IMG/VR virus record: IMGVR_UViG_3300025247_000003
Location: 1 to 54,854 of that record
DNA: 54,854 nucleotides
Reading direction: 5' to 3' (one strand)
DNA from: a virus
Lineage: Duplodnaviria; Caudoviricetes
In this document: positions 1 through 54,854 of the stretch, piece after piece
Numbering within the stretch: position 1 is the first letter of the stretch
Layout of the letters: each line of letters starts with the position of its first letter
Notes under the pieces: generated by a model
Seen by the model: the letters and a program-made list of their open reading frames with translations, nothing else
Database searches by the model: none
What the model was told of the DNA's origin: nothing
Position numbers and translations under genes: made by a program

Positions 1-99
1 CTTCCTGCAAGCTTGTCGTAGATCGCAAGCGCCTTGTCAACTGTCATGGGTTTCCCGTCAACGGTCTTGTAGCTGACGGATGCGCAACTGGCGGCGGAG
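1..99. repeat. 99-bp terminal direct repeat, identical to 54756-54854 (assembly overlap of a circular or permuted genome)
   Basis: cttcctgcaagc...ctggcggcggag is present at both ends; the thyX frame stays open across the junction. Confidence 0.95.
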
Positions 100-677
100 A
101 TTTGCTTAGCCAAAGCCCAAGGGTAAATATATTCATCATCGTCGTACGGCAAATGCCACATATCAGGCTCAAGCCATTCCGGCTCACTCATTGCCATCGA
201 AACCTTCATTTCTTGCGATAGATAAGCGATCTCGGGCTGCGCATCAGGATGGTCACGCAAGGCAAAGAAATGGTCATAAGCGTCTTTAGTTGCCGTAACA
301 AGCACATTGATGTGCGCGAATGGCTCTAGGATGCGGTTGACGATTTGTTTGTGGTATCCCATGCGGGCCATGCGTTTAGCGCGGTGGATTGCGTCGGCGC
401 TGGCAAGCAGCCATTCCGTTTCCCCACTCTCCAATTCCACCCCCGCCTGCATTCCCGGCTTGTTACTACCCCAATGGATAGGCATTGCAGGATCGTCAAT
501 CACGTCCTGGATAAGGCGTTCCACAGGTATAGCACGGCTTGATGATGCATTACGGCTAAAAGCGCGATGCGTCATAAATTCACTATGAATAAACCGTGGA
601 TACCGCAACTGCATTGTTGTAAGTCTTGGGCATCCATCGGAAATGCTGTCCGCGATTACGGTTGCTGTTATTGTCAT
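1..677 (-). CDS. thyX: Flavin-dependent thymidylate synthase, 5' part (continues 54755->54635; ~265 aa in total)
   Basis: Not in the ORF track. Manual translation from ATG 677: MTITATVIADSISDGCPRLTTMQLRYPRFIHSEFMTHRAFSRNASSSRAIPV (ThyX-type THRxFSRNxxSSR motif); GGAGG upstream; 677+121=798 nt, in frame. Confidence 0.92.
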   Translation of the reverse strand, partial: MTITATVIADSISDGCPRLTTMQLRYPRFIHSEFMTHRAFSRNASSSRAIPVERLIQDVIDDPAMPIHWGSNKPGMQAGVELESGETEWLLASADAIHRAKRMARMGYHKQIVNRILEPFAHINVLVTATKDAYDHFFALRDHPDAQPEIAYLSQEMKVSMAMSEPEWLEPDMWHLPYDDDEYIYPWALAKQISAASCASVSYKTVDGKPMTVDKALAIYDKLAG

Positions 678-799
678 TCCACCTCCATAGACGCATAATA
701 CACCTTACCCTTGTACGTGTTCGGGTCGATAAGTCTAAACCCGTATGCGTAACCAATAATAAAGGGTAAGGCGATGATTGATAGGATTGCGGTTGTCAT
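674..799 (-). CDS. Small membrane peptide (41 aa)
   Basis: MTTAILSIIALPFIIGYAYGF...; ATGA overlaps with both neighbours. Confidence 0.55.
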   Translation of the reverse strand: MTTAILSIIALPFIIGYAYGFRLIDPNTYKGKVYYASMEVE

Positions 800-1005
800 T
801 TTTTGCGGACCTCTAGCATGGCGTCGGCCATGCGGTAGCACTCATAAGCTATAGTATCAACTGCCTTTATCTTTAATGTCCTGCTGTCGCAAACATTATA
901 CATCGCCTGACCTGCAAACCAGTCGCGCAGGGTCATTCCTTCACTCACAAGCCCACCTTCGTCACTAACAATTGGAAACGCCGGTCCCCCATCACTCTGT
1001 GTCAA
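796..1005 (-). CDS. Conserved phage hypothetical protein (GGPAFP...GMTLRDWFAGQA type)
   Basis: Common phage motif; AGGAGG 9 nt before TTG at 1005. Confidence 0.7.
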   Translation of the reverse strand: MTQSDGGPAFPIVSDEGGLVSEGMTLRDWFAGQAMYNVCDSRTLKIKAVDTIAYECYRMADAMLEVRKK

Positions 1006-1159
1006 CTTCAACAACCTCCTGTTTCGTCGTCGTGCCGATGTGCTCAACGGTTACGATATGACGCAACCGCAACGCCTTAATCGCGCCGATACCTTTTTGG
1101 TATGCGGCCACGGCGTCTGTGATTGCTTGATTATAGGCTATGGCTTGGGCGTGGGTCAT
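992..1159 (-). CDS. Hypothetical protein (55 aa)
   Basis: Manual ORF MTHAQAIAYNQAITDAV...; overlaps the upstream stop. Confidence 0.5.
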   Translation of the reverse strand: MTHAQAIAYNQAITDAVAAYQKGIGAIKALRLRHIVTVEHIGTTTKQEVVEVDTE

Positions 1160-1341
1160 TTTAGACCCTCCGTAACACCGTCATCCCAGAGGCATTGCGG
1201 GTAACATTCCTTGCGCAATTTATATGGATTTACGTTTGCGCCCTTTCTTGCTGCAATGCCATCACCATTACAGAAATCGGTCTGTCTAAACCCATTCTTG
1301 CAATATTTCGTTTCTGTATCGTGTGCTTTACAAGATTCCAT
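1156..1341 (-). CDS. Hypothetical protein
   Basis: ORF track; GGAGG upstream. Confidence 0.55.
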   Translation of the reverse strand: MESCKAHDTETKYCKNGFRQTDFCNGDGIAARKGANVNPYKLRKECYPQCLWDDGVTEGLK

Positions 1342-1359
1342 ATCTCATTCCCTCCATGT

Positions 1360-1393
1360 AAAAAGCGCCCCGCACTCATAGCATGGGGCGCTT
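1360..1393 (-). terminator. Intrinsic terminator after nrdJ
   Basis: AAGCGCCCC...GGGGCGCTT stem followed by a T run on the minus strand. Confidence 0.7.
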
Positions 1394-1399
1394 AGTCTG

Positions 1400-3154
1400 T
1401 CAACCGCTACACGAACGCTCACCAGTCTCCGGATCATATGTGCACGCCGCAGGCTCATCGTCAACCGAAGTCAGCACCGATCCCGTCACATCGTTAGGCC
1501 GATACGTGGTGCAGCCCTTACAACCGCTATCGTAAGCCTGCATATACACGTCCTTGAACGCTTCAAACCCAATATCCTCGGGGCAGTTGATCGTCTTGCT
1601 GATCGCGTTGTCAACGTATTTCTGCGCCGCAGCTTGCATCTTGACATGCGCCATGGGGTCAATGTCCTGTGCCGTCACGCAGTCATAGCCAAGCGCAACA
1701 GCATAGTCCGTCACGGTCTCGATCCGATGCGATCCGTCATTCTCCAGAACCTTGCGCGTGTAGGACTTGGCAAACACCGGCTCAATGCCAGACGACACGT
1801 TGCCAGCGTAGAGACTAATCGTTCCGGTTGGGGCGATGGACGTGAGAAGCGCGTTGCGGATGCCGTGCTTGCTGATCTCATCGTAAAGTTCCGGCACCGT
1901 ATCGTTGTAATAAAGTCCAGCATCAAAAAGCGGGAATGCGCCCTTCTCTTTGGCTAGGTCAATTGATGCAAGAGATGCCTCATGAGCAATGATACCCATA
2001 AGACGCTCAGTCAATTCCGCCGCATCGTCGCTACCGTATTCAATGCCGCACATCGCCAGCATATCCGCAAGGCCAGTCACGCCAAGCCCAATGCGCCGTT
2101 TTGCCTTCGCCTCTTGCTTCTGTTGCGACAATGGATATTCGCTGGAGTCAATGGTGTTATCCATCATGCGGACGGCGATACGGACGATTCGCTTAATTTC
2201 GTCAACATCAACCGTGCCTTCATCATTGACAAACTTCACCAGATTAATCGACCCAAGCAGGCAAGCGCCATAGGGGGGCAATGCCTGTTCGCCGCAAGGA
2301 TTGGTTGCCGCAATCGTCTCGCAATAGTTAAGCGGATTACGTTCATTAACGCGGTCAATGAAGATAACCCCAGGCTCTGCATAATCATACGTAGATTGCA
2401 TGATGAGGTTCCATAGGTAGCGGGCTTCGACGGTGCGATAAACCTTGCCGCCGAAAACCAATTCCCATTCCGCATCCGACTTCACCGCTTCCATGAAAGC
2501 ATCCGTCACCAGCACAGACACGTTGAAATTGCGCAGTCGCCCCGGTTCGCGCTTGGCGGTAATGAAATCTTCAATGTCGGGATGATCGCAACGCATAGTC
2601 GCCATCATAGCGCCCCTACGGCTACCGGCTGACATGATCGTGCGGCACATCGCATCCCATGTGTCCATGAATGGCAGAGGCCCGCTAGCGTCCGCGTCAA
2701 CGCCTTTGACGTGCGCACCTTTAGGCCGCAGCGTCGAGAAGTCATAGCCGATGCCGCCACCTTGCTGCATGGTCATTGCGGCTTCTGTCAAGCTGTTGAA
2801 GATGCCTTGCAGGTCGTCGGGGATCGTGCCGTTAACAAAGCAGTTGAACAGCGTCACATTCCGCCCCGTTCCAGCGCCTGCCGTGATGCGACCAGCGGGG
2901 AGGAATTTGAAGTTTTCCAATGCCTCATAGAAAGCTGGATACCAGTCTTGCGGGCGCAACTCAACGTCAGCTAGAGCGTTGGCGATGCGGGACCATGTAT
3001 CTTCTACTGTCTCATCGTAAATCGTGCCATCATGCGCCTTATGGCGGTACTTCATATCCCAGATTTGTTCCGAGATATGTTGCTGGAACGGCGATACGTT
3101 ACTTCCCTGTGCTACCAAATCCGTTTTCCCCGCGTTCTGTTTGCTTGCGTTCAT
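1400..3154 (-). CDS. nrdJ: Class II (B12-dependent) ribonucleotide reductase
   Basis: FLPAGRI, TLFNCFV, RRGAMM, TNPCGEQ, SIAPTGTIS, KGCTTYR and C-terminal cysteines; no beta-subunit gene nearby. Confidence 0.93.
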   Translation of the reverse strand: MNASKQNAGKTDLVAQGSNVSPFQQHISEQIWDMKYRHKAHDGTIYDETVEDTWSRIANALADVELRPQDWYPAFYEALENFKFLPAGRITAGAGTGRNVTLFNCFVNGTIPDDLQGIFNSLTEAAMTMQQGGGIGYDFSTLRPKGAHVKGVDADASGPLPFMDTWDAMCRTIMSAGSRRGAMMATMRCDHPDIEDFITAKREPGRLRNFNVSVLVTDAFMEAVKSDAEWELVFGGKVYRTVEARYLWNLIMQSTYDYAEPGVIFIDRVNERNPLNYCETIAATNPCGEQALPPYGACLLGSINLVKFVNDEGTVDVDEIKRIVRIAVRMMDNTIDSSEYPLSQQKQEAKAKRRIGLGVTGLADMLAMCGIEYGSDDAAELTERLMGIIAHEASLASIDLAKEKGAFPLFDAGLYYNDTVPELYDEISKHGIRNALLTSIAPTGTISLYAGNVSSGIEPVFAKSYTRKVLENDGSHRIETVTDYAVALGYDCVTAQDIDPMAHVKMQAAAQKYVDNAISKTINCPEDIGFEAFKDVYMQAYDSGCKGCTTYRPNDVTGSVLTSVDDEPAACTYDPETGERSCSG

Positions 3155-3527
3155 GTGTCTCTACAAATTCCGTTTTCGTTTCCCTTACCAAACGCGCTTG
3201 CGCAACACGATCACCAACCCACGGCCACTCTGGATTGCCATCACCAATATAGGCAATCTTAACCATTAACTCCCCGGTGAAATCGCTATCAACGATCCCC
3301 ACGGCATTGGCTAGGATGAAATCATATTTGAACGCAAGGCCGCTGCGGATGTACACCTCTAGGTGATACCCCTCCGGGATATTGAAGGCTAGGCCAGTCC
3401 CGTAAATGCGAGCGTTTGAACATGCAACCTTAACAGACGTGGCAGTGAGGTCAAAGCAAGCGGCTTGTGCGGTTGCGAAGATTGGCTCTGTGGCGGATGG
3501 GTCTAGTAGGGTGTATTTTAGTATCAC
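3099..3527 (-). CDS. dut: Trimeric dUTPase
   Basis: ACFDL, RSGLA, GIVDSDFTGE, RVAQ, RGENGFGSTG motifs. Confidence 0.95.
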   Translation of the reverse strand: MILKYTLLDPSATEPIFATAQAACFDLTATSVKVACSNARIYGTGLAFNIPEGYHLEVYIRSGLAFKYDFILANAVGIVDSDFTGELMVKIAYIGDGNPEWPWVGDRVAQARLVRETKTEFVETHERKQTERGENGFGSTGK

Positions 3528-3769
3528 CGCACTACCCCCCTATACGAAAACACCTCACCACCAAGCCGAACCTGCACAAGATTAATCAAGTCTCGCTCAT
3601 ACAAATCGTATACCGCTTGGAATACACTTTTTCGATGTCCGGTCGGATCTAGGTCAGTCTCCCCTTGCCAGTATTCCAGAACACCCCCTTTCTTCGTTGG
3701 CGTCTTGTCGTCCAGAACCGCCATACGCATCATGCGTGCGGGATCCTTGTGCTTAGTGTAGCTGATCAT
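3524..3769 (-). CDS. Hypothetical protein
   Basis: ORF, coupled to neighbours. Confidence 0.6.
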   Translation of the reverse strand: MISYTKHKDPARMMRMAVLDDKTPTKKGGVLEYWQGETDLDPTGHRKSVFQAVYDLYERDLINLVQVRLGGEVFSYRGVVR

Positions 3770-3950
3770 CTTCTTCCCCTTCTTCATCATCCTCAAAGTA
3801 AAACACGTCCAGCATATTCAAGAACATATTTACCCCGTGCGCCCCGTGGAAATACATCTCCGACCCGCCTTCCATCGTGATCGTGCACTTGAAGTCTTTC
3901 TTATCGCACGACATGGTGGCGGTTACTGATTTGGCGTTGGATTTAGTCAT
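3753..3950 (-). CDS. Hypothetical protein with acidic C-terminus
   Basis: ORF track; GAGG upstream. Confidence 0.6.
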   Translation of the reverse strand: MTKSNAKSVTATMSCDKKDFKCTITMEGGSEMYFHGAHGVNMFLNMLDVFYFEDDEEGEEDDQLH

Positions 3951-3956
3951 TGTCGA

Positions 3957-4238
3957 TTACCTCGCGGAAAAGGGTATAGTAACTGTTAGCATGACAAGGA
4001 TTTTCGGTGTATTTTTTTCAATTTCGTCATACCATACTTCACGCGGCCCATTGTGTTCTTTCACAACGCGGAAGTCGACGATATTACCGTCAGAAATATT
4101 ATGGTCCCAAAATGCACTTTGTGCTTTACCTTCTGCTTGCCAACCTGCCGCAGCTTTTATCTCCACCACACTCTCAGGATGCACCGGGCACTCACCGCCA
4201 TTCCAACCGTGCCACTTTCCGTCATTGTAGTCAGTCAT
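3957..4238 (-). CDS. Hypothetical protein (WHGWNGGECPV type); 3' end possibly frameshifted at an A7 run
   Basis: GGAGG-led ATG at 4238; see finding. Confidence 0.65.
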   Translation of the reverse strand: MTDYNDGKWHGWNGGECPVHPESVVEIKAAAGWQAEGKAQSAFWDHNISDGNIVDFRVVKEHNGPREVWYDEIEKNTPKILVMLTVTIPFSAR

Positions 4239-4479
4239 TTTCCCAATCCTCCACTTGATTAAACACCAATTGCAGAAACGCTTCGGCACCTTGATCGCCA
4301 AACGTCATGCGCAACTCCTTTTCAGTCCAGTCGTTGCCGAAAATTTCCAGCGTTTCAATCTCCATTGTTTCCGGGATGATCTCATCCCATACAGGCGAAC
4401 GCGGAACTCCGTAATCAACACGCTCAGTTCGAAACGTAACGATTGCCTCAATTTCACCGGATACTTTTGCTGTTGGCAT
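4231..4479 (-). CDS. Hypothetical protein
   Basis: GGAGG SD; TTGACA-18-TAGTAT promoter at about 4504-4533. Confidence 0.7.
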   Translation of the reverse strand: MPTAKVSGEIEAIVTFRTERVDYGVPRSPVWDEIIPETMEIETLEIFGNDWTEKELRMTFGDQGAEAFLQLVFNQVEDWEND

Positions 4480-4502
4480 GGTGGCCTCCTATTGTCTGTA
4501 AC

Positions 4503-5033
4503 CTATACTAGACCGAGATATTTAGCGCTGTCAAGAAAAAACGCCTTAGCATCATGCGGAGCATATCCGACGATCTTTGTTCCTGATGGCGCAAACGGTA
4601 GATACCATTCGTCAGGATGCGGTCCCATGATTTGCTCGGCTTCGTCCGCTAGAATAGCATTATCCGCTGACTTGACCTCGTAAGGCTCATCTACTGGTAA
4701 ACCAAACCGCTCACAAACCGCCGCCATGATTCGGCTTTCAGCTTCCTTGTATCCAGCGATATAAGGCTTTGCGGGCTTAACAATGTCAGCAATGTAAGCC
4801 TCGCTGGCGTCGTGTAGCAGTCCCCATGCGGCGTGTTCAGACGGGCATATCTGGCTGACATATACGCTATGCTCGGAAACGCTATAGAAGCCCTTGCAGT
4901 GACCATTGAACCTACACATCATGGACAAGGCATGTGCAATGTCGTAGATGTCGATATCTTCTGGGCGGGGATCAATAGGCCAAAACTTGCGGCCTGTGAT
5001 CGTTTGCATCCAGTCGCCGTTACGCTGGGTCAT
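4503..5033 (-). CDS. HD-domain 5'-deoxynucleotidase (YfbR-like)
   Basis: DIAHALSxxCRFNGH, YSVSEHS, LLHDASEAY, D...LADE motifs. Confidence 0.85.
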   Translation of the reverse strand: MTQRNGDWMQTITGRKFWPIDPRPEDIDIYDIAHALSMMCRFNGHCKGFYSVSEHSVYVSQICPSEHAAWGLLHDASEAYIADIVKPAKPYIAGYKEAESRIMAAVCERFGLPVDEPYEVKSADNAILADEAEQIMGPHPDEWYLPFAPSGTKIVGYAPHDAKAFFLDSAKYLGLV

Positions 5034-5752
5034 ATCTCAAATAAACTCCTAGGTTGATCCGACAATCCGCCGGGGTAAATGAATAGCTTTTCCGTTGCCT
5101 TGTCGTATTTGTCATATTTTTTAGTGACGTATTTACTCACCGTCTTTTCCCAAATGCACCGCCATTCGTCCGGAGCGGTGTATTCACTAACAAACACGCG
5201 GCACCTGCTGGATAGAACAAAAGCCCATTGCCAGAATTTCTCGTGGCAAAACTCACCTCCGTAACCTGTTGTCGATGCGTACGGCGGGTCACAATATACC
5301 GTGCTTCCGTCCGGTATTTCTAGGTCAAGGTATGACATGCGGGTGAATTTTGTTCCGATTAGGCCGGGGCGCTGTTTAACCAAGTTTTTCGAGCTTCCTG
5401 CAGCATAGTTTTCTTTATGCGCATAACCACCCCAAGGCTTAGAACCGAATGAGCACGTAAAACACGCAAACCCAACAATACACGCATCATATTTATCCGG
5501 TGAACCCTTGATGTCATAGTACTCATCCTGCGTCAGCTTCTCCGGCGGCTCCCACCCATTCGCAACCGCCTCAAGCAACGCAACCGCATATTCAGCCGTA
5601 TCATTTCCCCACTTATGTTTAGCTGGCACGTTGGACAGCATGTTACCGCCACCCATGAACGGCTCGATGTACCAGTTAGATTGGTCATGCCCGTTCATAA
5701 GTATCGGTACGATATGCTTGGTGTATCGTGCTTTTGATCCCATGTAGCGCAT
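5030..5752 (-). CDS. DNA adenine methyltransferase (Dam/D12-like)
   Basis: YMGSK, EPFMGGG, YCDPPY, VSEY motifs. Confidence 0.88.
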   Translation of the reverse strand: MRYMGSKARYTKHIVPILMNGHDQSNWYIEPFMGGGNMLSNVPAKHKWGNDTAEYAVALLEAVANGWEPPEKLTQDEYYDIKGSPDKYDACIVGFACFTCSFGSKPWGGYAHKENYAAGSSKNLVKQRPGLIGTKFTRMSYLDLEIPDGSTVYCDPPYASTTGYGGEFCHEKFWQWAFVLSSRCRVFVSEYTAPDEWRCIWEKTVSKYVTKKYDKYDKATEKLFIYPGGLSDQPRSLFEI

Positions 5753-6525
5753 TAGAACAATTCCTCTTGCTTGGCGGTATTCTTAGGTGGCTCAACGAAA
5801 AACGAAGGCTGCTTATATGCGTCATCTATGCGATTACATGCTATGTCAAAGTAATCCGCGTCAAGTTCAATACCAATAAACTTACGGCCAAGTTTTGCAC
5901 ATGCTGCGCCGGTTGTTCCGCTTACCATGAATGGGTCCGCAACCGTGTCATCTTGATTTGAAAACAGAGATACCAACTCTATAATTAACGGTTCTGGTTT
6001 TTGAGTAGGGTGGACGCCACCACCTGGTGTGTTTTTGTTGTAAATGAAGTTACCCGGCCTTCCACCGCCGTTCCACTTGCTTTTCCCCTTACCGCACCAC
6101 GCAGAGACCATCATTTCATGTCCTACGCTTGGACCTTGGCCGTTGAATTGCGGCATGGCGTCAGGCTTAATCCAGACCATAGCTCTTTTGTACTTTGCGC
6201 CGCAATTCTCTATTTCGTCCCTCCACGCCCTAACGCCTTCCGCCATGCAGAATATTATTGCCCATCCGTCGCTGACACGGCAAATTTCTTTGGCAACTTC
6301 ACCGCGAACCTCGTCAATCGCCCCAAATCCTAATTCTTCGTGTCGAACGTGAGAAGATGGTGATTGTTTAGACAAAACACCCCATTTATTTTGCATGACG
6401 GCTTCATACGGCGGATCAGTAACCACAGCGTCCACCGGACCCAGAGTCGGAATTACCTCAAGGCAATCACCTTGATACAACGTACAGTCACCAATGACTA
6501 CTTTGCGTTTCCACGGATTACTCAA
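5752..6525 (-). CDS. N6A/N4C DNA methyltransferase (beta class) with altered motif I (DPFMVSG)
   Basis: GDCLE, TDPPY, HPTQKP, DPFMVSGTTG, FIGIELD motifs. Confidence 0.88.
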   Translation of the reverse strand: MSNPWKRKVVIGDCTLYQGDCLEVIPTLGPVDAVVTDPPYEAVMQNKWGVLSKQSPSSHVRHEELGFGAIDEVRGEVAKEICRVSDGWAIIFCMAEGVRAWRDEIENCGAKYKRAMVWIKPDAMPQFNGQGPSVGHEMMVSAWCGKGKSKWNGGGRPGNFIYNKNTPGGGVHPTQKPEPLIIELVSLFSNQDDTVADPFMVSGTTGAACAKLGRKFIGIELDADYFDIACNRIDDAYKQPSFFVEPPKNTAKQEELF

Positions 6526-6659
6526 AACGGCGGTTCCTCTCCAACGTATGACGGACGCCACGCCTTGTAAGGCTCTGGCTTTGGGTTGCTGGTCAAAGGC
6601 GGTATGACGCCTAACGCGCGTAGTTCCACCTCTATGTGCGTGGGTAGTTTATTCTCCAC
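6522..6659 (-). CDS. Small hypothetical protein
   Basis: GTG start overlapping the upstream gene; ends YVGEEPPF. Confidence 0.45.
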   Translation of the reverse strand: MENKLPTHIEVELRALGVIPPLTSNPKPEPYKAWRPSYVGEEPPF

Positions 6660-6927
6660 GTGCTTTTGCGAGTGCGGCGCGGGCGTTGTTGCGCCAGTCG
6701 GTGTTGCTATCCCACTCTTCCAAAGCGCGCTCCAAAGCCTCATACAGATCAGGGGCGGCGGAGATTATGTGGGCGTTTGCTTCATTATCGGTAAGTGTTT
6801 CTGCGATAATTTCATAATCAAATTCTCCCGATACAGTCTTCACGTAAATTGTCTGGTCAAAGCAACAATGACATGACTTACTCCCATCTTCAACAACCCA
6901 AGGCCCCGGCGTCCATTTCCTATTCAT
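6649..6927 (-). CDS. Phage hypothetical protein (TPGPW...AAPDLYEAL type)
   Basis: Recognisable phage motif; paralog at 39105-39326. Confidence 0.75.
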   Translation of the reverse strand: MNRKWTPGPWVVEDGSKSCHCCFDQTIYVKTVSGEFDYEIIAETLTDNEANAHIISAAPDLYEALERALEEWDSNTDWRNNARAALAKARGE

Positions 6928-6976
6928 TTTCTAACCTCCTATGGTTATATGGCGCGGATAAACCGCGCCCATAAAT

Positions 6977-7630
6977 TTACTTCCGCGTGAGAACGTACTC
7001 AACTCCATCAATCTCAACAGTCTTACCTTCACATCCGCCGTCTTTTGGTCGAATGTCAAGACCAGTAATTTCTTCAAACACATCGTAGTCGAAGTTTGGC
7101 AGAACGCGAACCATCTGGATTTCTTCTTCTGTTGCGTCCTCATATGCCTTACGCCACTCTTCGTGCCAATCGTTTACCTTGAGATACCCACCGCATGTAT
7201 GAAATGTCGGGTTGTCTATCTTTTCTTGATTGGTCATGTCGCGTTCGGAAACCCAAGTGGTGGTCGATGGACGATAAATCCAATTTGGTTTTTCGGCCTT
7301 ATCCCACACTTCTCTTTCCGTTGGAGAGTTGAAGCAATTTACCGTTGTTGGCGTTTTGGTATTGAAGTATCCCGTGTTCCAGTTGCCCGTGTTCCAGTTG
7401 CCAGTGTTACAGTCGCCCGTGTTCCGGTATCCCGTGTTCCAGTTGCCCGTGTTCCAGTCGCCAGTGTTCCGGTTGCCCGTGTTCCGGTATCCCGTGTTCC
7501 AGTTGCCCGTGTTCCAGTTGCCAGTGTTCCAGTTGCCCGTGTTACAGTCGCCCGTGTTACAGTCGCCCGTGTTCCGGTTGCCCGTGTTCCAGTCGCCCGT
7601 GTTCCGGTTGCCCGTGTTCGTGTTAGTCAT
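6977..7630 (-). CDS. NTGxx pentapeptide-repeat protein
   Basis: 17 NTG(N/D/Y)(R/W/C/F) units, then a globular domain (TCGGYLK, LPNFD..VFEEITG). Confidence 0.85.
   Translation of the reverse strand: MTNTNTGNRNTGDWNTGNRNTGDCNTGDCNTGNWNTGNWNTGNWNTGYRNTGNRNTGDWNTGNWNTGYRNTGDCNTGNWNTGNWNTGYFNTKTPTTVNCFNSPTEREVWDKAEKPNWIYRPSTTTWVSERDMTNQEKIDNPTFHTCGGYLKVNDWHEEWRKAYEDATEEEIQMVRVLPNFDYDVFEEITGLDIRPKDGGCEGKTVEIDGVEYVLTRK
7364..7618 (-). repeat. Coding tandem repeat, 17 x 15 bp
   Basis: AACAC(G/T)GG(C/A)-type units counted from the translation. Confidence 0.9.
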
Positions 7631-7689
7631 AATCATCTCCATTGGTTATCTAGTCACGTCTTGGCATGGTCGCAGCGCCCCGTCAAGAT

Positions 7690-7709
7690 AAAACCCGCCG
7701 GAGCGGGTC
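7690..7709 (-). terminator. Terminator after ssb, followed directly by a TTGACG promoter element
   Basis: GACCCGCTCCGGCGGGTTTT on the minus strand. Confidence 0.65.
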
Positions 7710-7713
7710 TATC

Positions 7714-8148
7714 TCAAAACGGGATTTCATCGTCCATAGCGTAACCGCCAGCACTAGACCCACTACCAACCGTAGTCCCGCCAGACTGATAACCTCCACC
7801 GCTAGACGATCCGGCGCTGTCTAGCATGACCATTTGACCGCAGAATCCTTGAACGACGACTTCCGTTGTGTATCGGTCGTTACCGTCTTTGTCCTGCCAT
7901 TTGCGGGTTTGAAACTTGCCGCTTACAAAAACCTTGCTTCCCTTGCGAAGATACTGTTCCGCAACGCCAGCAACAGGCCCCCAAATAGTTACTGGAACCC
8001 ATTCGGTTTTTTCACGCTTCTCGCCAGTGTTGCGGTCTTTCCATTTTTCGTTAACGGCAAGTCGGAGATTGGCGACTTTGCTATCGCCTACTGTTCTGAC
8101 TTCCGGGTCTGCGCCTAGATTGCCGATGATGTCTACTCTATTCAGCAT
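7714..8148 (-). CDS. ssb: Single-stranded DNA-binding protein
   Basis: NRVDIIGNLGADPEVR, KGSKVFVSGK, TRKW.DKDG.DRYTTEV, C-terminal DDEIPF. Confidence 0.96.
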   Translation of the reverse strand: MLNRVDIIGNLGADPEVRTVGDSKVANLRLAVNEKWKDRNTGEKREKTEWVPVTIWGPVAGVAEQYLRKGSKVFVSGKFQTRKWQDKDGNDRYTTEVVVQGFCGQMVMLDSAGSSSGGGYQSGGTTVGSGSSAGGYAMDDEIPF

Positions 8149-8296
8149 ATCCCACCACGTCCATCAACTCCTCAATAAATTCATACGCGTTCTCGATAAC
8201 CTTATCCCTCTGGTAAATTGTTTCTGGACAATGAATATCGTTTTGGTCGCGGAATTTCTCCACGATATTTTTTAGGCGGGTTTCTGTATCTTCCAT
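8138..8296 (-). CDS. Hypothetical protein (52 aa)
   Basis: Manual ORF MEDTETRLKNIVEKF... filling the gap between genes. Confidence 0.55.
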   Translation of the reverse strand: MEDTETRLKNIVEKFRDQNDIHCPETIYQRDKVIENAYEFIEELMDVVGYAE

Positions 8297-8303
8297 TAAG
8301 CCC

Positions 8304-8537
8304 CTACGCCGTCACATGCTTGACAGCCCACATGACCGCCTCTTCAATTTTTGTCTTTGCGATTGACATTTCGCGGCTTGATCCCGTTTCATCGAAATAT
8401 TCAAGAAATTCCGCACCCATGTCTTTGATCTTAGCCATAGTCGCTTTTTCATCGTCTCTCAGAACGCGATACTTGTGTCGAACAGTATTGTTAACCGTTC
8501 TCGCATCGCTTGTGCTGTCTACTGCATCCATATTCAA
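8304..8537 (-). CDS. Acb2/Tad1-like helical hairpin protein (putative cyclic-nucleotide sponge)
   Basis: YRVLRDDEKATMAKIKDMG resembles the Acb2 N-terminus; SREMSIAKTKIEEAVMW resembles the Tad1 C-terminal helix (compared from memory). Confidence 0.7.
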   Translation of the reverse strand: MNMDAVDSTSDARTVNNTVRHKYRVLRDDEKATMAKIKDMGAEFLEYFDETGSSREMSIAKTKIEEAVMWAVKHVTA

Positions 8538-8827
8538 GCCCCCAACATTCCAAGTTTCATTTCATGCGTGATGCCGCGAATGAACCAATAAATATTCTGA
8601 TACGTTGCCTTCACGGATTGCGACTTGTTCGTCGTATATCCTCGCACATTGAAAACAGCGGGCTTACCTTTCTCTGCCGGTGTAATGCTTACCAACTTCA
8701 TGCTAGAAAACGGTTGCCCTTTCGTGCGACCGATATGACGCCGCGATGTGCGTTCAATCGGTGCAGGTTCAGGTTTATTGGCGCGGCGTTCGTTTGCGCG
8801 TCGTTGCTGGCGTGTCATCTTACTCAC
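8534..8827 (-). CDS. Basic hypothetical protein
   Basis: ORF, overlaps neighbours. Confidence 0.65.
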   Translation of the reverse strand: MSKMTRQQRRANERRANKPEPAPIERTSRRHIGRTKGQPFSSMKLVSITPAEKGKPAVFNVRGYTTNKSQSVKATYQNIYWFIRGITHEMKLGMLGA

Positions 8828-9423
8828 AGCGGCACCTCATCATCATCAATATCCGGTTTATCAGCTTCTTCTACCATCTTTTTCAACTCATCCATATGCG
8901 GTTTAACTGCCTCCCTTTTATCGGCGTTCTCTCTCCACCACTGAGTAAACGCGTCCTTCCCCTTCATAGCTGCGTCCTTGGCTGATTGCAAAGCGGCGTC
9001 TGGGTCAAACCGTGGATCTGCTTTTCCACCCATCACAAGAGGCTGGATTGTAACCGTGCCCTTTTTACCACGTGTCTTTGTAAGCTGCAATGCACGAGGC
9101 TTATCTAGTCCCTCCATGTGTGAAACCCGAATCCCGCCCACCGCAGCGCCCGCCCATGTTACGGTCGGGTCATTGTAGATCGTGCAATGCATACCAACCC
9201 ATTGCGCCGCATTTGGCCCCCAGATTGAGGCAAGGCAACGGGCGGCGGTTTTGCAAGGCTTCCAGGGTTTATTGTCGTCGCCATCGAAGTAAACCCAAAT
9301 CGGCTGCTCGCCATCACTTACCTTTACGTCACGAATACGGATCGTCATAGGTCCGGTGATAAGGCTATCGGCGTTGAGTTGGTCACTCTTGGGGGCGATT
9401 GCTTTGGTTACGTCAGTTGTCAT
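8824..9423 (-). CDS. Conserved phage protein, candidate single-strand annealing/ssDNA-binding protein
   Basis: KSDQLNAD...KPWKPCK...VGGIRVSH; SSB-like acidic tail DDDEVPL; lies downstream of two exonuclease genes and upstream of ssb. Confidence 0.6.
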   Translation of the reverse strand: MTTDVTKAIAPKSDQLNADSLITGPMTIRIRDVKVSDGEQPIWVYFDGDDNKPWKPCKTAARCLASIWGPNAAQWVGMHCTIYNDPTVTWAGAAVGGIRVSHMEGLDKPRALQLTKTRGKKGTVTIQPLVMGGKADPRFDPDAALQSAKDAAMKGKDAFTQWWRENADKREAVKPHMDELKKMVEEADKPDIDDDEVPL

Positions 9424-10105
9424 TTTCTTGCCTCCTTTTAATTTCCCGAGCCGCGTTCCATTTAAGATCGTATTCCATATCTGTTTGTCGCGTCATCCAG
9501 TTAAGAAAACCTTCCTCCACATCAGGCCATTTATATCCTCGAAACTTTCCGATTGTGCATTTAGGCATTATCTTTGGCTCTTTAGTCCACGAGACCATTT
9601 GCTTTCCAGTGATACCTTCATCAAATAGCGCTTTCAAAATCCATGCCGTAACATATGCGTCAGGGCCTGCCCTATGCGCAGGTTGCGTCTTTTCGTGCTC
9701 TGGATTGATCTTTCCTTGATCTTCAAGCCAATACCGCAATCCACCGTTGCTATGTGTTGGCGCATCCGGCCAAACCCGTAGAGCGGCCTTATATGTGCAG
9801 ATGAAAGGTTTAGGCGTAGAGAAGAATTTCAACTCAAAGTCTGCATTATGTGCGCAGAAAACCGTTACATTGTCATCGTCCATCGTATCAACATCAAACG
9901 GCGGCATTCCGTCGCATTCCGACTTACTGATATGATGCACCGCGCGAACGTCTGGTGGCATGGCGTCCACACCACAAAGCCAAGACATGTATTCGCCAAC
10001 GCTTCCGTCACCTACATCATAGTCACAATAAGCCGCCTCACATACTTGTGCGACAGGCGGTTCAAATCCTGTAGTCTCGAAGTCAATTACTCGGACGATG
10101 CTCAT
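9413..10105 (-). CDS. DEDDh 3'-5' exonuclease (ExoX-like)
   Basis: VIDFETTG, AHNADFE, AHRAGPD, C-terminal GKFRG..W motifs. Confidence 0.88.
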   Translation of the reverse strand: MSIVRVIDFETTGFEPPVAQVCEAAYCDYDVGDGSVGEYMSWLCGVDAMPPDVRAVHHISKSECDGMPPFDVDTMDDDNVTVFCAHNADFELKFFSTPKPFICTYKAALRVWPDAPTHSNGGLRYWLEDQGKINPEHEKTQPAHRAGPDAYVTAWILKALFDEGITGKQMVSWTKEPKIMPKCTIGKFRGYKWPDVEEGFLNWMTRQTDMEYDLKWNAAREIKRRQENDN

Positions 10106-10794
10106 TCAAAATATACCTCCGTCTCTGGTTGTTCTCGCTCAGTCTCAATCACAACGCCAGCATTAGCCAACCGCTCTTGATACTCGAACATTTTATCCTG
10201 CACTTGCTTTTCAAATCCAAGCGCGGCCTCGGTAATTGCCTCCTGATATTTCTCATCACGTCCGCAGCGAATAACCCACATAGGCATACCGCCGCAATAG
10301 CTGATATAGTCGATGTAATCCCATCCCGTGACCATTAGTCCAGTCTGCAATTGCAGCATGTGTTCGGTCGGGATTTCATTGTCTGTGATGACTTGAAGTT
10401 GGTATTTCTGACGCCTGCTCTTGCACTCAATGCCGAAATTACTCATCACGCCAGCGCCATCTGGACTATAACCAATGGTCACGCCGCCAATGTCTCGCGT
10501 GATGAATCCCAATTCATCTACGGGTTCATAGTGTTCGGAATATGCGTCACGGGCTTTTACCTCGTCCACATGACCGCGCAGCATGTCGTCTGACACGTAT
10601 TGAGGCTCGGTGTATCCGGTGATGCGTTGCGCGGCCAACTCATATACGTGGGTGCGGGTTTTCTCGTTGTTGGCGATCTTGAGTGTCGGCGTCAGGATCA
10701 AATTAACCTCTGACGCGGTTAGAAGTCCGTTGCGGGCTTCATGCCATTCGGGGGAACCTTGTTCGACGTTATGGATGGTGCATTGGGGGTGCAT
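10102..10794 (-). CDS. YqaJ/lambda-type exonuclease
   Basis: QGSPEWHEARNG.LTAS, YSPDG, IECK, QLQTGL motifs. Confidence 0.9.
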   Translation of the reverse strand: MHPQCTIHNVEQGSPEWHEARNGLLTASEVNLILTPTLKIANNEKTRTHVYELAAQRITGYTEPQYVSDDMLRGHVDEVKARDAYSEHYEPVDELGFITRDIGGVTIGYSPDGAGVMSNFGIECKSRRQKYQLQVITDNEIPTEHMLQLQTGLMVTGWDYIDYISYCGGMPMWVIRCGRDEKYQEAITEAALGFEKQVQDKMFEYQERLANAGVVIETEREQPETEVYFE

Positions 10795-11054
10795 TATTTT
10801 TCCTCCGGTTGGGTGGGGAGCGGCATCCAATGGGTTGGTTCGGCAACAATACTGTCGCCATGCGTTTCGGAGTTTCCTATAATCCACCCTTTAAGCGGGT
10901 CGTGGAATCCTATAGCCGACCTGTCAAACGCGTAATTTGTCTGGTAGGTTTCACCTTCATCCCAAAAAACTCCGCCACCAACCAACACGGCTGGTCCAGT
11001 GTTTATTCCCTTACCGTGCGGGGCAGTCTCAATTGGTTGCCATTCCATCCTCAT
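10794..11054 (-). CDS. DUF551-like phage protein
   Basis: WQPIETAP...PTHWMPLP. Confidence 0.75.
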   Translation of the reverse strand: MRMEWQPIETAPHGKGINTGPAVLVGGGVFWDEGETYQTNYAFDRSAIGFHDPLKGWIIGNSETHGDSIVAEPTHWMPLPTQPEEK

Positions 11055-11086
11055 CGCCTCCTATGCGATCAATTAATTCCTGCCAC

Positions 11087-11115
11087 GTCTTACACCCATA
11101 CTGAGCCGCTGTCAA
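11087..11115 (-). promoter_or_regulatory. Sigma70-type promoter of the recombination operon
   Basis: TTGACA-17-TAAGAC on the minus strand. Confidence 0.6.
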
Positions 11116-11182
11116 TGCCTCTGATTTTTCGCGTGAAACGTTGCAACCCTCTGCAACTATGGCCGCGCGTTCGATCACTTCA

Positions 11183-11596
11183 TCAAGGGTCAAGTCGTTC
11201 GCCATTACACACCCTTACCGCATCATCGGCAGACCTACAGAAACCGCTCAAACCACCGTCGCGCGAAACTGCTTCATGCCATCTTAGTTGTTCTTTAGTG
11301 GCTCTGCCTTTTGCGGTTTTAATCTCCCACGACGCAAACCGCGCGAACGTTTGCCCAACCATATCTTTCGTGATTTCAGTCGGAACCCAACCGATCCGAT
11401 CCGCGCTACCCTTCATTAAACCGAAGTCAATGAATCTCGGGTTTTCCAAGACAACGTATCGTTTACCGTTTTTCGTATATTCTTCGGTTTTCTTACCGGA
11501 CCATGCTTTTCCGACGTTGTTGCGGAACGACTTTCCGCCTGCCCTTGAAATGGCTAGGGCGGCGTCGTTTGATACGTTGGCCTCTGATCGTTTCAT
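11183..11596 (-). CDS. VRR-NUC domain nuclease
   Basis: FRNNVG, GSAD.IG, EIKT.KGR...EQ motifs. Confidence 0.88.
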   Translation of the reverse strand: MKRSEANVSNDAALAISRAGGKSFRNNVGKAWSGKKTEEYTKNGKRYVVLENPRFIDFGLMKGSADRIGWVPTEITKDMVGQTFARFASWEIKTAKGRATKEQLRWHEAVSRDGGLSGFCRSADDAVRVCNGERLDP

Positions 11597-11763
11597 ACCT
11601 TAATTTTCGCTCCGTCTCTGGTGATAACTACCATTACGCGCCCATCGCGGCGGACAATTTTACAGTCACGCGGCGTTAATCCCCGGCTCTTGCAGAATGA
11701 CTTAGCTTGTTCCGCCGCGTCTTCTGCATCTGGCGTTTGGAATGGTTCGAAGCCTACATTCAT
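11593..11763 (-). CDS. Hypothetical protein (56 aa)
   Basis: Manual ORF MNVGFEPFQTPDAEDAA... with overlapping start and stop. Confidence 0.55.
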   Translation of the reverse strand: MNVGFEPFQTPDAEDAAEQAKSFCKSRGLTPRDCKIVRRDGRVMVVITRDGAKIKV

Positions 11764-12095
11764 CAATCGTCACGTCGAGAAAGAAAGAACGATCCGCATG
11801 GAGACATAACGCTAAAGCTGGATTGATGAAGTTTACGACACAGAAACTCGCCTAGGTCTTTAGCTTTTTCTGTGATATCCTCTTGGTCAGTCGGAAACCT
11901 AGCGTAGTTTATCATGGTGACTTTTACGCCTTTTTCTTGACCTCCAGTATATACATACTCACATTCAAACACACTAACGCATAAACCTGACAAGCAATAT
12001 TCGGAGCAGTAGTGCTTTGCTAAATCTGAATTACCCGCGATGTAAATGTCCGCTTGTCCATATTCGCATTGAATTTCTGTGAATTCTTCTTTCAT
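11763..12095 (-). CDS. Conserved phage hypothetical protein
   Basis: YVYTGGQE.G...MINYARFP; coupled to the PAPS-reductase-like gene. Confidence 0.7.
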   Translation of the reverse strand: MKEEFTEIQCEYGQADIYIAGNSDLAKHYCSEYCLSGLCVSVFECEYVYTGGQEKGVKVTMINYARFPTDQEDITEKAKDLGEFLCRKLHQSSFSVMSPCGSFFLSRRDD

Positions 12096-12856
12096 TTCCA
12101 CTTCTCCTCGCAAAAGAACCCGCAATCTAGGTCCATTGATTTCAAGTCTTGCCCTTTTGCATGTTCTGGCAATTCATCAAGGAACATTCTTTCTCCGTTC
12201 CACCTAACCAATTTAGCCCCAATATCTCTTGACACTTCGCAAAGATGATTGAACCTTTCCGGCGAAATTCTCCTAATAAGGTTCCAGTAGGTCGCGCTAG
12301 TAGCCTTTACACACCCAATGCAGTTTGCGTTTGGCATTCCTAAGTCATACGCAGCAGACATTTTAAGACCGATTGCGTTCATCATCTTTCCGCAATCATC
12401 TTTGGTCATCATTCGGTCAATTAGAATTGGCAACACGTTTTCACGCTCAGTAAGTGTGAAATTTTCATGCCTTTCCTTTTCGTCATAGGTGAACCCCATA
12501 ACATGCCAGTCAGCGTGATTATTGCTTTCCCAAAACTGACGGGCTTTCTTCTTTAACTCACCTGTGCATGGCGCACCATATGGCGACGACATAAACCGGC
12601 GATTTTCAAAAACGTCAAATATTGAGCATTCCGGCCAATCTGGATTTATGACAATTTCAATATCTCGACCTAAATATTCCGAAAGGTCGCGAACAAAACG
12701 CTGATTGTCTTCGTGTTCCTCTTTGATCGGATTGTTAAGTAAGCGAATATCGCAAAGGTTTCCATATTGGCGGCATGTCAAAATTGCAGCCGCAGCGCTT
12801 GCCGCCCCACAACTTACCCATACGGCAATCACGTCACCTTCTTTTGGCTCACTCAC
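12092..12856 (-). CDS. PAPS reductase-like (adenine nucleotide alpha-hydrolase) protein
   Basis: PP-loop-like SCGAASA, PCTGELKK, GFT.DE..R, NANCIGCVK, C-terminal DCGFFC. Confidence 0.75.
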   Translation of the reverse strand: MSEPKEGDVIAVWVSCGAASAAAAILTCRQYGNLCDIRLLNNPIKEEHEDNQRFVRDLSEYLGRDIEIVINPDWPECSIFDVFENRRFMSSPYGAPCTGELKKKARQFWESNNHADWHVMGFTYDEKERHENFTLTERENVLPILIDRMMTKDDCGKMMNAIGLKMSAAYDLGMPNANCIGCVKATSATYWNLIRRISPERFNHLCEVSRDIGAKLVRWNGERMFLDELPEHAKGQDLKSMDLDCGFFCEEKWK

Positions 12857-14238
12857 GCCAACCCCCTAACCTTCATCTGATGATAAGCCCATTGCGGCTT
12901 ATATCCCTTTTCCTTAGCATATTCCATCAACCCCGGCAACCCATCTTGCCTAGCGATAATGCCGACCTGTTGCGGGATGCTCATGGGACGTTCGGTTATC
13001 TCTTGTAGTTCGCCGTCAACTTCCTCAATTTCGCGGCTAATAATTGGATAAACAAAGCCGCACGCAGGGCAACATGGCGACGGGCGATGCACAAAGAAGC
13101 ATTCCGTGCATTGCCTAGTCGGTTCCGTATTCTCCGATGATCCGCCGCTTCGCTTTTCACGATCCATCAACGACCAGTCCCTGACGCTATCCGGCAACCC
13201 ATGCCGCTCACTATTGCCAGCGTGATCCAAGATAATTGCCGGGAAATCTTTCTTGCGCAATGCTCTGCCGTACTTCTGTAACTGCATGGCCATGGATTGC
13301 GTTGGCGACAGGTCGCTAATGCATTCAACGGTCACATCCATTCCAGCCGCGCTGGATAGATCAAAGCCGAACGTCAACAACTGACAACTAGTCAACACCT
13401 TCAATTCCCGCCGCGCAAATGCCTTGATGATGCGACTGCGTTCCGCGTCGTCCATCTTGCCGCTAATACTAGCAGCCGGAACACCATTGTCATTAAACGA
13501 TTGCGCGACAATCTCGGAATGTTTGACTGAAGCGCAGAAAACCACGTTAAGCAATCCATCTGCGTGTTGCTTATAGTGTCTGACGCTATTGCCGATCAAC
13601 AGACGGTCGCTCTCCATACGATCCGCCAGTTGCCCCTTGGCGTAATCACCGGCGACTGTGCGAATACCCGTCATGTCCGGTGTATCGGGGGCAAACATGC
13701 GGTAGTCGGACAACTCGCCCATGTCTATCAACTCGCGAACGGATGGCCCTTCCTCCATATGACTATACCACATGCCGAGACCGGTGCCATCTGTCCTGTG
13801 AGGCGTGGCGGATAGACCGATGCCCCATGCACCGTGACCTTTAGCCCAATTGATAATATCTCCCAATTGACCGCTGCCGTGGTGGGTTTCGTCAATGAAC
13901 ACGAGGTTAGGCTTGGGCGCGTTATCCAGTCGTCTAGCAAGCGTTCCAACCGTGCAGATCTGGACCTTGGCGAACGGCGACGGGCGGTATCCAGAGGCAA
14001 TGTATCCGAACGGAATACCGACGCTATCGTAACTCTCTGCGGTCTGACGCAATAGTTCACGGCGTGGCACGACGAAATAGCAGGTATTGCCTTTCTGTCT
14101 GGCCGCGTTGATCATATGGCCTGCCGTGAACGTCTTTCCTGCACCTGTAGGGAATTGCAGGAGTTGCCATTTATGACTGAGCATACCGTTACGGATGCGG
14201 TCAACCATTTTTTGTTGGTAGGGGCGGAGGGTGATCAT
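12853..14238 (-). CDS. Superfamily 2 DNA helicase with C-terminal Zn ribbon
   Basis: LRPYQ, PTGAGKT, DETHH, SATP, QKYGRALR, CxxC...CxxC. Confidence 0.93.
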   Translation of the reverse strand: MITLRPYQQKMVDRIRNGMLSHKWQLLQFPTGAGKTFTAGHMINAARQKGNTCYFVVPRRELLRQTAESYDSVGIPFGYIASGYRPSPFAKVQICTVGTLARRLDNAPKPNLVFIDETHHGSGQLGDIINWAKGHGAWGIGLSATPHRTDGTGLGMWYSHMEEGPSVRELIDMGELSDYRMFAPDTPDMTGIRTVAGDYAKGQLADRMESDRLLIGNSVRHYKQHADGLLNVVFCASVKHSEIVAQSFNDNGVPAASISGKMDDAERSRIIKAFARRELKVLTSCQLLTFGFDLSSAAGMDVTVECISDLSPTQSMAMQLQKYGRALRKKDFPAIILDHAGNSERHGLPDSVRDWSLMDREKRSGGSSENTEPTRQCTECFFVHRPSPCCPACGFVYPIISREIEEVDGELQEITERPMSIPQQVGIIARQDGLPGLMEYAKEKGYKPQWAYHQMKVRGLA

Positions 14239-14477
14239 GTATAAGCCGTATCAACAATAATTTCATCGTCACTAGACGTATAAGAACCGCCGATAGGGAA
14301 AACTCTACCCCCCCTCACCCAATACCATTGCGTGAAATTATCGTCGTCACTTTCCGCGTAAAGCAACTTTCCATTTATTGAGTAGTAATTTGAATTGTAG
14401 TGGCTTATTTCTGGTAGATGCGTCATGCATTCTGGCGTTAGCCCGTCAAATAGTTTTTTTGCGGCATCCATAATCAT
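14235..14477 (-). CDS. Hypothetical protein
   Basis: ORF between primase and helicase. Confidence 0.6.
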   Translation of the reverse strand: MIMDAAKKLFDGLTPECMTHLPEISHYNSNYYSINGKLLYAESDDDNFTQWYWVRGGRVFPIGGSYTSSDDEIIVDTAYT

Positions 14478-17087
14478 TTAAAATCCCTCCATTTGATATT
14501 CTGTGTCGTCGTTATCCACGTCCACAGGTTCCATGCCCAAAGCATCCGCCAACGGAACACTAGTCGCCCTTGTCCGCAACCCCGGCCCAAAATAAACCAC
14601 TCGACCATCGCAATTACCAGCCCCATCATAGTCCCCCAAAGTGCGTTTCCACAATCCCCAAGGCGTATCCCTCAGTATCGCCTTCAATGGCGGCGCTGAA
14701 TTACTAATCAACAACTGATCCCCCTCAACCTTGATCCCAACGCCGCCAAGACCCTTGACCGCCGCGTCATGTCCCAAGGCATCCGCATTAGCCGCCCGCC
14801 AAGCCAACTCGCCTATGCTGCTTTCCCGACCCATTCCATCTTGGTCATACCGGACCCTAGCCGCCATGATATGACCGAGCAATGCCTCGGCGTCCGACAT
14901 TCCACTTCCCAACTCATGCCATTGCCAGTCCTGATTATTCACCCAATCCTCGACGTATTCATATGTCACTCGCTTGGTCGATACCAGACTATGAGCGCCC
15001 GCAATCATGGTGCCTACCTGATCGCCTGCGCGTTTGCTTCCCAGCTTCTTGCTAAACACGCTCACGAATACGTCGATATTATCCAATAGCACGTCCAGAT
15101 ATGCAACCGTCCTAGCCAGTAGTCTATTAGGAAACTCCCCCGTGATCGTTTCCGCAATGTCCGACAACAGTTTCTTGTATTGCTCTTCGCTGTCCGGCCT
15201 TGTGTTCGGCGTCAGCTCAAGCATCGTCCAGCGGTCAGCATCAGCGCCTTGTTCGATACGCGGGTTGATTGCCCCGAAACACGCCGCCGACCGTGCAACG
15301 TATGTCGCGTATGCGTTCTCGACCACAGCCCCGGATGATGCGTTGCGGAAATACTCAAATATCAGCTGCATCTGCGCGCGCCTTGGCCCGCTCTCGCTCT
15401 CGGCCTCGTCCATGATGAAAGGCCTGCTAGACGCCCCCAATGCCTTACGAATACCCGGCTCAGTTGTGCCGCCGTCACGCTTTACGGCAATACCCTTAAG
15501 TGCATCCCTAACGATCTTATCCATCACGGTTGATTTGCCGCTGCCTTTGCGGCCAGTTACGAAAATATGCGGTCGCCAATCAATGCAGCCTCCAATCGCA
15601 GCGATAACGATCCAGCCAGCGAGAATATAGCCATACTGCTTTTTCTTCCATGTCAAGCTCGTGCAAATGTCCAACAACCGTGCCGCATCTTTGCTTGATA
15701 GCGGTTCAACGTCCATGTCAATCACGCGCTGGCCTGCCTCATATACATAGTCGCCTTGATATGCGCTAGGGTGACACTTGACGCCCTCGCCCACAATCAC
15801 ATTGCCGCAGTTGACCAATAGCGCGCCGTTGTCATTCCAGACGCCAACCCCGCGCGCGTTCTCAAGTGAGAAAATACCCTTGTCCTGACATAGCCTGATC
15901 AAGTCACCGCTGGCATAGTCCGCAATCTTGGACATGCTATCCTCTGGCGCATACTTCGCCTCCCAAAACCCACGTGGCGCTAGTTGATACAGGTTCTGCG
16001 GCCTTCCTAGTGCGGTTGCGGAAAACTCCATGATCTGCCCTGTCGCGCGCGGGAAGAAATAATACGATCCGCGATTATGGCCTAGCGGGCGGATCGGGTC
16101 CGCGTCCTCGATCACGTCCGCGTCAATGTCGTAATCAGGTTCCCATGTGTCCTCATGATCGATAACCGGCGCACGGTTCAGACCTTCCCTCACCGCGTCA
16201 ATGCCATGCAGTCGCGCAACGTCATCCCAATCCGACACGCCATCCTCGGTGTCAGGCGCGACCACTTGCGCCCCACCAATTGCGACAGCCGCTTGGCCCG
16301 CCTTCTCGATACCTGGGTTCCACGGGTCGCCATTAACCTTAGTCACCGTGTGGTCATTATCCGCCGCGATGATGATACGTGCATCTGGGTATTTCTTTCG
16401 GATCGCCTGCGCCACTGGTTTCAAATTGCCAGCATTGAACGCGCATATCACGCTCCATCCCGTCGCCTCATTGATCTTGCATCCGGTTGCAACACCTTCG
16501 CATATCGCTATCGTGCCAAGGTCGCCCTTGACAGACCAGTATGCGCCTACGTGGTCGCTGCCCTTGGAGAATAGCTTGGTCCCGTCTGCAAGGATGCGCT
16601 GGACGTTTGCAATCTCTCCGCCGCGCCACATGGGAACGATCAAGGTATCGCCATCGTATCTGACGCCCTTGGGCTTGATGCCCTTGTGCTCGCAGTATGG
16701 GGAAGATCCAGTCTTGCTGGACCTGTCCCATAGTTTGATTGCGTCCGCTCGGGATTGTTCGGCTGCGGCTTTGCGCTTTTCCTCAGCCGCGCGACGGGCT
16801 GCGTCTACCTTGGCTTTGTGCGCGGCCTTATCCTCGGCTGACCACTTTCGCTTACTCTTAGTGTGCCATGAGTGTGACACACCTTCCTTGTGAGACATGC
16901 AGTTTCCGTAGCCAAATCCGGTGTCATCTACGGCCAGACGGTATGCGCCGGTCTTAACTCTGGGCTTGTCGTCTTCCAGCGCATAGCGGTGCCATTCATC
17001 ATCTGGGGTAATCTCGGATGGGTCGCGCGGACCGATGCCTTGCGCTCGCATGAATTCGATAAACTCGGCGACGGTTTCGTCTGTCAT
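14478..17087 (-). CDS. TOPRIM primase fused to a P-loop helicase
   Basis: ICEGVATG, AFNAGNL, IAADND, SDWDD (TOPRIM); GRKGSGKST and MDEAE (Walker A/B). Confidence 0.9.
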   Translation of the reverse strand: MTDETVAEFIEFMRAQGIGPRDPSEITPDDEWHRYALEDDKPRVKTGAYRLAVDDTGFGYGNCMSHKEGVSHSWHTKSKRKWSAEDKAAHKAKVDAARRAAEEKRKAAAEQSRADAIKLWDRSSKTGSSPYCEHKGIKPKGVRYDGDTLIVPMWRGGEIANVQRILADGTKLFSKGSDHVGAYWSVKGDLGTIAICEGVATGCKINEATGWSVICAFNAGNLKPVAQAIRKKYPDARIIIAADNDHTVTKVNGDPWNPGIEKAGQAAVAIGGAQVVAPDTEDGVSDWDDVARLHGIDAVREGLNRAPVIDHEDTWEPDYDIDADVIEDADPIRPLGHNRGSYYFFPRATGQIMEFSATALGRPQNLYQLAPRGFWEAKYAPEDSMSKIADYASGDLIRLCQDKGIFSLENARGVGVWNDNGALLVNCGNVIVGEGVKCHPSAYQGDYVYEAGQRVIDMDVEPLSSKDAARLLDICTSLTWKKKQYGYILAGWIVIAAIGGCIDWRPHIFVTGRKGSGKSTVMDKIVRDALKGIAVKRDGGTTEPGIRKALGASSRPFIMDEAESESGPRRAQMQLIFEYFRNASSGAVVENAYATYVARSAACFGAINPRIEQGADADRWTMLELTPNTRPDSEEQYKKLLSDIAETITGEFPNRLLARTVAYLDVLLDNIDVFVSVFSKKLGSKRAGDQVGTMIAGAHSLVSTKRVTYEYVEDWVNNQDWQWHELGSGMSDAEALLGHIMAARVRYDQDGMGRESSIGELAWRAANADALGHDAAVKGLGGVGIKVEGDQLLISNSAPPLKAILRDTPWGLWKRTLGDYDGAGNCDGRVVYFGPGLRTRATSVPLADALGMEPVDVDNDDTEYQMEGF

Positions 17088-17317
17088 TGTTCACCTGCAA
17101 TAATCTCAGCCCAGCAATCGGGGCAGTAAGTACACCCCGTAACCGGATCAGAGTAAAACCATCCCTCGGGAAACTTCACATCGTCAATTCCCGGATTGTG
17201 CCAAACTCCGAAACCCCAACCCTTACCATCGAAGCTGCGAAACTCTCTGTGGGGGAGGTAGTGCGGACCAGTCTCGACGTGGCACCCGTCGCAAGATAGA
17301 TGGATTTTTACGGTCAT
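17084..17317 (-). CDS. Small Zn-finger protein
   Basis: CDGC...CPDC; GGAGG SD; TTGACA-18-TATCAC upstream. Confidence 0.65.
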   Translation of the reverse strand: MTVKIHLSCDGCHVETGPHYLPHREFRSFDGKGWGFGVWHNPGIDDVKFPEGWFYSDPVTGCTYCPDCWAEIIAGEQ

Positions 17318-17429
17318 GTCATGGTCCCTCCTATATGCCGCGCAGTGATACACCAGAGGCGGTAAAGGTGTCAAGGCCATGTCGGTGGAAGCCGCGCGCA
17401 CCGTAAATTTTAGCCAAACGGCCTCTTTA

Positions 17430-17910
17430 TTTCAAACGTTGCGTGTTTGCTATTTTTTGCAACGAAAACCCTTATTTTTAAGGCTGAAACCGAGGTAACG
17501 TTTGAGGTAACACATGACAACGTTTGATGAAAACACGCAACGTTGACAACGCAGCGTTACCTCGTTTGTTGCGTGTCTGTTACCTCTTTTGAGCCATATA
17601 AATAAGGGTTTTGAGAGGCAGGACGCAACAAAGTAACGTTTTTAACAAAGAAGGGCGCATAGATACATGTATACACACACGAGAAACACGACGCGACCAC
17701 ACGTCCACACCTGTAAGTCCTCATAACGGGGGGTCTTTATTATTTTGCGTTACTTTGTTGCGCTCCCCTCTCTACTACTACTACTACTTCTAAGAAAAGA
17801 GTATAAGAATAAGGGGTTTGTCGGGTTTTTGGGCGGATGAAAAAGACGCAACGTTTGAGGTAACAGGGACGCAACGTTTTAGAAAAACGTTGCGTTGTCA
17901 TTTTTGCAAC
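17430..17910. other. Probable replication origin (iteron-like direct and inverted repeats)
   Basis: GAGGTAAC at 17492, 17504, 17857; GTTACCTC at 17556, 17579; many ACGCAAC/GTTGCGT; 15-bp inverted repeat 17624-17638 / 17748-17762; lies at the divergence point beside the primase-helicase gene. Confidence 0.65.
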
Positions 17911-18025
17911 AGTTAATCCGAGAATACCAAACCACTTGACGCCGCCCGCTCGGTATGTCGGTTCTTAAAGAGTTAATACAGGATAAACCGTTGACACTGG
18001 AACAGGCTTAAGGTAGTGTGTGAAC

Positions 18026-18214
18026 ATGCAGAAAATATATGACTTCATCAACAACGAAGTAACCAACGGCAACACCGTGCTGGCGTATGACCGAAGCAAG
18101 GTTAAGCCGCACGTGTACCACATCAAAGATATGTGGCGTGTTAGGTTGATTGGTGGGGTTGTTTATGTTGATGGGGTTTGTATAAAAAAATGGACTATAG
18201 CAAGGAAACCTTAA
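18026..18214 (+). CDS. Hypothetical protein, probably leaderless
   Basis: TTGACA-17-TAGTGT, then ATG 6 nt later. Confidence 0.6.
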   Translation: MQKIYDFINNEVTNGNTVLAYDRSKVKPHVYHIKDMWRVRLIGGVVYVDGVCIKKWTIARKP

Positions 18215-18277
18215 TTTGTTAACCATAAAAACACTATTCATCAACTTGAAAAATACTTGACATAGTTTATATTATAC

Positions 18278-18333
18278 GAACGGGGATAGACCGGCCAGTC
18301 GAACCGCAGATAGACCTACTGCTTTCCCCGTTC
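18278..18333 (+). ncRNA. Candidate three-way-junction RNA in the HNH gene leader
   Basis: GAACGGGGA/TCCCCGTTC outer stem; GAC/GTC and GCAG/CTGC inner hairpins. Confidence 0.5.
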
Positions 18334-18361
18334 ATTTTATAGGTCAAAGCAAAGGTCAGCT

Positions 18362-18958
18362 ATGTCAGAAAAGAAAATCATCACACGTAAAGAGGCTAAA
18401 GAGCTTGGGCTTAAGAGATACTTTACAGGTAACCCGTGTAAGTTAGGACATATTGAGGAAAGAAAGACATCTAACGGAACGTGCGTTTCGTGTGATAGGG
18501 AAAGAAAAAGAAGGTACAACGCAGAAAATAGAGAAAAAATTAAATGCTACATGATGGAGTACTCAGTAAAAAATAGATCGTCCATTGCAAAGAAGCGTAG
18601 GATATATTACGAAGAAAACTTCCATATTATAGCTGAGCGTAATAGGAAATACAACGCAGAAAATAGAGAAAAATGCAGAAACAACAGGAGAAACCGCAAA
18701 GCAAGACAGCGCAACGCAGAAGGCCATCACACGGCGGATGATATACTTCTTATACTGGATCAACAAAATAATAAATGTGCTGAACCAACGTGTGCAGTCG
18801 ATCTTGCGGATGGTTACCACGTTGATCACATCATGCCACTTATTCTCGGAGGATCCAATTGGCCTGAAAACATTCAATGTTTATGCCCTACATGTAACTT
18901 GAAAAAGAACAAAAAACACCCAATAGATTGGGCGCAGGAAAATGGCAGGCTGTTTTGA
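18362..18958 (+). CDS. HNH endonuclease
   Basis: N-terminal YFTG.PC..GH...C..C; C-terminal HVDHIMPL..GG.N...N.Q.LC..CN..K; AT-rich. Confidence 0.92.
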   Translation: MSEKKIITRKEAKELGLKRYFTGNPCKLGHIEERKTSNGTCVSCDRERKRRYNAENREKIKCYMMEYSVKNRSSIAKKRRIYYEENFHIIAERNRKYNAENREKCRNNRRNRKARQRNAEGHHTADDILLILDQQNNKCAEPTCAVDLADGYHVDHIMPLILGGSNWPENIQCLCPTCNLKKNKKHPIDWAQENGRLF

Positions 18959-18989
18959 CACATGCGACATTGTTATGGTACGTGAAATT

Positions 18990-19424
18990 ATGGAACAACC
19001 CTTTCTAGACTTCGACGCACAGGATCAAGACTACACGCCATCACAAGAGGATGCGTTGCGAGTTGCCATGAAGCGGCAATGGGACACAGACGTAGACGTT
19101 ATCAGGCAACGCGGCGTAATCCCTGACTGGATGGGCGAGCCTAGCCCGCTTAGTCGTGACAAGGCGCGTCTGCTATCATTGCTGTATGAAGTCGGATATA
19201 TCGCATGGCACAAACACCCCGGCCCGAACAATCGAGACGTGACAAAGCGCATGGGCTTGAATAACACCGGGAACGCAAAGGCTGTCATTGATATGTGTAT
19301 TGACGCTGGCCTAGTTTCGTCGCGTATTTATCGAGGTGAGACGATATTTGAAATGACGATGGAGGGAGAGCATAGCTTGGAAGAATACGAGTTGGAAGTT
19401 GAACTAGGGATTTTGCAGGTATGA
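18990..19424 (+). CDS. Hypothetical protein with possible winged-helix C-terminus
   Basis: AKAVIDMCIDAGLVSSR..GETIFEMT.EG resembles a wHTH; TTGACA at 18955. Confidence 0.6.
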   Translation: MEQPFLDFDAQDQDYTPSQEDALRVAMKRQWDTDVDVIRQRGVIPDWMGEPSPLSRDKARLLSLLYEVGYIAWHKHPGPNNRDVTKRMGLNNTGNAKAVIDMCIDAGLVSSRIYRGETIFEMTMEGEHSLEEYELEVELGILQV

Positions 19425-19473
19425 TGACGCGCGAAGGTGCACGGGATTAACTCGCTGAATGCAGGGAGATAAA

Positions 19474-19857
19474 ATGTCTGATTACGAAGTAGGTGATAAG
19501 AAGCCTCCGAAAGAACACCAATGGCCCGCTGGTGTTAGCGGTAACCCCGGCGGTAAGACTAGTGAGCACCGAAAGGCGGAAATACGAGCGGCTGAACTTG
19601 CTGCCAAGGTGCAGCTTGATCTTGTTGAGGCACTAAGCAACACGCTTGATGCTGCTGAAGGTGATGAGGATAAACTGGCAGCAATCAAGGCTGACGTGTT
19701 GAAGCTGCTGAAGGACGCGCAGGATCGTGGGTATGGATCGCCTAAGTCGTCCATGGACCTGTCTAGCGAGGACGGCAGCATGACGCCTCCTACAACCGTC
19801 CAAATCGTCCCAGTGAGCGCGTCTAAGCCTTCGGCTGGTGGTGAGGGTGCGGAATAA
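19474..19857 (+). CDS. terS: Terminase small subunit
   Basis: VG.KKPP.EHQW..G.SGNPGG (DUF5681-like), DRGYG.P; upstream of terL. Confidence 0.75.
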   Translation: MSDYEVGDKKPPKEHQWPAGVSGNPGGKTSEHRKAEIRAAELAAKVQLDLVEALSNTLDAAEGDEDKLAAIKADVLKLLKDAQDRGYGSPKSSMDLSSEDGSMTPPTTVQIVPVSASKPSAGGEGAE

Positions 19858-19946
19858 GCTAGAGGCGCTGTATGGGGCGTTTTATGGGCGCTACGGACGT
19901 GCAGGCCACTGCCGATGAGTGTGGTCGTAGCGCAATGCGCCATGCC

Positions 19947-19970
19947 GGGGACGAAACGCCCGGTTTTTTT
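19947..19970 (+). terminator. Intrinsic terminator
   Basis: CCGGG...CCCGG followed by T7. Confidence 0.7.
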
Positions 19971-20045
19971 GCGTTGTGGTGTTTTTTTGCTTGCGAGTCA
20001 TATTCGGGTGGAGTAAGGTCATTACATAGACAAGGAGAAACGAAC

Positions 20046-20231
20046 ATGACCCGCCGCACCACTTACAAAATCGAACGCATCATGGACCTCGGCAACGGCC
20101 CGGAAAAATTCGCAATCCTTGAAACCAACGACAAGATCGAGTTTTTCGAAATGCAGGACGAACTGATGACTGAGCGCGGTGTTGATAGCCTTGTTAAGGC
20201 AACAACCAAAACCGCCACCTTCAAATATTGA
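20046..20231 (+). CDS. Hypothetical protein
   Basis: AAGGAG SD; promoter-like TTGCGA-17-TAAGGT. Confidence 0.65.
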   Translation: MTRRTTYKIERIMDLGNGPEKFAILETNDKIEFFEMQDELMTERGVDSLVKATTKTATFKY

Positions 20232-20340
20232 GGGTGGCGGTATGTTGCCAAACTGGAGAAAGCCTAACGAAGTATTTGATTGCGCAAGCTGGTTTTTGTT
20301 CGGATCGACGTGCGCATTAATTGTTTACTACATTACGATG

Positions 20341-20369
20341 ACCCCGCCTAACTAGCGGGGTTTTTCTTT
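20341..20369 (+). terminator. Intrinsic terminator
   Basis: ACCCCGC...GCGGGGT followed by a T-rich tract. Confidence 0.7.
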
Positions 20370-20480
20370 GTGTGGTATGTAGGGATGTGAGCGCGGCGTA
20401 GTGCTACATGCGAAGGGTTTTGCGACACCCGTTCCGCGCTAACTTTGCCACCACACGCGCCTCGTGCTATACCCACACAC

Positions 20481-21728
20481 ATGACAACCGCCCAAGTCCA
20501 CCTACCAGCCCCCCTAGAACCCGTGTTCACGATCCCATATGGCCAGATCGCCTATCGTGGCGCTCATGGTGGACGGGGTAGCGCCAAGACCCGCTCTTTC
20601 GCCAAGATGACTGCCGTGTTCGCGGTCATGTTCGACAGCATGGGTCTAACCGGCTCGATCCTGTGCGGGCGGGAATACATGAACAGCCTTGATGATAGTT
20701 CGATGGCCGAGATCAAGACTGCCATTCAGGAGGAGCCATGGCTTGCCGATCAATTCGACATTGGCGAGAAATACATCCGCACAAAGTCAGGGCGCATCCG
20801 ATATCTGTTCGCTGGCCTAAGGCACAATTTGGATAGCGTGAAGTCCAAGGCGCGTGTCCTTCTGACGTGGATTGACGAGGCAGAGAACGTGTCGGAGGTG
20901 GCATGGCGTAAGCTGACTGCAACAGTCATGCGTGAACCCAACTCCGAGATATGGCTAACATGGAACCCGGAGGAGGAAACCAGCGCCACCAATCAGCGTT
21001 TCCGCGTCAATGCCGATCCCGAGCGTATGGCTATCGTCCAGCTTAACTGGTCGGACAATCCATGGTTTCCTGATGGGCTGAATGAGGAACGACTTGCCGA
21101 TCTTAAATACCGCCCCGACATTTACGGCCACGTATGGGAAGGCGAATACCTGACGCTGACAGAGGCTCAGATTTTCGGCGGTCGCTACAAAGTCGAGGAG
21201 TTTGAACCTGACCAGAAAACATGGGACGGCCCATACTGCGGCGGCGATTTCGGCTACTCGCAGGATCCAACCGCCGCTGTCATGCTTTGGATACATGACG
21301 GGAATTTGTATTGGGAACATGAGGTCTATGGCAAGCGTATTGAATTGGACGACATTGCCGAAAAGACAAAGAACGTGATACCTGGATTTGAAAAATACGT
21401 CAGCCGATGGGATAACTCTCAGCCCGGCATGATTAGCATGTTGCGCAGGACTGGGTTGCCGCGAGCCGTTGGATGTAAGAAGGGCTCCGGCAGTGTCGAG
21501 GATGGCATTCAATTCATGAGGTCATTCAACAAGATTATCATCCACCCTAGATGCGTTAATGTTGCGAAAGAGCATCGCATGTATAAATGGAAGATTGACA
21601 AAAAGAGCGATGATATCCTGCCGGTGCCAGACGACAAGTGCGGTTACGATCACTGCATTGACGCTGGCCGATACGCCTTGGAGCCAATCATGCGATCTGC
21701 CAAATTCAGCTACAAGGGGTGGACATAG
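20481..21728 (+). CDS. terL: Terminase large subunit (PBSX type)
   Basis: GGRGSAKT, WIDEAE, TWNP, GGDFGYSQDP, DHCIDAGRYA motifs. Confidence 0.95.
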   Translation: MTTAQVHLPAPLEPVFTIPYGQIAYRGAHGGRGSAKTRSFAKMTAVFAVMFDSMGLTGSILCGREYMNSLDDSSMAEIKTAIQEEPWLADQFDIGEKYIRTKSGRIRYLFAGLRHNLDSVKSKARVLLTWIDEAENVSEVAWRKLTATVMREPNSEIWLTWNPEEETSATNQRFRVNADPERMAIVQLNWSDNPWFPDGLNEERLADLKYRPDIYGHVWEGEYLTLTEAQIFGGRYKVEEFEPDQKTWDGPYCGGDFGYSQDPTAAVMLWIHDGNLYWEHEVYGKRIELDDIAEKTKNVIPGFEKYVSRWDNSQPGMISMLRRTGLPRAVGCKKGSGSVEDGIQFMRSFNKIIIHPRCVNVAKEHRMYKWKIDKKSDDILPVPDDKCGYDHCIDAGRYALEPIMRSAKFSYKGWT

Positions 21729-21755
21729 GCCGGGCGATTAAACCAGGCCTTGTGG

Positions 21756-22289
21756 CTAGATGCGCTCCATTCGTATACTACCGCAATCCGGCTTGCCGTC
21801 GATCATGTCGAAGGTGATTCGGTGGGTTGGTATGCTTACGTGCTGGTATAGTTGGTCAAATCCAATAGAACTGCCAGACATGCTTAACTTCACCGTCTCC
21901 CGCTTGGGTTCGGGCTTGATGCGGAATTTACAGTCATCCATCCAATTTGGATCGTCAATGTCGGCCCAATATTCTGGTACATCGCCGTCTTGCCAGCATT
22001 GAACGGTTCCACCATTGACCCAATCTAGCAACAGCGCGCCTTTCTACGCGTCGGTCATCTCACCCCATGTTTTAGGTTTAGGGTTGGCGCGGACGATTTG
22101 GCGGAAGGTCCAATCGCACTCTCCGCTCCTTATCCCAGAATCAACTCCATTACACCTAGGGTAATCAAATGTACCGCCAACATAGTATTTATCTCCAATT
22201 GTGAATAAGAACTTAGACCCACGACCCACGCACTCCACCACATCACCCTGCTGCACGTTCAATTCTTTCAGAGTTCCAACTTCCATCAT
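21756..22289 (-). pseudogene. Hypothetical gene interrupted by an in-frame TAG at 22044-22046
   Basis: ORFs 22044-22313 and 21756-22031 share a frame: ...KTWGEMTDA*KGALLLDWV... Confidence 0.6.
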
Positions 22290-22705
22290 TCTTCCTCCTG
22301 CCATGTGTCCCATTGAGGTTCACCGTTCATAAACTCCACACTACCTCTGCGGCGCTCGGGAAATACGATGTTGTGTTCACCGCCGCCTAGGCTTTCCGCA
22401 TATCCAGTCTCAGCGCCCCACACGTAAGCCGTGCAGCCGTCATGCATCATCCACGCTTTACCGTCACGCACAAAGATGCATTCCCATTTACCGCCGTTAC
22501 GTGCGGTGTATGTTTCGCCTACGGTAAGTTTGGTGTCTTCGCCAATCATCTGACGCAGGGTGTCGACGTCTATGGGGGTGCGTCCGTGGTATTGGGCCAA
22601 CCAGTATCCGTGCCCTTGTGGTGCTTCACACCAGTCGAATGCGTTTATAATAGCATCCCGATCACCTTCAATAGCCCGTTTAACTTCGTCTTTGTTGATA
22701 TCCAT
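22286..22705 (-). CDS. Hypothetical protein
   Basis: AGGAGG SD; coupled to the next gene. Confidence 0.75.
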   Translation of the reverse strand: MDINKDEVKRAIEGDRDAIINAFDWCEAPQGHGYWLAQYHGRTPIDVDTLRQMIGEDTKLTVGETYTARNGGKWECIFVRDGKAWMMHDGCTAYVWGAETGYAESLGGGEHNIVFPERRRGSVEFMNGEPQWDTWQEEE

Positions 22706-22714
22706 GCAAGCCTC

Positions 22715-22918
22715 CTATTGCTTAAAAAGTGCGATGTACCATACGTACACGATGAAAGCCGGGATTGCAAGCAAAATCCAGCCGCTAGTGATGTAAGTTG
22801 TGAGGACGATAAGTATGGAGGAAAAAATCATTCCGATTGCTAATGTCGAGAACCATACTGAAAAGCCAACCCACTCAGGTTCTATCCCCATACACCATTC
22901 CATAAATTTATCAGTCAT
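22715..22918 (-). CDS. Small membrane protein (2 TM)
   Basis: AGGAGG SD; hydrophobic segments. Confidence 0.7.
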   Translation of the reverse strand: MTDKFMEWCMGIEPEWVGFSVWFSTLAIGMIFSSILIVLTTYITSGWILLAIPAFIVYVWYIALFKQ

Positions 22919-23009
22919 AAGCAAGCCTCCTAGCTTTCATTTGTGTTATGCAAGCGGTTTAGCTTGCGTCTGACGTACGCGTTTAAAGTATGCGCGCCCC
23001 ACTGTCAAG

Positions 23010-23102
23010 TCATTGCTGAGATTGGTGGTATTCAATCTTGGTGTTTTCTTCACCAGCGGCAAGTCCAAAGCCAAGTACTGCGACAAGAATAACTGCAACC
23101 AT
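23010..23102 (-). CDS. 30-aa hydrophobic peptide
   Basis: MVAVILVAVLGFGLAAGEENTKIEYHQSQQ*; AAGGAGG SD. Confidence 0.6.
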   Translation of the reverse strand: MVAVILVAVLGFGLAAGEENTKIEYHQSQQ

Positions 23103-23219
23103 GATATTTCCTCCTTTGGGTTTCAATGTGCGCGTTTTACGTGACGCGCCCCACGCACTGCATATTCTCCGAGTGAAGCAGCATCACACTCCCTAGGCGC
23201 TACCTAGGCCACTGACACC

Positions 23220-23270
23220 CTTATACACCCCTGATTTGCGCGTGTCAACACCTTTTCGTATCCTTCCCCC
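23220..23270. promoter_or_regulatory. Overlapping divergent promoters
   Basis: Minus TTGACA-17-TATAAG; plus TTGCGC-17-TATCCT, 6 nt before the portal ATG. Confidence 0.7.
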
Positions 23271-24626
23271 ATGTGCGCACAATTCAACGATGGGCTTACC
23301 AGCCTAATGACAGGATTAGGTACGGATCGCAGCAAGCTCTACAGCTTGACATACAACGCGCCTACCGAAAACCTGCAACAATACCGCAACGCCTATCGCA
23401 CGTCACCGCTTGCCAAGCGTATTGTTGAACAACCCGCGAAGGACGCGTTCCGTAAGTGGCGGGACTGGCAAGCCGACCCTAAGCAGATCAGCGCAATTGA
23501 GGCCACGGAAAAGCGGCTTAAAGCCCGTGACATTCTAGAACGCGCACAGATTGAAGCCCGCCTAACCGGCAAGTGTTTTGTGTACATGGCGGTCAAGGGT
23601 GATGAGGATCGCACGGAAGAGCCGCTAAACCCCGAACGCGTCAAGCGCGGCGGTCTGTCTCGTATTGTCATGCTGTCCCGGTCTGAGGTTGCTGACGGTG
23701 AGATTGACATGGACGCCCTATCTTCGACGTATGGCGAGCCAATGTATTACGAGGTTGTATCAACAGGCGAAGGATTGACGCGCATTCACCCGTCCCGCCT
23801 CGTTATCTTCTACGGCAATGAACGCCCGTATGACTTCGCGCTTGGCCGGGAAGCTGATAGCGTCCTAATGTCTCTTCTGTCGCCTATCGCTCGCCATGAG
23901 GCTATTGTTGATATCGTAGCAGATATGATGTTCGAGGCGTGCGTTGACGTTGTGACTGTTCCCGGCCTTGCTGAAATGATGCAAGACCCGGAAGAAGAGG
24001 CCGCGCTAATCAAGCGGTTCGCAACGGCAAAACAGATGAAGGGTAATAACCGCGTTACGCTTCTGAATGGGTCTATTTCAGAGGCACAAAACAGCGAGGA
24101 ATGGCAACAAAAACAAATCTCCTTCGCAACCCTGCCTGACGTTATCAAGGCTGATCAGATAGAGCTTTGCGCTGCAACCGCCATACCCCATGCGCTTCTG
24201 TTCGGCCAATCTAGCGGCGGTCTAGGGTCAACAGGCGACATGGAGTTGTCGTCCTACTATGACCGCATAAACAGTGTTCAGGTGAATGACATTCAGCCCG
24301 CTATATCTGTCCTAGATGAGTGCATTATTCGTGACGCACTAGGAAACCGACCGGATGATATCTGGTATGAGTGGTCCAGCTTGTGGCAGGTTGGAGACAA
24401 GGAAAAATCCGAGATTGGTAGCGCGATTGCAGACAAGTGGCAGAAGCTTGTTAGCGCTGGCGTATTCCCTGCTGACGCTGTTACCGACGCTGTAATAAAT
24501 GACATGACTGAAAGCGGTGTCGGAGGAGGCATTGAGCAGACCTATGCCGATTGGCTGGCTAATGGTGGTATGGAAGACATAGACGAGGAGGGCGAAGAAG
24601 ATGACATCGATCCCGCAACTTCGTAA
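23271..24626 (+). CDS. Portal protein (DUF1073 type)
   Basis: Follows terL; IHPSRLV.F, IP..LLFG.S..GL.STG..EL..YYD.I motifs. Confidence 0.9.
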   Translation: MCAQFNDGLTSLMTGLGTDRSKLYSLTYNAPTENLQQYRNAYRTSPLAKRIVEQPAKDAFRKWRDWQADPKQISAIEATEKRLKARDILERAQIEARLTGKCFVYMAVKGDEDRTEEPLNPERVKRGGLSRIVMLSRSEVADGEIDMDALSSTYGEPMYYEVVSTGEGLTRIHPSRLVIFYGNERPYDFALGREADSVLMSLLSPIARHEAIVDIVADMMFEACVDVVTVPGLAEMMQDPEEEAALIKRFATAKQMKGNNRVTLLNGSISEAQNSEEWQQKQISFATLPDVIKADQIELCAATAIPHALLFGQSSGGLGSTGDMELSSYYDRINSVQVNDIQPAISVLDECIIRDALGNRPDDIWYEWSSLWQVGDKEKSEIGSAIADKWQKLVSAGVFPADAVTDAVINDMTESGVGGGIEQTYADWLANGGMEDIDEEGEEDDIDPATS

Positions 24627-24903
24627 AGATATCCAATCGTTGCAAGCCGAAAACCGCCGTCTACGCGAAGAATTGAAAGCGGAGAAGAATAAACCCGTAC
24701 AGGTGAAAGAGGTTGTTAAAGAAGTGCCCGTTCAGGTCATTAAGACTGTTGAGGTTCCCGGACCAATAAAGGTTGTAAAGGAGCCTGCACCACCGCCTAG
24801 AATAGTTACAAAGATTATAGAAAAGCCAGTTCCAGGGCCTGTTAGGTACGTAGATAATCCTAAGCACGTTGATATGATCCGTAAATTACAAGGGCGTAAG
24901 TAA
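24601..24903 (+). CDS. Coiled-coil plus Val/Pro-rich repeat protein
   Basis: KEVVKEVPVQVIKTVEVPGP; overlaps the portal end. Confidence 0.65.
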   Translation: MTSIPQLRKDIQSLQAENRRLREELKAEKNKPVQVKEVVKEVPVQVIKTVEVPGPIKVVKEPAPPPRIVTKIIEKPVPGPVRYVDNPKHVDMIRKLQGRK

Positions 24904-25031
24904 TGGCTATATTCTTCAGTCAGGGCGGTCCAGTGCTTAGCGCCAATCCATCTATCACCAAGATTTGTCTTGTTGCGGTGTTTCAAACTACAATTCCCCT
25001 AAAAGCAGTTTGGGCGCAATGCAATGACTAA
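24903..25031 (+). CDS. Small hypothetical protein (42 aa)
   Basis: Manual ORF MAIFFSQGGPV...; TAATG coupling. Confidence 0.5.
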   Translation: MAIFFSQGGPVLSANPSITKICLVAVFQTTIPLKAVWAQCND

Positions 25032-25401
25032 TATAAACAATATATATCTCCCGCTGCAAACGATTGCGGTTCCCCAAGACAACGACGCTACTCTTGAATT
25101 TACGTATCAGGATCAGGATGGAAACCTACTTGACCTAACCGGCGTTTCGGAGATTGATTTCGTTGTTTTTACGTCTATCGATGGAACGGCTGAAATTGAG
25201 AAAACATATACGGGTGGGGATATCGTAATATACGGTAATGACTACCAATTCTCGGTTCCTATTACAGACCTTGACACGCAAGGCCTGACAAACCGTCTTT
25301 CATATCATGAATGTCGCGTTACGAATAGCGATGGCGAAAAACGCACGGTTTCCGCTGGAATTTTCCGTTGTGAAAAAACTTATATATGGAGTAACTTGTA
25401 G
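25024..25401 (+). CDS. Virion adaptor-like beta protein (BppU-N-like)
   Basis: D.DG...DLTG pattern, beta-rich; coupled to the fibre gene. Confidence 0.6.
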   Translation: MTNINNIYLPLQTIAVPQDNDATLEFTYQDQDGNLLDLTGVSEIDFVVFTSIDGTAEIEKTYTGGDIVIYGNDYQFSVPITDLDTQGLTNRLSYHECRVTNSDGEKRTVSAGIFRCEKTYIWSNL

Positions 25402-28331
25402 TGCCTCTCACTGTATGGAACGCAACTATTCAGGATGATGCTGGCAACGCTGTGCCACTGCCGGTCGTTACAGTCCGCAAGTTTTCCGACGATAGCCTTG
25501 CGACAATATTTAATATTGATGGCGATGAGATTGGTAATCCAATTGAAGGGACAGAAGAAGGTTTTGTTCAATTTCAAGTACATCCCGGTAAATATAAGGT
25601 AGAAGGCGCTAAGGACGGATCAAACGCACAAACTTGGATCATTGATCGGACGCAAGGCGTTTATTTTGAAACGCGTTCAGAGTTTGTAACTGCCGCGCCT
25701 GATATGGCACCTGTTGTCGGTATGGTTGTTAGTGCCGGGGGCGTCTCCTACGAATACGACGGCACCACGACCGCCATCAGCGACATGTCAGGCTGGAGGC
25801 CTTGGCGACTGGTCACGCTCCGCCACTTCGGCGCCCCGCTGAACGGGACAGATGATGACCTCTCCGCGTTCCAGGCAACATTGACCTATGTCGGCGCCAA
25901 TGGCCTGCGGAAGGCTAAGCTTTTGCCGGGCGACGACCTGCGCCTTGAGGGCACTGCGTTTGTCCGTCACGACAACGTTCAAGTTGATGCGCGAGAAGCT
26001 ACACGCTGCCGAGTGATCGGTCACACCTTCCCGGCTATCTCATGCTCTGACCCTGACGACGGAACCGTCGCGGCGGACAATTTCTGGCTGCGGGGCGGCG
26101 ATTGGGAGCAGACCACGACGCTCGCCAACATGACGGATACGACTTTCTATCCCGGTTCAGACGTGTCCGACCAGAAGGTCGCGGGGCTCGTGCACCACGG
26201 GAAGCTTGCCGGGAAAACGATCAAGATCACCGAAACCAAGCGGGTGCAGAATTTCATTCACGTCCTGTCGCAATTCGCAGATTGGGAGAATGCAGACGAC
26301 GCCGGCGGCACCATCATTTTCGAGAACAACCAGGAATGCCGGGGCAACAACTTCGGCGTCTGGGATCACGGTGTCGACAGGGGGGTATGCCGGTTCAACA
26401 ACTTCTACGGCACGGTCGGCGTCATCGAGGGTGGCGGGTCCGTTCTCCCGCCGCACCCCTGGTATGGTTCGAACTTCCGCAACCTGTCTGGGCATTACAT
26501 CTTTGAAGGCAACCACGACGAGGGTTATTCGTATGGCTCCACCTTCAAGCTGAAGCGCGCGCAATCGGCCCACTTCGCCAACAACACTGGCGATGGGGTG
26601 CCCACTCTGATCGACTGTCTTCTCGTGGATAAGGTCACCGGCGGCGGCAACATTCACAGGAACGGCTCTGACGATCCGACCCTTACTGGCTCTGGCGGTA
26701 TCTGGATCCGGGGTTGCCGGAAGGACTCGCACGGGATCAACCTTGTCGGCAACGTGATCGATGCAGTTGCGCCCGATGTAAACGCCGTGACGGCCCAGGG
26801 CTTCTTTGGGCCCCGGACCATCGACACCATCACGCTCGGCGCTACGACCACGATCAGCTTTACCAGCATCCACGACTTCATCACCGGCGATACGGTCATC
26901 ATCGACGACGCCGGGGGCGTGACGGAGCTGGAGGGCAACGTCTACACCATCACGGTTGTCGATTGGGAAACCATCACCCTCGACGGCGTGGACAGCACGG
27001 CCTACACGGCGCACTCTTCAGGCGGCACTGTCGATTTCAACCGGCCCGACTATGTGGCGCATGGCTTTATCGAGGCGTCGGGGACGTCCTACAACAACGA
27101 CTTCTTCGTATCGGTCGATGACGACAACAAGGGCTTCTATGTCAAAGTCCAGCTGCTGCATATCTCCGACGATTCCGGCGGGAACATCTTCACCTGTCAG
27201 CGCAACGACAGCAACTACAACCCGGATGGCACGGTGTTTGAGCTTGGCCGCTTGACCATGGATACCCCCGGCACTGTGGTTCTCCTCTATGCAGAGCCCG
27301 GCGCGTCGAATGTGCTCTGCAAGTATGACAGCCGGATGAGCGATGCGACGGCTCACACCCTTTCAGGGTCGGGTGGTTATACGGTGGTTGATGCAGCAAA
27401 CCTTCCGGATGCTCCTGCACAAGACAATCCTTATGACGACACAACCGGGTCTAACCTTGTGGTCGGAAGCCTCGGGGTCGGCAAGAAGGTCGGAAGCTTC
27501 TACAATATCGATGACGGAAATGATGAGCTGACAACCGGATTCTTCGGCGGCGGCGGATCAGGAGCCACAAACTTCCCGTCGGGTGGAAGCCGGTTCGGTC
27601 CGATGCTCAACATCAACAGGGGCGTGTCGTCCACGACCTTCACGCAGCTTCGCCTGTTCTTCGATGTGGGCACAGGTGAAAAGACCATCTGGCTACAGGA
27701 CAGCGACGAATCCACCGTCGGCGGAGGGTTCACCTGGTACGATCCGGTGATGCTTCTGAGCCAAGACACCGTGAATGCGTTCGGGCTTAAAAGCACATCA
27801 GGTGCCCTGAACCTTGAAGCCGAAGCGGCAGGCGATGACATCAACCTAATTGGTGATGGTACGACGCGGCTGACCGTGGACGGCACGACCGGTGAGTTCG
27901 TCTTCAACAGCCTTGCAGGCGCGGAGTTGATGCGCCTGACGGACAGCGGGAACCTTGGGATTGGGACGAACGCGGCCAACCAAAAGTTCCAGATCGTCGC
28001 CTCCGACCCTCGGATATCCATTGTCGACAGCGACGGAAGCGAGGAGTTCCAGCTTCGCCAGAACGCGGAAGTCACGCTTTACCGCGCGCTGGAGGCAGAT
28101 GGCGCCCACAAGTTCTACACCGGCGGCAACACCCTAAGAGGGTCAATAACGACCTCTGGCGTTGGGGTGGGGACGGATACGTTCGGAACCAGTGCCGTCA
28201 ACGTGCTGGCCGTTGCCAACGGCACTGCGCCGACGACCTCCCCGACTGGCGTTGGTCAGCTTTATGTCGAAAGCGGCGCGCTGAAGTACCGGGGCGCTGG
28301 CGGCACCATCACCACACTTGCACCAACCTAA
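25401..28331 (+). CDS. Fibre/tailspike protein 1 (beta-helix region, GNLGIGT fibre motif)
   Basis: HFGA..GTDDDLSAFQ beta-helix cap; FCCH-like insert (HDFITGDTV.I....GVTELEG..YTI); N-terminus paralogous to 28603. Confidence 0.8.
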   Translation: MPLTVWNATIQDDAGNAVPLPVVTVRKFSDDSLATIFNIDGDEIGNPIEGTEEGFVQFQVHPGKYKVEGAKDGSNAQTWIIDRTQGVYFETRSEFVTAAPDMAPVVGMVVSAGGVSYEYDGTTTAISDMSGWRPWRLVTLRHFGAPLNGTDDDLSAFQATLTYVGANGLRKAKLLPGDDLRLEGTAFVRHDNVQVDAREATRCRVIGHTFPAISCSDPDDGTVAADNFWLRGGDWEQTTTLANMTDTTFYPGSDVSDQKVAGLVHHGKLAGKTIKITETKRVQNFIHVLSQFADWENADDAGGTIIFENNQECRGNNFGVWDHGVDRGVCRFNNFYGTVGVIEGGGSVLPPHPWYGSNFRNLSGHYIFEGNHDEGYSYGSTFKLKRAQSAHFANNTGDGVPTLIDCLLVDKVTGGGNIHRNGSDDPTLTGSGGIWIRGCRKDSHGINLVGNVIDAVAPDVNAVTAQGFFGPRTIDTITLGATTTISFTSIHDFITGDTVIIDDAGGVTELEGNVYTITVVDWETITLDGVDSTAYTAHSSGGTVDFNRPDYVAHGFIEASGTSYNNDFFVSVDDDNKGFYVKVQLLHISDDSGGNIFTCQRNDSNYNPDGTVFELGRLTMDTPGTVVLLYAEPGASNVLCKYDSRMSDATAHTLSGSGGYTVVDAANLPDAPAQDNPYDDTTGSNLVVGSLGVGKKVGSFYNIDDGNDELTTGFFGGGGSGATNFPSGGSRFGPMLNINRGVSSTTFTQLRLFFDVGTGEKTIWLQDSDESTVGGGFTWYDPVMLLSQDTVNAFGLKSTSGALNLEAEAAGDDINLIGDGTTRLTVDGTTGEFVFNSLAGAELMRLTDSGNLGIGTNAANQKFQIVASDPRISIVDSDGSEEFQLRQNAEVTLYRALEADGAHKFYTGGNTLRGSITTSGVGVGTDTFGTSAVNVLAVANGTAPTTSPTGVGQLYVESGALKYRGAGGTITTLAPT

Positions 28332-28340
28332 GGATTTGAC

Positions 28341-28499
28341 ATGAGCCTTCGAAATGAAGTCGATAACGCGCTTTTGACGGCGCTTGCCAACGTTGCCCGA
28401 TCAGCGGCGGAAGCTGGCGACAGGGAGATTGCCGCCCTGAAGGCCGAGCTTGAGAAGCAGAAAGCCGAGCTCGCGAAACACCAGAAAGACGGTAAGTGA
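28341..28499 (+). CDS. Small coiled-coil protein (possible fibre chaperone)
   Basis: Manual ORF MSLRNEVDNALL...EIAALKAELEKQK; AAGGA SD. Confidence 0.6.
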   Translation: MSLRNEVDNALLTALANVARSAAEAGDREIAALKAELEKQKAELAKHQKDGK

Positions 28500-28603
28500 C
28501 GTGGAATAGTCCATCACCAAATTTTGGCGATGTCATCGCAGCGGCGGTCGTATCGCTCGGGTGGCTATTCCGCTCTGAAAATACGTATATTTGGAGTATA
28601 TAA
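28496..28603 (+). pseudogene. Chimeric remnant ORF (holin-like start fused to adaptor-gene end)
   Basis: MTWNSPSPNFGDVIAAAVVSLGWL-FRSENTYIWSI*; the end matches FRCEKTYIWSNL* of 25024-25401. Confidence 0.55.
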
Positions 28604-31125
28604 TGGCACTTATCCCTTGGCAGGCCACAATTCAGGATGACGGAGGTAATGCTGTTCCTTTGCCAGTTGTCACTATTCGTAAAGCAAGTGACGACACTTT
28701 GGCAACCGTTTATGACATTGACGGTGTTGAGGCAGACAATCCTATTAATGGAGACCTTGAAGGGTTTGTTCAATTCCAAGTCCAACCGGGCAAATACAAT
28801 ATCGAGGGTGCGAAAGGCGGCTCTGTAACTAGCTCTTGGACTATCAATGAAACTCAAGGAGCTTACTTTGAAACTAGTGATGAATTCGTAGACGCCGCCC
28901 CGTCTATGGCTCCGGTTTCTGGTATGACTGTGAATGCCGAGGGTGTATCATACGAATACGATGGAGAAAGTGAATCAATATCCACGCTACCCGGCTGGAA
29001 GCCATTCGGGTATTCTCCGTCATCGAAAATAACCATGTCGGTTGCACAAGGGCTTTACTTGTCGAGTGGTACGAAGTCTGTATCATTGTCTGGTCGGTCT
29101 GTTGCTGGTGATTGCGGCACATCTGCAATGTTCAAGCGTGTGGATTCTGAGCCGTCGCATGATGCTAAGTTCCGTAGCGCTGATCGGTACATTTCAGACG
29201 GCACGACAAGCGCATCCAATGGCGGCTGGTGGGAGAAGGTCGTAGGCGACGATGGCATTGTCGTGCCGTGGTATGGGCCTTGTGACACTGACGCAAATCG
29301 GCGCTCAACGACCAGCGCGGCGTATACCCATTGGTCCACGCTCAACAGCACGGCTTATGGTGACCAAGACCCTAACGCGGACGCATGCAAGCTGTATTGG
29401 CCAAACATTAGTGGGCTTGATTTTTTCGATTTGGGCACCCCGCTCACGATAACGACAGTAGGTTCTTACAATGAGTTTCAGGGCGCCGGTAATGGGATGT
29501 TCCTACGGAATATCCAGTTCGTCATGGAAGATAGATACTTCCAGTGGCATGGGTTTCATGTCGATGGCGATGTCGGGGCAACGGAAGACGATTACCTAGA
29601 TGTTGTGACCCTTGGCACTGACAACGGTCGTGCCGATATGTTCAGCATCCGCGACTACCTTCTCTATAAATGCGGTGTGTGCTTCAAGGCTCAGGATGTG
29701 GCCGGTGGGTACATTGGGCCGGGCGTCATCCGCAAATGCAAGCAGTCGCTCACGCTGGAAAGCCAAGATGTTGAGACGAACCCTCAAGCGTCCGGCGATC
29801 TTCTTATCGACCATCAGGTGTGCTGGAACCTGATCGACTACGGGTACGAGATCAAAGGCACTGGAGAAGTGAAAATGAACGGCGTGTCATGCTTCGACAG
29901 CAACAAGCCCAACATCCTCATCCGTGGCTCTGGTAGCGAACGAGCTATCCAGATGTACTTCACGGACTGCACGTTCACTATCGGCAACGACGACCTTACC
30001 GACCGCAGCAGCACGACCATCACCTCGATCACCGACAACGGCTCCGGTGACGTTCGGATCAACTATGCGTCCGGATCTTTCCCCTATATCTTCGAGGGGA
30101 TGCGCCGTCTCGAAATCGAGTTCGACAGCGTTTACGACACGGGCGACCTTCCCGGCGACTGGCACATTACCAACGTGACCAGCTCGTCGTTCGACATTCC
30201 GGACATGTCCTACATCTCGGATGCAACTGGAACCGTCTGGCACTGTGGCTGGAACATCGTCGTGGACAGCGACAGCAGCGACGACAGCGGGTACGTCAAG
30301 ACGGACACCTATGATATCCATTTCGTTCAGACGAAGTGTAATTCGGTGTTCATCGGCAAGGCTGACAACGTCAACTGGATCGGCTCTGCGGTGGGCCCGC
30401 AGATCTATGTGTCTGAAGACTGCCTTGGGTTCACGCACATCGGCTCGACGCTCTGGCGCGTCGGCGAGAAGGGCGTGGACAGCTACAGCCTGCCGATCAG
30501 CGGCCCTGGCAAGTGGGCTTCCATATCGAACCTGCGGGACGCCGACGGTAACTTCGGTGCCGTCATCGAGACACCGGCCAGTGATGCTGAATATGACACG
30601 GCTGGGAAGTTCAACCTTCCCAGCAAGGTCAACGGGTTCGAAGTCACTGACGCCGGGGTGAAGATCAAGGGAGAGAACCTGAGCACGCCTACCCTGTCTC
30701 GGTCGAGCGCTTATCTCAGCGGCACATCCGATAACGTAATAGGCAGTGACGGTACGTATTATACAATCGTTTTCGATACAGAGCTTTACGATGTCGGTGA
30801 CGTCTACAACGACAGCACCGGGGAATTCACTGCGCCATTCGCCGGTCTATACGAGGTGAAGGCGGCTGTTGCGTTCAACCAGATCACTGGGGCCGATTAC
30901 ATTCGGGCGCGCATCAAGACAACTGATCGAAATTTCGACGTATACAAAGAAGTTCCGGGATCATGTGATCGTGATGTTATCACCTTGGTGCAAGATGTCG
31001 TTCTAGAAGCTAGCGATACCATCATTATTCAAGCTGCGTGCTCCGGTCTTGCTGGGGACACAGCGGATGTAATTGGGGGAGACCCAACAGTTACTTCGTT
31101 CTTCACGGTACGCAGGGTGGGGTAA
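28603..31125 (+). CDS. Fibre/tailspike protein 2 with C-terminal C1q-like domain
   Basis: N-terminal ~135 aa paralogous to fibre 1; C-terminal IVFDTELYD...YN.STGEFTAP..GLY. Confidence 0.8.
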   Translation: MALIPWQATIQDDGGNAVPLPVVTIRKASDDTLATVYDIDGVEADNPINGDLEGFVQFQVQPGKYNIEGAKGGSVTSSWTINETQGAYFETSDEFVDAAPSMAPVSGMTVNAEGVSYEYDGESESISTLPGWKPFGYSPSSKITMSVAQGLYLSSGTKSVSLSGRSVAGDCGTSAMFKRVDSEPSHDAKFRSADRYISDGTTSASNGGWWEKVVGDDGIVVPWYGPCDTDANRRSTTSAAYTHWSTLNSTAYGDQDPNADACKLYWPNISGLDFFDLGTPLTITTVGSYNEFQGAGNGMFLRNIQFVMEDRYFQWHGFHVDGDVGATEDDYLDVVTLGTDNGRADMFSIRDYLLYKCGVCFKAQDVAGGYIGPGVIRKCKQSLTLESQDVETNPQASGDLLIDHQVCWNLIDYGYEIKGTGEVKMNGVSCFDSNKPNILIRGSGSERAIQMYFTDCTFTIGNDDLTDRSSTTITSITDNGSGDVRINYASGSFPYIFEGMRRLEIEFDSVYDTGDLPGDWHITNVTSSSFDIPDMSYISDATGTVWHCGWNIVVDSDSSDDSGYVKTDTYDIHFVQTKCNSVFIGKADNVNWIGSAVGPQIYVSEDCLGFTHIGSTLWRVGEKGVDSYSLPISGPGKWASISNLRDADGNFGAVIETPASDAEYDTAGKFNLPSKVNGFEVTDAGVKIKGENLSTPTLSRSSAYLSGTSDNVIGSDGTYYTIVFDTELYDVGDVYNDSTGEFTAPFAGLYEVKAAVAFNQITGADYIRARIKTTDRNFDVYKEVPGSCDRDVITLVQDVVLEASDTIIIQAACSGLAGDTADVIGGDPTVTSFFTVRRVG

Positions 31126-31181
31126 AAAATCATGATTGCCCCCGATTTGCCCAACAACCAAACCCATGAAACAATATGACC

Positions 31182-32258
31182 ATGAAATTTACTGACAGCG
31201 CACAACCGGGAACTGTGAAGAAGACCAGCGAGGGCTACCTAGTGGCCCACGCTAAAGCTTTGCGTACCGGCGTTCAGAATTACCTTCCGGGAGAGTTGGG
31301 CCTTATGGCAGACGGCTATCCAACGGGGTATGTGCGCGTTAACCGGCCAGAAGAAAGCGTGTTTGACGCTGACGCGCTGTCCACAATGGCGCAAAAGCCC
31401 CTCACACTTGGGCATCCGGATGAAGATGTAACACCGGAAAATTACGCCGATCTTGCCATTGGTCATGTGACGAATAAATTTGCCAAAGATGGCGAGTGGG
31501 TTGCGCTTGAAGTCATGGTGACTGATCAGCGCGGCATTGACGCTATCAATAACGGCACGGTGGAGCTTTCCGCCGGGTATATTGCAGACATGGCGGCGGT
31601 TGAGCATGACGAATATGATTTCGTCATGGGTAAGCCGACGTTCAATCATTTGGCTCTCGTTCCCGCTGGGCGCGCTGGGCATGAAGCGCGCATTGGTGAC
31701 AGTGCGCAAAAACCTTGGGGCGCGGCCCCTCAACCTGTAACCGAAGAGGAAGTCGAAATGCCGACTGAAATGAAAACGGTAGTGGTTGGCGACAAGGCCG
31801 TGCAAGTTGCGGCTGCGGATGCTGAAATCATCACTGCCATGCAGAAAGACCACGCCAAGGCGCTGGAAGAAAAAGACGTTAAGATTGCTGAACTGAAAAC
31901 CGAATGTGCCGACACGGCCAAGAAAGTTATCAGTGACGAAGACCTTGCAAAGAAAATCCAAGACGGTGTTAAGGAAATCGCAACCGTTGCCGAAAAAGCC
32001 CGTAAGCTTGTCAAGGATTACGACGCAACCGACAAAGATTCCATGACGATCCGACGCGAAGTCATCAAGTCTGTGTATGGCGATGAGGCAATCGAAGACC
32101 TGAAAACCGACGCGGAAATCAAGGCTGCATTTGCCGTTGCCCGCGTTGAGGAAAAAGCCGATCCCGTGCTGACCCGTGACGCTTCTCCCAAGATGAAAGA
32201 GAAGAAGGAAAAGGGCGCTTGGGATGGCATGTACAAAGCTAAGAAGGAAGATAAGTAA
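31182..32258 (+). CDS. Prohead protease/scaffold (DUF2213 type)
   Basis: EGYL...RTG.Q.Y, P.T.GHP, ELSAGY, NHLALV..GRAG...RIGD; alternative ATG at 31176. Confidence 0.88.
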   Translation: MKFTDSAQPGTVKKTSEGYLVAHAKALRTGVQNYLPGELGLMADGYPTGYVRVNRPEESVFDADALSTMAQKPLTLGHPDEDVTPENYADLAIGHVTNKFAKDGEWVALEVMVTDQRGIDAINNGTVELSAGYIADMAAVEHDEYDFVMGKPTFNHLALVPAGRAGHEARIGDSAQKPWGAAPQPVTEEEVEMPTEMKTVVVGDKAVQVAAADAEIITAMQKDHAKALEEKDVKIAELKTECADTAKKVISDEDLAKKIQDGVKEIATVAEKARKLVKDYDATDKDSMTIRREVIKSVYGDEAIEDLKTDAEIKAAFAVARVEEKADPVLTRDASPKMKEKKEKGAWDGMYKAKKEDK

Positions 32259-32617
32259 TGGCCACTCTTACCGAAGCCAACCGCAATTTTGAGTTTCTGC
32301 AATCCGCTGCTAACCACTATCGCTCGTTTGAAACTCAAGTGTTTGATAGCGATGCTGATTGGGGCGATGCGGCAATCCCTGCCGGTCAAGTCTACGCCAT
32401 TGTTGGTGGCGACGCCGTTGCATGGGATGGTGACGCAACTGACGGCTCTGAAGATGCTGCTGGCATTCTCTGCACCGGCATTGACGCTCTGGCAACCGCT
32501 ACTGAAACCGTTTTGGTGCGTGACGCAGAAGTGAAACGTTACAAGCTGACCTATGACGGCACCGATGCTGAACTCGACGCCACGCTTCTCGCGCTTGGCA
32601 TCATCGTTCGCGATTAA
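32258..32617 (+). CDS. Head decoration protein
   Basis: ATDGSE.AAGIL...VRDAEV...LGIIVR; precedes the major capsid gene. Confidence 0.85.
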   Translation: MATLTEANRNFEFLQSAANHYRSFETQVFDSDADWGDAAIPAGQVYAIVGGDAVAWDGDATDGSEDAAGILCTGIDALATATETVLVRDAEVKRYKLTYDGTDAELDATLLALGIIVRD

Positions 32618-32636
32618 TTAGAAAGGATTTGTAGCA

Positions 32637-33665
32637 ATGGCTACTATGGATATCTTTAAGGCTGACGGTTTCAACATGTTCGAGCTTTCGAGCATGGTTG
32701 AAAAAATGGATTATAACCCGCAAATGCTGGGTTCCATGAACCTGTTTCAGCCGAAACCCGTCCGCACTAAAAATGTGTGGATTGACCGCAAGACCGACAG
32801 CCTGAACCTGATTGGCTTCTCGGAGCGTGGTTCCGCTCCGCAACAAAACGAGCGCGATACCCGCGACATGCTGGGCCTGACCATTCCTCGCCTAGCGATC
32901 CAAGATACTGTTTGGGCACACGAGGTTTCTGGACTGCGTGAGTTTGGTTCCGAAACCGAACTGATGACCGTGCAGCGTGAAGTCGCTTCCCGTCTCTCCA
33001 AGATGCGTCAGCAAGTCGAATACACCAAAGAGTATCTTCGTCTTGCAGCTATTCAGGGTCTTGCACTTGATCCGTCTGACGGTTCGACCTACTACAACTA
33101 CTACACAGAGTTTGGCGAAGCGCAGGACACCGCAACCTCGTTTGAACTTGACCAAGATGGTACTGACGTTGCCGCAATCTGTCGCGATCTGATCCGCTCA
33201 ATCCAGCGATCCGCCAAAGGTGCGTGGGTTATGGGTCAGTCTCGTGTTCACGCTCTGGTTGGCGACAGCTTCTTTGACGCTCTGATTTCGCATCCGAACG
33301 TAGAGAAGTTCTGGATCAACTGGCAAGCGGCTGCTGAACTTCGTGGTGTTGATCCGTTCTCGCAATTCGATTTCGGCGGTATCGTGTTCCACAACTACCG
33401 TGGTTCGGACGATAACTCGACCATTGCAATCGGCACGAACGACGCCAAATTCTTCGTTGTCGGCGGTGATGGCATCTTTGTTGAGGCCATGGCCCCGGCT
33501 GATGAGTGGATGGCATATGTCAACACCCCCGGCCAATCGGTTTATGCGTTCCAGCGACTTGACCGTGAGTTTGAAAGTCCGCGCTTTGTTGGTTATCACG
33601 TACACAGCTACCCGCTGATGTACTGCCAGCGTCCGGGAACTCTGCGCCGTGGTACGCTGACTTAA
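32637..33665 (+). CDS. Major capsid protein (lambda gpE-like)
   Basis: 342 aa; GLREFGSE, T.EYLR..AIQG, S.PL..C.RP; strong SD. Confidence 0.92.
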   Translation: MATMDIFKADGFNMFELSSMVEKMDYNPQMLGSMNLFQPKPVRTKNVWIDRKTDSLNLIGFSERGSAPQQNERDTRDMLGLTIPRLAIQDTVWAHEVSGLREFGSETELMTVQREVASRLSKMRQQVEYTKEYLRLAAIQGLALDPSDGSTYYNYYTEFGEAQDTATSFELDQDGTDVAAICRDLIRSIQRSAKGAWVMGQSRVHALVGDSFFDALISHPNVEKFWINWQAAAELRGVDPFSQFDFGGIVFHNYRGSDDNSTIAIGTNDAKFFVVGGDGIFVEAMAPADEWMAYVNTPGQSVYAFQRLDREFESPRFVGYHVHSYPLMYCQRPGTLRRGTLT

Positions 33666-33691
33666 TAGAACGCGCCGGAAACGGTGTTATC

Positions 33692-33722
33692 AACCCTCGC
33701 CTTAATTGGCGGGGGTTTTGTT
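33692..33722. terminator. Terminator after the major capsid gene
   Basis: AACCCTCGCC-ttaatt-GGCGGGGGTT followed by a T-rich tract. Confidence 0.75.
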
Positions 33723-34125
33723 ATTCTAGGGCGGATAAAATGCGCCGTTCGTAGTCGGCATGGGCGGCGGCTTTTAACGGCGTTAGATCATCGTCATGAT
33801 GGTTTCCTATCAAATGCTCCGTAATCGCCCTGACGTGCTGCCACCATTGAGCATTATCGTGGGTGACAAGTTCCAAATAAAACCCGCTAAAATCGTCCGT
33901 GTCATCACAGATGAAGTAAGTCCCGATCTGCGTTATGGCCTGAGAAAGAACTGGCGCGCCGTTCAATGGGTGGTCCTCCCACTCCAACGGCTTGACCTTC
34001 GGCGAAGTCTGACTGATGATTGCGTTAATAGCTGATTGAAGGCATTCACAACAATCACTTGGCTTACCGCTCAGTGTGTTTGAGCATCCTTTTTCGTACT
34101 CCATCAGTATTTCTTTAATTTCCAT
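33721..34125 (-). CDS. Hypothetical protein (VKPLEW...KAAAHADYERRILSAL type)
   Basis: Recognisable phage motif; island gene. Confidence 0.7.
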   Translation of the reverse strand: MEIKEILMEYEKGCSNTLSGKPSDCCECLQSAINAIISQTSPKVKPLEWEDHPLNGAPVLSQAITQIGTYFICDDTDDFSGFYLELVTHDNAQWWQHVRAITEHLIGNHHDDDLTPLKAAAHADYERRILSALE

Positions 34126-34210
34126 CACATCCACCCATAAACCAGCCAAACGCCCACATAGAAGATAACAACCACGCTGATAACGCCTATTGCGTCTTTG
34201 ATAAAGTCGT

Positions 34211-34390
34211 TCATTTCACCGCTCCATTTTGCGCACCATAAGGCGTCATGTTTTCAGGATCGCGCCCGAATGCAATAGCAACACATGCATAAGCGTAACC
34301 TTGACTTAAACAATATTTCCAAGTCGCGCCTTCATTGCGTAGTTGCTTGCAATCTTCGATCTGGTCGCGTTCGTCTTGTGTGTGTTTCAT
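34211..34390 (-). CDS. Hypothetical protein (59 aa)
   Basis: Manual ORF MKHTQDERDQIEDCKQLR...; GGAGG SD. Confidence 0.55.
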   Translation of the reverse strand: MKHTQDERDQIEDCKQLRNEGATWKYCLSQGYAYACVAIAFGRDPENMTPYGAQNGAVK

Positions 34391-34496
34391 CTTCTACAGC
34401 CTCCAACTATATCTCTCCACCAATACCACGCCCGCGCTTTGCCTGTCAACACCTTTTGCGGTATTCTATGTACAAACCGTAATCCGAGGATAGAAC

Positions 34497-34844
34497 ATGG
34501 CTACCATTTCCAGCGTTGACACCAAAGCAATCTCCGAAGTCTCCATTACCAAAACCACGCTCGGCGCTTCCGACACGTTTACATATGTTCCGGGCGTGAC
34601 TAAATATCTGGTTATCGACAATAACTCAGGTGGCCCTCTTACGCCGAATATTGACGGAGATGGAGCTGGTAATGAGTATCTCAATGGGGTTGGTAGCGTT
34701 GATATCTCAAGCGGTTATGAGTTTGGGTCAATTGCTGATGGTGCGTCTGTTATTATCGACCTAGATCAAATCCGCTCGTATCTGCAAGGTACTATTGCCG
34801 TGACTGGCGGTGACGACTCAGAAGCTTACATTATCGAGGTTTGA
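34497..34844 (+). CDS. Probable virion protein
   Basis: GAGGA SD; beta-rich; I.LD.I.SYLQGTI. Confidence 0.7.
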   Translation: MATISSVDTKAISEVSITKTTLGASDTFTYVPGVTKYLVIDNNSGGPLTPNIDGDGAGNEYLNGVGSVDISSGYEFGSIADGASVIIDLDQIRSYLQGTIAVTGGDDSEAYIIEV

Positions 34845-34847
34845 TAA

Positions 34848-35108
34848 ATGGCTCTTGAAACTGTAAACGTATCCGTCAACACCTCAACTTGGGTTCAGGT
34901 TGGAGACAACGTTACTGCGCTTACCATGACCGAAACCCTTGTGGGTGATATTAAGGTGCATGTAGTGGCTAATGGCGGTACTGCCCCGTCTAGCACGGCT
35001 GCGGCGTATCAATGGTGGGATAAGGAATATACATACTCTGGTTCCGCCGCTGATATATACGTTCTGTCACCTAATGGCGCAACTGAGGTTGGGGTTGTGA
35101 GAGAGTAA
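34848..35108 (+). CDS. Probable virion protein
   Basis: GAGG SD; beta-rich; coupled to the next gene. Confidence 0.65.
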   Translation: MALETVNVSVNTSTWVQVGDNVTALTMTETLVGDIKVHVVANGGTAPSSTAAAYQWWDKEYTYSGSAADIYVLSPNGATEVGVVRE

Positions 35109-35644
35109 TGGCACTCGTAATTGAAGACGGAAGCGGTGTTGCTAGCGCTGACAGCTACGCCACGCGGGCTGAATATATCTCCTATGTGGCAGACTACTAC
35201 GGCGGCACTGTTGCGGATGAGGATGCATCTGATGTGTCACTGCGAGCCGCTTACGCATGGATGAACGGTCAGTCATGGAAGGGCACGAAAACCAACGGTC
35301 GCGATCAGACAGGCGCATGGCCGCGCACTAGCGTTGAGGACTGCGAGGGGTATGCGATTGATACGGACGCGATCCCGGTTGAGGTGAAGCAAGCGCAGAT
35401 GGAATTGGCGTGGGCCGAGCAACAGTCGCCGGGTACGCTTAGTCCGTCTGGCAGCGTGAGGGATGCACTTGTGTCGCGGGAGAAGGTGGACGTGATCGAG
35501 GTTGAATACGATACGGCCACCATGTCCGCTAGTGACGCTCTGGCCTATGCTCAGGTGCGCGTTGAGGCGGCTATGCGGTTGCTTGGGTGTTTCCTGACGG
35601 GTGGTGGGCGTATTGGGCGGGGGACTTATGTTGCGAGTGTTTAG
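35108..35644 (+). CDS. Head-tail adaptor (DnaT-like family)
   Basis: MALVIEDG.G...ADSY, WKG.K...Q..AWPR, IP.EVK.AQ.ELA, EKVDVIEVEY motifs. Confidence 0.82.
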   Translation: MALVIEDGSGVASADSYATRAEYISYVADYYGGTVADEDASDVSLRAAYAWMNGQSWKGTKTNGRDQTGAWPRTSVEDCEGYAIDTDAIPVEVKQAQMELAWAEQQSPGTLSPSGSVRDALVSREKVDVIEVEYDTATMSASDALAYAQVRVEAAMRLLGCFLTGGGRIGRGTYVASV

Positions 35645-35793
35645 GATAGCGGAATAGTATTCCCAGCTTGGCTCTCAAAAAATGCTCTCGTCCTGATTTC
35701 AGGAGTTCCGAAATTGTTTTCGCAACCGTGAATTCTGACAAGATAGTCAATCCATCCACGGTATAGATCGCCATTTTTGCATTTAATCAGCAT
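35641..35793 (-). CDS. Hypothetical island protein (50 aa)
   Basis: Manual ORF MLIKCKNGDLYRGW...; GGAGG SD; TTGACT-17-TAGGTG promoter. Confidence 0.55.
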   Translation of the reverse strand: MLIKCKNGDLYRGWIDYLVRIHGCENNFGTPEIRTRAFFESQAGNTIPLS

Positions 35794-35871
35794 ATCAACC
35801 TCCATTGATTACAACACAACACCTACCATCCCCTCTTTCCCAAGTCAACACCTTTTTTGTATAATCTTTCC

Positions 35872-36219
35872 ATGACCCTCTATAACCGCCTCCGCACCGG
35901 CACAGTCCCGCGCCTGTTATCCAAGTACGAGACCGGCACTGTAGAGATAGGCGTAACAACCGAAACGCCAGGCGCAACACCGCTTGATCCGCCAACTACG
36001 TCAACCGTGTGGACTGAGGTTGATGCGGTTGTTACGGGTGTTCCTCAAGGTATGATCGACGGCACTACTATCGTTGGTGATGAGCGTATGGTTATTTTTC
36101 AGGCTGACGTTGATGCCGGTGCGCGGGTTCGTATAGACGGAAAGCAAGTGGTGATCGTCCGCGTTATGCCTAAGCTTGCTGCGGGCGATCCGGTGATGAC
36201 TAAGGTTTTGGTGCGTTAA
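35872..36219 (+). CDS. Head closure/neck protein
   Basis: IDGT.I..DE, .V.IDG; gene position; ATG 6 nt after TATAAT. Confidence 0.72.
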   Translation: MTLYNRLRTGTVPRLLSKYETGTVEIGVTTETPGATPLDPPTTSTVWTEVDAVVTGVPQGMIDGTTIVGDERMVIFQADVDAGARVRIDGKQVVIVRVMPKLAAGDPVMTKVLVR

Positions 36220-36512
36220 CGCCCGTCATATTCAACGATAATCTGACCTATCTGAACCGTGATCTTGATGCCATATTCTGCGGCTTGTGCGGCATATTGT
36301 GGTATGTCGCTATCGGTGCAATTGCCATCAAGACAACGCTTTACGTTAAGCGACTCCGCTCGGCAATGGGAGCCATATCCAAAGGTTCCGTCCTCGAAAT
36401 AAAGGCCAACGTCATCTGCGTAGAATGTAGCCCCTTCGTTATATTCGCGCGATTTCATAGTTACGATTTGGCCGTTATTGAGTTCGTAACGTTTGTTGTG
36501 TTCAAGTTTCAT
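36216..36512 (-). CDS. Hypothetical island protein
   Basis: AGGAG SD; TTGACA-17-TATGAG promoter. Confidence 0.65.
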   Translation of the reverse strand: MKLEHNKRYELNNGQIVTMKSREYNEGATFYADDVGLYFEDGTFGYGSHCRAESLNVKRCLDGNCTDSDIPQYAAQAAEYGIKITVQIGQIIVEYDGR

Positions 36513-36565
36513 CTTTCTTTCTCCTAAGTTTGCTTTCCATACCCTCATACGCTATAAAAATCACC

Positions 36566-37660
36566 ATGTCAACGCGCTTCCGAGATGCCACGTACGAAAC
36601 TCAAATCCGATCCATTACGCGGGATATGGAGCCTAAAATCCGTTCAGCGTTCACCAAGGGCATGACGGATATCAAGGACCGCGCGCAGATGGGGCGGTTG
36701 CGTGATGCATTGCGCGACAACGATATCGCGTTAGCAATAGACAGCCTGATTATCGACCCTGCCGCTATGAGCGACCTACAGGCGCGTATTGTGGAGACGT
36801 ATGGTAAGACGGGCGAAAAGACTATCAGCGGGCAGACGTGGCGCTATCCTGATGGCACACGGGCTGTTGTACGGTGGAATATGCTATCACCGCAAGCAGA
36901 GGAATACGCCCGCAATGTATCCGGCCAGCTTATCCAAGGCATTAACGACGATACCATTCAAGCCGCTCGTGACACCATCGCGGATGGATATGCGCTTGGC
37001 AGACCAACAGACCGTATCGCGCGTGACCTAGTGGGCAGGATAGGGCCAAACGGGCGCAGGCAAGGCGGTGTGGTGGGGTTGGATCAGCAAAGCAAGGTGT
37101 GGGTTCACGGTGGGTATGTAACGCGCAACGGCGTCACTGTGTGGCAGGACGGGTTGAGGCAACACCTAGAAACCGATCCTACGCGCGCTCTAAGAATGAA
37201 GTTGAATGCAAGGGACAAGGCATTCATTCGCAGGCTTGGCGATAAGCGACTTACCCAAGCGCAAATTGATAACATAGTGCGCCGGTATGAGAATAACTTG
37301 CTTATGGTGAGAGGTCGCAGGATTGCCAGAACGGAAACACGCAATGCAATTGAATCCGCTAAGTATGAGGCATGGCGTCAAGGTCTGGAAAAGACAGGTA
37401 TCCCGGAAGAGTTTCTAGTACGTACGTGGGTTCATACCGGGCGGGCTATGTTTGACCGCCCTTGGCACCAATCGTTTAGTGGTACGTCTGTTCGCGGCTT
37501 GAACGTACCGTTTGTGCTGTCTAGTGGCGCGGCGTTGCTACATCCGCACGATACATCATACGGCGCGGGTGCTCGTGAGGTTATCCAGTGCGAGTGCCGG
37601 TGTGATTATGAAGTGGATAGGAAGGGGCTGAAGGAATGGTATGAGGGGCGCATGGGTTAA
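36566..37660 (+). CDS. Head morphogenesis protein (Mu gpF/SPP1 gp7-like)
   Basis: IARTET, W.H....R.WH, PF, PHD....A.EVIQC.C motifs. Confidence 0.8.
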   Translation: MSTRFRDATYETQIRSITRDMEPKIRSAFTKGMTDIKDRAQMGRLRDALRDNDIALAIDSLIIDPAAMSDLQARIVETYGKTGEKTISGQTWRYPDGTRAVVRWNMLSPQAEEYARNVSGQLIQGINDDTIQAARDTIADGYALGRPTDRIARDLVGRIGPNGRRQGGVVGLDQQSKVWVHGGYVTRNGVTVWQDGLRQHLETDPTRALRMKLNARDKAFIRRLGDKRLTQAQIDNIVRRYENNLLMVRGRRIARTETRNAIESAKYEAWRQGLEKTGIPEEFLVRTWVHTGRAMFDRPWHQSFSGTSVRGLNVPFVLSSGAALLHPHDTSYGAGAREVIQCECRCDYEVDRKGLKEWYEGRMG

Positions 37661-38127
37661 TGGCACGCATCAACGGCAGCGTAGGCACCTCACGGGGGTT
37701 TCTCGCATCTGTTAACAAATGGACCAAAGCCACTAAGGAACGATCGGAAGAAGCGTTTCAGATGGGGGTGCTTGATTTCTACTTAGCGCTGCGCGATGCT
37801 ACCCCAATACTGTCAGGAAATCTTCGCGCATCCTTAACCCTCGGAAAGAACGGCGATCTACCAGCCGGTCCATATGGTGAGTACGGCGGTGTTTACAACG
37901 ACACTAGGGCGCTTGACGTTATCTCAGGGTTGAAGCTTGGCGACCGCATTAACATGGTGTATGCAGCCCCGTACGCGCGGAGGCAGAATTACGGCTTTAC
38001 TGGGATTGATAGCCTTGGAAGGTTCTATAATCAAGCTGGTAAATTCTGGATTGAAGGTGTTGGATCGCAATATAGGTCGATCATGCGTAAGGCGGCGACA
38101 AGGCTTCGTAATAGTACGGCTATTTAA
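37660..38127 (+). CDS. Neck protein (HK97 gp10-like)
   Basis: TPILSGNLRAS, YARR.NYGF.G.DSLGR.YNQ.G motifs. Confidence 0.75.
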   Translation: MARINGSVGTSRGFLASVNKWTKATKERSEEAFQMGVLDFYLALRDATPILSGNLRASLTLGKNGDLPAGPYGEYGGVYNDTRALDVISGLKLGDRINMVYAAPYARRQNYGFTGIDSLGRFYNQAGKFWIEGVGSQYRSIMRKAATRLRNSTAI

Positions 38128-38204
38128 TGGTGCATCCGGTGTGATTTGAACACACGATCAACCCGTTATGAGCGGGCGGCTTTAGACCGCTAAGCTACGG
38201 ATGC
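38128..38204 (-). tRNA. tRNA with CAT anticodon (Ile2-like or Met), CCA encoded
   Basis: GCATCCG ta GCTT..AAGC c GCCCG CTCATAA CGGGT tgatc GTGTG TTCAAAT CACAC CGGATGC A CCA: complete cloverleaf. Confidence 0.92.
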
Positions 38205-38211
38205 TAATACC

Positions 38212-39108
38212 CTAAAACAACTCCGGCTTCAATTCCTTGATACGCAAGGTACAAAACCGTTGCAACGTCTTAAAGTCAATCTTCGGATTCTTGTGTGCCT
38301 TTATGATATTGAACGTATCTTCTGTAATCAAGTCATACCAGACGCGGCCCAGCAGTTCCCCAATGTATTTGCTTTGCCAGTCGCCTTTATCGTTGACAAT
38401 TTTAGCATGTGTCTTGTCAACAAGGTGTTGCGTAACAAATTCCTCGCAAATCTTTTCTTCCAGCATCATGCCGCCAACCTCTGGTGCACCCATTTCTGCG
38501 TGGTGCTTTTCCTTAAAGTGATTAGCGATGATCTTGGCCCAGGTAACGCGACCGAATTTGTTCTGCCAATGGTAATTCTTAATCACTACGCCTTCGCCAA
38601 ACCCTTTTCCTTGTTCAATGCCGAACGTGTTTTTCTCTAGGCACTTCTCGTATGCTTCGTAACACCCGTTTCGGATGATCGCGATAGGCGGAAGGAAGTC
38701 AACGTCATGGGCACGCATGTAATGGCTGTAATCCTCATAATGAAGCAGTTTACCTTGTTCTTGATCGTAAACATCGAACACAAAGAACCGACTCCACATA
38801 TCGTCACGGTAGGTTTTCAGGCTATGAGGTACAAGCCATTCGCCGTAAAGCGTATGGTGAGGGTTCGCTGAGAGATAACTTGAAATTGCGGTATTTTCTT
38901 GCATCGCAGCCATAAAGCCAGCGTTATCGCTACCAATCGATAGAACACGGTTGCGTGAACCACATCCGATTGATCCATCATCATTAAGCCAAACTTGACC
39001 ATTTGTGCCGTCCAGTTTCGGGAAAACATAAGTCTGGCCAAATTCAATCCCGTCAACCTCGTCCGTTCCGAAGCGTTCAAGATGCATGTATTTGTGGAAT
39101 TTTGTCAT
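38212..39108 (-). CDS. RNA ligase (Rnl2-like nucleotidyltransferase)
   Basis: Motif I PKLDGTN; GSRNR; LYGEW; FFVFDV; GEGVVIK; WAKI. Confidence 0.82.
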   Translation of the reverse strand: MTKFHKYMHLERFGTDEVDGIEFGQTYVFPKLDGTNGQVWLNDDGSIGCGSRNRVLSIGSDNAGFMAAMQENTAISSYLSANPHHTLYGEWLVPHSLKTYRDDMWSRFFVFDVYDQEQGKLLHYEDYSHYMRAHDVDFLPPIAIIRNGCYEAYEKCLEKNTFGIEQGKGFGEGVVIKNYHWQNKFGRVTWAKIIANHFKEKHHAEMGAPEVGGMMLEEKICEEFVTQHLVDKTHAKIVNDKGDWQSKYIGELLGRVWYDLITEDTFNIIKAHKNPKIDFKTLQRFCTLRIKELKPELF

Positions 39109-39326
39109 TTGTGACCTCGTGCTTTGGAAAGGGCTTCCCTCATTGGTTTTGTGAACGCAGAATATGCGTCGTAGCTAATCGGAACTTCTCTGTTGTCCAT
39201 AGCGTTTAGGGCATCCTCCAACGCCTCGTACAGTTCCGGCGCGGCGGTATCTTGCAGTGCCTGATTATAACCGGCATGGTACTCTCCACTTTGTGCTGCG
39301 CATGGCGTCCATTTACGTTCAGTCAT
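39105..39326 (-). CDS. Hypothetical protein, paralog of 6649-6927
   Basis: RKWTP...AAPELYEALE...ALSKARG; GGAGG SD. Confidence 0.7.
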   Translation of the reverse strand: MTERKWTPCAAQSGEYHAGYNQALQDTAAPELYEALEDALNAMDNREVPISYDAYSAFTKPMREALSKARGHK

Positions 39327-39374
39327 AGCAACCTCCATTTTGCCTATTCCCATCACCAATACTATAATTTCCCT

Positions 39375-39797
39375 ATGTCAGTCAAGACCTCAATCGACGG
39401 TAAAATCTACCTTGCCCTACTTAACCGCCTCAACACCATGTCAGGCGGATATGATATTGTTGAGCCTAACGATATTTATCCGACCGATCAGGGGCAGGCG
39501 TTCATTGTGGTGCAAGATGTTAGGTTTGACCCGGATACACCATATATCGGCGGATCGTCTAGCAATGAATACCGAGGTACGTTCAGCTTGTCAGTTATGG
39601 CTCCGTTGTCATGGACGCATGCGCAAGTGTTGAGTGTTGCTGGGGTAGTCGCGGCGCATTTTCCTAAGTCAAGTAAATACACCTACGACGATACCCGCGT
39701 AGAGATTTTGCAGACACCTTACTATTCCGGTAACTCACGCCGGGATGAGGGCTTCCATCGTGTTGACGTTCTCATACCTTGGCGTGCCGCTGGTTAA
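39375..39797 (+). CDS. Tail terminator/completion protein
   Basis: Position; G...LSV.AP, A..VAAHF; ATG 6 nt after TATAAT. Confidence 0.72.
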   Translation: MSVKTSIDGKIYLALLNRLNTMSGGYDIVEPNDIYPTDQGQAFIVVQDVRFDPDTPYIGGSSSNEYRGTFSLSVMAPLSWTHAQVLSVAGVVAAHFPKSSKYTYDDTRVEILQTPYYSGNSRRDEGFHRVDVLIPWRAAG

Positions 39798-40267
39798 TGG
39801 CCTATCTGCCGTGGTGCGATACGGTTGTATTGCAGATTGCAAAGTCGGGAAGTAGTAGCCTAGTCAAAGCCGCTTCGTCGTTGGGTGAATTAACGCATGT
39901 AGGGCATTTACCGGCTTCCGCGCATCCTGTGGCTTCCAGATATGTTGCCGTTGTTCGTGATCCTGTAGATCGACTTATATCGGCGCTGAATTACTATTAC
40001 GGACCCGGTGACGTTGATGATGTGCTGCGCCATGCTTTGCGGTACCGTACGGGACAATCCGCGTTCAAGCCTCAGACGTGGTATATGGATATGCCGTGCG
40101 AGACTTACGATTTAGCTGATATGCGATTGGCGTTGTCTAGCATTGGGCACGTTGGAGACGTGCCAAAAGAAAACGTCAGCCTAAAATGGCTGACGCTTGG
40201 TATGGCGGAAAAAAGCAAGTACTGGCCTAGACTTATACAGGCTTGTAGTCCGGGCATGTATCGCTGA
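39797..40267 (+). CDS. Sulfotransferase-like protein
   Basis: QIAKSGSSSL (5'-PSB-like) and VRDPVDRLISALNY (3'-PB-like); TAATG-coupled to the tail terminator gene. Confidence 0.7.
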   Translation: MAYLPWCDTVVLQIAKSGSSSLVKAASSLGELTHVGHLPASAHPVASRYVAVVRDPVDRLISALNYYYGPGDVDDVLRHALRYRTGQSAFKPQTWYMDMPCETYDLADMRLALSSIGHVGDVPKENVSLKWLTLGMAEKSKYWPRLIQACSPGMYR

Positions 40268-40448
40268 AATCCGAAAACGCAACTGGCACGTTGTCTGGAT
40301 CGTTATCCCACCAATCACGGGCTTGCATGTGCAGTTCATCCGTAAAATGACGGTGGCAACTGTAGTTGCGGCACATTGCACTACAGAATGTTTTGTCTTT
40401 GAAGCATATCAAAACGGAGGCTCCTCGTTTTTGTGTTTGGGTTTCCAT
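40233..40448 (-). CDS. Cys-rich hypothetical protein (CFKDKTFC)
   Basis: ORF track; start uncertain. Confidence 0.55.
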   Translation of the reverse strand: METQTQKRGASVLICFKDKTFCSAMCRNYSCHRHFTDELHMQARDWWDNDPDNVPVAFSDFSDTCPDYKPV

Positions 40449-40499
40449 ACAATGTCAACTTGATGCATTTCTATTATGTATTCACGTAGCGTCATCTAA

Positions 40500-40682
40500 C
40501 TATCTCAGCATTTCGTGCAGGCAGACAGATACGCCATCTACCTGCGTCAGTTCATTGCCGTCGCTGTCTTGAACGCCGCGCTTGTATCCCTTCCACTCCA
40601 TGTAGTCGGTGAAGTGGGCCGGTGACTTCGCAAGGTCCGCCTCGGCACGCGCCAGCAGCTCTCTCAGTGCGTCTCTATCCAT
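40500..40682 (-). CDS. Hypothetical protein
   Basis: GGAG SD; overlaps the upstream stop. Confidence 0.55.
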   Translation of the reverse strand: MDRDALRELLARAEADLAKSPAHFTDYMEWKGYKRGVQDSDGNELTQVDGVSVCLHEMLR

Positions 40683-41262
40683 TGTCGTCTCCCAAGGCGG
40701 CGCGGCGCTTTTCCAACTGGGCTTTCAGTGCGCCAATCTTTGCGGGGAACATGTCTCTCGCCGCTTCAAGCATGGCGTTTGCAAATTCGAGCTCCTCTTT
40801 CAGCCTGTCCCTCTCCGCCTCCGCCTTTAGCTGTGCTTCATATGCGTCTTGTGCTTGGCCTAGGGTGGTGAGGACTTGAAGCGCCTGTTCCCGGTTCTCT
40901 GCCTGTAGGGCTTCGATGCGGGCATTCAGCGCTCCAATCGTGTCTGACGGGGTGCCGCCGTTTGACCTGCCAACGGTCAGGTAGAAGGGCTCCCCTTCGT
41001 GGCTCAGGTTCATGGTTACGTAATTACCGGCGGTATGGCCCGCTTCTTCCGGGGCAGCAACCATGTGCGCAAGGTGCATTGCCATAAGTGGCACGAAGTC
41101 CGAGCTTAGAACAAACTCACCACTCTCGAAGCGAGCAAGGCGGAAATCACCGTCGTTGCTTTTCACCCATTGCTCAAAGCCAAGAGGCGTTTCGTCGTTC
41201 GACACCGCATTCTTCCAGGCTTCAAGCGCCTCTTTGTTTTCCTCAATTCGCAGATCACTCAT
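40675..41262 (-). CDS. Hypothetical protein with coiled-coil C-terminus
   Basis: GGAGG before ATG 41262. Confidence 0.65.
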   Translation of the reverse strand: MSDLRIEENKEALEAWKNAVSNDETPLGFEQWVKSNDGDFRLARFESGEFVLSSDFVPLMAMHLAHMVAAPEEAGHTAGNYVTMNLSHEGEPFYLTVGRSNGGTPSDTIGALNARIEALQAENREQALQVLTTLGQAQDAYEAQLKAEAERDRLKEELEFANAMLEAARDMFPAKIGALKAQLEKRRAALGDDNG

Positions 41263-41731
41263 GGCCCGCCTCCCTGATGGCTGCGGCGAGTTCGTAAACC
41301 TGCTCGTTATGATCAAAGTCACGGTCAACTTCGGTCACTGACCCCGGCGCGCGATACATCTTGGACAGCACCAGACCCGCGCACCGCTCCCGTTCCTCCG
41401 CTCTCACGGCGTCAAGGGCGGCTTGGGCGTCGGTGTCGATGAGGGCGCGGATACATTCGGAAACGTAATCAGCTTGCTCCCGGTGGCCGAGGTTTTCATG
41501 GGCCATGTCTGATATGGCCTGTTCTATCATGTCTACGTCCGCCGCCTCCTCCAGCTTCGCGGCTACATGGGCGAGGGAGAGGTCGGTGCGGTCGTTCCAT
41601 TCGTGGCCCCCGTAATGGTTTGGTCCGGCGCACTGACAATTCAGACACCAAACACCGACAACTTTGTAGTCTCCTCCAGTTTTCAGAACTTCGCCACCGC
41701 AAAACGGGCAGGGCTTCAGTTGCTCACTCAT
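41255..41731 (-). CDS. Lar-like (restriction alleviation) Zn-finger domain protein
   Basis: LKPCPFCGG...VWC..C...GP...WN.R. Confidence 0.7.
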   Translation of the reverse strand: MSEQLKPCPFCGGEVLKTGGDYKVVGVWCLNCQCAGPNHYGGHEWNDRTDLSLAHVAAKLEEAADVDMIEQAISDMAHENLGHREQADYVSECIRALIDTDAQAALDAVRAEERERCAGLVLSKMYRAPGSVTEVDRDFDHNEQVYELAAAIREAGHE

Positions 41732-42047
41732 TGGTGTTCTCCTCTGCTTTGCGGAAGGCGTCTCGTGCATCTCGTGCAGACCGGCAGCGTTTGCAGTCAC
41801 TCTCAACGGGTCGCACGCCATCTTTTGCGCTGAGAAGTTCATGGGCATGGACTGCTTTTCCTGTGCCCTTACAGAGAGGGCAGTTGCGGATCTGCATGTC
41901 CAGTTCGTCATTGGCCCGCTTCCCCGCCAGCGCCAATGCGGCAAGGTCATGGGCGGAGGAAGTAACCCTTGCTCTGGATATGTAGTGCTCATAGTCGTGG
42001 CCGTTCTTGAGCGCCTCCACGTCCTTCTGTAGTTGCTCCCAGTTCAT
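41724..42047 (-). CDS. Hypothetical Zn-finger protein
   Basis: CPLCKGTG...CKRC. Confidence 0.6.
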   Translation of the reverse strand: MNWEQLQKDVEALKNGHDYEHYISRARVTSSAHDLAALALAGKRANDELDMQIRNCPLCKGTGKAVHAHELLSAKDGVRPVESDCKRCRSARDARDAFRKAEENTNE

Positions 42048-42169
42048 GACGCCACCATGACGATAAGCGCGAGTGCAGTAAGAAACCCAATACCGGCGGC
42101 TGTTGCATAAACAAATCCGGCGCCGCTTGGCAGTCCTTCACTGTCAATTTCCTTATTTCTGATAGTCAT
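42044..42169 (-). CDS. Small membrane peptide (41 aa)
   Basis: AGGAGGA SD; MTIRNKEIDS...GFLTALALIVMVAS. Confidence 0.6.
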   Translation of the reverse strand: MTIRNKEIDSEGLPSGAGFVYATAAGIGFLTALALIVMVAS

Positions 42170-42274
42170 ATCATCCTCCTATAGATGCCTGATTTGCTAC
42201 AGCATACACGCGTGAAATACAATGTCAACATGTTTATTCATCACCGCTCCATGCGGCATATCGAAAGGTAAGAC

Positions 42275-42754
42275 ATGGCCGACACGGGCATTAAAAAAGA
42301 CAGCAAGCTTTACATCTGCGAAACGGCGCAAGGCGCAGACCTTCTCCAAGCTGGTTACGAGGCGCTAACGTGGGTTGAAATCGGCAATATTGTAACAATG
42401 CCTGACTTTGGCGTGAGCGACAATATCGTTACGCAAGACTACATCAACACCGATGTAAGTCAAAAGCGCAAAGGTTTCCGCAACGCTTCCGATACTGAGA
42501 TTGTCGTGGGTTTCCTGCCAGATGATGACGGCCAAGACGCTCTCCGAGTTGCTGCTGATACGAAATTCAACTACGCATTCAAATTGGAAAGCGATGACGC
42601 GCCTGACGCCAGCACCACTAACACCATTCGTTACTCGCGCGGCGTTGTTGGTGGCCCGAACTTTACCGGCGGCGGCGGTGAGGATTTCGACAACGAGACT
42701 TTCCAACTTGGCCTGAACCAAGCGCCGATCATCGTTGAGCCGGAAGCCATTTAA
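42275..42754 (+). CDS. Major tail tube protein
   Basis: Y.AL.WVEIG, D.GQ..LR.A, YAFK; precedes chaperones and tape measure gene. Confidence 0.85.
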   Translation: MADTGIKKDSKLYICETAQGADLLQAGYEALTWVEIGNIVTMPDFGVSDNIVTQDYINTDVSQKRKGFRNASDTEIVVGFLPDDDGQDALRVAADTKFNYAFKLESDDAPDASTTNTIRYSRGVVGGPNFTGGGGEDFDNETFQLGLNQAPIIVEPEAI

Positions 42755-42772
42755 GTAAATTAAGGAGGTAAC

Positions 42773-43198
42773 ATGACTAACGACATTAGCGACCTGTTCA
42801 TTCAGGAAGAGGCGTCTTTCCCGCTTGAAATTATGGGCAAGAAGGACGGCGAGGAAGTATCTACTGGTGTGACGTTCCAAATTCGTGACCTGCACAACAT
42901 GGATACGCAAAAGGAATTGAAGCGCGAGCGCAACAAGTCCCTAGGCAAGCGTATTTCCACTAAGGAAAATCTGACTGACGAAGAAGTCGGGGCTATGATG
43001 AGTATTGCCACCACAGACCCTACGGATGCCATGCTTGCTTATTGCGTTACAGGCTGGGATTGGGGCGACAAGAAGATTGGAAAGTACAAGACGGCGTATA
43101 GTCATGAGAATGTTAAAGCAATGCTATCTGGCGTACCGTGGATCAGGCAACAGGTTCTTGCAAAGGCGCTGCAAGTCACGGATTTTACAATGGCGTAG
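42773..43198 (+). CDS. Tail assembly chaperone (gpG-like)
   Basis: Position; slippery G GAT TTT near the 3' end. Confidence 0.8.
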   Translation: MTNDISDLFIQEEASFPLEIMGKKDGEEVSTGVTFQIRDLHNMDTQKELKRERNKSLGKRISTKENLTDEEVGAMMSIATTDPTDAMLAYCVTGWDWGDKKIGKYKTAYSHENVKAMLSGVPWIRQQVLAKALQVTDFTMA

Positions 43199-43557
43199 CG
43201 GATCAACTTGTTCGCTACGCTAAAGGTTGGGTGAAATACAACTACGTCAGTCCGAGGTACAAAACGCGGGATGGAAAAGGCAATGAAAGCCTTTCCGCGC
43301 AAATGAAAAGGACCGGGAGGGCAGACCGCATAAAGCCTTACGATCCCGAACCAGAGCTTACTTACCTTGTAGATGCATTCTGGGAATGCAAGGCTGGTCA
43401 CGCAATGGAGGATATTAATTTCTCGATTGCGCCCCATCTTTTGCTAGACGCAAGGGAGCGCGCTATACTGCGAAAAGCAGATATTGCGTTCAAACATGCG
43501 CTAGAAAATGAGCAAGCCAAGGATACCGAACATACCATGTCTAAGGGCAAGAAATAA
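43180..43557 (+). CDS. Tail chaperone gpGT-like extension via -1 frameshift
   Basis: The -1 frame is open from GGATTTT (43180-43186) to the TAA overlapping the tape measure ATG. Confidence 0.7.
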   Translation, partial: GFYNGVADQLVRYAKGWVKYNYVSPRYKTRDGKGNESLSAQMKRTGRADRIKPYDPEPELTYLVDAFWECKAGHAMEDINFSIAPHLLLDARERAILRKADIAFKHALENEQAKDTEHTMSKGKK

Positions 43558-45554
43558 TGGCTGACGATATTGCTCGCCTTGGATATGAGATTGATAGTTC
43601 GCAAACCCGCACCGCTGCCAGCGACTTGGATAAAATGGCGGCGGCGGCTGAGCGCGCTGCAAAAAGCCATACAAATCTAGACAAGGCGTCGAAAAATCTA
43701 CTCAGAGATGAGCAAGGTAGGTTCCTGTCCGCGCAACAAGCGGCTGATAGGTACGGCGCGGAAATTGACATGTTGCGGCAGAAATACATTCCGATGTATG
43801 CCGCATCAAAACAACTTGCTGCATCTCAAGATGAAATAAAACGTGCACTTGAACTTGGGGCTATTACCGCCAAGCAGGCTGAAGCGGCACTAGAAAGGCT
43901 TGACGCACAGTTTCTCCAAACCGGCAATGCGGCGCAGGTTATGGGTAAGAATATGCAAGCTTCGGCCATGCATTCAACGAACCTGCTATTCCAGTTTCAA
44001 GATATTGGGATGATGCTTGCGGCGGGACAAAACCCGCTGATGCTGGCAATGCAGCAAGGTACGCAAGTTGCTGGTGTGTTTCACCAAATGAAGGTAAGCG
44101 GTCAGTCTGCATTTAGTGGTATCAAAGCTGGCCTTCTTGGCCTTGTGTCACCGATGTCTCTTGCAACAATTGGCATTATTGCTGGTGGTGCTGCGTTGGG
44201 CCAATGGGCTATTGCGGCAATTACCGCTGGTAATGACGCTGATTACTTTAAAGACCGTGTTGATGAACTAAACGATATTGTTGGCAAGGCTGACGATCTA
44301 ATTGACATTCTGACGTCAGAAATAGGGGAGCTTGAAGAAAAATATTTGTTTGCTGCCGAGCGAACGAGAGAGTTTGCGGCGGCGCAGGCTGAACTTGCGG
44401 CTTCTCAAGCTGAACGCAGGCTTAGGGATCAGATCCCTCTGCTAAACAGTCTTGTTCGTTCTTACGATAAGGTTGGCGCTGCGGCTGCATTCGGCGGCGG
44501 TGAAATTACCGGCGTAATCCGCGTCATGGAAGATTTCGGGATCGAATCACAAGAAGTCGCGGCGAGAGTGCAGGACGCTCTTTTGGCGATTTCAGCGGCA
44601 GATAACTTTGATCAACAGGCTGACGCATTAAGGGGTCTTATAGGTACACTAGAAGAAGCTGAAGTTGCCGCAGCAGACATTCCACCAGAATTACAGCGTG
44701 CTATTGATGAAATGATCACGCTAATCCGTGAAACGGATGCGGCAAAAGCGGCGATGGATAGACTGGCCGGGGCGGCGGCTGGCGTGACTATAGGCGTACC
44801 TTTGTACATGCAGGGCCTTGGGGGTGAGGAATTACTTCCTCCGCCGTCTGCCAGTGCCCCCAAAAAAGGTAGAAGCGGCGCAGGTGCGGCTAACCGCCGC
44901 CAACGCGAATTAGAACGCTTTATTGAAAGCCTCATGACCGAACGCGAGGTATTGGAGCAATGGCGCACCGAACAGCTTGAGTTGCTTAATCAGTATAATG
45001 AAAAGGAGCTTGAGGCTATTGGTGGGCAGGCTGAAGCCAAGCTTCGAATTCAAAAAGAGTATATGGAGGGAATGGCCGAACTCCAGCACAAAGAGCGCAT
45101 AAACACGCTCAATACATACTCAACCATTTTTGGCAACATGGCTCAGCTATTTGAGGCGGGCGGTAAAAAGACGTTTGCCATTGCTAAAGCGTTCAGCATT
45201 GCGCAAGCTCTTGTTAACTCGTACCGGGCATACACTGAGGTATTGGCCGATCCATCGCTTATTGGTCAGCCTTGGTTGCGCACGATCCTTGCTGCCTCTA
45301 CGCTTGGCGCTGGTCTAGCGCAGGTTGCCAACATTGCCAGCACTTCATTTGGCGGAGGCGGCGGCGCTGGCGCAGGACGTGGCGGCGGCGGTTCCGCGCC
45401 ATCATCCGTATCAGCCCCAGTCCAGCAAGACCCTGAGCGTGTGGTGCGGATAAGTGTTCAAGGCGATAGATGGATGCGTGATCTAGTGGAAGGTCTGTTG
45501 ACGCAAATTTATGAGGCAACTGAAGACGGTACAAGGGTAGTGGTGCAACGATGA
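43557..45554 (+). CDS. Tape measure protein
   Basis: 665 aa, Ala-rich helical; FQFQDIG..LA.GQNP....QQG.Q motif. Confidence 0.92.
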   Translation: MADDIARLGYEIDSSQTRTAASDLDKMAAAAERAAKSHTNLDKASKNLLRDEQGRFLSAQQAADRYGAEIDMLRQKYIPMYAASKQLAASQDEIKRALELGAITAKQAEAALERLDAQFLQTGNAAQVMGKNMQASAMHSTNLLFQFQDIGMMLAAGQNPLMLAMQQGTQVAGVFHQMKVSGQSAFSGIKAGLLGLVSPMSLATIGIIAGGAALGQWAIAAITAGNDADYFKDRVDELNDIVGKADDLIDILTSEIGELEEKYLFAAERTREFAAAQAELAASQAERRLRDQIPLLNSLVRSYDKVGAAAAFGGGEITGVIRVMEDFGIESQEVAARVQDALLAISAADNFDQQADALRGLIGTLEEAEVAAADIPPELQRAIDEMITLIRETDAAKAAMDRLAGAAAGVTIGVPLYMQGLGGEELLPPPSASAPKKGRSGAGAANRRQRELERFIESLMTEREVLEQWRTEQLELLNQYNEKELEAIGGQAEAKLRIQKEYMEGMAELQHKERINTLNTYSTIFGNMAQLFEAGGKKTFAIAKAFSIAQALVNSYRAYTEVLADPSLIGQPWLRTILAASTLGAGLAQVANIASTSFGGGGGAGAGRGGGGSAPSSVSAPVQQDPERVVRISVQGDRWMRDLVEGLLTQIYEATEDGTRVVVQR

Positions 45555-46342
45555 GCGTAGAGATTGAAACAGGCGCTACGGATACCGCCAATGCAACTGT
45601 ACTTTATCAGAACATCTTTGAAAATGGGACAGTAACCACCAACAGCCAAACATCAGACGGTGCTGCGCTCAATGCTGTAGAGGATACAACATTTGATTTC
45701 TGGACGCCCGCAGGTGTACCGGCTCGTATTAGAGTTGACTACGGCGAAGATGTAGAGTGCGATTGCATGGGGATTGCATCCCACACGGCTGGTTCAGAAG
45801 GAACCACAATAGTTGTTGAATACTCAGATGATGGGGTTTCGTTCACTGAGGTAGCATCCGTATCACCACTTACAGACGACACAATAATGGTTATCTTCCC
45901 ATCAACAAGTGCGCAATATTGGCAGATCAGGCAAACCGATGCGGCTTGCTCTATAGGAGTTGTGAAGCTTGGCAAACGTCTCGTATTTCCTTCTGGGGTG
46001 ATCAGCGGGCATATTGGTATCAATCATTCCAGCCGTGTTGAGCTTCTTACGCCGAATGTAAGTCAGCAAGGGCAATTCCTTGGAACACGCGTCAAACGAA
46101 TAGGCGCGCGCGCAAACATAAACTTTGGACAGATTGAGACTGATTTTGTCGATAATGATATGGCTATGTTTGAGTATCATTTCAATTCCGGTCGCACTTT
46201 CTTTTACGCAGGGTCACCGTCCGAGTGGCCGGAAGACTACGGATACGCATGGCGTGCAGGCCGAGAAATGAGGCCATCGTATGATGAAGGCGGAGAATTG
46301 TCGCAAGTAGACATTGAGGCGGATTTCTATGTCGAGCAATGA
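45551..46342 (+). CDS. Distal tail/tail tip protein
   Basis: Directly after the tape measure gene; beta-rich. Confidence 0.7.
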   Translation: MSVEIETGATDTANATVLYQNIFENGTVTTNSQTSDGAALNAVEDTTFDFWTPAGVPARIRVDYGEDVECDCMGIASHTAGSEGTTIVVEYSDDGVSFTEVASVSPLTDDTIMVIFPSTSAQYWQIRQTDAACSIGVVKLGKRLVFPSGVISGHIGINHSSRVELLTPNVSQQGQFLGTRVKRIGARANINFGQIETDFVDNDMAMFEYHFNSGRTFFYAGSPSEWPEDYGYAWRAGREMRPSYDEGGELSQVDIEADFYVEQ

Positions 46343-48095
46343 GGACAGAGAGCCAATCGAATGGATCGAGATAGACCTTGACTATTGCAACCTGACTTTT
46401 GGCAATGCGCCATGCACAGCGGCGCTGTCCTCCAACACTGATAGGAAGTGCTTCAACACTTTTTTTACGTGCAAGGATCAAGCTAACTTCGATAAAGGCA
46501 CGCTGACATATAAGCTTGTCATGCCTCGCAGTAATTATCCAAAGGGCGAGACGACTTTCCCTTGCCTTATATCCGTATCCGGACGCAGTGCAACAGCAAA
46601 CATTGCTGGATCAGATGACAGCCTTTACCCGCTAGGCGTCCGTGGCTCTATCACTGCGGAGTTTTACGACTTTCCTTATCACGACAGATTTATGGATAAG
46701 TACCAATCTGAGCGTGTTAGTGGTGATGCGCAGTTTAGCGGCGTTGGGTATGACCCAAAAGCCTTTGGTACTTTTTGGAGCAAGCTTAGGGCACGTAATC
46801 CAAACTACGCCAACAGGCCAATGCGCCATTGTGTTGGGTATTTAGACGGCGGCATTCTGACTACAGAAACCGTTCGTAATTTCATCATCACAGAAGTAAA
46901 GCGTAATACGTCAAGTGGACGCGCTACAATCATCGGCAAGGATGTATTGAAGCTTGCTGACAATGATCGTGCAGTTGCTCCCCAGCCAAGCCGTGGGCTG
47001 CTTACAGAGGACATTGAGGAAAACACACTCCCAACATTCACGCTAAATCCAGTTGGTATTGGCGATGAGTACGCATCAAGCGGGTTTGCCGCTATCGGCT
47101 CTGAGATTGTCGAATTCACTAGAAGCGGAGACGATATAACACTAACCAGAAGAGGTGTTAGCGGAACCGATCCTAGCAGTCATAGCGTTGATGACACATT
47201 CCAACAAACATTCAGCCCACGACGTACACGTATCGATGACGTTGTATATGATCTGCTGGTTAACTATGCTGGCGTTGATGCGTCTTTCATAACTTTTTCT
47301 GACTGGGAAACAGAAACAACAAGGTGGGCACCATCTCTAAGGCTTACTGCCGACATTATGAAGCCTACTGGCGTTGCTGAGTTGATAGGCGAGTTGGCCG
47401 TTCTTGGCGTAACTATCTGGTGGGATGAGATAGATCAGAAAATCAGGTTTCTGATTAACCGACCTGTTGATACAGAAACCGTTAAGGTAATCAACGACAG
47501 AAACAATATTATTGACGGCGAGCAAGAGGATAGGGATAAAGACAGGTTGACGGAAGTCCTGTTTAATACCGTCCAGATTGATCCAAGTAGCGGCGTTGAT
47601 GAAGGTAACTTTGCGCGCGGTGAGTATGTTATCGATGCGGAAAGTAAGCTAGGAAATTCGTTCGGTGATAAGCGCATAAAAGTTATCAATTGCCGGTGGC
47701 TTAACCACGGTGATAGTAGTTTGGCGCGTGTATTGTCTATCAGGCTATTGAACCGATTCCGCGTCCAGCCGGTAAGATACTACGTTGATGTTGATTATCG
47801 TGATGACGTGAGCGTTGCCGATGTTGTCGAATTAACATCTGACTTCATCACATCTGATACCGGGATACCGGAGGCGCAACTTTCTCAGGTTGTGAAGAGA
47901 GAAGATATTGAGGCTGGTCATAAGGTGGCGCTTACCTTGCAGCGCTTCCAGTTTGACCAAAGGTATGCCTATTTTACAGAGAACAGTCGTCCGGTTTATA
48001 CTAGCAGTAGTGATGCGCAAAAAGCGCGCGGTGCTTATTGGGTTGGTGCTACAGAGATATTCGGAGATGGCGGTGATGCTTACAGGTTCGCATAA
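46329..48095 (+). CDS. Tail tip hub protein
   Basis: DLDYC.LTFG..PC.A....KCFNT..TC; position. Confidence 0.75.
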   Translation: MSSNEDREPIEWIEIDLDYCNLTFGNAPCTAALSSNTDRKCFNTFFTCKDQANFDKGTLTYKLVMPRSNYPKGETTFPCLISVSGRSATANIAGSDDSLYPLGVRGSITAEFYDFPYHDRFMDKYQSERVSGDAQFSGVGYDPKAFGTFWSKLRARNPNYANRPMRHCVGYLDGGILTTETVRNFIITEVKRNTSSGRATIIGKDVLKLADNDRAVAPQPSRGLLTEDIEENTLPTFTLNPVGIGDEYASSGFAAIGSEIVEFTRSGDDITLTRRGVSGTDPSSHSVDDTFQQTFSPRRTRIDDVVYDLLVNYAGVDASFITFSDWETETTRWAPSLRLTADIMKPTGVAELIGELAVLGVTIWWDEIDQKIRFLINRPVDTETVKVINDRNNIIDGEQEDRDKDRLTEVLFNTVQIDPSSGVDEGNFARGEYVIDAESKLGNSFGDKRIKVINCRWLNHGDSSLARVLSIRLLNRFRVQPVRYYVDVDYRDDVSVADVVELTSDFITSDTGIPEAQLSQVVKREDIEAGHKVALTLQRFQFDQRYAYFTENSRPVYTSSSDAQKARGAYWVGATEIFGDGGDAYRFA

Positions 48096-48647
48096 ATGAC
48101 AACTTACACCGAAATTCTTGATACCCAACTCGATCCGGACGCGCCGATTACGTCTGCTCTTGGATACCAGCTTAGGGATAACCCTGTCGCTCTTTCCGAA
48201 GGCGCAGAGGATGCCCCAAAGATATCGCCAACAGCGCTAGGTTCTTTGTTCCTTGGTTTTATTCAAGTGCCTACAGATAGTAACTACGTGGAAATAACTG
48301 ACCTTGATAGAGTTAAGACAATTATAATGCACGGCGCTTACCTAGCTCCAAGCGCAGTATCTAATCGGGCGTTTCAGATTTCTTACTCTGACGATAACGG
48401 GTCTAGCTGGGAAACTGAACAAGACTTTTTTACACCAAACCAAGACATTGACGGATTTATTGCCATTCATTTTGACCTTGAGACAGGTGCGGTTGATGTT
48501 TCTGCGTCTCGTGATGGCGGTAATAGAACTGTGGAGACTAGCACGCTAACAGTACCGTCTGATGTGAACGCGATTAGGATACGAAATGAGGCCGTAGGCG
48601 GAGCAATAGACGCCGTCGCGGTTGCGATTGGTGGGGTGTCCCCATGA
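48096..48647 (+). CDS. Minor tail protein
   Basis: DPDAPITS.L..QLRDNP.A..EG...AP N-terminal motif. Confidence 0.7.
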   Translation: MTTYTEILDTQLDPDAPITSALGYQLRDNPVALSEGAEDAPKISPTALGSLFLGFIQVPTDSNYVEITDLDRVKTIIMHGAYLAPSAVSNRAFQISYSDDNGSSWETEQDFFTPNQDIDGFIAIHFDLETGAVDVSASRDGGNRTVETSTLTVPSDVNAIRIRNEAVGGAIDAVAVAIGGVSP

Positions 48648-48880
48648 TTGATAAGATTGGTGAAGGTTTGAATGCGATTATTGCGTCGGTTGTAGCGGCG
48701 GGGTTTGCGGCTAGTACGTGGTTGGTACGGCGTGTTTTGACTAATGAAAAGCAAATTGCTTTATTGGAGGCGGAACTAAAGTCACGACATGCTCAACGCG
48801 AAGAAGACAGGCAAGACGTGAAGGATTTAAAGTCTGATATTCGGTATATCAGAGAGAGAATGGACGGTATCAGTAGGTGA
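48644..48880 (+). CDS. Holin-like membrane protein
   Basis: One TM plus coiled coil; directly before the endolysin gene. Confidence 0.6.
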   Translation: MIDKIGEGLNAIIASVVAAGFAASTWLVRRVLTNEKQIALLEAELKSRHAQREEDRQDVKDLKSDIRYIRERMDGISR

Positions 48881-48884
48881 GGCA

Positions 48885-49604
48885 ATGAGCATTCAAAATC
48901 TTCTAGACTATCTCGGTAAATACGAAAGCGGCAATAACCCCAATGCTATTTGGGGTGGCGTTGATCGTCTTGACTACCCAATCCTTGATCCCACTAAAAT
49001 GACGGTTGGAGAAATTCTTGACTGGCAGGATAGTATCGACCGAAAGTATATGTCTGAGGCTGTTGGTGAATGGCAGTTTCTAGAGGATACTTTGCGCGGC
49101 TTGTATCGTCAGGCTGGGGTGTCACTTAACGATACCTTTAACCGTAATACACAAATTAAACTTGCAACCGGACTTTTAAAGCGGCGCGGGCTTGACGATT
49201 ACCTTTCCGGTAAAACTAGCGTAGAAAAGTTCGCTCTATCCCTGTCTAAAGAATGGGCGTCAATGCCGGTTCCGTATGACGTCAACGGAAAGAAGCGTGG
49301 TCAATCCTATTATGCTGGCGACAACCTGAACAAAGCCCATGCTGATGTTGACGAATTTCTTTATGTAATCCGCAGTGTTAAAGCCGAGCCGGAACGCGAG
49401 CCAAGGGATAGTGTCGCGCAAACCAAAACCATGAAAGGTATTGGGGCTGCGGCCACTGGTGTAGCTGGTGCAACTGGCACCGCAATTGCGGGGCTTGACG
49501 GGACGGCTCAAATCGTGCTTATATGCTTCCTATGTGTATCCGCTATAGCTTTGGGGTGGATGTTCAGAAACCGCATTAAGGGATGGGCCAACGGTGATCG
49601 CTAG
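48885..49604 (+). CDS. Endolysin (lysozyme fold) with C-terminal membrane segment
   Basis: LLD..G..ES, A.G.WQF...TL, EWASMP; hydrophobic C-terminus. Confidence 0.82.
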   Translation: MSIQNLLDYLGKYESGNNPNAIWGGVDRLDYPILDPTKMTVGEILDWQDSIDRKYMSEAVGEWQFLEDTLRGLYRQAGVSLNDTFNRNTQIKLATGLLKRRGLDDYLSGKTSVEKFALSLSKEWASMPVPYDVNGKKRGQSYYAGDNLNKAHADVDEFLYVIRSVKAEPEREPRDSVAQTKTMKGIGAAATGVAGATGTAIAGLDGTAQIVLICFLCVSAIALGWMFRNRIKGWANGDR

Positions 49605-49803
49605 TATCAAATCTTGGATTTACGGGATTGGCGCTGCCGTTGTATTTTTCCTAGGTGCTTGGCTTTATCATAAGGGCGGGTCTAATGCTCGCCGGGATAT
49701 GGAGGTAGACGACTATGAAAATGCTGAAGACATTCGCCGCAGGGTTAGCGTTGATCGCGCTGACGAGTTGCGGAAACACGATGACGCAGGGTGGCGCGAC
49801 TGA
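49594..49803 (+). CDS. Inner-membrane spanin (Rz-like)
   Basis: N-terminal TM; overlaps a lipoprotein gene. Confidence 0.65.
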   Translation: MIASIKSWIYGIGAAVVFFLGAWLYHKGGSNARRDMEVDDYENAEDIRRRVSVDRADELRKHDDAGWRD

Positions 49804-49942
49804 AAACGCATTATGCCAATTATGGGGTGAGAGCCTACCAACGAGGTCTAAAAGCGATACGCCGCAAACGAAAAATGAAATTCAAGAGGCGTATGCAGAC
49901 TTCGTAATCGCCTGTCCACAATGGGAGCATTTGGTGCCATGA
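49715..49942 (+). CDS. Outer-membrane spanin lipoprotein (Rz1-like)
   Basis: Lipobox LTSC; GGAGG SD inside the Rz-like gene. Confidence 0.72.
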   Translation: MKMLKTFAAGLALIALTSCGNTMTQGGATENALCQLWGESLPTRSKSDTPQTKNEIQEAYADFVIACPQWEHLVP

Positions 49943-50568
49943 TTGGGAAGGTATTTTTTGGGATTACTGTGGTATTATTTTGCCTTGGCATTGTAGTAGC
50001 CGGAAATCACTACGGCGCAGCAGACACATCACCAAACGCATCCGCTCATGTAAAAGTGCAACTTGAGAGCGGTCACGGATCGGCAACGCATATCGGCAAC
50101 GGATACTTTCTTACTGCCGCTCATGTCGTGACCGACAATGAAATTGTCGAACTTAAGTCAGACGACGGCAAGACATTTGATGCAACTGTTCTTTGGGTAA
50201 ATGCTAAATACGACATTGCATTGATGTATGTTGCGGAAACAAAAGTTGCAAGTGTTGACGTTGAGTGCCGAACACCCGGCCACTCAGAGGATCTTAGCCT
50301 TCGCGGTAATCCTCTTAACGCTGAAAATATTACAACTTGGGGTAAGGTTGCGGGTAGTATTCGTGAAATCGGACCTTGGCTTTCTGTAATCCCGGTAAAC
50401 GCGGCAATTGCACCTGGTATGTCTGGCGGAGGTGTGTTTGATGAGGATGGGGAATTAGTGGGCGTAAACGTTGGCGTGATGGTTATGCCGGTTGGTTTTG
50501 CAGGTGGTCCAGTAAGTCTTGCCTACGTTGTGCCTGCTGAAACTGTATGCTATCTTATGGGTAAGTGA
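49939..50568 (+). CDS. Trypsin-like serine protease with N-terminal membrane/signal segment
   Basis: TAAHV, DIAL, PGMSGG catalytic triad motifs. Confidence 0.88.
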   Translation: MIGKVFFGITVVLFCLGIVVAGNHYGAADTSPNASAHVKVQLESGHGSATHIGNGYFLTAAHVVTDNEIVELKSDDGKTFDATVLWVNAKYDIALMYVAETKVASVDVECRTPGHSEDLSLRGNPLNAENITTWGKVAGSIREIGPWLSVIPVNAAIAPGMSGGGVFDEDGELVGVNVGVMVMPVGFAGGPVSLAYVVPAETVCYLMGK

Positions 50569-50642
50569 ATTGGCCTGTCCGGTGTGCCTTTGCTTGTGCG
50601 ATGCCTCCTAACCGCAAGCATAAAGACCGGGCGCTATTTCCC

Positions 50643-50843
50643 ATGAACATAAAGCTTCCGTCATATTATCTTCATGGCCTTAGCTTCAAAGGCACAAACG
50701 AAAGTTTTTGCAGTCATGCATGGCGGATGAGGGGAAGTTGCATTTTATGGCGTATATGGGTACACGTATTCGGAGAAAGGCATTGTGAGGCAAGCTTTAG
50801 ATATTGGAGGAAGGTTAATGCGGACAACAAAAGTAAACACTGA
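50643..50843 (+). CDS. Hypothetical protein
   Basis: ATG 50643 just after a long hairpin. Confidence 0.5.
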   Translation: MNIKLPSYYLHGLSFKGTNESFCSHAWRMRGSCILWRIWVHVFGERHCEASFRYWRKVNADNKSKH

Positions 50844-51021
50844 AGTTGCGCAATACTTAATGAGGCAGTCGTTTGAAGAAGGATTTAGAGCGGCGGGTGG
50901 TTCCGGTAAATCAAGACTAAACCCAAGTAAAGGAAAATGGTTTGATTATTGGGTGCAGTCTAAAACGCGAGCCATGCTGATTGCTAATGGTGTTATTACA
51001 GGACAGGAGGGGTATAAGTGA
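50818..51021 (+). CDS. Hypothetical protein
   Basis: GGAGG SD. Confidence 0.55.
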   Translation: MRTTKVNTEVAQYLMRQSFEEGFRAAGGSGKSRLNPSKGKWFDYWVQSKTRAMLIANGVITGQEGYK

Positions 51022-52139
51022 CCCCAGACCAGCAAACCGCCGTAGACCTGCAAAAAACCGGCCTCACACAGGCGCAAATAGCCGACCGGATGGGGAAGAC
51101 ACCTGAAGCCGTTAAGAGCCTCCTGCGCCGCGCTAGGAAGTGGATGGACGCGCCTGATGGACAACAGAAAGCAATCGAGGTTAGCGGCCTTGACATTGAT
51201 CGCGCAAAGCATGGATGGCGCGTAATTCAGCATGAGGACGGATCGCGCGATAGCGTATTCTGGAAGTCTGATAGTGCCGACGAACAAAACGATCTACTAG
51301 AACGTATCGCAGACGCATTTCAATCTGTTCCTGCATATCGACCTAATCCAATAGCGCCGGTAAATGATGCGCTTATGACGGTATACCCGCTTTATGACAT
51401 GCACGCCGGTATGATGGCATGGGGCAGGGAAACAAGAGATCAAGACTACGACCTAGACTTGATGAAGTCGGACCTTATCAATTCCATTGAAACGATTTCG
51501 GCCAATTCACCAGCGAGCGATCACGCTGTAGTTATTTTCGGCGGCGACACAATCCATGTCAACGACCAGAAAAATGAAACGCCAGGAAGCGGTCATAAGA
51601 TGGATGCTGATGGGCGGTTTGAAAAGATCGTTGATATGACGATTGAAGCCGTAACCAATGCAATTGAGTTGCTATCCGAACGTCATGCCAAGGTTAGCGT
51701 GTACGTTATCAGGGGTAATCATGATGAGGAGAGCCACATAATTCTAAAGGCGGCTCTTAAGCAACGATACAGACTTTCTGATGCAATTGAGTTTCCTAAA
51801 ATCGACGCATGGGATAAGTCGGAAATCTATTGGCTTAGGCACGGTAAAAGCCTGATCATCATGCACCACGGCGACAAGTGCAAGCCGGAACGTTTGGCTA
51901 TGATTGCGGCGGACAAATGCCCTTGGTGGAGCGACACAACGCATAGGGTGATCCTAACTGGGCATTTGCATCACTTCAAGGTTCAAGATTTCCCCGGCGT
52001 TACGCATTACACGTTGCGGGCGTTCTGTCCGCCTGATGCGTACGGCGCTATGTTCGGAGGCAAACGTGGCGTTCAAGCTATGACGTTCAGCAACGTAAAG
52101 GGGCTTGTTAATCAAGCCCATGATCCGATTGAGAGGTAA
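51018..52139 (+). CDS. Calcineurin-like metallophosphoesterase with N-terminal HTH
   Basis: GLTQAQIADRMG; DMHAG, GGDTIH, GNHD, HHGD, GHLHH motifs. Confidence 0.85.
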   Translation: MTPDQQTAVDLQKTGLTQAQIADRMGKTPEAVKSLLRRARKWMDAPDGQQKAIEVSGLDIDRAKHGWRVIQHEDGSRDSVFWKSDSADEQNDLLERIADAFQSVPAYRPNPIAPVNDALMTVYPLYDMHAGMMAWGRETRDQDYDLDLMKSDLINSIETISANSPASDHAVVIFGGDTIHVNDQKNETPGSGHKMDADGRFEKIVDMTIEAVTNAIELLSERHAKVSVYVIRGNHDEESHIILKAALKQRYRLSDAIEFPKIDAWDKSEIYWLRHGKSLIIMHHGDKCKPERLAMIAADKCPWWSDTTHRVILTGHLHHFKVQDFPGVTHYTLRAFCPPDAYGAMFGGKRGVQAMTFSNVKGLVNQAHDPIER

Positions 52140-52144
52140 GTAGT

Positions 52145-52363
52145 ATGGAAGATAACGTAAACCACCCTAAACACTACACAGGTCACACCAGCGGCATCGA
52201 GTGTATCCAGATCACGGAACACATGGGTTTCTGTTTAGGTAATGCCGTCAAGTATATCTGGCGGGCAGATCTGAAGCATGACGCACTAGAAGACTTGCAA
52301 AAGGCGCGTTGGTATATCGACCGTGAGATTGAAAGACGTGATAAAGGAAAAACCCCGCACTAG
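52145..52363 (+). CDS. DUF3310-type protein
   Basis: VNHPKHY...IECI...FCLGNAVKYIWR..K...EDL.KA.WY. Confidence 0.88.
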   Translation: MEDNVNHPKHYTGHTSGIECIQITEHMGFCLGNAVKYIWRADLKHDALEDLQKARWYIDREIERRDKGKTPH

Positions 52364-52374
52364 GCGTGGGTTTT
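52348..52374. terminator. Bidirectional terminator between the convergent arms
   Basis: AAAACCC...GGGTTTT hairpin. Confidence 0.55.
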
Positions 52375-52375
52375 G

Positions 52376-52753
52376 TTAGGCAAAGACCTCAATCCTCGCG
52401 CCAACCCCATCAATGTTGACCTTTCCCCAGCTATCATAGCCGGATACCGAAATGTCCTTGCTGATAGTTGCTGCGTATTCTTTTCCGGCGGTGACGGCGG
52501 CGGTAATGCCTTTATGCATGTTGGATGAAACAAAATCAGCTACAGGGCGAATACGCTGCAAGCGCATGGCGCGTTGAACTATAACGTCCGACTTGCCCTT
52601 TTGGCGAAGGGCGCGTGCGGCGCAAGTTGTTCCGAAATACAGAACTTCACCGGATTCGTTTTCAAGCCCGACAGTTCTGGAAAGTTTAGACTTGCCGCAG
52701 CAATCGCAAGTAGTGACTTCATCAGTGATGCCGTGGATTTTGTAGATGGTCAT
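52376..52753 (-). CDS. Zn-binding hypothetical protein
   Basis: CDCCGK..L...YFGTTCA; TTGACG-18-TAGGGT promoter overlapping a terminator hairpin. Confidence 0.72.
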   Translation of the reverse strand: MTIYKIHGITDEVTTCDCCGKSKLSRTVGLENESGEVLYFGTTCAARALRQKGKSDVIVQRAMRLQRIRPVADFVSSNMHKGITAAVTAGKEYAATISKDISVSGYDSWGKVNIDGVGARIEVFA

Positions 52754-52836
52754 GGCATGTATCCTTCTGCTTCTTACACCCTACACCCACAAGAAAACCC
52801 GCGTCAACACAAAATCGACGCGGGTTCCAATCTTTT

Positions 52837-53070
52837 TTAGGATTTGCTAGGTACAGCCCGAAACCCGCTCACCAACATTGAACACAAATCCTCAAATCCA
52901 TCACGCCCCATAAAGCACTTGTAACCGTCCGAGTTTTCATAGCACTTGTAGCGCTCTCCGACTTTGTAAGCTGGTGACGCTGACACAATGCACTCATACT
53001 CCTGACCAGCCTGCCACACAAACTTTTTACTGTGTGACGTGGTATTAGGGCCATCTTTACGCAATGCCAT
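52837..53070 (-). CDS. Hypothetical protein
   Basis: GAGG SD after dnaN. Confidence 0.65.
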   Translation of the reverse strand: MALRKDGPNTTSHSKKFVWQAGQEYECIVSASPAYKVGERYKCYENSDGYKCFMGRDGFEDLCSMLVSGFRAVPSKS

Positions 53071-53071
53071 A

Positions 53072-54157
53072 TTAAAACCTCATCGGCAGAACAACCGCCA
53101 AAAACCTGTCATCCTCAGTCGGTTTGATAACGGCTGGTGATATTGGTTTTTCTCCGTCATAGTAGAAATCAACGTCTCCGCCCTCAGATTGCGCCAAGAT
53201 CTCCGCCAGATACTTGACGTTGAAGCCCATATCGACTGATGGACCGCTTACATGTGCCTCAACCTCTGTCTCGCCTTGGTGTGTGTTCTGTACGGAAAGG
53301 CCAACAGCATCTTCACCGACCGACACCTTTACCGCCCGTACCTTATCCTCGCAAACCATAGCGACGACAGATGCAGCGTTAGAGAAATCAGCGGCATCTA
53401 CCCGGAACGTGTCTTTCAATCCTTGTGGAATGACGCGCTGATAATCAACAAAAGCCGCATCGATCACCTTGGACACAATAACCGTGTCGCCAAGGTCAAA
53501 CTTGATTTTCCCATCTGACACGCTGACTTGCACGTCACCAATGGAAAGCACCTTCACCATCTCAGAGACGGCCTTGCGAGGCACAATAACGCCGGGAAAA
53601 TCCGTTGTGCCTTCAGTTGTCACTTTGGCAAGCCTGTGACCGTCCGTGGCCACTGCCGTTACTCCGTCATCCGTTTGGTGCAGGTAAATGCCGTTAAGGT
53701 GATAACGCGCCTCTTCCGTTGACATGGCAAAAGACGACTTCTTAAACAGCCTGGCCAGTTCATCCGCCTTGATGTTGAAAGACGCGGTGTATTCCTCGCT
53801 CGCGATCTTTGGGAATTGGTCAGCCGGAAGCGTGGCAAAGTCAATCTTGGTTTTTCCACTTGATGCATGAAGCCTTCCGTCTTCTGCGGACAGGGAAACG
53901 GGTTGACCCTTCGCCATCTTCTTGACCACGTTCGCGAGTAGATCGGCGCGTACGGTTGCTTGGCCGCTTTCCTCAACATCACATGCAACGCGAGTTGTCG
54001 CCTCAATATCAAGGTCCGTTGCTCGAACGGTCAAGATACCATCTTCCGCTTCAAGGTAGACATGGGCTAGAATTGGCAGTGTGTTCTTTCGTTCGATAAT
54101 GCCTTGCACCGTTGCGAGTGCGCTGGCGAGTGTGGGTTGTTCGATTGATAGCTTCAT
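53072..54157 (-). CDS. dnaN: DNA polymerase III beta sliding clamp
   Basis: 361 aa; TLPIL, ATDLD, R..LNG.Y, VATDGHRL, IVPRKA, DY.RVIP, GFN.KYL, VLPMR motifs. Confidence 0.95.
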   Translation of the reverse strand: MKLSIEQPTLASALATVQGIIERKNTLPILAHVYLEAEDGILTVRATDLDIEATTRVACDVEESGQATVRADLLANVVKKMAKGQPVSLSAEDGRLHASSGKTKIDFATLPADQFPKIASEEYTASFNIKADELARLFKKSSFAMSTEEARYHLNGIYLHQTDDGVTAVATDGHRLAKVTTEGTTDFPGVIVPRKAVSEMVKVLSIGDVQVSVSDGKIKFDLGDTVIVSKVIDAAFVDYQRVIPQGLKDTFRVDAADFSNAASVVAMVCEDKVRAVKVSVGEDAVGLSVQNTHQGETEVEAHVSGPSVDMGFNVKYLAEILAQSEGGDVDFYYDGEKPISPAVIKPTEDDRFLAVVLPMRF

Positions 54158-54405
54158 GTATTGGCCTCCATATATGCCGCAGCATCGTCAATATCTTCCC
54201 TGAAAAAATCAGGATCGTAGTCAGAGTATTCGGTCTTAAACCGCCAAGTTTGCTTATGATCTTCACGGCTCATATTGGTAACGTTAGACGCAATCCATTC
54301 GAGCCTTTCGGCGTCAGTAATGGTATGGCTCCACTTGCCTTGCGCGATCAACTCGGCGCGGGCCATCCCGGCGTATGGTAGGTTGATTAGTTCGTGGGGT
54401 GTCAT
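54154..54405 (-). CDS. Hypothetical protein
   Basis: DAERLEWI...REDID.A; coupled to neighbours. Confidence 0.6.
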   Translation of the reverse strand: MTPHELINLPYAGMARAELIAQGKWSHTITDAERLEWIASNVTNMSREDHKQTWRFKTEYSDYDPDFFREDIDDAAAYMEANT

Positions 54406-54632
54406 TACATACACCACGCGAAATGCGTAGGACCGCCATCATCATGTGGGTTCCATGTCCATCCGGTTCGTTCTGAAACCCACATTCCAACACGACCCGG
54501 AAATAGTCCATTCTCCATATCTTTAACCCACTTCATTTTACAGACATCGAAAGGGCCATCTCCATCATCAAACCACGATAGCCAAACTGTGGTTCCGTCC
54601 TTTGGAGCCTCAGTGATACATTGCCAATTCAT
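54405..54632 (-). CDS. DUF551-like phage protein
   Basis: WQCITEAPKDG...PTHF; GGAGG SD. Confidence 0.7.
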   Translation of the reverse strand: MNWQCITEAPKDGTTVWLSWFDDGDGPFDVCKMKWVKDMENGLFPGRVGMWVSERTGWTWNPHDDGGPTHFAWCM

Positions 54633-54634
54633 CC

Positions 54635-54854
54635 CTACTTCCCTCCTTCTATATCGTGACGCCACTGCCACCACCTATCAAAGTTCCTGCAACCTTCACC
54701 GCCTTCCGGGCATGGTCTTGCAATATGCTCAAACGGGCTAGCGTGGATCGGATCGCTTCCTGCAAGCTTGTCGTAGATCGCAAGCGCCTTGTCAACTGTC
54801 ATGGGTTTCCCGTCAACGGTCTTGTAGCTGACGGATGCGCAACTGGCGGCGGAG
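54635..54854 (-). CDS. thyX: thyX 3' part across the junction
   Basis: ...KLAGSDPIHASPFEHIARPCPEGGEGCRNFDRWWQWRHDIEGGK*; HASPFEH is typical of phage ThyX. Confidence 0.88.
   Translation of the reverse strand, partial: SAASCASVSYKTVDGKPMTVDKALAIYDKLAGSDPIHASPFEHIARPCPEGGEGCRNFDRWWQWRHDIEGGK
54756..54854. repeat. Second copy of the 99-bp terminal overlap
   Basis: Identical to 1-99. Confidence 0.95.

Follow-up and report, generated by a model that had tools for sequence, protein, structure and literature searches.

The locus and its gene call

The window analysed here is the whole of an IMG/VR virus record, 54,854 bp in length, which is 100% complete according to CheckV, carries 99-bp direct terminal repeats and has a G+C content of 50.8%. 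On its minus strand, the list of open reading frames contains an ORF at positions 8304..8537, for which an earlier note, made from the sequence alone, had given a product of 77 aa. This ORF is indeed present and encodes 77 aa if a TTG start codon is used; its start was amended in the present work. The TTG at 8537 overlaps the TGA stop codon of the upstream gene, and an ATG is found two codons further inside the frame, at 8531. A GGGGG run read from the sequence at 8539..8543 (minus strand), a putative Shine-Dalgarno element, is located 7 nt before the ATG and only 1 nt before the TTG, a spacing that favours the ATG. As the closest relatives are also 75 aa long and begin at the same methionine, the ATG at 8531 is taken as the most likely start. 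The coding sequence of the predicted Acb2-type sponge then covers 8304..8531 (minus strand), with the ATG at 8531-8529 and the stop codon (TAG/TAA) at 8306-8304, and residues are numbered throughout on this 75-aa protein (Met at 8531 being residue 1).

Immediately upstream lies a 97-aa ORF of no known family (8534..8827, minus strand). Its TGA stop codon is positioned 2 nt before the sponge ATG, which suggests that both genes are co-transcribed. Downstream, a 52-aa ORF, again of no known family (8138..8296, minus strand), starts 8 nt past the sponge stop codon and overlaps the start of the gene for the single-strand DNA-binding protein SSB (7714..8148, minus strand; Pfam SSB, E 9.1e-32; phrog_44). 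These genes are part of a minus-strand block that extends between about 17.4 and 0.7 kb, in which genes abut or overlap, and the sponge gene lies inside the early replication and recombination genes. The block before it encodes a primase, a helicase, a PAPS-reductase-like protein, a VRR-type nuclease, a YqaJ exonuclease, an RNase T-type exonuclease and a phrog_11517 protein; it continues through the 97-aa ORF, the sponge, the 52-aa ORF and SSB to a pentapeptide-repeat protein and two DNA methyltransferases, and it also encodes a dNMP phosphatase, a dUTPase, a ribonucleotide reductase and a thymidylate synthase. Promoter-like sites, which are consensus matches only, were seen on the minus strand at 18.2 and 17.4 kb.

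The plus-strand block carries the terminase, portal, protease, capsid, tail and lysis genes. The portal protein shares 39% identity with the portals of Rhizobium phages and of the Aminobacter phage Erebus and, since the named relatives of the sponge also come from Alphaproteobacteria, an alphaproteobacterial host is likely. Pfam and PHROG scans of the 95 ORFs of the window revealed no other known sponge or anti-CBASS family, and nothing was recovered when positions 6500-11500 were compared by megablast with 50,697 phage records.

Several other features of the window were recorded. Two genes away from the sponge, a 221-aa protein (6977-7642, minus strand) contains N-T-G-[ND]-[WRC] pentapeptide repeats in its N-terminal half (Pfam Pentapeptide_2, E 5.6e-20; phrog_14105, E 5e-51). 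As pentapeptide-repeat proteins can mimic DNA, this one may be a further candidate for an anti-defence role. Two DNA methyltransferase genes lie side by side at 5030-6561 (minus strand); one is of the D12-class and Dam-like, the other is of the N6/N4 type, and they probably shield the phage from restriction. Within the plus-strand structural block, two minus-strand islands (38128-39108 and 41255-41992) carry genes for a tRNA-Met (38128-38204), for an RNA ligase (Pfam E 5.1e-17) and for a protein whose match to the Lar restriction-alleviation family is weak and sub-threshold; the tRNA and the ligase suggest tRNA repair against anticodon nucleases. Between portal and protease, two very large ORFs of 976 and 844 aa (25401-28331 and 28591-31125, plus strand) matched nothing in PHROG and gave only weak Pfam scores below the threshold. 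Finally, the 254-aa protein encoded at 12092-12856 (minus strand), between the helicase and a phrog_4848 gene, matched the phage "PAPS reductase" family phrog_424 (E 7e-35) and no Pfam family at E 0.01 or better.

The protein belongs to the Acb2 branch of the Acb2/Tad1 hairpin family

The earlier note had proposed that the protein resembles the sponges Acb2 and Tad1, phage proteins that sequester the alarm nucleotides of bacteria, and had named an HMM search against these families as a check. When this search was carried out, the protein matched the Pfam family PF24729 (Acb2/Tad1 hairpin domain) with an E-value of 5.1e-20 and 71.9 bits, along positions 1-57 of the 58 in the model, the curated cut-off of the family being 27 bits; the same domain was detected in the virus record at 8310-8474 by a genome search. 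With a match so far above the cut-off, the resemblances read from the sequence are attributable to homology and not to chance. PHROG searches returned families of unknown function only (phrog_717, E 1.9e-7; phrog_1454, E 2e-6).

Used as a single sequence against the PDB, the protein gave weak matches to Acb2 homolog 43 (E 0.096) and to Vs.4 of phage T4 (E 0.12). A profile was built from 60 relatives (alignment A1) and run against the same database, and it recovered T4 Vs.4 (7uq2, E 1.1e-4), Acb2 of phage PaMx33 (8h2j/8ixz, E 5.2e-4), Acb2 homolog 43 (9ptq, E 4.5e-3) and Tad1 of a C. botulinum prophage (7uav and others, E 0.028). The gapless alignment with Acb2 given in the earlier note was recovered in the match to 8h2j, where Y-R-x-L...I-K-D-x-G of the query falls on G-Y-R-D-L...V-K-E-L-G. 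Likewise, the Tad1-like second helix was found again in the match to 7uav, in which S-R-E...E-E-A-V-M-W is placed on S-S-R-E-N...E-E-A-L-M-W.

The label "Acb2/Tad1-like" was nevertheless kept only in its first half. The family match and the best solved folds (Vs.4 and Acb2, see below) are those of an Acb2, and the N-terminal antiparallel beta-sheet domain of Tad1 was not found: only 20 residues precede the hairpin, the structural model is strandless and its TM-scores with Tad1 chains are 0.30-0.43. On the absence of this domain, the protein is assigned to the Acb2 branch of PF24729 and not to Tad1. As an annotation this is routine, relatives being already named "Acb2/Tad1 domain-containing protein" in the databases.

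Residues that contact ligands in solved sponges are conserved

The helix 1 stretch of the protein reads Y-R-V-L...I-K-D-M-G and the helix 2 stretch S-R-E-M-S-I-A-K-T-K-I-E-E-A-V-M-W. In the profile alignment, Y21, L24 and K36 are mapped without gaps onto Y11, L14 and K26 of the 8h2j chain; the Tyr and Lys are thus 15 residues apart with the same spacing as the Acb2 pair, as had been noticed at the outset. Y21 (8469-8471) and L24 (8460-8462), both on the minus strand, are located just N-terminal of helix 1 and K36 (8424-8426) is inside it; all three are equivalent to residues of the Acb2 dinucleotide pocket. In the second helix, R53, S56, I57 and T60 correspond to R67, A70, I71 and T74 of PaMx33 Acb2. 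Furthermore, the alignment with 7uav places the R-x6-T pair of Tad1 (R90/T97 in CbTad1) on the same R53 (8373-8375) and T60 (8352-8354).

The roles of these residues are described for PaMx33 Acb2, in which Y11 stacks on the bases and K26 forms a salt bridge with the phosphates of cyclic dinucleotides, and in which the Y11A or K26A substitution abolishes the binding of these ligands (PMC10312549; see also 10.1101/2025.08.24.671296 for the residues of this pocket). cA3 occupies a different, three-fold pocket, where its phosphates are gripped by R67 and T74; binding of this ligand is lost in R67A and reduced in T74A (PMC10312549). In Tad1, the R-x6-T pair (CbTad1 R90/T97; CmTad1 R88/T95) is reported to bind cA3 and to be required for the hexamer (10.1101/2023.11.15.567273).

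Conservation was followed in two sets, the 120 best word-indexed matches and 149 of the 150 best cluster representatives. The representative left out, P0160, is a TPR/CHAT-like repeat protein of 1630 aa in which 10 stretches had matched spuriously. Y21, L24, K36, R53, T60 and W68 are present in 120/120 close relatives. Among the 149 representatives, Y21 and K36 are each kept in 147, R53 in 137, T60 in 128, L24 in all 149 and W68 in 148. At the sequence level, the Tyr/Lys of the Acb2 dinucleotide pocket and the Arg/Thr of its trinucleotide pocket are thus retained here and are nearly invariant in the relatives listed. Within the Acb2 family, the Arg and Thr of the trinucleotide pocket vary. Their retention is in itself insufficient for cA3 binding, as the D61R variant of T4 Acb2 still fails to bind cA3 (PMC10312549). 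The earlier note had extended the possible ligands to type III signalling molecules; PaMx33 Acb2 binds neither cA4 nor cA6, nor cyclic mononucleotides, and that proposal was narrowed to cA3 alone.

A short protein with a conserved N-terminal arm

That the protein is shorter than Acb2 between the helices was borne out by the profile alignment, in which 24 residues are inserted at this place in PaMx33 Acb2 and 10 in T4 Vs.4, with none here. The inserted region of PaMx33 Acb2 contains the E64 kink, which widens the cA3 pocket (PMC10312549). The C-terminal tail is absent as well: the protein stops 8 residues past the conserved Met of helix 2, the C-terminus of the subfamily being K-H-[VI]-T-x. On the tail of PaMx33 Acb2, P90 makes a base contact and closes the dinucleotide pocket. 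Such a tail is not universal in the family, being described as missing from Acb2_43 and from many of the short homologues that have been assayed (10.1101/2025.08.24.671296).

At the other end, residues 1-20 (8472..8531, minus strand) form an arm that lies outside the Pfam hairpin model and is predicted with a pLDDT of about 55. Its residues R11, N14, N15, R18 and H19 are found in 120/120 close relatives and in 139-145 of the 149 representatives. This arm is a candidate for an extra wall or lid of the predicted ligand pocket. The suggestion that the ligand range might differ from that of known sponges therefore seems reasonable, given the absence of the P90-bearing tail, the conservation of the arm and the varied range of the published short homologues. 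A stronger version of this idea can be put forward only tentatively: the 75-residue clade would be a stripped-down sponge with a rebuilt pocket, in which the arm (R11/N14/N15/R18/H19) replaces the C-terminal lid of Acb2, and a minimal hexamer would take up an unusually broad or altered range of signals, either dinucleotides, trinucleotides and gcADPR together or one that no known sponge binds. We consider this rather doubtful.

The same arm bears on the question of which defence the protein counteracts. In Acb2_43, residues T4-V7 of the N-terminal strand, together with K19 and K55, bind 3'cADPR, and this homologue inhibits no CBASS system (10.1101/2025.08.24.671296). By analogy, the oligomer formed by the present protein could accommodate 3'cADPR (gcADPR) in a pocket to which the N-terminal arm contributes, and could act mainly or only against Thoeris, with little or no activity on CBASS. 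Acb2_43 has the same size and two-helix plan, its second helix aligns with that of the query, the Lys near the end of this helix falls on K71, and the arm is strongly conserved; moreover, 10/46 of the Acb2 homologues assayed in the same work inhibited type I Thoeris. However, helix 2 is the only part of Acb2_43 that aligns, so the N-terminal comparison is one of position and not of alignment, and the AF2 model is strandless at both ends. The near invariance of the Tyr, Lys, Arg and Thr of the CBASS pockets argues for selection on the binding of cyclic oligonucleotides. A function restricted to Thoeris is thus regarded as improbable, and a sponge directed at CBASS nucleotides is preferred.

Predicted fold and self-association

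The two-helix architecture announced in the earlier note was reproduced by the AF2 model computed from alignment A1 (mean pLDDT 83.7, pTM 0.66). Helix 1 covers residues 26-49 (8385..8456, minus strand) and helix 2 residues 53-74 (8310..8375, minus strand), the latter holding R53, T60 and W68; both were predicted with a pLDDT of 95-97. Residues 1-20 are of low confidence and no beta strand is seen at either end of the model.

When the model was compared with the PDB by Foldseek, ranks 1-8 were all occupied by Vs.4 or Acb2 chains (probability 0.92-0.99, TM 0.51-0.67), and Tad1 chains ranked below them. No PDB match reached E 0.001 and every E-value was above 0.2, so that the information lies in the ranking rather than in the E-value. 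VIA-align, with which 240 of the 252 Foldseek chains were re-scored, also placed Vs.4 first (Z 7.2, rmsd 1.9, 63 aligned residues, 29% identity), followed by two Acb2 entries (Z 7.1 and 6.7), and gave unrelated generic hairpins a Z of at most 6.4 over 51-53 residues; a Z of about 7 can be reached by plain helical hairpins and is not decisive for helical folds. In the BFVD, the first four matches and most of the first 14 bear the name "Acb2/Tad1 hairpin domain-containing protein" (E 0.011-0.17, probability 0.99-1.00).

In addition, four copies of the protein were co-folded with two molecules of 3'3'-cGAMP. The ipSAE values obtained were 0.47, 0.46 and 0.23 (median 0.46), to be compared with 0.00 for the best of three controls; the pass mark used was calibrated on solved structures and is reached by 20/30 homo-pairs and by 1/23 single chains. 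The runs share at least 38% of their contacts, with a partner pLDDT of at least 65. The confident interface extends along both helices (residues 31-75) and includes W68, which packs against E54, M55 and I57 of the adjacent copy. This four-copy prediction supports self-association, to which a hexameric state would be added by analogy with the solved sponges. The result may owe something to memory of the solved Acb2 hexamers.

Distribution of the clade and variability of its neighbours

Of the 2223 candidates given by a word-indexed search, 2219 qualified as relatives (E ≤0.001). Identity to the query is 69-100% in the best 120, several of which are named "Acb2/Tad1 domain-containing protein" in NCBI or UniRef. 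An exhaustive search of the 50% cluster representatives gave 891 at E ≤0.001 and 266 at ≤1e-10. In IMG/VR, at least 570 viral loci encode a relative, among the 596 pattern matches listed. Named relatives were found in Sphingomonas, Brucella/Ochrobactrum, Mesorhizobium, Rhodopseudomonas and Altererythrobacter. Some representatives are longer (100-285 aa): among P0135, P0147, P0157, P0132, P0162, P0185 and P0244, some have an N-terminal region of 150-210 aa joined to the hairpin and others have hydrophobic tails past the usual stop, and these may be either true fusions or read-through artefacts of gene calling.

Only 4 of 50,697 GenBank phage records, representing three distinct phages, carry the gene; these are Dunaliella viridis virus SI2, Sinorhizobium phage Aussie and a Caudoviricetes sp. 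The best match to a deposited phage or virus is in SI2 (HQ332136.1/NC_023841.1, 17440-17655). This 37-kb record is filed with an algal host but, as it carries this gene of alphaproteobacterial phages, may really belong to a phage of an associated bacterium.

When 23 genes of the window were searched by tblastn against 80 related viral loci, the N6/N4 methylase was found in 4 of them, the primase in 3, the SSB and the dNMP phosphatase in 2 each, the helicase in 1 and the remaining 17 genes in none; the genes flanking the sponge gene in the window recur in 0-2 of the 80 loci. In the loci sampled, the neighbours vary and include an integrase, a repressor, a terminase, an endolysin, a ParB-methyltransferase and Sak4. 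A fixed operon partner was considered and dropped, as no recurrent neighbour emerged when the 138 ORFs flanking the gene in the first 38 of the 80 loci were compared with PHROG. This lack of conserved neighbours is the pattern of a mobile accessory gene.

These data bear on the possibility that a hairpin with the family sequence performs another task, for instance as a structural component or regulator of replication or as a buffer for a host housekeeping nucleotide, and is not an immune sponge. The place of the gene between recombination genes and SSB would fit such a role, and the four GenBank records annotate the gene only as "hypothetical protein". On the other hand, a gene whose neighbours change from locus to locus behaves as an accessory gene and not as part of a replication module, and its best-conserved residues correspond to the ligand contacts of the solved sponges. 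A role outside immunity is therefore considered very improbable, which leaves a sponge of defence signals as the reading to be developed.

Position relative to the published homologue panel

A preprint survey of 2025 covers 9141 Acb2 homologues, gives 4204 non-redundant ones in its Table S1 and assayed 46 Acb2 proteins (10.1101/2025.08.24.671296). Short homologues were reported there to differ in their ligand range. A text search of Table S1 for EEAVMWAVKH, the 17-residue helix-2 string, RHQYR, RHEYR and YRVLT gave no match; AVMWAVK matched seven times, always in other clusters, and AKTKIEE once, in a Tad1. In Table S2, EEAVMW, AKTKIEE, YRVL and MWAVKH were not found. Judged by this motif text search, which is not proof of absence, the clade seems to be absent from the panel.

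The nearest of the assayed proteins, as judged by eye, is homologue no. 13 of Table S2, which has 80 aa and a long N-terminal arm and has in common with the query, again by eye, the motifs Y-R-x-L, I-K, R-x6-T and E-E-x-V-M-W-A. It is recorded in that table as positive against type I Thoeris, cUA CBASS and cGAMP CBASS. One could therefore imagine a dual sponge that takes up both classes of signals and protects against CBASS and Thoeris alike, all the more so as Tad1, with the same hairpin, is reported to do both (10.1101/2023.11.15.567273). The likeness with no. 13 is, however, a visual reading of the supplement; by sequence the two proteins fall into separate clusters, with RHQYR, RHEYR and EEAVMWAVKH missing from Table S1, and PaMx33 Acb2 is described as neither binding gcADPR nor inhibiting Thoeris (10.1101/2023.11.15.567273). 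We regard dual activity as unlikely, if somewhat less so than an action on Thoeris alone, and retain a sponge for CBASS nucleotides as the preferred explanation.

Proposed function

The reading that we favour, with a probability of about 0.7, is that the gene encodes a short Acb2-type homo-oligomeric sponge for the cyclic di- and trinucleotides of CBASS, expressed from the early block of a complete tailed phage. The computed support consists of the family membership, the hairpin fold, the conservation of four ligand residues, the phage context and a predicted self-interface that passes its controls; from these we infer the hexameric state, the binding of ligands and the host systems that are blocked.

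According to this proposal, the early replication and recombination block would express the 75-residue helical hairpin, which would associate with itself to form an oligomer, a hexamer if the solved sponges are taken as a guide. Cyclic dinucleotides, 3'3'-cGAMP for example, would be gripped between two protomers, with Y21 stacking on the bases and K36 forming a salt bridge with the phosphates, and trimers would probably hold cyclic trinucleotides (cA3, cAAG) through R53 and T60. The signals would in this way be kept from the CBASS effectors, so that abortive infection would be stopped and the phage could replicate. Some caution seems advisable about CBASS as the target, by comparison with the solved sponges, as the P90 tail and the 24-residue insert are missing and the short homologue Acb2_43 inhibits no CBASS.

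Sponges decide the survival of phages against CBASS, Thoeris and related signalling defences. Sponge proteins are also described as the bait sensed by Panoptes-type decoy systems, and by analogy a sponge of 75 aa could, like the others, trigger such systems. The interest of the present clade is that it is abundant, minimal and apparently outside the panel assayed so far. The binding profile and the structure of one of its members would define the minimum size of an Acb2 sponge and the role of the N-terminal arm, and would point to the defences that phages of soil and plant-associated bacteria must beat.

Comparison with known sponges

Tad1 of the C. botulinum prophage (7uav, 7uaw, 8kbe) has its second helix, S-R-E...T...E-E-A-x-M-W, in common with the query. 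It differs by its length of about 125 aa and by the N-terminal beta-sheet domain that forms its gcADPR pocket, in place of which the query has only the 20-residue arm.

Acb2 homolog 43 (9ptq; Hadary et al., 2025 preprint), with 76 aa, follows the same minimal two-helix plan and has no insert. Its helix 2 aligns with the query profile, and its helix 1 and N-terminus did not. It differs from the query by short beta strands at both ends, and from the function proposed here by its binding of 3'cADPR and its lack of CBASS inhibition (10.1101/2025.08.24.671296).

PaMx33 Acb2 (p26; 8h2j, 8h2x, 8h39, 8ixz) is a member of the same PF24729 family and is likewise encoded by a phage. Helix 1 is aligned without gaps, including its Tyr, Leu and Lys, helix 2 has the R-x6-T pair in common, and the folds match over 63 residues (Z 7.1, rmsd 1.8). 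Compared with its 93-94 aa, the 75-aa query lacks the 24-residue insert with the E64 kink and the P90 tail, and is about 10 residues longer at the N-terminus, where the conserved R/N/N/R/H arm is found.

T4 Vs.4 (Acb2; 7uq2) ranks first among the solved proteins in the profile search (E 1.1e-4) as well as in the fold comparison (Z 7.2), and A-K-T-K...E-A-x-M-W-A of helix 2 is common to both proteins. The query has neither the 10-residue insert nor the C-terminal QP tail of Vs.4. At the position of the trinucleotide-pocket Arg, Vs.4 has an Asp and is reported to bind no cA3 (PMC10312549), whereas the query keeps the Arg.
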